Source: a virus
Lineage: Duplodnaviria > Heunggongvirae > Uroviricota > Caudoviricetes
Reading direction: 5' to 3' (one strand)
Length of the DNA stretch: 22,690 nt
Virus record (IMG/VR): IMGVR_UViG_3300028906_000002
A model generated the notes under the pieces. It saw only the letters and a list, made by a program, of their open reading frames with translations, was not told where the DNA came from and ran no database searches. Both the position numbers and the translations under genes were made by a program. Below are positions 1 to 22,690 of the stretch, piece by piece; within the stretch, counting starts at the first letter, position 1, and each line of letters starts with the position of its first letter.

Positions 1-987
1 CCGCAGTCTATGCCGGTTGAGGGCGGAACACTCATGTTCAATGCTGCCGGGCAGAAGGTCTTCATTCCGGAACCGAAGATGGGAACGGTAAAAATTGGTG
101 GTGCGGAGATTCCGACTGTCAGCCATTTCGATCCGGCTTCGGGACGATGGAATACACAAACTCTCGCACCAGGTGGTGGCGTGCAGACCGGGGCACCATC
201 ATCGGACGGCGGCGGTCCGATGCCTCATCCGGCTCAGGCTCAAGGTGGAATAGCCCAACCTGATCTTTCGTCTATCGGAGGCATTCAGGCCGCAGAGGTA
301 GCGCAAGCTGGTGCCAAGAAACAGGCTGAGGAACAGGGCACCACAACCGCCAAAACATTCAATACGATTTACACGGGTGTTACCGGAGACGCCTTTAACG
401 CTGCACGTCAAGCTCCGATCGTCGATGTTTTACAAAGAATCGCTCCAGCCGCACTAACCGGAGCGGGTTCAGATGCAATGCTTGCGTTGAATCGCGTCGC
501 GTCTCAGTTAGGCATTAATCCTGAGGGAGCCGCACCGCGCGAACTTTTCAACCAACTATCTGCTAAGGTTTTGGCCGATCAATTCGCCAATATTCGCAAT
601 ATGAGTACGGAGGAAGGGTCTCCAGGGGGCCGCATTTTCAAATCGATGCTGGATTTGGAAGAAAAGGCAAATATCACTCCTGATGATAGCCTTGCAGGCG
701 TTCAGGCCAAATTGGCTTTCATTAAAAATTCAGGCGATATGTTGCAGCGTTGGGGCAACATGGCAGATGACTACGTGAAAGAGCATGGTGCACTTGATCC
801 AGGATTTATGAAAGCTTTACGTAGCGATATAGCTTCTCAGAAATTCGACAATATCATGCCTGAGGCGGATGCTAGTTCTCCGACCGGAATGAAGACTGCG
901 CCTACCGCGCCAGTATCCAAAGTGATCAACGGCAAGACCTACTATCAAATCAACGGCAAAGTTTACGATAATCCCGAGGGAAAGTAG
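1..987 (+). CDS. Internal virion / DNA ejection-type protein (5' truncated)
   Basis: Frame is open from base 1 (CCG CAG TCT ATG), so the gene starts before the window. Ala/Gly/Gln-rich helical protein ending KVINGKTYYQINGKVY, a C-terminal style common in podovirus internal virion proteins; lies upstream of the tail fibres. Confidence 0.55.
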   Translation, partial: PQSMPVEGGTLMFNAAGQKVFIPEPKMGTVKIGGAEIPTVSHFDPASGRWNTQTLAPGGGVQTGAPSSDGGGPMPHPAQAQGGIAQPDLSSIGGIQAAEVAQAGAKKQAEEQGTTTAKTFNTIYTGVTGDAFNAARQAPIVDVLQRIAPAALTGAGSDAMLALNRVASQLGINPEGAAPRELFNQLSAKVLADQFANIRNMSTEEGSPGGRIFKSMLDLEEKANITPDDSLAGVQAKLAFIKNSGDMLQRWGNMADDYVKEHGALDPGFMKALRSDIASQKFDNIMPEADASSPTGMKTAPTAPVSKVINGKTYYQINGKVYDNPEGK

Positions 988-2778
988 TTGGCCGAAATTA
1001 CGGACCCAGATGTTCTGAAGCAATTTGAGGTGCAGCCTGCCGCAGCGCCTAGTGGGCTCGTGACCGATCCGGAGATTCTGAAGCATTTTGATACTGGGGA
1101 ATCAGATAAGCCATCCGTCGCGGCCGATGTCGCAAAGAGCATTGGCTCTGGGGCGGTTAGCGGCCCCGTCATAGCCGCCGGTACCCCCGGTGACCTCTCC
1201 AATCTGCTCGCTAAGGGCAGCAAGGTTGCGGGAGATTATATCGCCGGAAAGATGGGCTTCGGGCCGAGTCCAGAGATTGCTCCACCGATTCTGCCTACTA
1301 GCGAAGGAATTAAACAGTCCATTGGTAATGAGAATCCCGTTGGACAAGCTATAAATTATGATCCGCAGACGAATTGGGGAAAGCTTGCAAAATCTGGCGC
1401 TGAAACCGCCGCTAATCCGTTTTCCTATCTTGGTCCTGGCGGTGTACTAGCCAAAGGCGCGACGGCTGCTGCTAGTGGAGTCGGATCGGAGGCTGCAACC
1501 GAGGCGACAGAGAACGCTAAGCCTTGGGTGAAAGCTGTTGCGCCATTGGTTGGAGCCATCGCGGGCGGTCACGTCACGAGCCTACCGCGCGTCATCACGC
1601 CAAATGTCATCTCGAATGAGCGGCAGGCAATGATTGATGTCCTGCAACATGAGGGTGTGCCGCTGACGGCTGGAGACCGCACCGGAAATCTCACCATGAA
1701 GGCAGCAGAATCGGAATTGAGCCCCGGGGTAAACGAAGCTCAACGGGATGCCTTCCACCAAGCCGCCTTTAACCGTGTCGGGGAAACGATCGGCGATCGA
1801 CCAATTCAAGGTGCCAACGGTGCCGTTGATACTATGATGAGGCGAGTGGGCCAGCGTTTTGATGATTTAGCATCTCGCAATGATGTAAATTCAGACCCGC
1901 AATTGCGCGCTGAATTGGCTGATATTTACAGAACATATAATGATGTTCCAGGATTGTATCCGCAGGAAACGGTGAATAGTATCAACGGAAGTCTTGGTCG
2001 GGTCCAATCTGCATTTCAACAAGGCGGAACTCTGAGTGGTCCAGAGTATCTAACATTGCGGTCTAATCTCAGGGCCGCAGCAATGGGAGCAACTGACCCA
2101 CAGAGAGCGGAAGGTCTTCACGGCGTAACAAATGCTCTTGATGATGCGATGGATCGATCCATAAACGCGCGTTCAACACGTACTATTACGACAACAAACC
2201 CCGTAACAGGGACGGTTAATCAGACAACTATACAAGTTCCTAATCCTGACGCTGGCGCATTCGCGGATGCACGACGGGATTATCGTAATGCTCTGGTGCT
2301 TCAGCGCTGGGCAGGATCAGCCAACATGACGCCATCAACCTTGGCTCAATCGGCAAAGGCGGTTTACGGCAAGAACCAATACGTTCGCGGAATGGATGAT
2401 TTCTCCGATCTGGCTGAATCTGGCCGTAACGTCATGAAGCAATTTCAGGATAGTGGAACCGCGCGACGATTACAGATCGAAGGTATTCTGAAAGCTCTCG
2501 GTGGCGTTGCTGGCTTTGGTGCTGGGGCTGCCCATGGCGGAACGGCAGGGGCTGCGGAAGGTGGCGTCGCAGGATTGCTGCTCGGAGAATTGGCTGGTCC
2601 TATGATTGCGCGTCCGGCTGCCCGTGCTGCGCTAATGAATCCGGTCACACAGGCCGCACTCGCCAACCAACTTGCTCCCTATCGGTTTGGAACGTCACCG
2701 AGTACGATAGCGCTTATGAATGCGATTAGGGGCGGACAGACTCCGCAGATTCCTGCGCAGAACGGACAGCGGCAATGA
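988..2778 (+). CDS. Internal virion / DNA ejection-type protein, 596 aa
   Basis: TTG start directly after the previous TAG, GAGGG at 976-980. N-terminal duplicated motif ITDPDVLKQF / VTDPEILKHF; Gly/Ala-rich hydrophobic segments (GGVAGFGAGAAHGG); position typical of P22/T7-like ejection genes. Function inferred from composition and synteny. Confidence 0.55.
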   Translation: MAEITDPDVLKQFEVQPAAAPSGLVTDPEILKHFDTGESDKPSVAADVAKSIGSGAVSGPVIAAGTPGDLSNLLAKGSKVAGDYIAGKMGFGPSPEIAPPILPTSEGIKQSIGNENPVGQAINYDPQTNWGKLAKSGAETAANPFSYLGPGGVLAKGATAAASGVGSEAATEATENAKPWVKAVAPLVGAIAGGHVTSLPRVITPNVISNERQAMIDVLQHEGVPLTAGDRTGNLTMKAAESELSPGVNEAQRDAFHQAAFNRVGETIGDRPIQGANGAVDTMMRRVGQRFDDLASRNDVNSDPQLRAELADIYRTYNDVPGLYPQETVNSINGSLGRVQSAFQQGGTLSGPEYLTLRSNLRAAAMGATDPQRAEGLHGVTNALDDAMDRSINARSTRTITTTNPVTGTVNQTTIQVPNPDAGAFADARRDYRNALVLQRWAGSANMTPSTLAQSAKAVYGKNQYVRGMDDFSDLAESGRNVMKQFQDSGTARRLQIEGILKALGGVAGFGAGAAHGGTAGAAEGGVAGLLLGELAGPMIARPAARAALMNPVTQAALANQLAPYRFGTSPSTIALMNAIRGGQTPQIPAQNGQRQ

Positions 2779-2780
2779 GA

Positions 2781-3365
2781 CTATTTCAGATGCTTCCAAC
2801 GTTCCCGAGATCGAATTCGGCTTATGGCAGGTTGATGCACGCCAAAACGCTTAGCAAGCGCTGTGCTTGTTTCTTGAGAGTTTCGTATTTCATAGATTTC
2901 TTCATCAGTAAACTTAGCATGTCCGTTTCTCATGCCACGAGCATGTCGATCTTTTTCTATACAATCTTCAATATTTCTAGCATTAGTCCCGGGGAAAAGG
3001 TGCAATGGATTTACGCATGGAGGATTATCGCATGTGTGACAAATATCCATCCCTTTTGGAATTGGCCCTTTGTGAACTTGGTAAGAAATTCGGTGGGCTC
3101 TGTGGTGTTGAGAATAGCCCTTTCCCTTAAATTCTGTCGTGATAATCCCGTAGTTATGTGTTCCGCCCTGTCGCGCTCCCGGCCATTCCATACATCCTTT
3201 TTCTGTAGGAACAATCCTGTTGAAAAAGTCCATGAATCGATCTTCAAGTGGTCGTTTCTTTGTCGCATGTTGCAGAAGTGTTCCGAGGCGACGATGACGA
3301 TAATAGCATGGCTTACAAAAACCACGTGCGGCCACGGCTGGCGCGTTACAGTCACGACAAGGCAT
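2781..3365 (-). CDS. HNH homing endonuclease (HNH_3 type) with N-terminal Cys cluster and C-terminal HTH
   Basis: DICHTCDNPPCVNPLHLFPGTNARN motif, N-terminal CRDC...FCKPC, C-terminal AKFTDEEIYEIR...LAKRFGVHQPAISRIR. Start placed at ATG 3365 (AGGA + 5 nt); ORF track start is 3398. Confidence 0.9.
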   Translation of the reverse strand: MPCRDCNAPAVAARGFCKPCYYRHRRLGTLLQHATKKRPLEDRFMDFFNRIVPTEKGCMEWPGARQGGTHNYGIITTEFKGKGYSQHHRAHRISYQVHKGPIPKGMDICHTCDNPPCVNPLHLFPGTNARNIEDCIEKDRHARGMRNGHAKFTDEEIYEIRNSQETSTALAKRFGVHQPAISRIRSRERWKHLK

Positions 3366-3431
3366 GATGTTCCTATCCATAAAACGTGCAAGGAACATAT
3401 AAGACTTTTTGATGTAAAATCAAGTAAAATG

Positions 3432-3444
3432 GGAGGGTGTCACG
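3432..3444 (+). promoter_or_regulatory. Shine-Dalgarno GGAGG + 5 nt + putative ACG start codon
   Basis: GGAGG 3432-3436, spacer GTGTC, ACG 3442-3444 followed by P-R-G-S-N-G-V-Y-S-L-P; in-frame TAA at 3415-3417. Confidence 0.7.
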
Positions 3445-4344
3445 CCTAGAGGTTCGAACGGCGTTTACAGCTTGCCAGTTGCCGCGTTTGTTCCCGGCGG
3501 ACTGATTAAGTCCTCCGATAATAATACAATCAACAACGACCTAGCCACTGCGCTAACACAATCGCTAGCGACCACTGGCGTATCGACAATGACGGGGCAA
3601 CTTGTTGGGTCCGCTGGCCTCGTTACGGCACCAGGATACACGTTCAGCGGCGCGCCAAAGACGGGATTTTTCCTTGCTGGCGCAAATCAAATCGGATGGG
3701 CGGCGAATGGTGTCCAAGGCGCAACGTTCAATGCTGATACTTCCATCACATTTGCAGGAACAATTTCGGCAGCAAAAGGAACGATTCCAGTTGGTGCCGT
3801 GATGGATTATGCTGGCGGCGCTGCTTCTATCCCGTTGCCACCTGGTTGGTTGCTATGCTTTGGGCAGCAAGTATCGACGACAACCTATGCAGCATTGTTT
3901 GCTGTGCTTGGAAACCTGTACGGAGCAGGTGTCGGAACATTCGGCATTCCTGATTATCGTGGTCGAGCCACATACGGCCAAGACAATATGGGTGGATCGG
4001 CGGCGAACCGGATCACGATTGCTGGTCTTAACTTCGATGGTACTATACTTGGGAATGTAGGTGGAAATCAAAACCACACGCTTACAACTGCTGAATTAGC
4101 CGCTCATAATCATGGGATTACTGATCCGGGTCATAATCATACCACATCAACTCCTGTTCCTGGAGGTGGCTCTTCCTTCGAAACATGGAACACAAGCAGC
4201 CTTGCAACAGGCGCTACTTTGGGAGGACCAAATACAGGTAGTTCAACGACAGGAATCACCATCAACAATGCGGGCAGCGGAAATGCTCATACGATTCTGA
4301 GTCCAGCCATCATTACCAACAAAATTATTTTTGCAGGGGTTTAG
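3442..4344 (+). CDS. Tail fibre protein with phage tail collar domain, about 300 aa
   Basis: Collar motif IPVGAVMDYAG...GWLLCFGQQVSTTTYAALFAVLG..YGAG..TFGIPDYRGR; HxH motifs AHNH and GHNH; N-terminal tail anchor (M)PRGSNGVYSLP...DLATALTQS. ORF track starts at TTG 3472, which has no SD; ACG 3442 proposed. Confidence 0.9.
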   Translation, partial: TPRGSNGVYSLPVAAFVPGGLIKSSDNNTINNDLATALTQSLATTGVSTMTGQLVGSAGLVTAPGYTFSGAPKTGFFLAGANQIGWAANGVQGATFNADTSITFAGTISAAKGTIPVGAVMDYAGGAASIPLPPGWLLCFGQQVSTTTYAALFAVLGNLYGAGVGTFGIPDYRGRATYGQDNMGGSAANRITIAGLNFDGTILGNVGGNQNHTLTTAELAAHNHGITDPGHNHTTSTPVPGGGSSFETWNTSSLATGATLGGPNTGSSTTGITINNAGSGNAHTILSPAIITNKIIFAGV

Positions 4345-4348
4345 TTAT

Positions 4349-4483
4349 ATGCCATTCAACTGGACTCCAGAGAAATATAAACAATCACGTGAATGGCATG
4401 CAAATTATTTACGTCAGTGGAATGGGCCAGAGATAATCTGCTCAAGAGCAATAAGACATAGGAGGCGGATATTCCATTCGTAG
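4349..4483 (+). CDS. Small 44-aa ORF MPFNWTPEKYKQSREWHANYLRQWN..., possible endonuclease remnant or overlapping uORF
   Basis: Translated by hand: ATG 4349 to TAG 4481-4483, AGGGG upstream; overlaps the SD and start of the next gene in another frame. Confidence 0.3.
   Translation: MPFNWTPEKYKQSREWHANYLRQWNGPEIICSRAIRHRRRIFHS
4461..4473 (+). promoter_or_regulatory. Shine-Dalgarno GGAGG + 5 nt + putative ATT start codon
   Basis: GGAGG 4461-4465, spacer CGGAT, ATT 4471-4473; in-frame TAG at 4459-4461 caps the ORF, and no in-frame ATG/GTG/TTG occurs until 4534. Confidence 0.7.
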
Positions 4484-5622
4484 GAAATCAATACATCCCG
4501 GTCGCAGGTGCCATCACAGCCGCCCCAGGTCAGGTGCTGCAGTCGGCAATTTGGGATAATATCAACACAGATATTGCGGCGGCTCTAACGCAATTAGCAA
4601 CGCAAGCCAATACGACGCCAACATGGTCGAATATTCTGGCCCCGAACGGCGGATTTGCGATTTGGCAGCGCGGGGCGGGAGCGAATGCGAGTTTTTCGGT
4701 TAACGCCTCGACGACGCAATACACGGCGGATCGTTGGTACATCATCACGGGGGCAAATCAGGCTACCGTTGTAGCGGCGGCAACCGGATTGACTGGTGCT
4801 GCTCCACCAGCACATGCCTGCAAGATTACGCGGACCGCAGCGCAAACCGGAATTACGGCTTACACATTCGGCTATCCATTGACTGCCGATGAAGTCTACC
4901 GCCTGAGAGGACAACAGGTATCATTCAGTGGTGCGGCCAAATCTGGGGCGAATTGGTCGCCGGCACTCGGCGCTTTCACCATCAGCCTTTTGGTCGGAAC
5001 CGGAACGGCTCAGAAGGCCGGCGTGGCTGGCGCTAACTTCTCTGGTTTGTCTACCCCGCTCACAATCACAACCGATCTTGCGGCAGGCGCGACCAATACT
5101 TCGATCACAGGGACAAGCGCGGCAATAGTTCCAATCACGTCAACACAAGGCGAAATTCAGGTAACGTGGACTCCAGTAGGAACGGCTGGAACCGATGACA
5201 GCCTGACGCTCGATCAGTTCTGCCTCGTGGCAGGCGCGATCGTGCAATCATTCGAGGATTTGCCGTTCGATACTTGCTTGCGGGAATGCAAAAAGTTTTT
5301 CCGAAAATCGTTCAACTACAATGTTGCACCGGCTCAGAATGCGGGGAATGGGGGTGCCATTGGCGCATGGTCTCAAGCAGTAGCTAGACTTGGAATATAT
5401 GTTAATCTGGAACCTATCGAAATGTATGTAACGGCTGCGGTCACAACATATCAACCTAATGGCGCATCAGCCAATTGGTCCAATGCAACTAGTGGCGCAA
5501 GTTCAGCACCGACACTTGATGGTACAGTTTCGTCAGGCAAAGGGTTTACGATATTGACGGCAACAGTTAGCAATGTAGATAATTACCTGTTCATCCACTA
5601 CACGGCTGACGCGCCTTTGTAG
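4471..5622 (+). CDS. Second tail fibre / receptor-binding protein with carbohydrate-binding-like domain, about 383 aa
   Basis: N-terminal anchor (M)PFVGNQYIPVAGA...DIAAALTQ is homologous to the first fibre; NGGFAIWQRG...YTADRW and FEDLPFDTCLRECKKFFRKS motifs are typical of phage tail proteins; Thr/Ala/Gly-rich. ORF track start is GTG 4534. Confidence 0.8.
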   Translation: MPFVGNQYIPVAGAITAAPGQVLQSAIWDNINTDIAAALTQLATQANTTPTWSNILAPNGGFAIWQRGAGANASFSVNASTTQYTADRWYIITGANQATVVAAATGLTGAAPPAHACKITRTAAQTGITAYTFGYPLTADEVYRLRGQQVSFSGAAKSGANWSPALGAFTISLLVGTGTAQKAGVAGANFSGLSTPLTITTDLAAGATNTSITGTSAAIVPITSTQGEIQVTWTPVGTAGTDDSLTLDQFCLVAGAIVQSFEDLPFDTCLRECKKFFRKSFNYNVAPAQNAGNGGAIGAWSQAVARLGIYVNLEPIEMYVTAAVTTYQPNGASANWSNATSGASSAPTLDGTVSSGKGFTILTATVSNVDNYLFIHYTADAPL

Positions 5623-5624
5623 AT

Positions 5625-5915
5625 TCAGATCATCTCGTGCGCGATGCTGGCCCATTCCAGCCACCCAGCAAGGTTGATCTGGCTATAATATTCTGAGCGG
5701 CGATCGATGCCTTCATGAGGACAATAGATTTCCTCTGCTAGAAGAGCATCTACCATGAAGTCTTCGAACATGGGCGAATAGGCTTGATTACCGGAGATTT
5801 TCAAAGCATCCCATTTCGCGACGATATTTTCGACTGCATTGGGCGTAAAAACGCAGTCTTTCGGATGATTGCGGATAGTGGTTCTGGCAATCTCAGCGAC
5901 GTAGGGATGATTCAT
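5625..5915 (-). CDS. Hypothetical protein, 96 aa
   Basis: ATGA overlap with the methyltransferase stop at 5912-5915; last gene of the leftward operon. Confidence 0.65.
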   Translation of the reverse strand: MNHPYVAEIARTTIRNHPKDCVFTPNAVENIVAKWDALKISGNQAYSPMFEDFMVDALLAEEIYCPHEGIDRRSEYYSQINLAGWLEWASIAHEMI

Positions 5916-6625
5916 GCTTGCGCCTTTTCGAAAAGCCAAAGCGTAACGTCATCGAGCCCAGTCGTTCGCCTCCACGCGAACTGACATGCAAGGATTTTGA
6001 GCGTCGGAAACTGCGCCAACCAAGCTTCACCCCAGTCCCGACGCCAGAGCATCCCGGATTGCCCGCGATACGTTATTTCCTCCGGAACATGGTTGAAATA
6101 CTCGATCGACAGTATCCAGCGCTTGGACACGCGGTAAATCTCCGACAGTGCGCGAGGCAAATCAGCCGGCGAAACGTGAATCAGCACCCCGGACGTAAAC
6201 ACCATATCGGCAGCATCGTCCGCATAGGGCAATTGGGATAGATCGCCTGGCAGTACGGTCGCAACATCGGCCATAGCCTTGCGGGCAGCCTCGTTCGGAT
6301 CGCAGGACATGAGCTTGATTGGCTGGCGTGACCTCTCATAGATCATATCGATGGCGCGGAGGTTATCCCCGCATCCACCGCCAACCTCAATCACCGATGC
6401 CGGGAAGGGCTGTGCAGACGGACTAGCCTTGTTTGCATTCTCCATGGCTTGGAAAATGTCGCCGAATAGACGGGAGCGGTTCTTGATGGATTCCCAATTG
6501 CTGGCGCATCGCTGCTGATAGGCGTCGCCGAACGCCCCAGACCATTCATCAATGGGAACGCCGCCGACGTACATTTTGACTTTCGTATCCGGAGTAACTA
6601 TCGAGGCCTTAGTGCCGCGTGGCAT
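5912..6625 (-). CDS. Pseudaminic acid biosynthesis-associated SAM methyltransferase
   Basis: WSGAFGDAYQQR, SAM motif VIEVGGGCGDNL, MVFTSGVLIHV, IEYFNHVPEEITYRGQSGMLWRRDWG match the Pse-associated methylase pattern; context supports it. Confidence 0.85.
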   Translation of the reverse strand: MPRGTKASIVTPDTKVKMYVGGVPIDEWSGAFGDAYQQRCASNWESIKNRSRLFGDIFQAMENANKASPSAQPFPASVIEVGGGCGDNLRAIDMIYERSRQPIKLMSCDPNEAARKAMADVATVLPGDLSQLPYADDAADMVFTSGVLIHVSPADLPRALSEIYRVSKRWILSIEYFNHVPEEITYRGQSGMLWRRDWGEAWLAQFPTLKILACQFAWRRTTGLDDVTLWLFEKAQA

Positions 6626-7268
6626 TGTTCGGAATCTCCATGAGTTCGGCCTTGGCCAGCATCTTCTCTAATCGCTCAATATCCGAAGGTACGTCGACGC
6701 AAAGGTTCAATCCGGAACGATCAACCTTTTGCTGAACATTTGCACGCCTAATGCCTCGTGTTTTTTGCATCCAGATTGTAGTATGCTCACGATAATGGGG
6801 TGCCTTGGCCTTGATATGCGCGGCCTCAAGACAATCATACGAGAATGCCTCGACATCGAAGCCCTTCGGATATGTCCGTTTCGGAAACACGTTGGAGCAA
6901 TAGTCCAGATTTTCGGCCTTGAGTAGCGCTAGCACCTCGCCAGCTACGACCGGATCAACAAATGGGCTGTCGCCTGTAATCCTGACGATAGTATCAACAC
7001 CATACATCGTGGCCGCGTCGAAATAGCGGCCTAAAACATCGTCCTCTGAGCCGCTGGCGCATGCTATTCCGAGTGAGTTGCAAAGCTGATAGATCGGGAT
7101 TGAGGAATCATTGGCTGGGAAGGCTACAACGATGGTGTCCACGAATGGTACAAGCTTTGCCCGCTCTATGACGCGCTCAAGCACTGGCTTGCCGGCGAGC
7201 GGCATCAGGACTTTGCCGGGCAATCGTTTGCTCGTCATTCTCGCCTGGATAATTATGCCGGTTGTGAT
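6609..7268 (-). CDS. spsF: Acylneuraminate cytidylyltransferase family (SpsF/PseF-like), about 219 aa
   Basis: IIQARMTSKRLPGKVL, GSEDDVLGRY, VRITGDSPFVDP, YPKGFDVE, REHTT, LCVDVPSD motifs. Proposed ATC start at 7268 (GGAGG + 5 nt, TGATC overlap); ORF track ATG is 7316. Confidence 0.92.
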   Translation of the reverse strand: MTTGIIIQARMTSKRLPGKVLMPLAGKPVLERVIERAKLVPFVDTIVVAFPANDSSIPIYQLCNSLGIACASGSEDDVLGRYFDAATMYGVDTIVRITGDSPFVDPVVAGEVLALLKAENLDYCSNVFPKRTYPKGFDVEAFSYDCLEAAHIKAKAPHYREHTTIWMQKTRGIRRANVQQKVDRSGLNLCVDVPSDIERLEKMLAKAELMEIPNNATRH

Positions 7269-7278
7269 CAGAACCTCC
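7266..7278 (-). promoter_or_regulatory. Shine-Dalgarno GGAGG + 5 nt + putative ATC start overlapping the upstream TGA
   Basis: Minus strand GGAGG-TTCTG-ATC-ACA-ACC-GGC-ATA-ATT-ATC-CAG-GCG-AGA-ATG; TGA of the upstream gene overlaps as TGATC. Confidence 0.6.
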
Positions 7279-7444
7279 CCTTGAATGGCATCGTCGGTAT
7301 CGGTCTGTTTAGCCATTCCTCGCGTTCTATCTTCTGTCGCTCTATGATGCGCCGTGCTCTATCTCGTGTGCTGTGATCTTCTTGGCCAAGTCGATAGCCC
7401 CATGTCTGGACGAGATGATCAATTTCTTTTTCAATATCGTTCAT
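7268..7444 (-). CDS. Hypothetical phage protein, 58 aa (MNDIEKEI...)
   Basis: TGATG overlap at 7442-7446 with the upstream gene; ORF track start is 7504. Confidence 0.6.
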   Translation of the reverse strand: MNDIEKEIDHLVQTWGYRLGQEDHSTRDRARRIIERQKIEREEWLNRPIPTMPFKGRF

Positions 7445-7680
7445 CACGTCACCGCATATGCAAATGGACAGTTCGGCGCATGCAATATCGCGAACTTTCC
7501 GCACGTGCAGCGCGTTTCATTCGGGTGCAGCATTCGATCAAGCTTATCCAATTCAGCCTGTAGATTGAACGGACATGGCTTCTCAACCAGCGCTCCGAGC
7601 GGAGTATCGTGAGCATCCATGCCAGTTAGGCGAGTAATTGTTTCGGCGGCAGCATCCGTTACTAAGAGATATTTTTTCAT
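7444..7680 (-). CDS. Hypothetical phage protein, 78 aa, C-terminal CTC...H...CP
   Basis: ATGA overlap at 7677-7680. Confidence 0.65.
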   Translation of the reverse strand: MKKYLLVTDAAAETITRLTGMDAHDTPLGALVEKPCPFNLQAELDKLDRMLHPNETRCTCGKFAILHAPNCPFAYAVT

Positions 7681-8126
7681 CCGTTATCTCCCATGATCTT
7701 GTGACGAAGCGCTTTTGCATCCCAAAGCGCGTTATGCTGGATCGCCCCAGGTAGCGTCGTCGGATAAGCGTCAACTCGGTGCAATTCGAATCGTAAGAAT
7801 CGGATATTGACCATCTGACCGGGACCAACAACGATCGCTTTGCAGAAATAGGCGATATCGTCGGGCCAATCAGCGATGATCTCCGGACAGCCATCGCCAT
7901 CCAGAAATGCAGCGATCATGTTGCAGAAATTTTTGGTCGCACTTACGAATGGTCTTGCTCCAGGGCATTTAATGATAGGAATGACGTTCTCAGCTATCCA
8001 TGGCAGCGGATTTGTTACAAAAGGAGTTGCCATGTAGAGTTCGCGACCATCCTCGCAAACTAGCGCGAGGCTGATCAGGTCGCCGCCCATGCCGTTGAAC
8101 TCGGTGTCAAGAAAATATCGCGTCAT
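7677..8126 (-). CDS. DEDD 3'-5' exoribonuclease (Rv2179c/DUF5051-like), 149 aa
   Basis: RYFLDTEF...LISLALV and HNALWDAK motifs; ATGA overlap at 8123-8126. Confidence 0.8.
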   Translation of the reverse strand: MTRYFLDTEFNGMGGDLISLALVCEDGRELYMATPFVTNPLPWIAENVIPIIKCPGARPFVSATKNFCNMIAAFLDGDGCPEIIADWPDDIAYFCKAIVVGPGQMVNIRFLRFELHRVDAYPTTLPGAIQHNALWDAKALRHKIMGDNG

Positions 8127-8392
8127 CCAATATCTGCCTTTCCGGTCAAAACAAGCCATGCTTCAGAAATCCGATAACGATAGACCGCAATTCGATCCAT
8201 AAACTGCTTCCATCGCGAATGATAAATGGGATCATATGGCCGATCGGAATATAGGCTAGCGTTCAAGTTGCGAGCCATCTGCTCGACCGATTCATCCATT
8301 CTTTTTTGCAATAAATCAGTCATCTCATGCGAAACGTTCATTGGTATCCACCAATCAGCACCGCTCCGATCGATCTTGTAATCCTCGCTCAT
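8123..8392 (-). CDS. Hypothetical phage protein, 89 aa
   Basis: ATGA overlaps at both ends. Confidence 0.65.
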   Translation of the reverse strand: MSEDYKIDRSGADWWIPMNVSHEMTDLLQKRMDESVEQMARNLNASLYSDRPYDPIYHSRWKQFMDRIAVYRYRISEAWLVLTGKADIG

Positions 8393-8712
8393 GCTTCAAA
8401 CTTCCTCTGCACGTTGCACAAAACCCATCCCCCGTTCGGTCCTTTGATGACCCACGGCAGACCGCAGACATGGCACGGCGCGACCTTGCCACCATATTCC
8501 GGAACCGGTGCATCGCCGATCACTTCGAACATCTTGGATTCCATCACGGAACCGGGAACGACATCGGCTAGCAGTTTGTAGAGGCCATGGTGATTCACAC
8601 ACTTCACGATATCGCCAGCACGACCGGCGGAAACGTATTTCACTGGTTTAACTCCAATGTCCTCAAGCTGCTGCTCGCGGACTCGATTTATATACTCGTC
8701 CCAGGCTATCAT
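8389..8712 (-). CDS. Hypothetical phage protein, 107 aa, C-terminal CHVC...C
   Basis: ATGA overlap with the hisF-like stop at 8709-8712; ORF track start is 8760. Confidence 0.65.
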   Translation of the reverse strand: MIAWDEYINRVREQQLEDIGVKPVKYVSAGRAGDIVKCVNHHGLYKLLADVVPGSVMESKMFEVIGDAPVPEYGGKVAPCHVCGLPWVIKGPNGGWVLCNVQRKFEA

Positions 8713-9425
8713 GTTTCGATCCTCACAGGAACGCCGTGAACTGAAAGATACTCCTTGCAATGTTGAGGAGTGGTGTTTGTGAAAAGGAACATAGACGAAG
8801 CCGCGACCGCATGCGCGCCAGCCTGTATTGCCATCAGCATGTCAGTTGGTGTTCTGCATCCACCATTGGCGATAACCGGGATGTTGACTGCGCCGCATAC
8901 TTTCGTGAGGGTGTTAATTTCATATCCGCACTGCACGCCATCACCATCCATGTTGGTCAAGATGATCTCGCCAGCCCCAGCCTGCTCTACATTTCTTGCA
9001 AGTTCCGGAATTATGTCGCGGAGTCTCAATCCATAGTCCATTGCGATAGTGATGCATTGCGCCCCGAACTTCTTCGAAGCCTCTGATATGAAAGCTCGCG
9101 ATGCTCCAGTGCGCAAAACAACCTTATCGGCTCCAGCATTGAGCAGCCCACGGATATCATCCAGAGATCGGATACCACCGCCGACTGTCACTGGGCAGAA
9201 CAACTTGGACGTGAATTGCTTGATCTCCTCGAAACGTGGTCCACGGCCATGCGGTGTCGCATCGATATCCAGCAAGATCAGCTCGTCACAGGTACGGTTC
9301 TCATAGAGCAGAGCGGCGGACATCAACGAGCCGACGAAACGGCCGGGGCGCTGGAAGGCGATCGGCTTAACGAGGCCTCTGGTGTCCCAGAGCAAAATGG
9401 GTATGATTCTTGTTTTCAACGGCAT
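8709..9425 (-). CDS. hisF: HisF-like cyclase subunit (WbuZ-type partner of N-acetyl sugar amidotransferase)
   Basis: TRIIPILL, DELILLDID, CPVTVGGGIRS, AGADKV, FGAQCITIAMD, GAGEIILTNMDGDG, PVIANGG, AVAASSMF: HisA/HisF TIM barrel; located next to WbuX, with no his operon. Confidence 0.92.
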   Translation of the reverse strand: MPLKTRIIPILLWDTRGLVKPIAFQRPGRFVGSLMSAALLYENRTCDELILLDIDATPHGRGPRFEEIKQFTSKLFCPVTVGGGIRSLDDIRGLLNAGADKVVLRTGASRAFISEASKKFGAQCITIAMDYGLRLRDIIPELARNVEQAGAGEIILTNMDGDGVQCGYEINTLTKVCGAVNIPVIANGGCRTPTDMLMAIQAGAHAVAASSMFLFTNTTPQHCKEYLSVHGVPVRIET

Positions 9426-9426
9426 A

Positions 9427-9846
9427 TTAAAACAACTTCACCAATATTCGGCGCCACCATGGCTGTCGTCGATTCCAAGTAGACTTGATGAGAAGTGACG
9501 TTAATAAAGGAGAACGATACCAGGCTTTCCGATATTGTGCCCGCTTCTCGATAATCTGCCAATTCGAGCGGAGAGCTACGCGTTGATTATGGATGCGCTT
9601 GTCAAGCTTTAGGCGCTCCTGTTTTAATTGTTCGACTTTGGCGGTCAGAGCTTTGCATGTATGCGCAGCAGATTCCATCAATTGGAGCGCTCGGTCGCAA
9701 CCGGATTCATTGATGGCAGATACTTCTCTCAGGTCTCCGATTGCCCGATAAGAACGTGCTAGAACATCCTGCCACCAAGCATTAATTCCAGCTTGGTGAC
9801 GGGCCTTATTGATATCGGACAAAAGTTCATCCAAATCCGGTGTCAC
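9427..9846 (-). CDS. Hypothetical coiled-coil phage protein, 139 aa
   Basis: GTGA overlap at 9843-9846; heptad-like segment LTAKVEQLKQERLKLDKRI. Confidence 0.65.
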   Translation of the reverse strand: MTPDLDELLSDINKARHQAGINAWWQDVLARSYRAIGDLREVSAINESGCDRALQLMESAAHTCKALTAKVEQLKQERLKLDKRIHNQRVALRSNWQIIEKRAQYRKAWYRSPLLTSLLIKSTWNRRQPWWRRILVKLF

Positions 9847-10280
9847 TTTGGTCTCTTGATATAGCTTATCTGCAGAAGCTCAAATCCAAGCGTTTCGAAC
9901 ACGTCAATTGATCGCGCATTTAGCGGATTGATGTTGGCTAGGAAGCATTCGCCGGGGTGCCGATTCATCAGAAGGCATATTGCAGTCTTGCCGTAGCCTT
10001 TGCCATGGTATTCCTTTGCGATGAAGATGCCGATCTCGTTCTGCTTCGATAGGTAGATCGCGCCGATCGGTCCCATTTCTACGGTCCCCCATTCATCGAA
10101 AATGACAAACCATTCCCGGTACGGGCGCGAATCCACGAAGGCGCAGTGTTGCTCAAATGAGGGCATCTCGCGGTGGCTTATGTTCTGGTGCGGCTCGCGC
10201 TCTTTCAGCATCTCATATAGGAACTTCGTCGCTACCCGCGTCTCTGCTATCTCGGTGTAGACATCGATAAGTTTGATCAC
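9843..10280 (-). CDS. GNAT N-acetyltransferase (PseH-like by context), 145 aa
   Basis: EIGIFIAKEYHGKGYGK acetyl-CoA motif A and ANINPLNARSIDVFETLGF motif B. GTG start at 10280 with AAAGG upstream; ORF track start is 10349. Confidence 0.85.
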   Translation of the reverse strand: MIKLIDVYTEIAETRVATKFLYEMLKEREPHQNISHREMPSFEQHCAFVDSRPYREWFVIFDEWGTVEMGPIGAIYLSKQNEIGIFIAKEYHGKGYGKTAICLLMNRHPGECFLANINPLNARSIDVFETLGFELLQISYIKRPK

Positions 10281-10291
10281 GGTTGCGCCTT

Positions 10292-10498
10292 TTATTTTGA
10301 GGTACAAAAAGCTCGAAGCTTGCGATGATAACCATATTCCCTCTCCCAACCTTGGGTTTGATCTTGTATCTCTTTGATTGCACCAGCGCAGCGTTCCATC
10401 GTCGAATACTCTTGTGTAGTAATAGCAACGCCTTCACTATCGCCAAAACTTCCAGCGGAAACCCAAGACACTATGATAATCATAATAGCTGTATTCAT
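10292..10498 (-). CDS. Small exported/membrane phage protein, 68 aa, with Cys pair
   Basis: Hydrophobic N-terminus MNTAIMIIIVSWVSAG; C...C pattern; fills the gap between wbuX and the GNAT gene. Confidence 0.65.
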   Translation of the reverse strand: MNTAIMIIIVSWVSAGSFGDSEGVAITTQEYSTMERCAGAIKEIQDQTQGWEREYGYHRKLRAFCTSK

Positions 10499-10501
10499 AT
10501 C

Positions 10502-11638
10502 TCAATCTTTCTCATTGACGGGACTGAACAGCGGTTGAATATCGCCCCTCACATGCGAGCCCGCGAATAGATCGCGGTTAGTGAAGGTGTCGCAGCCCTC
10601 AAGGAACTCATGCACGGTCATGCCTAGAGGTTTCAGGACTTCTCTGAGCGGCACGTCAAGATAAGTGGCGGGGAACATGGCGTCACGTTCCGCAGCGATC
10701 GGAGCAGCGTCTCTCCGGCTGATAAGCCCTCGACGAATGTGGTTAGAGAGAAGATCAGTGGCCCGCCCATAGCCATATTTGATGTAACGGAGCCAGTCGT
10801 GGGCCCCGACCTGGATATTGTCTAAATTTTCATATCCCCAGTAAGAACCCTCAATATGCTTTGGCCAGATTTCAAATCCATGCTGTACAGCTAGTTCGGC
10901 ATTCGCCAATCCGGACCAAGGGAAAAACTGGCCCAAGAAGATTCCCTGCGGCGGCTCGTTTCCTAACTCCGGATACTGATACAACTCACCGATAGGACCA
11001 AGTGTAGCCTCCACATCGGCGACGCGGAGACCGTTCAATCCGCCGAATTCGTTTAACCAGTCCTGCGTGAGCTTCGTCGCTAATTGGGCCTCCTTCGGTC
11101 CTCCATATTCCGCTTGTGGATTCTCTGCCCAAATAATCAGCGGAATCTTCATCATCGACGCAACACGGACCGGGATTGAAAATATAGTGATATGCTCTGC
11201 CCATGAAATATCTCCAATGGTCTCCAGAGTGAAACGGTTGATCTTACGCCTGATTACGGGATTCGTCTTTACCTCAATGTGGTCGCAGCCAAGTTTGCTG
11301 ATGTTGTCTAAGTTGTGCCGGCCAATTGCGGAGAGATGATCCGTCTCGGCAGTGACGGCTAGGACGCGCAAGCCGTAGTCCAATGCTTTTATCACTTGGT
11401 AATGACTGTCTTTTCCGCCCGATACTGGCACGACGCAATCATAGGCCGCGCCATTGTGCCGAGCCTCGCGCCGCGTTTCCACCACCAGATGCTGAAATTG
11501 CTTCTCTCTATCGGCCCAATCGATCAGAGAGCGGGCATCGAATGCCTGGCAGGCTGAGCATAGGCCATCCTCATTCCATGTTAGATCAGGTTTGGAACCG
11601 AGTGGATAAAGACATTTGCAACAATAAATTCGGCTCAT
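10502..11638 (-). CDS. wbuX: N-acetyl sugar amidotransferase (WbuX/PseA family), 378 aa
   Basis: N-terminal CCKCLYP...KPDL..NEDGLCSAC, YDCVVPVSGGKDS PP-loop, GDISWAEH, WAENPQAEYGG, HDWLRYIKYGYGRATD, IRRGLISR. Confidence 0.92.
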   Translation of the reverse strand: MSRIYCCKCLYPLGSKPDLTWNEDGLCSACQAFDARSLIDWADREKQFQHLVVETRREARHNGAAYDCVVPVSGGKDSHYQVIKALDYGLRVLAVTAETDHLSAIGRHNLDNISKLGCDHIEVKTNPVIRRKINRFTLETIGDISWAEHITIFSIPVRVASMMKIPLIIWAENPQAEYGGPKEAQLATKLTQDWLNEFGGLNGLRVADVEATLGPIGELYQYPELGNEPPQGIFLGQFFPWSGLANAELAVQHGFEIWPKHIEGSYWGYENLDNIQVGAHDWLRYIKYGYGRATDLLSNHIRRGLISRRDAAPIAAERDAMFPATYLDVPLREVLKPLGMTVHEFLEGCDTFTNRDLFAGSHVRGDIQPLFSPVNEKD

Positions 11639-12441
11639 GGACGCGGTACCGTGAATCCGGCTGCGTTCTTATGGCCACCTCCACCGAAGCGCCGAGCTAT
11701 CTCACTCACATCGAAGTCGCCACGAGAACGAAGCGACCAAATCACGTCAGTTCCAGTTTCGGCATACATAGCCGCGAACGGATAACCTTCCGCAGCCAGT
11801 TCGCCGCAGACTTCGGATGACATGAACAGAGAAGCATTGACGACCGGGACCTTGTGACCCGCGATATATCGCAAGAAAGCGTGCTTCTTGGTTTGTTCGA
11901 CTAAGATGCGGTAATAGCGCTGGATGGCGTGCCCTTCCTGAACGAGATAGCCAACGCCCCTGGTCACCAGCCTATCCCACGTGGTGAAATCTTGCGGATA
12001 CGAGCGTAGCGCGGCCGTGAACTCATCGACGAAGGCTAGCTTCTTGGTCCACAGATCGCGGTCCTGCAGATAAAGGAAAAACTCAGGGACTTCCTCGTCT
12101 GGATGGAAAAATTCCCATGCCATAACCGCACCGCTGCGGCTCATATCAAAATGGACATCAACGTTTCGACATTCATCCGATAAGCCAGCGAGATCGGCCT
12201 CAGCCGTCTTGTGGTGGTCAAGAACCAAGATCGATTTTGCTTTTGCAGCAAGTTCAATCATGACGTGACATTTGTATGAGAAATCTACGATCGCAACATC
12301 AAGGCCTGTTACATCTGGAGGCTCTTTGCCATAGACGCCAGCGTGATAGGTCACGCAATCGCCATCACGTTTCCACACGGCGAACGCTGCTCCAAAACCA
12401 TCGTCACATGATCCATGGTAAATGCAAAGGTCTGGCGTCAT
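11635..12441 (-). CDS. DHH/DHHA1 phosphoesterase, 268 aa
   Basis: IYHGSCDDGFGAA, IVDFS, LDHHKT, QDRDLW, WSLRS, GGGHKNAAGF; ATGA overlaps at both ends. Confidence 0.9.
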   Translation of the reverse strand: MTPDLCIYHGSCDDGFGAAFAVWKRDGDCVTYHAGVYGKEPPDVTGLDVAIVDFSYKCHVMIELAAKAKSILVLDHHKTAEADLAGLSDECRNVDVHFDMSRSGAVMAWEFFHPDEEVPEFFLYLQDRDLWTKKLAFVDEFTAALRSYPQDFTTWDRLVTRGVGYLVQEGHAIQRYYRILVEQTKKHAFLRYIAGHKVPVVNASLFMSSEVCGELAAEGYPFAAMYAETGTDVIWSLRSRGDFDVSEIARRFGGGGHKNAAGFTVPRP

Positions 12442-13091
12442 TTCATATTCCTTATCGATTTGACATATTCCCGAAATTCATCCGGCGTCGATGAAAACGC
12501 CTCGTCGTGGCACGGCACATCCGGCAACCGCAGATGCCGCTCAACCATTGGACATCGATAGCTGACAAACCGCATATTTGCCGAATGATCGGATACCCCG
12601 AGCGCGCCGTCTTCCTTGTCGTCATATTCCGTTGCGCGTAGAATCGTCACGCCATCAACGGGACGCACCGATATGATGATTGGCTTTCCGGTCGCGACTA
12701 CGGCGTTAATCAAGTCGCCGTCCAGCATCTCGAATGCGCTTATCTTGTAGCGGGGGCAGTTGAGCATTTCGAGGAAGGCAACATCATCGGGGGAAAAGAC
12801 CGACGAGAACCAAGGAATATCAACCGATTTAGCATGCTCAATCATCGGCTCAAACCACTCGCGCGGTGTGTATGTTTCGCGGTACAGGTCAAGTAGAGAG
12901 CGTCCGTGGAAATCCTTGGCGAGTGCTACGACACGAGGATTCTTGGCGCGTTTGGCAGCAAGACGTTCTGGCATGAACGCCTGCCACTTGATTGCATCTG
13001 CGCCAGAGGATTTAGCCTCCGAGATCAAGCGCAGAGCATTGAGATATGAGCCGCCGTGAGTTGAGCCGATCTCTGCTACGATTTCTGTCAT
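12438..13091 (-). CDS. pseI: N-acetylneuraminate synthase family, PseI-like, short form (217 aa)
   Basis: VAEIGSTHGG, GADAIKWQ, LYRETYTPREW, YKISAFE, TGKPIIIS, GVSDHS, VERH; no C-terminal SAF/antifreeze-like domain. ATGA overlap at 13088-13091. Confidence 0.85.
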   Translation of the reverse strand: MTEIVAEIGSTHGGSYLNALRLISEAKSSGADAIKWQAFMPERLAAKRAKNPRVVALAKDFHGRSLLDLYRETYTPREWFEPMIEHAKSVDIPWFSSVFSPDDVAFLEMLNCPRYKISAFEMLDGDLINAVVATGKPIIISVRPVDGVTILRATEYDDKEDGALGVSDHSANMRFVSYRCPMVERHLRLPDVPCHDEAFSSTPDEFREYVKSIRNMK

Positions 13092-13750
13092 CGAAAGCAC
13101 CTAAATGTACTCAAATCAGGATAATCGTCCCAAGGAAGATCAGCATTGTGCTTCGGCAGCAAACGAAGTTTGGTAAGCCCGTGCGCCGCCAATTCGGGGG
13201 AAAGATATGCGTGCCAGCCGACCATATCGATGTTGTCGTTCTTGGGTGCGATTCCTTCAGTTCTCCCGTCGAAGCGGGCCTTCCTTAGCCACTCGTCGGC
13301 ATATGGATTATCGTGGAGTATGGCTCCAGCCTGAGAAATGCTGAGAATCTTGCCCCAGTGAAACGAAACGCATTGCATTTGTCCCGGCACAAACATTCCG
13401 GATGTAAAGCGGCGCGCAAAATCCCAGACCGGGGTCGGCTTGAGCTGATATCCGCCGACCCAACTCTCGTCACGGAACGCAACCTTGCATCCGGCATGTA
13501 TGATAGATTGCGGGACGCTTATGTACGTATATCGTGGTATCTCCACGATCATAGGATCAAATTCGATCTGGATGCCATCCAGCGTGAGACCAGCGGGCTT
13601 GCGCATAATGACCTGATCGCAACACGCGACTGCTAGCAATATCGCCATCGTGCATGATGTGGTAGACACAGCGTACCGAGCGCCCGTGTAATCGCACAGC
13701 GCGGCCTCAAACTGGCGTACAACATCGAAAGGATTGAGGGAGACAGTCAC
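13088..13750 (-). CDS. pseC: DegT/DnrJ/EryC1/StrS PLP aminotransferase, PseC-like by context, short form (220 aa)
   Basis: FEAALCDYTGARYAVSTTSCTMAILLA, WDFA (PLP Asp), CVSFHWGKIL (PLP Lys), AGAIL, GWHAYLS. GTG start at 13750 overlaps the pseB TGA; ORF track start is 13840. The pseC label rests on adjacency to pseB. Confidence 0.8.
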   Translation of the reverse strand: MTVSLNPFDVVRQFEAALCDYTGARYAVSTTSCTMAILLAVACCDQVIMRKPAGLTLDGIQIEFDPMIVEIPRYTYISVPQSIIHAGCKVAFRDESWVGGYQLKPTPVWDFARRFTSGMFVPGQMQCVSFHWGKILSISQAGAILHDNPYADEWLRKARFDGRTEGIAPKNDNIDMVGWHAYLSPELAAHGLTKLRLLPKHNADLPWDDYPDLSTFRCFR

Positions 13751-14601
13751 CGCAGCATCTCTCGCAACTCGGCAACCGACATCCGCCGTGCTTTGTCGCT
13801 CGAATTGCCTTCTGCCATCGATTCGTGCTGCTTTTCCCATTTTGGGAGCCCGATGATTCGCATCTTCGCCCCCATAGCCTCAGCGAGGTCGCCTAGGCGA
13901 TAGGCCGGCAGAGTAGGGATTACGATCTCGCCTCCCCGCATCGTCTCAGCCGTATTCAGGACCAGATCGACGGCCTCTTCTATTGTCATGAAGAAGCGCG
14001 TGCAGTCCGGATCGGTAACCGGAACAGTATCCGCACCTTCGGCCAGCATTTTGCGCCAAGTCGGAACAACCGAACCAGTAGATGAAAAAATATTTCCGTA
14101 GCGGCAAACGACGAAGATCGGGCCGCGTTTTCCACGCATATTATTTGCAGCCAGAAATAATGATTCAGCAAATGCCTTGCTAGTTCCGTAGGGGGAAACC
14201 GGCTGAAAAACCTTGTCGGTTGATAACGCAACAACTTTGGACACATGCGCATCATGCGCAGCCTCAATGACATTACTCGCCCCGCCAATGTTCGTTTTTG
14301 AAATTTCAATCGGATTGTAGAAAGCTGTCTCGATTCGTTTCAAGGCAGCGGCATGAAATACTACCTCCACGTCTTCCATAGCTCGCCGCAGTCTATCCCT
14401 ATCTCTTACGTCACCGATGAACATCCGAAGGCGTTCATGCGGATCAAGCGACGTAAGTTCACGCGCCATCTCGGCTTGGCGGTGCTCTCCCCTGGAATAG
14501 ACAACGATGCGGTGTGGGTTGTCCTGTTTCATGGTGAGCAAGCGCTTGACGAGCGCAGTCCCAAAAAATCCTGTCGCTCCCGTCACCAGCACACTTTTCA
14601 T
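13747..14601 (-). CDS. pseB: UDP-N-acetylglucosamine 4,6-dehydratase (PseB/FlaA1-like), 284 aa
   Basis: VLVTGATGFFG, RMFIGDVRD, FHAAALK, YNP.E..KTNI.GA, ALSTDK, YGTSK, AANN, RYGN, TRFFMT, GGEI, EKQHE. Confidence 0.92.
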   Translation of the reverse strand: MKSVLVTGATGFFGTALVKRLLTMKQDNPHRIVVYSRGEHRQAEMARELTSLDPHERLRMFIGDVRDRDRLRRAMEDVEVVFHAAALKRIETAFYNPIEISKTNIGGASNVIEAAHDAHVSKVVALSTDKVFQPVSPYGTSKAFAESLFLAANNMRGKRGPIFVVCRYGNIFSSTGSVVPTWRKMLAEGADTVPVTDPDCTRFFMTIEEAVDLVLNTAETMRGGEIVIPTLPAYRLGDLAEAMGAKMRIIGLPKWEKQHESMAEGNSSDKARRMSVAELREMLR

Positions 14602-14867
14602 TGACGTGTCTTCCCAGAAAATTCGATAATCTCAGAAGACTCGCGGCCGTGATCATTCGCGTGATGCTTTTGGCCCTCGAAATCCACGTGAATGATATTC
14701 ATCTCACATCGTTTGCACCAAACTTGAAGTCCTAGCTCGGTCCAGCCTGCTTCAAGGCTGACCCAAGCGCGCGGCGATATCCCAATGGGCTTGTCTTTCA
14801 GGCAATGCGCACAATGAAAGAACATCTTGATTTCGTTTGTGGCAGGTATCTTGCGAGGTGGTTTCAC
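14598..14867 (-). CDS. Hypothetical phage protein with two CxxC motifs, 89 aa
   Basis: HCAHC and WCKRC; GTGA overlap at 14864-14867; ORF track start is 14915. Confidence 0.7.
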   Translation of the reverse strand: MKPPRKIPATNEIKMFFHCAHCLKDKPIGISPRAWVSLEAGWTELGLQVWCKRCEMNIIHVDFEGQKHHANDHGRESSEIIEFSGKTRQ

Positions 14868-14950
14868 GCAAGCACCCACGTCAGAACCCCGAGGAGTACG
14901 AGCGATGCGAGGCATACGGCGGAAAACGAATAGAACACAGGTGCGGTCAT
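14864..14950 (-). CDS. Small single-TM peptide, 28 aa (MTAPVFYSFSAVCLASLVLLGVLTWVLA)
   Basis: ATG 14950 with AAGGGA upstream; stop overlaps the GTG of the next gene. Confidence 0.55.
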   Translation of the reverse strand: MTAPVFYSFSAVCLASLVLLGVLTWVLA

Positions 14951-14970
14951 TTGTAGGTCAGTCCCTTTAG

Positions 14971-15111
14971 TTATAGTGGCGAAACGCCGTGTAGCGCGCC
15001 GTAGATCAGCGTAATGACCGCCACAGTGGCAATGATGGCGATGGCAGCGAGAATGGCGCATCCGTACAGCGGAGCATCATCCGACATGCGGTAGTTGGCG
15101 TCGTGCTTCAT
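14971..15111 (-). CDS. Small single-TM peptide, 46 aa (MKHDANYR...AILAAIAIIATVAVITLIYG)
   Basis: ATGA overlap at 15108-15111, GAAGGGA upstream. Confidence 0.6.
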   Translation of the reverse strand: MKHDANYRMSDDAPLYGCAILAAIAIIATVAVITLIYGALHGVSPL

Positions 15112-15236
15112 TGCAGGGATGTCCCTTCGATAGTGGTATGTTGCATTGTCAGCGATGCCATTGAACATGCAAAAACGAAGGTCAGCGCGGCGTACAAAAC
15201 CAGCAATGAGAAAAGATAAATCTTGAAATGCTTCAT
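15108..15236 (-). CDS. Small single-TM peptide, 42 aa (MKHFKIYLFSLLVLYAALTFVFACSMASLTMQHTTIEGTSLQ), not in ORF track
   Basis: Translated by hand; ATGA overlaps at both ends (15233-15236 and 15108-15111). Confidence 0.65.
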   Translation of the reverse strand: MKHFKIYLFSLLVLYAALTFVFACSMASLTMQHTTIEGTSLQ

Positions 15237-15523
15237 TTTATAGCCTCGTCCATTGCGGCTTTGTAGCCCTCGGACATGCAGTGATAGGTGCTCATATGCG
15301 CTTCGTATCGCTCAGCAGCCTTGGTCGCGGCGTCCCGCATTGCGTCGGTAGGTTCTCGCATCGCCGAGATCGCAGCACGAGCAGCATCAATGCCAAATCC
15401 GCGCTCATCGCCGTCAAGATCATCAAATGACAGCGGACCTTTGCCAGTTTGGCCATCCTCGTCCATCTGCTTGCGCCACGATGCGAAAATAGCCCGCGCC
15501 ACCCGATCAATCATTTCGCTCAT
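15233..15523 (-). CDS. Hypothetical phage protein, 96 aa (MSEMIDRVARAI...AARAAISAMREPTDAM)
   Basis: Common alphaproteobacterial phage hypothetical pattern; GGAGG 9 nt upstream of ATG 15523. Confidence 0.7.
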   Translation of the reverse strand: MSEMIDRVARAIFASWRKQMDEDGQTGKGPLSFDDLDGDERGFGIDAARAAISAMREPTDAMRDAATKAAERYEAHMSTYHCMSEGYKAAMDEAIK

Positions 15524-16220
15524 GCTGGAATGCCTCCGATATACCATGTTGATATAGATTTATTCCTTCATCAGAAAGTTCATTTCGAGCAATAGTAGAA
15601 ATTTCTTCCCATGTTTTCATAATTTTTGATGCTAGAAGTTTTCCATTTTCTTCATCTGCTGGTGGAATACTTATGCGTATATTTACTCGGCAGTTGAATT
15701 CTACTCCACCTAAGATTTGCCTTGCAGTTCTTCGTATTTCCTTAAAAAAATCAATGGACGCACGCTCTAATCCAATTGTTTTCATTCTGCTCTTGCGTGC
15801 GGTGCGTGAGACCCGGATAAGAGCTTTCCGAATTATATTTAAAACATTATCATGATCTGAGCGCGATAGTATAATATCGAAAGCATATCCATCGTGTTGG
15901 ATAATTTCATCTCCAACCTCGTAAATGGCACTCAAAAATGTTGCGGTAATGCATTCAATATTTTTTTGATCAATATCGTTCTGAATACGGTTCTTCAGCA
16001 ATTTTGCCTTGTTGTATTTTGGAGATTCAGATTGAATAGCTAAAGTTTCCATGGCCAAAGCTTCTTCGCGATCGGCGCATTGCTGGATTTCAACCTTTTT
16101 GATCAGGTCAAACCAAGATGAAGCTTTATGTTGGGAAAGCCTAATAATTGGGCGCAACGAAATTCCAACATAGAGAAGAACTCCGTCTGCATCAAAATGG
16201 CGATAGAGGTGGCAAGTCAT
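15507..16220 (-). CDS. GIY-YIG nuclease domain protein with unknown C-terminal region, 237 aa
   Basis: HLYRHFDADGVLLYVGIS..PIIRLSQH...EEALAMETLAIQSESPKYN; ATGA overlap at 16217-16220; AT-rich body. Confidence 0.8.
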   Translation of the reverse strand: MTCHLYRHFDADGVLLYVGISLRPIIRLSQHKASSWFDLIKKVEIQQCADREEALAMETLAIQSESPKYNKAKLLKNRIQNDIDQKNIECITATFLSAIYEVGDEIIQHDGYAFDIILSRSDHDNVLNIIRKALIRVSRTARKSRMKTIGLERASIDFFKEIRRTARQILGGVEFNCRVNIRISIPPADEENGKLLASKIMKTWEEISTIARNELSDEGINLYQHGISEAFQHERND

Positions 16221-16555
16221 TTCTTATTCCTTCGCCGATACCAAGTGCGGCGACTCATCCCGAGTTTTTCCCATGGTTTAGTGCGGCTCAGCGCCTTATC
16301 GGCATCGCGAGCCAGCGGACGGCCACCACGGTTTGAATTGGTTGGACCGCTTGATTCGGCGGCGGTCCTCTCGCCGTTGAGCGCTACTCGCTCCATATCC
16401 AAAAACTCTGATTTTCTCTCATGAACAGGTTGAGGTAACGGGGCGGTTACTTCATGATGGCCTCCCTTTTTGCGGACCCGATTTGAAGGCACAGGAGCAG
16501 CAAACCGCGCCTGTTTTTTTGCCTTCAATCGATTTAGATTATCCTGTTTGCTCAC
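16217..16555 (-). CDS. Basic protein with C-terminal HTH-like motif (KPWEKLGMSRRTWYRR), first gene of the leftward operon
   Basis: PWExxGxSRxTWYRR DNA-binding-type motif. Start uncertain (GTG 16555 or GTG 16603); neither has a clear SD. Confidence 0.6.
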   Translation of the reverse strand: MSKQDNLNRLKAKKQARFAAPVPSNRVRKKGGHHEVTAPLPQPVHERKSEFLDMERVALNGERTAAESSGPTNSNRGGRPLARDADKALSRTKPWEKLGMSRRTWYRRRNKK

Positions 16556-16581
16556 TGGCACTGATTGGCACAGTTTGGCAC
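16556..16581. repeat. Three TGGCAC direct repeats at exact 10-bp period
   Basis: TGGCAC at 16556-16561, 16566-16571 and 16576-16581, in the divergent region between the leftward operon and the lysis genes. Confidence 0.8.
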
Positions 16582-16649
16582 GGACCGCAAGTCCTATTTT
16601 CACGACGCTAGAAACCTGCTAGGTTGCACCAAATCCATAGGGACAACCG

Positions 16650-17300
16650 ATGAGCAATTTTGCCGATGCGCTGATCAAACTCTGGCCGCACGCTGATTCG
16701 CATGTTCCGGGACTGATTGAGGGTATGATTGCATCGGCTCCGACCGTATTCCCGAAATATGGGCTCGATTCGGACCTGACGATTGCCCACGCGATGGCCC
16801 AGTTTTCCGAAGAGTGTGGTTGCGGTGCCGAGATGCAGGAAAACATGAACTATTCGGCCGCCCGACTCCTGCAAGTCTTTCCCACCCATTTTTCACACGA
16901 TCAAGCCATTGCGATGCAGCATAATCCCCGTGCGATCGCGGATCAGGCATATGGGTCGAGAATGGGCAATCATCCCGGAACGGATGACGGCTGGAACTTT
17001 CGGGGCCAAGGATTGTCACAGGTGACCGGTAGGCAGGGTTACGCCGCACTGGCTGCAAAGACTGGTCTGGACCTTTTAACGCATCCTGAGCTGATTGTGG
17101 CCCCGGCAACCACCCTTGAATGCGGAGTGGGGGATTTCGTGCTCTGCGGCTGCCTGCCCTATGCCGAGAAGGATAGCCTGTTGGGCGTCTCATCCATGCT
17201 CAATGTCGGCCATTTCGTTGGAAATCCGAATCAGATCAACGGATATGCGATGCGAAAGAGTTGGTTGTCGCTCTGGAAGCATGCGATGGGCCTTTTATGA
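16650..17300 (+). CDS. Glycoside hydrolase family 19 (chitinase-like) endolysin, 216 aa
   Basis: IAHAMAQFSEECG (catalytic Glu retained), ENMNYSAARLLQVFP, YGSRMGN, DGWNFRGQGLSQVTGRQGY; AGGGA SD. Confidence 0.9.
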   Translation: MSNFADALIKLWPHADSHVPGLIEGMIASAPTVFPKYGLDSDLTIAHAMAQFSEECGCGAEMQENMNYSAARLLQVFPTHFSHDQAIAMQHNPRAIADQAYGSRMGNHPGTDDGWNFRGQGLSQVTGRQGYAALAAKTGLDLLTHPELIVAPATTLECGVGDFVLCGCLPYAEKDSLLGVSSMLNVGHFVGNPNQINGYAMRKSWLSLWKHAMGLL

Positions 17301-17506
17301 ACAAAGACGACACCCTCAAAGCGGTAGATGCTGCCTTTCTGGCCGGGGTGAATCGGCTGTACGAGGTGTTCGTCCAGGGATTACAGATTGGCACTACCTC
17401 GGACGTGCTGGAAGCACGATTTCAGCGCGGGTTGGCATCAAATTTGGATGCATACGGCAGGATCAGGATAGTCGTGGAAGATTATTTCAAGGGAAAAGGG
17501 AACTAG
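17297..17506 (+). CDS. Hypothetical protein, 69 aa
   Basis: ATGA overlap with the endolysin stop at 17297-17300. Confidence 0.65.
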   Translation: MNKDDTLKAVDAAFLAGVNRLYEVFVQGLQIGTTSDVLEARFQRGLASNLDAYGRIRIVVEDYFKGKGN

Positions 17507-17508
17507 AT

Positions 17509-18051
17509 ATGGCCGAACAGCAGCCGCAGCCGACTTTGACCTCCTATGTGAAGTTTCTTTTCAGCCCGACGACCTTGGCGGCTCTCCGGTATGCGCTGGC
17601 TGCCGTTGCACCTCTGGTCGCGCTATTTGGCGTCAGCGGGTTCACACCGGACCGAATCAATAGCTGGGTCTCCTATGCCCAGACATTCGGAACGGCAGCG
17701 CTGGCCATATTGGCTCTGTTGGGCATCATTGTTCCAGTGATTGTTGCTATTTTGGGCATTCTGAGCGCGACCATCAAGACGCAGATCGCCCGCGTTCGGG
17801 AGTTGGCGAATAACCCGCAGTTGGCCACCCAAGAGGCCGCAAAGGCTCTGACCGATGCAACGTCCCAATTGGCAAAATCAGGTGACGTGCAGCAATCAGC
17901 ATCGGCCGTTAATGCGCTGGTAGCCGCCACGATCGGGCTCAACAAGGTTCAGACAATCATCACCGATAAGGCCACGGCTGATGCCTCGCCGTCGCCTTCT
18001 GTTATTGCCGCAACTGATAACGTGGCACCGATCGCAAAGGTTGCGGGCTGA
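17509..18051 (+). CDS. Holin-like membrane protein, 180 aa
   Basis: Two hydrophobic segments (YALAAVAPLVALFGV; AALAILALLGIIVPVIVAILGILS) followed by an Ala-rich soluble tail; AAGGGA SD; next to the endolysin. ORF track start 17095 overlaps the endolysin. Confidence 0.6.
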   Translation: MAEQQPQPTLTSYVKFLFSPTTLAALRYALAAVAPLVALFGVSGFTPDRINSWVSYAQTFGTAALAILALLGIIVPVIVAILGILSATIKTQIARVRELANNPQLATQEAAKALTDATSQLAKSGDVQQSASAVNALVAATIGLNKVQTIITDKATADASPSPSVIAATDNVAPIAKVAG

Positions 18052-18124
18052 TACATTTCGGCAACAGCCAAGACTGCCGTTAGGGGATATGCTGCGCCCT
18101 TCAATTAAACAGGGGAATGGCAAA

Positions 18125-18835
18125 ATGAAGAATATCTCTTGCGCGTTGGCTCTCGGTGCGGCGCTGCTCGCTGGGCCTGCATTGGCGGCTGATCTGCCGA
18201 CCAAGGCGGCACCTTTTACAGGGTTTTCAGCTTATCCTACGAAATGTGGCCTCTATTACGGTGTAGGCACAATGGGATCAAGCGGATCGGTCGCCAGCCC
18301 AGTTATAGGCACACAAGTTGTGCAGGGTGCGATCGGCCTAAACGTCGGTTATACTTGTCCGGTTGGGGCAAGCGGCGGCTATTGGTTTGCTGACGGATTG
18401 GCTGCGTTCGCAAACCTCAATGGGACAACGAACGGATTCAATCCAACGGGGCCGGCTCAGTTCATGGAGCGTTTCGGGTTTGGTGCTCCCGTTAACATGA
18501 TCATGTCATTGATTCCCGGACTCAGTTCGTTGCAGAATGCAGTGCCGGCCTTGATCCCGCTTCCCGCTGGCACAAGCATTGTAACGACTAGTCCGTATAT
18601 CGCTGGCGCGTTTCACCAAGACGACACAGGCGTGAGCGTTGGGCTAGCTTCCAACAAGACGTACCTATTCTCTGGCGGGTTCCAAGTTGGTACCAAAACG
18701 AGAATTTCTAACGGCTTGGTGTTGGATAACTTCGCTGAATACACATTGCCGAGTACTGAGGTTTGCCTCGGCGTATTGCCAGGATGCGTCAAGCGAGGTG
18801 CAGAAGTGCGTGTCGGTGCTCTTCTTCAGTGGTAA
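18125..18835 (+). CDS. Outer-membrane beta-barrel protein, Omp25/Omp31/RopB-like, 236 aa
   Basis: Signal peptide ending PALA-ADLPTKA (rhizobial Omp N-terminus), amphipathic strands (GAIGLNVGY, LFSGGFQVG, LDNFAEY), C-terminal beta-signal VRVGALLQW; ATG 18125 with AGGGGA upstream. Confidence 0.7.
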   Translation: MKNISCALALGAALLAGPALAADLPTKAAPFTGFSAYPTKCGLYYGVGTMGSSGSVASPVIGTQVVQGAIGLNVGYTCPVGASGGYWFADGLAAFANLNGTTNGFNPTGPAQFMERFGFGAPVNMIMSLIPGLSSLQNAVPALIPLPAGTSIVTTSPYIAGAFHQDDTGVSVGLASNKTYLFSGGFQVGTKTRISNGLVLDNFAEYTLPSTEVCLGVLPGCVKRGAEVRVGALLQW

Positions 18836-18843
18836 TCTGATTT

Positions 18844-18871
18844 TCGGCGCGGCTCTCACGGGTCGCGCCGA
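18844..18871 (+). other. GC-rich intergenic stem-loop (12 bp including two G-U pairs, TCAC loop)
   Basis: TCGGCGCGGCTC-TCAC-GGGTCGCGCCGA; no U-tract follows on either strand, so a stabilising or processing hairpin is more likely than an intrinsic terminator. Confidence 0.6.
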
Positions 18872-18888
18872 TCTCATAGGAGGGTTCC

Positions 18889-19251
18889 GTGACCATTAGC
18901 AAATCTGCCGCAGATGGGCTGTTACGAGCAGTTGCGTTTCTCCACCCTGGATATGCACCTCTGATTGATTTCCTGGAGGCTCATGAGGACGCATTGGTTG
19001 CGGCTGGTCCTGTCATCAATGAAGCGGCCAAGGAAGGTCCTGGTGCCCTTGCTGCCGCTGAGACGGCCGCTCCCGGCCTTACCCAAGCAATCAAGCATTT
19101 CATCGAATCCTCGCCAGTTGCGACTTATCAGCCAAAATTGGCGACAATGCATGCTGAGAACATTACTCGGCGGATTGTCGGCGCCCCTGTATTGACCGAG
19201 GACCAAGAACACGATTTTCTGAGCGAGGACAGCCGCAGCGGGAGCGGCTAG
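18889..19251 (+). CDS. Hypothetical protein, 120 aa
   Basis: GGAGG 18879-18883 + 5 nt + GTG. Confidence 0.75.
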   Translation: MTISKSAADGLLRAVAFLHPGYAPLIDFLEAHEDALVAAGPVINEAAKEGPGALAAAETAAPGLTQAIKHFIESSPVATYQPKLATMHAENITRRIVGAPVLTEDQEHDFLSEDSRSGSG

Positions 19252-19320
19252 AGCCCAATACCACCTTGACGCGAAGCCATTTTGTTGGGCATTGTCAGGC
19301 TCTCAAGAGATGAGGGCTTT

Positions 19321-19827
19321 ATGATAAATATCAATATCCGATTCGTTCGGAACAAGAGCATTGCAGAGGGCCTGATCTCCTGGCGCGAAGGGGTATGCAT
19401 GCCATTCCCACCAACTCATTCCGAGTGCGTGACGCCGGATGGGAAATGGCTCGGGCAACACGGATTTGGCGGGATGCAAGCCCGCGAGGCTGGCTATGAC
19501 CATGACGAAGTAGACCTGATGCCGGACGGTCGTCGGTGCGAGATAATCGTACCACTGCCGGTAACCGAAGCGCAACATGACGCATTCTATGCCTATATGC
19601 ATAGTAAGATCGGTATGCCCTACGATTGGGTGTCAATTCTCGGATTCCTGGCCACCGAGCAGCATTTGCATACTGAGGGTTCGCTGGTCTGCTCGGCGAT
19701 CGTTGCCGCCGGCCTTCGGACTGAGGGATGCGAATATTTCAAATGGCCCATGACCAAGCCGTTTCATCAGATCGATCCGGCCACTTTGATGCTGATTCTG
19801 TCTACACACGTTGAAATTCCGCATTAG
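19321..19827 (+). CDS. Permuted papain-like amidase (YaeF/YiiX, peptidase C92-like), 168 aa
   Basis: His before Cys order: PTHSEC ... SKIGMPYDW ... LVCSAIVAAGL; ATG 19321 with GAGGG upstream; ORF track start is 19282. Confidence 0.7.
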   Translation: MININIRFVRNKSIAEGLISWREGVCMPFPPTHSECVTPDGKWLGQHGFGGMQAREAGYDHDEVDLMPDGRRCEIIVPLPVTEAQHDAFYAYMHSKIGMPYDWVSILGFLATEQHLHTEGSLVCSAIVAAGLRTEGCEYFKWPMTKPFHQIDPATLMLILSTHVEIPH

Positions 19828-19837
19828 GTGCAATCCG

Positions 19838-20164
19838 ATGTCAGATGCAGATACGCCATGGATCACTTGGGCCTATGATCTAGGCGCTGTTCCTGGCGTG
19901 TTTCTCGTCATTTCGACGATGATATATACCGTTCACGATGAAATCAACCGTGTTGCGTCTCGGTGGCTGCGCTGGACCCGCCAAGGATCATTTACCCTAA
20001 TGGCGGTGCTTCTCGTCAACGGAATGATGAGCGATGCTTCCCGGCTATCATTGGTTTTGGTTTTTTGGTCTGGAATCATGGCTCTCATCATAAATCAACT
20101 CGCGCTCCGGGAGCGGGCGAAAACCGGAGAGCAGGTCGCTCATGCAGAATCTCAACTTGATTGA
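19838..20164 (+). CDS. Membrane protein with 2-3 TM segments, 108 aa
   Basis: Hydrophobic segments; AGGTG SD; ATG 19838. Confidence 0.65.
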   Translation: MSDADTPWITWAYDLGAVPGVFLVISTMIYTVHDEINRVASRWLRWTRQGSFTLMAVLLVNGMMSDASRLSLVLVFWSGIMALIINQLALRERAKTGEQVAHAESQLD

Positions 20165-20193
20165 TACTAGAACCGACATTATGAGGGGCGAGG

Positions 20194-20406
20194 GTGGGCA
20201 GTGCAGGCTTCGATTGGCTTGGGTATCTTCGGGAAGGAAGCCCGTATGCTCTTCTGCTTGGTGCGGTTTACTGGCTGAATGCCGATCGTGTCCGGCTCTT
20301 GTCGGAATTGAAAGACCGGGACGCCAAGATAGAAGCACTGGCAGAGCGGGTTCTGACTCTGACGGCAGAAATAAAAACCTTCCTCTTCACCGAGCGCAAG
20401 GCATGA
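20194..20406 (+). CDS. Single-TM plus coiled-coil protein, 70 aa (holin/lysis accessory-like)
   Basis: PYALLLGAVYWL then LLSELKDRDAKIEALAERVL; GAGGGG + 5 nt + GTG. Confidence 0.65.
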   Translation: MGSAGFDWLGYLREGSPYALLLGAVYWLNADRVRLLSELKDRDAKIEALAERVLTLTAEIKTFLFTERKA

Positions 20407-20666
20407 CGATCAGTTGGCTCAGGCGTTTGTTTGGACATAGAGAACCTTCCCATGCGGATTCCGTCTTTGGTACCGCAATGCGAGAGAGTGGCGAACTCAT
20501 CAATAACATGCGAGAGGCCTCTAATTCGACTGATGTTTTTCGTGCCATGATGGCGGATATCTGGGCACAGCATCGCAACGTTCCTTTTATGACAACCGTC
20601 TACGAATCGGTGCAGGAAATTAAATCAGGAACGGACCAGCAAGATGGCCATAACCAGGGTTCTTGA
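20403..20666 (+). CDS. Hypothetical protein, 87 aa (MTISWLRRLFG...)
   Basis: ATGA overlap at 20403-20406; ORF track start is 20142. Confidence 0.65.
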   Translation: MTISWLRRLFGHREPSHADSVFGTAMRESGELINNMREASNSTDVFRAMMADIWAQHRNVPFMTTVYESVQEIKSGTDQQDGHNQGS

Positions 20667-21045
20667 AATCCTCAACGGGGCGGCACTACTGCCGGTCATG
20701 ATCTGCCTTTTCTTGCTGGGGTTTTATATTTCTCGGGAAGCGGTCCGTCGCGGACTTCACGCGCTTGATTGGTGGCATTTGCCGCCCAGCATGAGCCTGG
20801 CGCTCGCAATGTTCATTTTCGTATTATTTGTGGGAATGAGGTATCTGGCAACGGTGGTTTTCTATTCGAACGGACAGCGTGTTGCGCCCTTGGCGGTGCT
20901 GTTCGGATTTGCAATTGTCGGGATGATTATTGGTTTGCTGTGTACAATCAAGGCGATTACCGAGCCGGATTATGGCAAATTGCCATGGATGGCATCGACG
21001 ATGGCGACGATATGCTTCGTGGCTATATTATTTTTTATGGGCTGA
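20644..21045 (+). CDS. Four-TM membrane protein, 133 aa
   Basis: Four hydrophobic stretches of about 20 aa. Confidence 0.75.
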   Translation: MAITRVLEILNGAALLPVMICLFLLGFYISREAVRRGLHALDWWHLPPSMSLALAMFIFVLFVGMRYLATVVFYSNGQRVAPLAVLFGFAIVGMIIGLLCTIKAITEPDYGKLPWMASTMATICFVAILFFMG

Positions 21046-21049
21046 CCAA

Positions 21050-21235
21050 ATGACCTTGGCCGAAAAATGTGCAGTAGCGGCCTTATATGGCGACGTAACC
21101 CGTGAAGCACGCGATCGGCTGCTATCGTTCGCCGAGGTGCCCGAATCAGGCGTTCTGATCGGCGGTGCGCTTTCCGGTAAGTTCCAAGACGGAAGACTTG
21201 CGATTCGGGTGAAGCCGTCACTTTTGGACAACTGA
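21050..21235 (+). CDS. Hypothetical protein, 61 aa
   Basis: ATG 4 nt after the previous stop; weak SD; fills the gap. Confidence 0.45.
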   Translation: MTLAEKCAVAALYGDVTREARDRLLSFAEVPESGVLIGGALSGKFQDGRLAIRVKPSLLDN

Positions 21236-21253
21236 GAAGGTTCACGGTATTGT

Positions 21254-21281
21254 GCTGATCTCGCCGGGATGGGGGATCAGC
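21254..21281 (+). promoter_or_regulatory. Hairpin covering the SD of the next gene
   Basis: GCTGATC (21254-21260) pairs with GATCAGC (21275-21281), extendable inward over GGGGGA (21271-21276); GTG start at 21283. Confidence 0.4.
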
Positions 21282-21282
21282 G

Positions 21283-21876
21283 GTGGCAAATCAAAAATTA
21301 GATCAAGAAGCAATTGATCGCTCTGTAAGCAACGCGGCGGTTGTCATCAATGCCCGCATAGACGGCATGGCGCTTGCTGTTCAGGTTTTTCAAGCGGATT
21401 TGACCCGTGTTCCTACAGCTATGGATAGAGCTGTTCTCAGCCTGAGAGAATTGCTGGAATCTCAGTTGGAGCAATTATCTGCAGTTACGCGTGAACGCTT
21501 TGCGGGTGTTGCGGCGCAGTTTTCTGAACGAGATACTCGTACTGATCAGCGCGCTGGAGATACCAAACTAGCAGTAGATGCAGCATTTGCTGCCGCGAAA
21601 GAAGCTACCGCGAAAATTGAGGACGGTTTCCGGCGCCAGATCGATGCTATGACCGTCAATATCGATACTAAGACGGCAAACCTTGCTGGCGGTCTTGGCG
21701 ATCTTAAGGAAAGACTTACGGTTATTGAGGCTCGCACCCAAGGAATCAGCGCTGCCAACCAAGATAATCGCCATGCAACCGTTGATAATCGAGGACTGAT
21801 GTTCGGAATCTTCGGTGCCATCATGGCAATGGCGGCTGTTATGATATCTGCAGCGGCATTTCTCCATGGTCACTGA
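21283..21876 (+). CDS. Coiled-coil protein with C-terminal TM helix, 197 aa
   Basis: Long helical region (AVDAAFAAAKEATAKIE) and terminal GLMFGIFGAIMAMAAVMISAAAFL. Confidence 0.75.
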   Translation: MANQKLDQEAIDRSVSNAAVVINARIDGMALAVQVFQADLTRVPTAMDRAVLSLRELLESQLEQLSAVTRERFAGVAAQFSERDTRTDQRAGDTKLAVDAAFAAAKEATAKIEDGFRRQIDAMTVNIDTKTANLAGGLGDLKERLTVIEARTQGISAANQDNRHATVDNRGLMFGIFGAIMAMAAVMISAAAFLHGH

Positions 21877-21877
21877 G

Positions 21878-22084
21878 ATGTCGCGCCGTGTTTCGCAATC
21901 GATCGATGTCCATTGTGAGGCCGACCAGGACATGCCGAGCGGAGTGACAAACTGCTTTCTAACGGTGCATCCAGGATCATCGTTCAAGGAATATGTTCTT
22001 ACTGCGCTGCGAAGGAGCACCGTTGATCTAGAGCACGGCGCATACTATCGGGTAACGTTCCAGAAGATCGATCCGCCGAAATAG
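21878..22084 (+). CDS. Hypothetical protein, 68 aa
   Basis: ATG 1 nt after the previous stop; ORF track start is 21866. Confidence 0.55.
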   Translation: MSRRVSQSIDVHCEADQDMPSGVTNCFLTVHPGSSFKEYVLTALRRSTVDLEHGAYYRVTFQKIDPPK

Positions 22085-22092
22085 GTGAAAAG

Positions 22093-22690
22093 TTGTTTAT
22101 TAACAATAAATATAGGGTGTGGTACTTTCAGATTATCGAGAGATCAAAAACTCGAAATCTGGAACGGAGAGGAACCGAAGGTCATCATATCATTCCGAAA
22201 TGCTTCGGTGGCTCCAACGATTCGGATAATATTGCTCGTTTGACATACCGCGAGCACTTTATCTGTCATCAACTTTTGACGCGAATGACCGAAGGTATCC
22301 AACGCCGAAAAATGTGGTACGCCCTTTGGACAATGGGTTGGTCCATGAGGGATCGTATCGTCTCTCCGCGTCAATATTCAATAGCTAAAAAGGCGCGATA
22401 TGAAGGGCAAAAATTATTACTGGCTGATCCAGATTATCTCGCTGGTCTTCGCGCTAGGTCGGCTGGAGTCAATAACCCGCGTTATGGAAAGTCTCTTTCT
22501 CCAGAACTGAGATCAAGGATATCAGCCGCATGTAAGATGACACACAATCTTCCAGACGTTTTGGAAAGATGTTCAATCTCTAAAAAACTTGCGTGGGCCA
22601 ATCCAGAATTGCGAGCAAGGGCCTCATTAGCTGCAAAAAATCGTCCGCCTGTTTCGGCAGAAACGAGAGCCAAATTATCTAGATCGGAAG
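22093..22690 (+). CDS. HNH homing endonuclease with NUMOD3-like motifs (3' truncated), not in ORF track
   Basis: Hand translation from TTG 22093 (AGGTG + 5 nt): FINNKYRVWYFQII...EGHHIIPKCFGGSNDSDNIARLTYREHFICHQLL...NNPRYGKSLSPELRSRIS...VSAETRAKLS; open to the window end. Confidence 0.88.
   Translation, partial: MFINNKYRVWYFQIIERSKTRNLERRGTEGHHIIPKCFGGSNDSDNIARLTYREHFICHQLLTRMTEGIQRRKMWYALWTMGWSMRDRIVSPRQYSIAKKARYEGQKLLLADPDYLAGLRARSAGVNNPRYGKSLSPELRSRISAACKMTHNLPDVLERCSISKKLAWANPELRARASLAAKNRPPVSAETRAKLSRSE

Follow-up and report, generated by a model that had tools for sequence, protein, structure and literature searches.

Two tail-fibre genes and a CMP-sugar cytidylyltransferase gene of an uncultured soil phage (genome about 86 kb) very probably start at the near-cognate codons ACG, ATT and ATC. 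Comparison with related phages suggests that in each case the weak codon is offset by a strong Shine-Dalgarno (SD) sequence. The three genes lie within 4 kb of each other. Since related phages repeat the design, these near-cognate starts appear to be real and maintained.

The window, meaning the whole stretch of DNA analysed here, is 22,690 nucleotides long; its relevant features are listed in Table 1. A first-pass annotation had proposed three near-cognate starts, each exactly 5 nt past a GGAGG, and a check of the sequence finds this spacing at ACG 3442, ATT 4471 and ATC 7268-7266 (minus strand). The interval given there ended at 7278, which is correct for the third GGAGG (the SD, 7278-7274) but not for the codon itself, at 7268-7266. 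The same spacing is found at GTG 18889, as had been noted. A TTG start at 988 had also been proposed, and relatives agree with it, having TTG in L104 and L110 and GTG in L111.

Table 1. Features of the window that bear on the three proposed starts.
Feature	Position	Strand	Remarks
HNH homing endonuclease gene, free-standing	2781..3398	-	Pfam HNH_3 E=6.8e-9; minus-strand call in other assemblies
Shine-Dalgarno GGGAGGG, fibre 1	3431..3437	+	core GGAGG 3432-3436; 5 nt before ACG; -10.7 kcal/mol
ACG, proposed fibre-1 start	3442..3444	+	aligned on Met1 of MPRNSSGTYSLP... homologues
Fibre 1 CDS, 300 aa, phage tail collar domain	3442..4344	+	Pfam PF07484, PHROG tail proteins
44-codon remnant of an Endonuclease-VII-type homing gene	4349..4483	+	tblastn 46% identity over 46 aa
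Shine-Dalgarno GGAGG, fibre 2	4461..4465	+	5 nt before ATT; -10.2 kcal/mol
ATT, proposed fibre-2 start	4471..4473	+	aligned on Met1 of MPF[ST]GN... orthologues
Fibre 2 CDS, 383 aa	4471..5622	+	PHROG 4492 tail fibre E=1.6e-16
Cytidylyltransferase CDS, 219 aa if ATC-started	6609..7268	-	Pfam CTP_transf_3; PDB 6oew E=1e-28
ATC, proposed CMP-sugar cytidylyltransferase start	7266..7268	-	aligned with orthologues' start codons
Gene B, 58 aa	7268..7444	-	called in other assemblies too
Shine-Dalgarno GGAGG (in GGGGAGG), cytidylyltransferase	7274..7278	-	5 nt before ATC; -11.9 kcal/mol, the strongest in the window
In-frame ATG, rival enzyme start, +16 residues	7314..7316	-	GAGG with 1-nt spacer only; -5.9 kcal/mol
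GGAGG + 5 nt + GTG, start of a 120-aa gene	18879..18891	+	-10.7 kcal/mol

The first fibre protein matches the collar domain PF07484 with E=2.4e-16 and 59.8 bits (cutoff 24). Its homologues, down to 45% identity, start with MPRNSSGTYSLP, and the ACG occupies the position of the M. The nearest homologue, P0002, is 85% identical. An in-frame TAA stands 8 codons 5' of the ACG with no NTG between them, and the first NTG is codon 11. In databases the protein is represented by a 251-aa truncated call from ATG 3589. Among relatives, the start is also ACG in three other contigs (L003/L083, L104 and L106) and ATT in seven (L105, L108, L109, L111, L086, L001 and L007), although near-cognate codons are over-represented in this set because the relatives with DNA were picked from truncated gene calls. 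L110, with a coverage of 4.8x, has TCG at this position, which is not a near-cognate codon. Either this TCG is a low-coverage error or the identity of the codon matters less than assumed.

For the second fibre gene, orthologues with a Met1 in the MPF[ST]GN... sequence are found in L104, L003, L106, L107, L108, L110, L093, L085, L103 and L087. Two relatives, L105 and L111, share the ATT with GGAGG at the same 5-nt spacing. Here an in-frame TAG (4459-4461) lies 3 codons 5' of the ATT, the first NTG is codon 22, and the database entry is a 362-aa truncated call from GTG 4534.

The cytidylyltransferase matches CTP_transf_3 (PF02348) with E=1.7e-24 and 87.3 bits (cutoff 22.6). At the position of its ATC, orthologues have ATG (L104, L003, L107), GTG (L105, L106, L109, L110) or ATT (L108). 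The ATT of L108 shares the GGGAGGTTCTG context of the window, and since the frame is closed by a stop 13 codons 5' of it, no upstream start is possible for the L108 enzyme. Homologues have their Met1 at this position in 73 of 120 cases, with the N-terminus M/V-TTGIIxxARM. Solved KdsB chains begin 4 residues before the beta-1 strand, and a start at ATC gives the same. Alignment with related phages, which the first-pass annotation had called for, thus places each near-cognate codon on the orthologues' Met1, in keeping with the family-typical N-termini described there. The near-cognate codons recur, and in the other orthologues the aligned codon is ATG or GTG.

Segments upstream of the first canonical start can also be examined for coding constraint. 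In genomes with a near-cognate fibre-1 start, synonymous divergence (pS) is 0.5-1.0 and nonsynonymous divergence (pN) 0.15-0.5 over codons 2-10; over codons 2-30 the values are 0.6-0.9 and 0.1-0.5. Because pS is far above pN 5' of the first canonical start, this segment of fibre 1 evolves as coding sequence.

On a more conventional reading, translation would begin at a canonical codon in each gene (in fibre 1 at TTG 3472 or ATG 3589, in fibre 2 at GTG 4534, in the enzyme at ATG 7316), which would leave the near-cognate codons as plain upstream sequence. Gene callers did pick canonical starts in all four assemblies of this phage. For the fibres, such starts would remove 10-49 residues (fibre 1) and 21 residues (fibre 2) from the most conserved part of the families, and the region lost from fibre 1 is the one under coding constraint in genomes without a canonical Met1. 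The SDs of these codons reach only -2.7 kcal/mol at TTG 3472, -1.5 at ATG 3589 and -3.2 at GTG 4534. Nor is TTG 3472 kept as a start codon in relatives; it reads TTA or CTT in L105 and L108. The enzyme's ATG 7316 is a better candidate, being in frame with a GAGG nearby. Its 16-residue extension is not conserved, however, with stops closing the frame in L104, L105 and L108; its SD has a spacer of 1 nt, and a start there would overlap gene B by 49 nt. Taken for the three genes together, canonical starts are very unlikely. The proposal that ACG, ATT and ATC are the true starts is therefore well supported for the fibres and reasonably so for the enzyme, where ATG 7316 is still a rival.

Errors of sequencing or assembly might also account for the odd codons, as might mutations that inactivate the genes of a decaying element. 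The sequence is metagenomic in origin, and one relative, the thinly covered L110, has the odd TCG. Four assemblies of this phage (86.5-86.7 kb) from different samples nevertheless gave identical truncated calls of 251, 362 and 235 aa when compared as gene calls. The same codons are present in relatives that differ at most of their synonymous sites, and start codon and SD change jointly. Decay into a prophage remnant or pseudogenes, a possibility raised in the first-pass annotation, is not borne out: the ORFs are intact and full length, pS is far above pN, and gene order is kept in ten relatives. Error or decay is an exceedingly improbable explanation.

The motif by itself is within chance, as the first-pass annotation had warned. 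The window contains 26 GGAGG sites on both strands, of which about 2 would be expected to have one of five near-cognate codons at +5; 4 are observed. The fourth is ACG 6073 on the minus strand, within a methyltransferase gene. The other three head long ORFs, each exactly at the codon aligned with the orthologues' Met1. It is position, rather than the motif, that exceeds chance.

SD strength sets the same sites apart. Among about 38 gene starts in the window, the four strongest SDs are those of the three near-cognate starts and GTG 18889. The GGAGG+5 near-cognate codons have SD energies of -10.2 to -11.9 kcal/mol, compared with -7.3 or weaker at every ATG gene of the window. Across orthologous codons, the median is -10.7 kcal/mol at near-cognate starts (n=12) and -5.95 at ATG starts (n=22; Mann-Whitney p=2e-5), a test that ignores phylogeny and is pseudo-replicated, as shared contexts such as AAATAGGAGGCTAC probably leave only 3-4 independent origins. 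Neighbouring control genes use ATG in every genome compared: NeuB in 8/8, DHHA1 in 5/5 and p378 in 9/9. Apparent ATT starts of p378 in L108 and L110 were an extrapolation artefact, the true ATG lying two codons downstream.

Near-cognate starts with a compensating SD could work as follows. Initiator fMet-tRNA would read ACG, ATT and ATC, with a full GGAGG at a fixed spacing of 5 nt setting the near-cognate codon in the ribosomal P site. The strong SD would make up for the weak codon, presumably giving a modest output of these genes. An ATG with a weak SD and a near-cognate codon with GGAGG+5 are probably interchangeable designs for the same genes that are maintained by evolution in this clade. 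The covariation of SD and start codon agrees with two designs of comparable, modest output no less well than with deliberate down-tuning, such as the low stoichiometry suggested in the first-pass annotation; the tie to IF3 status suggested there is speculative. Ribosomes that finish an overlapping upstream ORF probably add some re-initiation at the cytidylyltransferase, and they may do the same at fibre 2.

Re-initiation could also be the main route, with the near-cognate codons used mostly by ribosomes that have just terminated on gene B or on the 44-codon remnant, rather than by de novo initiation driven by the SD. At the enzyme, the stop codon of gene B (TGA, 7270-7268) shares one base with the ATC, and this overlap is kept among relatives, reading TGATG in L107, TGATC in the window and TGATT in L108. 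Gene B itself is conserved in L108, and L107 has a related C-terminus. At fibre 2, the remnant matches an intact 196-aa Endonuclease_7 gene that lies between the two fibres in L104. The remnant has its ATG where fibre 2 ancestrally started, keeps the ancestral ribosome-binding site and ends with a TAG 10 nt 3' of ATT 4471; translation of this short ORF is only putative. At fibre 1, the TAG of the upstream gene forms part of the SD (TAGGAGG) in L104, L105, L106, L003, L109 and L110. In E. coli reporters, about half of initiations at overlapping or near stop/start junctions, including the infC-type AUU, come from re-initiation (PMC3592434), and this share counts in favour of coupling.

Fibre 1 of the window is harder to reconcile with such coupling. 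Immediately 5' of it lies the HNH gene, on the opposite strand, so that ACG initiation has no co-directional upstream gene to couple to. L108 likewise has a minus-strand gene there, yet the near-cognate codon and its GGAGG+5 are retained in both. The strong SD at every near-cognate site also argues for de novo recruitment of ribosomes. Re-initiation as the dominant mechanism is possible but rather unlikely. A constraint from an overlapping gene that would force the ACG was considered and rejected: with the HNH gene on the minus strand, the plus-strand ORF 2775..3449 is its shadow; moreover, an ATG in place of the ACG would be a synonymous change in the frame of this ORF.

It is also conceivable that fibre 1 has no start of its own and arises by stop-codon read-through or recoding, fused to the upstream protein. 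In the six relatives with the TAGGAGG, a gene of about 570-600 aa lies upstream in the fibre-1 frame, with a single TAG three codons 5' of the start. The frame is shared simply because TAGGAGG and the 5-nt spacer add up to 12 nt. In the window, no gene ends at the in-frame TAA, the neighbour on the upstream side is encoded on the opposite strand, and L108 and L111 differ from the shared-frame arrangement as well. Homologues of fibre 1 that have an ATG begin at precisely this residue, and a fusion is hardly credible.

Several other features were sought. No tRNA genes were found within the window in a search for a phage initiator tRNA with an altered anticodon, and no special RNA structure was found at the starts (z = -0.87, 0.02, +1.69 and -0.59). 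Further genes lacking a start were looked for by comparing all stop-to-stop ORFs with relatives using tblastn, a scan with much noise, as close relatives align in every frame. Over positions 1-14,600 it singled out the three reported genes and no others; from 14.6 to 22.7 kb the window lies beyond the relatives' flanks. Megablast of the window against GenBank phages gave no match. In cultured phages, tblastn with fibre 1 matched the C-terminal collar domain only and revealed no N-terminal relative, so there is no annotated cultured reference for this protein.

Near-cognate starts with a strong SD are an already known kind, represented by infC, pcnB and S. aureus ccpN; what is added here is their recurrence in phage tail-fibre genes. 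In E. coli, initiation reaches about 1-2% of the AUG level with AUU, AUC, AUA or CUG and 0.1-1% with ACG (10.1101/063800), efficiencies that may not carry over to the host of this phage. An N-terminal Met has been confirmed for ACG and AUC starts in the same species (bioRxiv 10.1101/063800). The E. coli genes infC (encoding IF3) and pcnB have a comparable conserved near-cognate start (AUU), which initiator tRNA reads and which holds translation down, and the infC start lies 3 nt after an upstream stop (10.1101/063800, PMC3592434). These are single cellular regulatory genes, infC with a demonstrated IF3 feedback loop, whereas the phage has three such genes, two of them for virion proteins and one starting with ACG, and no feedback logic is evident.

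The closest architecture is found in Firmicutes. Conserved AUU and AUA starts of S. aureus all have extended SDs (PMC13009471). In S. aureus and B. subtilis, ccpN (AUA), cvfC1 (AUU) and infC (AUA) have a strong, extended and correctly spaced SD that "aids recognition of the weak start codon" and is kept between species, the same architecture as the phage GGAGG+5 (PMC13009471). Those starts were established by ribosome profiling and reporters, whereas the evidence for the phage starts is comparative and includes ACG. In Streptomyces, sigR has a GTC start repressed by IF3, likewise a natural non-NTG start serving as a translational control point; GTC belongs to another codon class, and its IF3 dependence was shown by experiment (PMC5472188). 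For ACG, no described example of a natural phage or bacterial start was found in the literature searched.

In the eukaryotic-virus capsid genes AAV VP2 and Sendai C', a weak ACG start keeps a minor virion protein at low copy compared with the major protein. Those starts work by eukaryotic scanning and leaky initiation, and the analogy is one of purpose only. The phage clade might use GGAGG, 5 nt and a near-cognate codon as a dosage dial, adjustable by evolution, for receptor-binding proteins and virion glycosylation. Single-base flips among ATG, ATT, ATC and ACG, together with matching SD changes, would then re-set the copy number or timing of the fibres, and output might respond to the initiation fidelity of the infected cell, for example by rising when IF3 is limiting late in infection. 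This is speculative and on present evidence unlikely.

Standard gene finders are blind to near-cognate starts, and as a result public protein sets store such proteins without their true N-terminus. Close homologues are called truncated in databases in about 60% of cases for fibre 1, about 30% for fibre 2 and about 12% for the enzyme. The missing N-terminus of the fibres is their most conserved segment and presumably the one that attaches to the virion. Its loss affects the prediction of receptor-binding proteins, structure prediction and phage engineering. The three genes also offer a clean comparative example, with orthologous controls, in which start codon and SD strength shift together. Fibre 1 adds ACG to the near-cognate starts, and if the dosage-dial reading were true, ACG would be a conserved natural start codon of the bacterial type.

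Three genes of the window had been described in the first-pass annotation as starting at a near-cognate codon five nucleotides after GGAGG. They encode a tail-collar fibre (fibre 1), a second tail fibre (fibre 2) and a CMP-sugar cytidylyltransferase (the enzyme). All three arrangements are present, and GTG 18889 does share the GGAGG and the spacing. The sites lie in the proposed span of 3432-7278, but 7278 belongs to the Shine-Dalgarno motif (SD) of the enzyme, whose codon is at 7268-7266.

By itself, the motif proves nothing. GGAGG occurs 26 times on the two strands, and one of five near-cognate codons follows at this spacing in four cases, against about two expected by chance. The fourth, ACG 6073 (minus strand), falls within a methyltransferase gene. 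Thus, as the annotation had cautioned, the case depends on N-terminal homology.

Features of the window and of related phage contigs (L numbers)
Feature	Position	Strand	Description
Fibre 1	3442-4344	+	300-aa tail-collar fibre; PF07484; PHROG tail proteins
Proposed fibre 1 start	GGAGG 3432-3436, ACG 3442	+	GGAGG + 5 nt, head of long ORF
Fibre 2	4471-5622	+	383-aa second fibre; PHROG 4492
Proposed fibre 2 start	GGAGG 4461-4465, ATT 4471	+	GGAGG + 5 nt, head of long ORF
Enzyme	7268-6609	-	CTP_transf_3 cytidylyltransferase; best solved relative 6oew
Proposed enzyme start	GGAGG 7278-7274, ATC 7268-7266	-	GGAGG + 5 nt, head of long ORF
HNH homing endonuclease gene	2781-3398	-	upstream neighbour of fibre 1
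44-codon ORF	4349-4483	+	remnant of Endonuclease-VII homing gene, intact there in L104 (10869-11459)
NeuB-like gene	12438-13091	-	Pfam
DegT-like gene	13088-13750	-	Pfam
Acb3/Tad3-type genes	L106 13178-13873; L107 12047-12901; L108 12321-13040; L110 11957-12841, 15789-16208		Pfam
Tryptic peptide GSNGVYSLPVAAFVPGGLIK			predicted from the proposed near-cognate-start products

Homologues of fibre 1, down to about 45% identity, begin MPRNSSGTYSLP[IV]AAF. In the window the sequence is (ACG)PRGSNGVYSLPVAAF, and the ACG aligns to the methionine. Homologues of fibre 2 begin MPF[ST]GNxY, and the window reads (ATT)PFVGNQY. In-frame stops lie 8 codons (fibre 1) and 3 codons (fibre 2) upstream with no intervening NTG, so only the near-cognate codon can yield the family N-terminus. 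It is very likely, for each of the two fibres, that translation begins there.

The fibre-1 SD and ACG are covered by a 6-codon mini-ORF (ATG GGA GGG TGT CAC GCC TAG, 3429-3449) that lacks its own SD, is missing in relatives L003 and L106, and is probably meaningless. The plus-strand ORF 2775-3449 was rejected as a gene, being a shadow of the minus-strand HNH gene.

Enzyme homologues begin [MV]TTG[IV]IxxARMTS. In 73 of 120 homologues, residue 8 or 9 is the Ala of 'ARM', exactly as in the window gene if it is started at ATC, and solved KdsB chains also start 4 residues ahead of the first beta strand. The weak point is ATG 7316, which is in frame and, as the true start, would add 16 residues. However, its SD spacer is just 1 nt, a start there would create a 49-nt overlap with the conserved upstream gene B, and the extension is missing from all relatives. 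The decisive case is the relative L108, which shares the window context (GGGAGGTTCTG-ATY). There the frame is closed by a stop 13 codons upstream, and the first canonical codon is the Met of 'ARM', where a start would lose the first strand and the conserved Arg. The enzyme probably begins at ATC.

DNA of ten syntenic and several more distant relatives was compared. Because relatives were picked from truncated gene calls, this sample is biased. As the annotation had proposed, start positions were aligned with those of related phages, and the orthologues show both ATG and near-cognate codons.

Codons at orthologous start positions
Genome	Fibre 1	Fibre 2	Enzyme
Window	ACG	ATT	ATC
L104	ACG	ATG	ATG
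L003 (=L083)	ACG	ATG	ATG
L106	ACG	ATG	GTG
L105	ATT	ATT	GTG
L108	ATT	ATG	ATT
L109	ATT	homologue not found	GTG
L111	ATT	ATT	outside covered DNA
L110	TCG	ATG	GTG
L107	CTG (TTG four codons upstream)	ATG	ATG

In the distant phages, fibre 1 starts with ATT (L086, L001, L007), with GTG or TTG (L009, L016, L084, L014), or with ATG (eleven loci). Neighbouring control genes all start with ATG (NeuB 8/8, DHHA1 5/5, p378 9/9). The fraction of close homologues that are cut at an internal NTG codon in public gene calls is a less biased proxy: about 39/64 for fibre 1, about 11-12/40 for fibre 2 and about 7-8/60 for the enzyme. All nine truncated fibre-1 calls whose DNA was read lack ATG at the Met1 position. 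Most members of the close fibre-1 subfamily are in the weak-start state.

The TCG of L110 (9854-9856), two mismatches from ATG, lies behind TAGGAGG and 5 nt, with a stop three codons upstream. At a contig coverage of only 4.8x, it is either an error or a sign that the SD tolerates still worse codons. The earlier reading of TTG 988 as a start is supported for the 596-aa gene, whose TTG directly follows the TAG of the upstream gene (GTAG-TTG, window 985-990); the codon is TTG in L104 and L110 and GTG in L111. The 596-aa protein matched no Pfam family. In L106 and two more relatives, a large protein whose gene lies upstream of fibre 1 (in L106 at 8219-9961, directly adjoining it) has an ART-PolyVal (ADP-ribosyltransferase) Pfam match.

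The pattern of substitution indicates that the region behind the odd start is translated. Among genomes with near-cognate fibre-1 starts, pS is 0.5-1.0 and pN 0.15-0.5 in codons 2-10, which precede the first NTG; in codons 2-30 the values are 0.6-0.9 and 0.1-0.5. For instance, the window and L105 differ silently in an Arg codon (AGA/CGC) and a Ser codon (AGC/TCT). Although its synonymous sites are near saturation, fibre 1 retains a non-ATG codon and, 5 nt ahead of it, the SD.

The strength of the SD also varies with the start codon. Among about 38 gene starts in the window, the four strongest anti-SD pairings are the three near-cognate sites and GTG 18889 (-10.2 to -11.9 kcal/mol), whereas ATG genes all reach -7.3 kcal/mol or weaker and the rival in-frame starts -1.5 to -5.9. 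At orthologous positions in the three families, medians are -10.7 kcal/mol for 12 near-cognate contexts, -5.95 for 22 ATG and -6.1 for 6 GTG/TTG (Mann-Whitney p=2e-5, with contexts that share ancestry and are pseudo-replicated). Loci added afterwards agree. In each gene, the change from the state of ATG and weak SD to that of near-cognate codon, GGAGG and 5 nt is complete. Contexts are shared between genomes, such as AAATAGGAGGCTAC in L105, L110 and L001, and there were therefore perhaps three or four independent origins. The first-pass observation is confirmed and its interpretation partly supported: homology, relatives, constraint and SD covariation favour near-cognate starts, ATG 7316 leaves the enzyme less sure, and the proposed low stoichiometry and tie to IF3 are hypothetical.

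Since the upstream neighbour of fibre 1 is on the minus strand, its ACG must be reached de novo. The 126-nt spacer separating the fibre genes is occupied by the Endonuclease-VII remnant, whose ATG is at the position of the relatives' fibre-2 ATG and whose stop lies 10 nt past ATT 4471. The ATT and GGAGG junction of fibre 2 is common to L105 and L111. The presence of homing genes at both fibre junctions suggests that homing endonuclease genes insert preferentially there. The stop of gene B (7444-7268, minus strand, 58 aa), a TGA, shares a base with the enzyme ATC (TGATC; TGATG in L107, TGATT in L108). With one upstream ORF ending at the enzyme start and another just past the start of fibre 2, re-initiation may supplement initiation de novo at these two sites. 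About half the events at junctions of this kind, an infC-like AUU junction among them, came from re-initiation in E. coli reporters (PMC3592434).

No cultured phage matched the window. The same phage was found in four metagenome assemblies (86.5-86.7 kb), and soil metagenomes commonly contain syntenic relatives, 82-93 kb long. The enzyme is the first gene of a minus-strand nonulosonic-acid (pseudaminic-acid-type) set, together with PseB-, DegT-, NeuB-, GNAT- and HisF-like genes and a methyltransferase. Against Pfam, the NeuB-like protein (217-220 aa) covers just positions 1-120 of the 241-position NeuB profile, and the DegT-like protein (about 220 aa) just 25-92 of 360. Both short forms are kept in all relatives, which suggests enzymes that are compact, split or highly diverged. 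The PseB-like dehydratase has 284 aa in the window (13747-14601, minus strand), L109 and L110 and 339 aa in L105 (19596-20615), the difference being C-terminal. Several relatives' genes match Pfam Acb3 (anti-CBASS), in the slot directly after fibre 2, or Tad3 (anti-Thoeris), inside the sugar cluster of L110. The slot after fibre 2 holds only a 96-aa gene (5625-5915) in the window.

Relative to AUG, Met-initiation in E. coli is about 1-2% at AUU and AUC and 0.1-1% at ACG (10.1101/063800); in another system, AUU was 6-8-fold under AUG (PMC3592434). A maximal SD at fixed spacing would keep the weak codon in the P site. Nothing unusual was found in RNA structure around the starts, and no tRNA genes in the window. 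Conserved AUU/AUA starts of S. aureus go with extended SDs (PMC13009471), the same design as in the window, where the evidence is comparative. Since the SDs of ATG orthologues are weak, output may be modest and much the same under either design. A hypothetical low copy number would suit the fibres and the enzyme.

Such translational control is known (infC, pcnB, ccpN, sigR); its setting here is new and its density unusual. In the literature searched, no paper described natural ACG or ATT starts in phages. Distinctive here is that three such genes lie within 4 kb, that two of them encode virion proteins, and that ACG is conserved across diverged genomes.

Follow-up and report, generated by a model that had tools for sequence, protein, structure and literature searches.

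Half-size enzymes in a phage-resident pseudaminic-acid-type gene set that probably serves to sugar-coat the virion

Why would a tailed phage carry a block of sugar-biosynthesis genes between its tail fibres and its endolysin, and what would it decorate with the product? The window, by which we mean the whole stretch of 22,690 nucleotides that was analysed (IMG/VR record IMGVR_UViG_3300028906_000002), is part of a phage contig of ~86.6 kb from an uncultured, soil-type phage. Its sugar block (positions 5912-14601) holds eight sugar genes on the minus strand. On one side lie tail-collar and tail-fibre genes on the plus strand (3472..5622; Collar PF07484, 60 bits; phrog_8763 and phrog_4492, both tail families) and on the other a GH19-type endolysin gene, also on the plus strand (16650..17300), which matches PDB 8P8E, the PWe1 endolysin, and the endolysin 4OK7 with E-values of 5e-21 to 3e-15. 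A sequence-only reading had named these eight genes between the tail genes and the endolysin and had described small genes interspersed among them with stop/start overlaps; profile and PDB matches bear out the identities, and 11 of the 17 junctions in the extended block (5625-14915) are 4-nt overlaps of the form ATGA or GTGA. All genes of this extended block described below lie on the minus strand. At its ends are two small ORFs that gave no match in family searches: one of 105 aa (14598..14915) in ATGA overlap with the PseB gene, and one of 96 aa (5625..5915), the last small ORF of the block and called on the window's contig, which is convergent with the tail-fibre gene and overlaps the methylase gene by 4 nt.

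The same reading had proposed a domesticated viral pathway, and this proposal held. The gene set recurs in a complete relative of 84.7 kb with direct terminal repeats and in further phage contigs, at 45-95% identity; the GC content of the sugar cluster equals that of the remainder of the window; and dN/dS values, 0.06-0.14 for this set and 0.06-0.27 at the widest, indicate purifying selection. In the PseI gene tree, the short PseI proteins form one deep clade on a long branch, far from cellular PseI. The size of the contig, the conservation in relatives, the purifying selection, the equal GC content and this deep clade together support a phage-resident pathway that is neither a captured host locus nor debris. 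The complete relative looks virulent, since it carries 28 tRNAs and gave no match to integrase or to the GT1 and GT2 families.

The first gene of the set (13747..14601) encodes a PseB-like UDP-GlcNAc 4,6-dehydratase of the inverting type, 284 aa long. TIGR03589 is its best-scoring family (311 bits, covering profile positions 5-269 of 324), yet below the cut-off of 407.75; Polysacc_synt_2 scores 266 bits. It is a short form lacking ~50 C-terminal residues, which carries the motifs GATGFFG, STDK and YGTSK and has at least 120 metagenomic clusters of ~283 aa at 69% identity or more. Its stop codon overlaps, as GTGA, the GTG start of a DegT/PseC-type PLP sugar aminotransferase of 220 aa (13088..13750; DegT, 52 bits; PseC family, only 28.5 bits). 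This protein has ~60% of the normal PseC size and lacks the C-terminal domain; K134, S129 and R163 are invariant in its alignment (A1) and D110 nearly so. Its metagenomic family comprises 384 cluster representatives at E<1e-10, mostly of 200-220 aa. The AF2 model is confident (pLDDT 93.8) and retrieves sugar aminotransferases in Foldseek at TMq 0.60-0.66 and TMt ~0.4. Modelled as a homodimer, it scored 0.83 against 0.00 for the best of three controls. Among proteins of solved structure, 20 of the 30 that are pairs of one chain attained this mark, as did 1 of the 23 single-chain ones; contacts agreed by 100% between runs, the partner pLDDT was at least 89, and the predicted interface takes in the invariant G162/R163. 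As DegT dimers have already been solved, this result may mirror likeness to them. A natural fusion of such a mini-DegT with a GNAT elsewhere (P0202) ties the amination step to the acetylation step.

The neighbouring gene (12438..13091) encodes a mini pseudaminic acid synthase-like protein, PseI, of 217 aa, for which TIGR03586 scores 142 bits as compared to 98 for NeuB. At ~60% of normal length, it lacks the whole SAF domain and ~45 internal residues of the NeuB barrel; in an alignment with NmNeuB and the PseI of C. jejuni (8H2C), the internal gap corresponds to NmNeuB residues ~158-205. In canonical NeuB, the barrel segment and the SAF domain both serve substrate binding. The same alignment retains the SDHS/ERH metal ligands, and E10, K38, Q40, K119, E124, S144, S170, H172, E187, H189 and D199 are invariant. 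The AF2 model (pLDDT 91.3) has 8H2C as its best PDB fold match, at TMq 0.75-0.79, and dN/dS is 0.06. Like the aminotransferase, it has a large metagenomic family whose members share its short length. The short form is of single origin, and this origin on a long branch argues against recent host capture. What is new here is thus a PseC and a PseI that keep their catalytic residues at ~60% of normal size, a length that the earlier account had left unmentioned, together with the single origin of the short PseI.

The remaining genes cover tailoring and activation. A WbuX/PseA-family N-acetyl sugar amidotransferase of 378 aa (10502..11638; dN/dS 0.14) exceeds the TIGR03573 cut-off (251.9 bits against 203.2), with a PP-loop SGGKDS at residue 73 and N-terminal Cys pairs. 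Its cyclase-type partner, a WbuZ/HisF-like protein of 238 aa (8709..9425; His_biosynth, 145 bits), scores 191 bits with TIGR03572, below the cut-off of 299.7; it retains both catalytic Asp positions of HisF (LWD at 14 and IAMD at 129). The GNAT N-acetyltransferase (9843..10307, about 145-154 aa; Acetyltransf_3, Acetyltransf_1) gave no PseH family match and is a candidate for the PseH step. Similarly, the CMP-sugar synthetase (6609..7316) is SpsF/KdsB-like (CTP_transf_3, 87 bits; best PDB match the cytidylyltransferase 6OEW, 103.6 bits), scores 25 bits with PseF against a cut-off of 205.7 and is a candidate for the PseF step. Its start probably lies ~16 codons downstream of the called one; GGAGG followed by ATC stands right after the upstream stop codon. 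A pseudaminic-acid-biosynthesis-associated SAM methyltransferase (5912..6625; TIGR03587, 116.3 bits, cut-off 112.05) carries the SAM motif EVGGGCG. It is to be noted that the PseC, PseI, PseF and PseH scores all fall well under the NCBIfam cut-offs, and that catalytic motifs are retained in every enzyme of the block.

Several non-sugar genes are interleaved with this set, two of them unmentioned in the earlier account. A DHH/DHHA1 phosphoesterase (11635..12441; phrog_4771, 280 bits; DHHA1, 37 bits; dN/dS 0.11) adjoins PseI in the window and in G001, L010 and L011, whereas L007, L015 and the P0064-bearing contig of 86.9 kb have clusters without it. The other is an RNase H/DEDD-exonuclease-like phage gene (7677..8126; phrog_2259, 126 bits; weak RNase AS match). 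Directly after WbuZ lies a conserved 107-aa ORF (8389..8712), found at the same position with 64% identity in G001 and L011, for which family and atlas searches gave no lead. Finally, a 139-aa ORF (9427..9846), without match in family searches, occupies a variable slot that is filled by unrelated proteins in relatives; in L011 the equivalent is a 139-aa Tad3 protein (PF25185) with no real similarity to the ORF of the window. Anti-defence-type genes, Tad3 and Acb3, are interleaved in the L011 cluster.

The description of the pathway as nearly complete has to be tempered. Neither the window nor the complete relative holds a PseG-like gene at E-values up to 10, and the pathway is consequently not self-sufficient as currently understood. 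The window has no HisH-type glutaminase (WbuY) to partner the HisF-like protein, and the GATase families have no match in the complete relative; moreover, PseH and PseF are not present in canonical form, the GNAT failing to score with the former and the cytidylyltransferase being of SpsF/KdsB type. The choice of acceptor, left open in the earlier account, can be narrowed. The window has no transferase, but the complete relative encodes a Maf-like PF01973 protein of 311 aa (57-58 bits, cut-off 34.6), the sole transferase recognised there. Counting from the major head (capsid) gene, its gene is the second one downstream; the gene in between codes for a virion protein with 22% Ser/Thr.

We favour, with moderate confidence, a working phage-resident pathway to a CMP-activated, pseudaminic-acid-type nonulosonate, the donor being spent on the phage's own virion proteins via a Maf-type transferase. 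What the sequences show is which genes are present, that their catalytic residues are conserved, how the proteins are predicted to fold, that selection is purifying, that related phages keep the set and that a relative has a Maf-like gene; the chemistry at each step, the precise product and its acceptor are inferred. The short PseB would convert UDP-GlcNAc to the 4-keto-6-deoxy sugar, which the half-size PLP aminotransferase, as a dimer, would aminate at C4 before the GNAT acetylates the new amine. UDP would be removed by host PseG or a yet-unrecognised phage protein, and mini PseI would condense the free sugar with PEP. WbuX and the HisF-like WbuZ would then turn one acetamido into an acetamidino group, drawing on ammonia or a host glutaminase because HisH is missing; the methylase would add a methyl group and the SpsF-like enzyme would make the CMP-sugar. 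The transferase encoded in the capsid module would finally pass it to virion proteins.

The sequence-only reading had left the virion, phage DNA and the host surface side by side as targets. Since the Maf-like gene of the complete relative sits in the head block and GT1 and GT2 families went unmatched there, virion glycosylation is the best reading, over DNA modification; the phage would probably coat its own particle with the sugar. Hypermodification of phage DNA with the sugar seems very unlikely to us. Phages are known to glycosylate their DNA (PMC5889632, PMC13326640); however, the DNA glycosyltransferase-type GT1 and GT2 were not found in the complete relative, the sole transferase recognised there comes from a family that glycosylates proteins and is encoded in the head block, and our literature searches returned no nonulosonate DNA modification. 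Remodelling of the host surface, with the CMP-sugar used by host transferases or transferred by the phage Maf to the flagellin, capsule or LPS of the host, is a stronger contender, albeit still an unlikely one; it could mask receptors during infection, block competitor phages or keep progeny from sticking to debris. Maf enzymes are flagellin glycosyltransferases, the missing PseG and glutaminase imply dependence on a host already running a Pse-type pathway, and Tad3 and Acb3 in the L011 cluster suggest a conflict-related neighbourhood. Lysogenic conversion is nevertheless improbable for a phage whose relative has 28 tRNAs and no integrase match, and the Maf-like gene stands beside that of a Ser/Thr-rich virion protein within the head block rather than among early or accessory genes.

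The incomplete gene set, with its need for host PseG, would suit an auxiliary metabolic role in which host nonulosonate flux is boosted or diverted without a dedicated phage acceptor. We regard this as improbable in view of the tailoring enzymes (WbuX, WbuZ and the methylase), the phage's own activating enzyme, the strong purifying selection on phage-specific enzyme architectures and the Maf-like transferase in the same genome type. There is scarcely any likelihood that we are looking at a captured host locus in decay, with the short PseC, PseI and PseB as its relics and the pathway dead: lengths of 60-85% of canonical and scores under family cut-offs would fit decay, but are contradicted by equal short lengths recurring in hundreds of metagenomic clusters, invariant catalytic residues, the dN/dS range, the lack of internal stops, exact 4-nt overlaps that leave no space for lost parts, and confident predicted folds.

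The nearest known system is the CMP-pseudaminic acid pathway of C. jejuni and H. pylori (PseB-PseC-PseH-PseG-PseI-PseF, with PseA). The phage set shares its dehydratase, aminotransferase, N-acetyltransferase class, synthase, cytidylyltransferase class, WbuX/PseA and Pse-associated methylase, and its best-scoring families and best PDB match are Pse-type. It differs by the absence of PseG, by a PseC of 220 aa as compared to PDB aminotransferase chains of ~365-375 residues, by a PseI of 217 aa without SAF as compared to synthase chains of 341-349 residues, by the short PseB, the SpsF/KdsB-like cytidylyltransferase and a GNAT not recognisable as PseH, and by its location on a virulent-looking phage. 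With the WbuX/WbuY/WbuZ O-antigen system (TIGR03573, TIGR03572) it shares a WbuX above cut-off and a WbuZ with both catalytic Asp, whereas the HisH-type WbuY is lacking. The Leptospira homologue of 290 aa (PDB 6NCS) is a precedent for a NeuB-type synthase without SAF; mini PseI is shorter still and additionally lacks the ~45 in-barrel residues. The relative's putative Maf has the PF01973 domain in common with the nonulosonate O-glycosyltransferases of flagellin, but is compact at 311 aa and lies among head genes, with no flagellin involved. Mycobacteriophages glycosylate their virions with phage glycosyltransferases of ordinary type acting on host sugar nucleotides. As in those phages, the enzymes encoded here would put sugars on the phage's own capsid or tail proteins; in contrast to them, this phage encodes most of the donor pathway, for a nine-carbon acidic sugar. 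A literature search found no paper describing a phage nonulosonate/Maf system. Pseudaminic acid chemistry is also the target of prophage genes in Acinetobacter baumannii, where EpaA/EpaB and O-acetyltransferases modify Pse in the capsule (PMC12053666, PMC6586298); those prophages carry one or two tailoring genes that alter the host capsule, whereas here a biosynthetic pathway resides on a virulent-type phage.

Family scans of the window recovered all eight sugar genes described in the sequence-only reading, together with a DHH phosphoesterase and an RNase H/DEDD-like gene that it had overlooked. They lie in an array of about 18 genes, all on the minus strand in one run (14915 to 5625), which faces the tail-fibre gene (4534-5622, plus strand; phrog_4492) in convergent orientation. 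Tail proteins identified by family scans fill positions 1-5622 of the plus strand and include a tail-collar-domain protein (3472-4344, plus strand; PF07484, 60 bits); for another, at 988-2778, a pattern scan retrieved no IMG/VR relative. Past the upstream end of the array further minus-strand genes continue up to 16603, and the endolysin gene (16650-17300, plus strand) matches GH19-type endolysins in the PDB (E 5e-21). Within the array, 11 of the 17 junctions are 4-nt ATGA/GTGA overlaps, and none of the genes contains an internal stop. A promoter and terminator scan gave nothing beyond chance level. The window's own contig measures about 86.6 kb and was recovered in several assemblies.

Three of the encoded enzymes are short relative to their bacterial counterparts, a feature missed in the sequence-only reading. 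The PseB-like dehydratase (13747-14601, minus strand; 284 aa) retains the NAD and catalytic motifs and belongs to a large family of proteins of about 283 aa; its best family is TIGR03589, at 311 bits, which falls short of the equivalog cut-off (407.75) owing to the absence of ~50 residues at the C-terminus. The DegT-type aminotransferase recognized by family scan (13088-13750, minus strand), hereafter mini PseC, has 220 aa as against about 380 for full-length PseC and scores 28.5 bits with the PseC model TIGR03588 (cut-off 423.5). The PseI-like synthase, or mini PseI (12438-13091, minus strand; 217 aa), scores 142 bits with the PseI model TIGR03586, under its cut-off of 340 and above the 98 bits obtained with NeuB. 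Downstream, the amidotransferase WbuX (10502-11638, minus strand) exceeds its family cut-off (251.9 against 203.2 bits) and carries the PP-loop motif SGGKDS, and the Pse-associated methylase (5912-6625, minus strand) likewise exceeds that of TIGR03587 (116.3 against 112.05 bits). WbuZ is the top-scoring family for the WbuZ/HisF-like protein (8709-9425, minus strand), which reaches 191 bits against a cut-off of 299.7 and retains both Asp residues.

Other steps of the canonical pathway are represented loosely or are missing. The GNAT protein (9843-10307, minus strand) has generic GNAT Pfam matches alone: no PseH family in NCBIfam (TIGR03585 for the dedicated N-acetyltransferase) matched it at E ≤ 0.01, and in the PDB it comes nearest to MJ1062, an uncharacterised protein. 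The cytidylyltransferase (6609-7316, minus strand), previously listed as SpsF/PseF, is a CTP_transf_3 protein by family scan and resembles SpsF/KdsB and not PseF, with 6OEW as its best PDB match and 25 bits against a cut-off of 205.7 for the PseF model TIGR03584. The N-terminus typical of its family is reached about 16 codons inside the ORF as called from ATG (start region 7250-7316, minus strand), and directly behind the stop codon of the gene upstream comes a GGAGG, with an ATC 5 nt further on. Family scans of the window for PseG (TIGR03590, Glyco_tran_28_C) yielded no candidate; the same was true of G001, a complete relative phage genome, with TIGR03590 at E ≤ 0.01 and PF04101 at E ≤ 10. 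No WbuY HisH-type glutaminase was found in the window, nor any GATase/HisH match in G001. As judged by these models, the phage gene set is not a strict member of the canonical CMP-Pse pathway, because it has no PseG and because its PseC-, PseH- and PseF-like proteins do not attain those families; the description of the pathway as nearly complete thus has to be given up.

The PseG and glutaminase steps could be supplied either by the host or by small unrecognised proteins. One candidate for the missing step or steps is a 107-aa ORF conserved directly after WbuZ (8389-8712, minus strand), for which family scans gave no function and an atlas look-up no lead (scores < 0.9). A look-up of the 139-aa ORF between GNAT and WbuZ (9427-9846, minus strand) gave no lead either, again with scores < 0.9. 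The DHH phosphoesterase (11635-12441, minus strand; phrog_4771, 280 bits) was considered as a PseG substitute and is an unlikely one, as the family it falls into is a common one in phages and as several phage clusters have the synthase without it. The RNase H/DEDD-like gene, found by family scan, lies at 7677-8126 on the minus strand.

The GTG start of mini PseC overlaps the PseB stop and its terminal TGA overlaps the PseI start, so that no space is left for a lost part of the protein. It aligns to ArnB and PseC over the PLP-binding domain only, with the lysine motif SFHWGK retained. Of the 631 relatives returned by a full-library search, 384 reach E < 1e-10, most of them with 200-220 aa; in an alignment of 72, residues K134, S129, G162 and R163 are invariant and D110 nearly so. 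The AF2 model (pLDDT 93.8) superposes on the large domain of the sugar aminotransferases GDP-perosamine synthase, ArnB and PseC (TMq 0.60-0.66, TMt ~0.4), and model and alignment together indicate that the protein retains the PLP-domain fold along with the Lys, Asp and Ser residues. Modelled as a homodimer, the protein scored 0.83 (best control 0.00), a mark attained by 20 of 30 proteins whose solved structures are one-chain pairs and by 1 of 23 with single-chain structures; contacts agreed at 100% between runs, partner pLDDT was at least 89 and R163 lies at the interface. Since DegT dimers are among the solved structures, this prediction shows likeness to such dimers and is not proof of binding. 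Natural fusions of the domain also occur. In P0202 it is joined to a GNAT, which would fit amination and acetylation as consecutive steps, and in the metagenomic protein P0196 (866 aa) it forms the C-terminal domain after GT1 and FkbM methyltransferase domains.

Aligned with Campylobacter jejuni PseI and Neisseria meningitidis NeuB, mini PseI is without about 45 barrel-internal residues and without the whole C-terminal SAF domain. The SDHS and ERH metal-ligand motifs are retained, with residue roles presumably as in NeuB. Its invariant residues E10, K38, Q40, K119 and E124 correspond to E25, K53, Q55, K129 and E134 of NmNeuB, and S170, H172, E187 and H189 to S213, H215, E234 and H236. The model (pLDDT 91.3) has PseI 8H2C as its top structural match (TMq 0.75-0.79). 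Over 120 metagenomic clusters (54-95% identity) consist of synthases of this length, many of them on contigs of 83-88 kb. A scan of bacterial genomes with the mini PseI alignment pattern found nothing besides two cellular PseI genes of the ordinary, full-length type (~30% identity).

Several lines of evidence establish the array as a resident viral pathway, as had been proposed from the sequence. When IMG/VR was searched, a check suggested at that stage, the same gene set was recovered in G001, a complete genome of 84,710 bp with direct terminal repeats, where amino-acid identities are 45-77% and PseI and DHH have changed places; two further related phage-like contigs, L010 and L011, also carry the cluster. 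Against L010, dN/dS is 0.06 for PseI, 0.11 for DHH and 0.14 for WbuX; in the other pairs synonymous sites are saturated and values are still well below 1. The PseI and DHH genes of L010 are 94% identical to those of the window whereas the adjacent PseB and mini PseC are at ~47%, a mosaicism that implies exchange of alleles among phages; L010 has a full-length PseB of 339 aa. GC content in the window is equal inside and outside the cluster. In a tree of 22 mini PseI and 28 cellular PseI from 201 sampled Pseudomonadota, which took up another check suggested earlier, mini PseI forms one clade (SH-aLRT 100) that nests among cellular PseI, its stem being 2.39 substitutions per site long, and the top cellular identity is 43%, in the N-terminal half only. 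Recent capture from a host is excluded by the phylogeny. The sister of the clade is the full-length PseI of the phage-like contig L015 (support 96), although its exact position is uncertain because the mini PseI branch is long. Among 50,697 deposited phages, megablast of the entire window and tblastn of WbuX found no match, and mini PseI is not carried, tblastn returning a single weak match in a marine virus.

Phage nonulosonate clusters are diverse, since phage-like contigs hold differing versions of them. L007 combines a full-length DegT with a mini NeuB and has a formyltransferase gene; L015 combines a full-length DegT with a full-length NeuB including SAF, and has ATP-grasp and PIG-L (deacetylase) genes. 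In both, CTP_transf_3 and a class-III aminotransferase are fused in a 665-aa protein encoded beside a short PseB (L007 5442-7442; L015 8007-10004), and oxidoreductase genes are also found among the companions of this fusion in clusters of this type. From their gene content, these clusters look like pathways for different decorated nonulosonates.

The array also seems to act as an insertion site for accessory genes. L011 carries, in the slot between GNAT and WbuZ, a 139-aa PF25185 (Tad3) protein (9439-9858) unrelated to the 139-aa ORF found there in the window, and after the methylase a 294-aa PF25187 (Acb3) protein (12806-13690); both are presumably anti-defence proteins. The three homing-endonuclease-type genes of the window are all free-standing: an HNH_3 gene among the tail genes (2781-3398, minus strand; family scan), a GIY-YIG gene upstream of the array (15507-16220, minus strand) and an HNH/NUMOD3 gene at the window end (22093-22689, plus strand). 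HNH genes lie elsewhere within the sugar cluster in relatives, as in L011 between cytidylyltransferase and methylase, and some gene calls for mini PseC elsewhere include a fused Endonuclease_7 or HNH domain. An ORF at 19282-19827 (plus strand), weakly matching phrog_1128 (enoyl-CoA hydratase/carnitine racemase-like; 39 bits), is conserved at 30% in G001 and 51% in L011.

As reported earlier for glycosyltransferases, no transferase was found in the window. A linked Maf, which had been suggested as something to look for, is therefore not present there, but G001 holds one Maf-like PF01973 gene (311 aa; 58.5 and 57.2 bits against a cut-off of 34.6). The gene immediately before it encodes a structural protein of the virion (183 aa, 22% Ser+Thr), and the major head gene comes before that one. 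On the combined evidence, O-glycosylation of the virion is the most economical reading of the use of the sugar. Remodelling of the host surface is possible, and DNA modification is unlikely, G001 having no match to the GT1 and GT2 families.

G001 looks virulent from its gene content, because it has no integrase match and has a block of 28 tRNA genes. One of these tRNAs was called with a four-base anticodon (taaa), and a separate tRNA has the anticodon CTA, suited to reading amber stop codons (tRNA positions in G001: L004 14173-17777 and L005 1826-1899). For the capsid protein of G001 the closest counterpart is in Bradyrhizobium phage ppBjS10J-1 (51.6% identity), in which no Maf is annotated beside the capsid gene, and more distant ones occur in Stenotrophomonas, Myxococcus, Ruegeria, Rhizobium and Brucella phages; these affinities would weakly fit the alphaproteobacterial host guessed previously.

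Taken together, and tentatively, since we consider the complete scenario somewhat less probable than its being wrong in some part, a large uncultured soil-type phage group may make its own acetamidino- or methyl-decorated Pse with minimal-core PseB, PseC and PseI, possibly independently of PseG, and a Maf-like enzyme of the capsid module may O-glycosylate the virion with it. If so, phages would have sugar 'serotypes', no enzymes smaller than the mini proteins would be known in their classes, and the minimal cores would work without domains thought necessary in bacteria. Nonulosonic acids are regarded as cell-surface markers of flagella, capsules and LPS, and also as phage receptors. A virus that builds and probably wears one would invite a rethinking of particle surfaces with regard to stability, adsorption, evasion of recognition by hosts or predators, and immunogenicity. 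The absence of PseG would mean either strict reliance on Pse-producing hosts, which would aid host prediction, or an unrecognised enzyme. As naturally pared-down members of two well-studied enzyme classes, half-size PseC and PseI allow one to ask which parts of the fold matter, and they provide compact components for glyco-engineering.

Published work includes prophage genes whose products modify Pse in the Acinetobacter capsule (PMC12053666, PMC6586298) and phage proteins that bind Pse on flagella; pan-Pse antibodies have been described as well (bioRxiv 10.1101/2025.07.13.664564). None of the literature that our search retrieved reports a Pse pathway encoded by a phage, virions that carry Pse, or PseC or PseI of half size. 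The bacterial Pse pathway and the glycosylation of phage virions are both already known; the particular contribution of the present system lies in its miniaturised enzymes.
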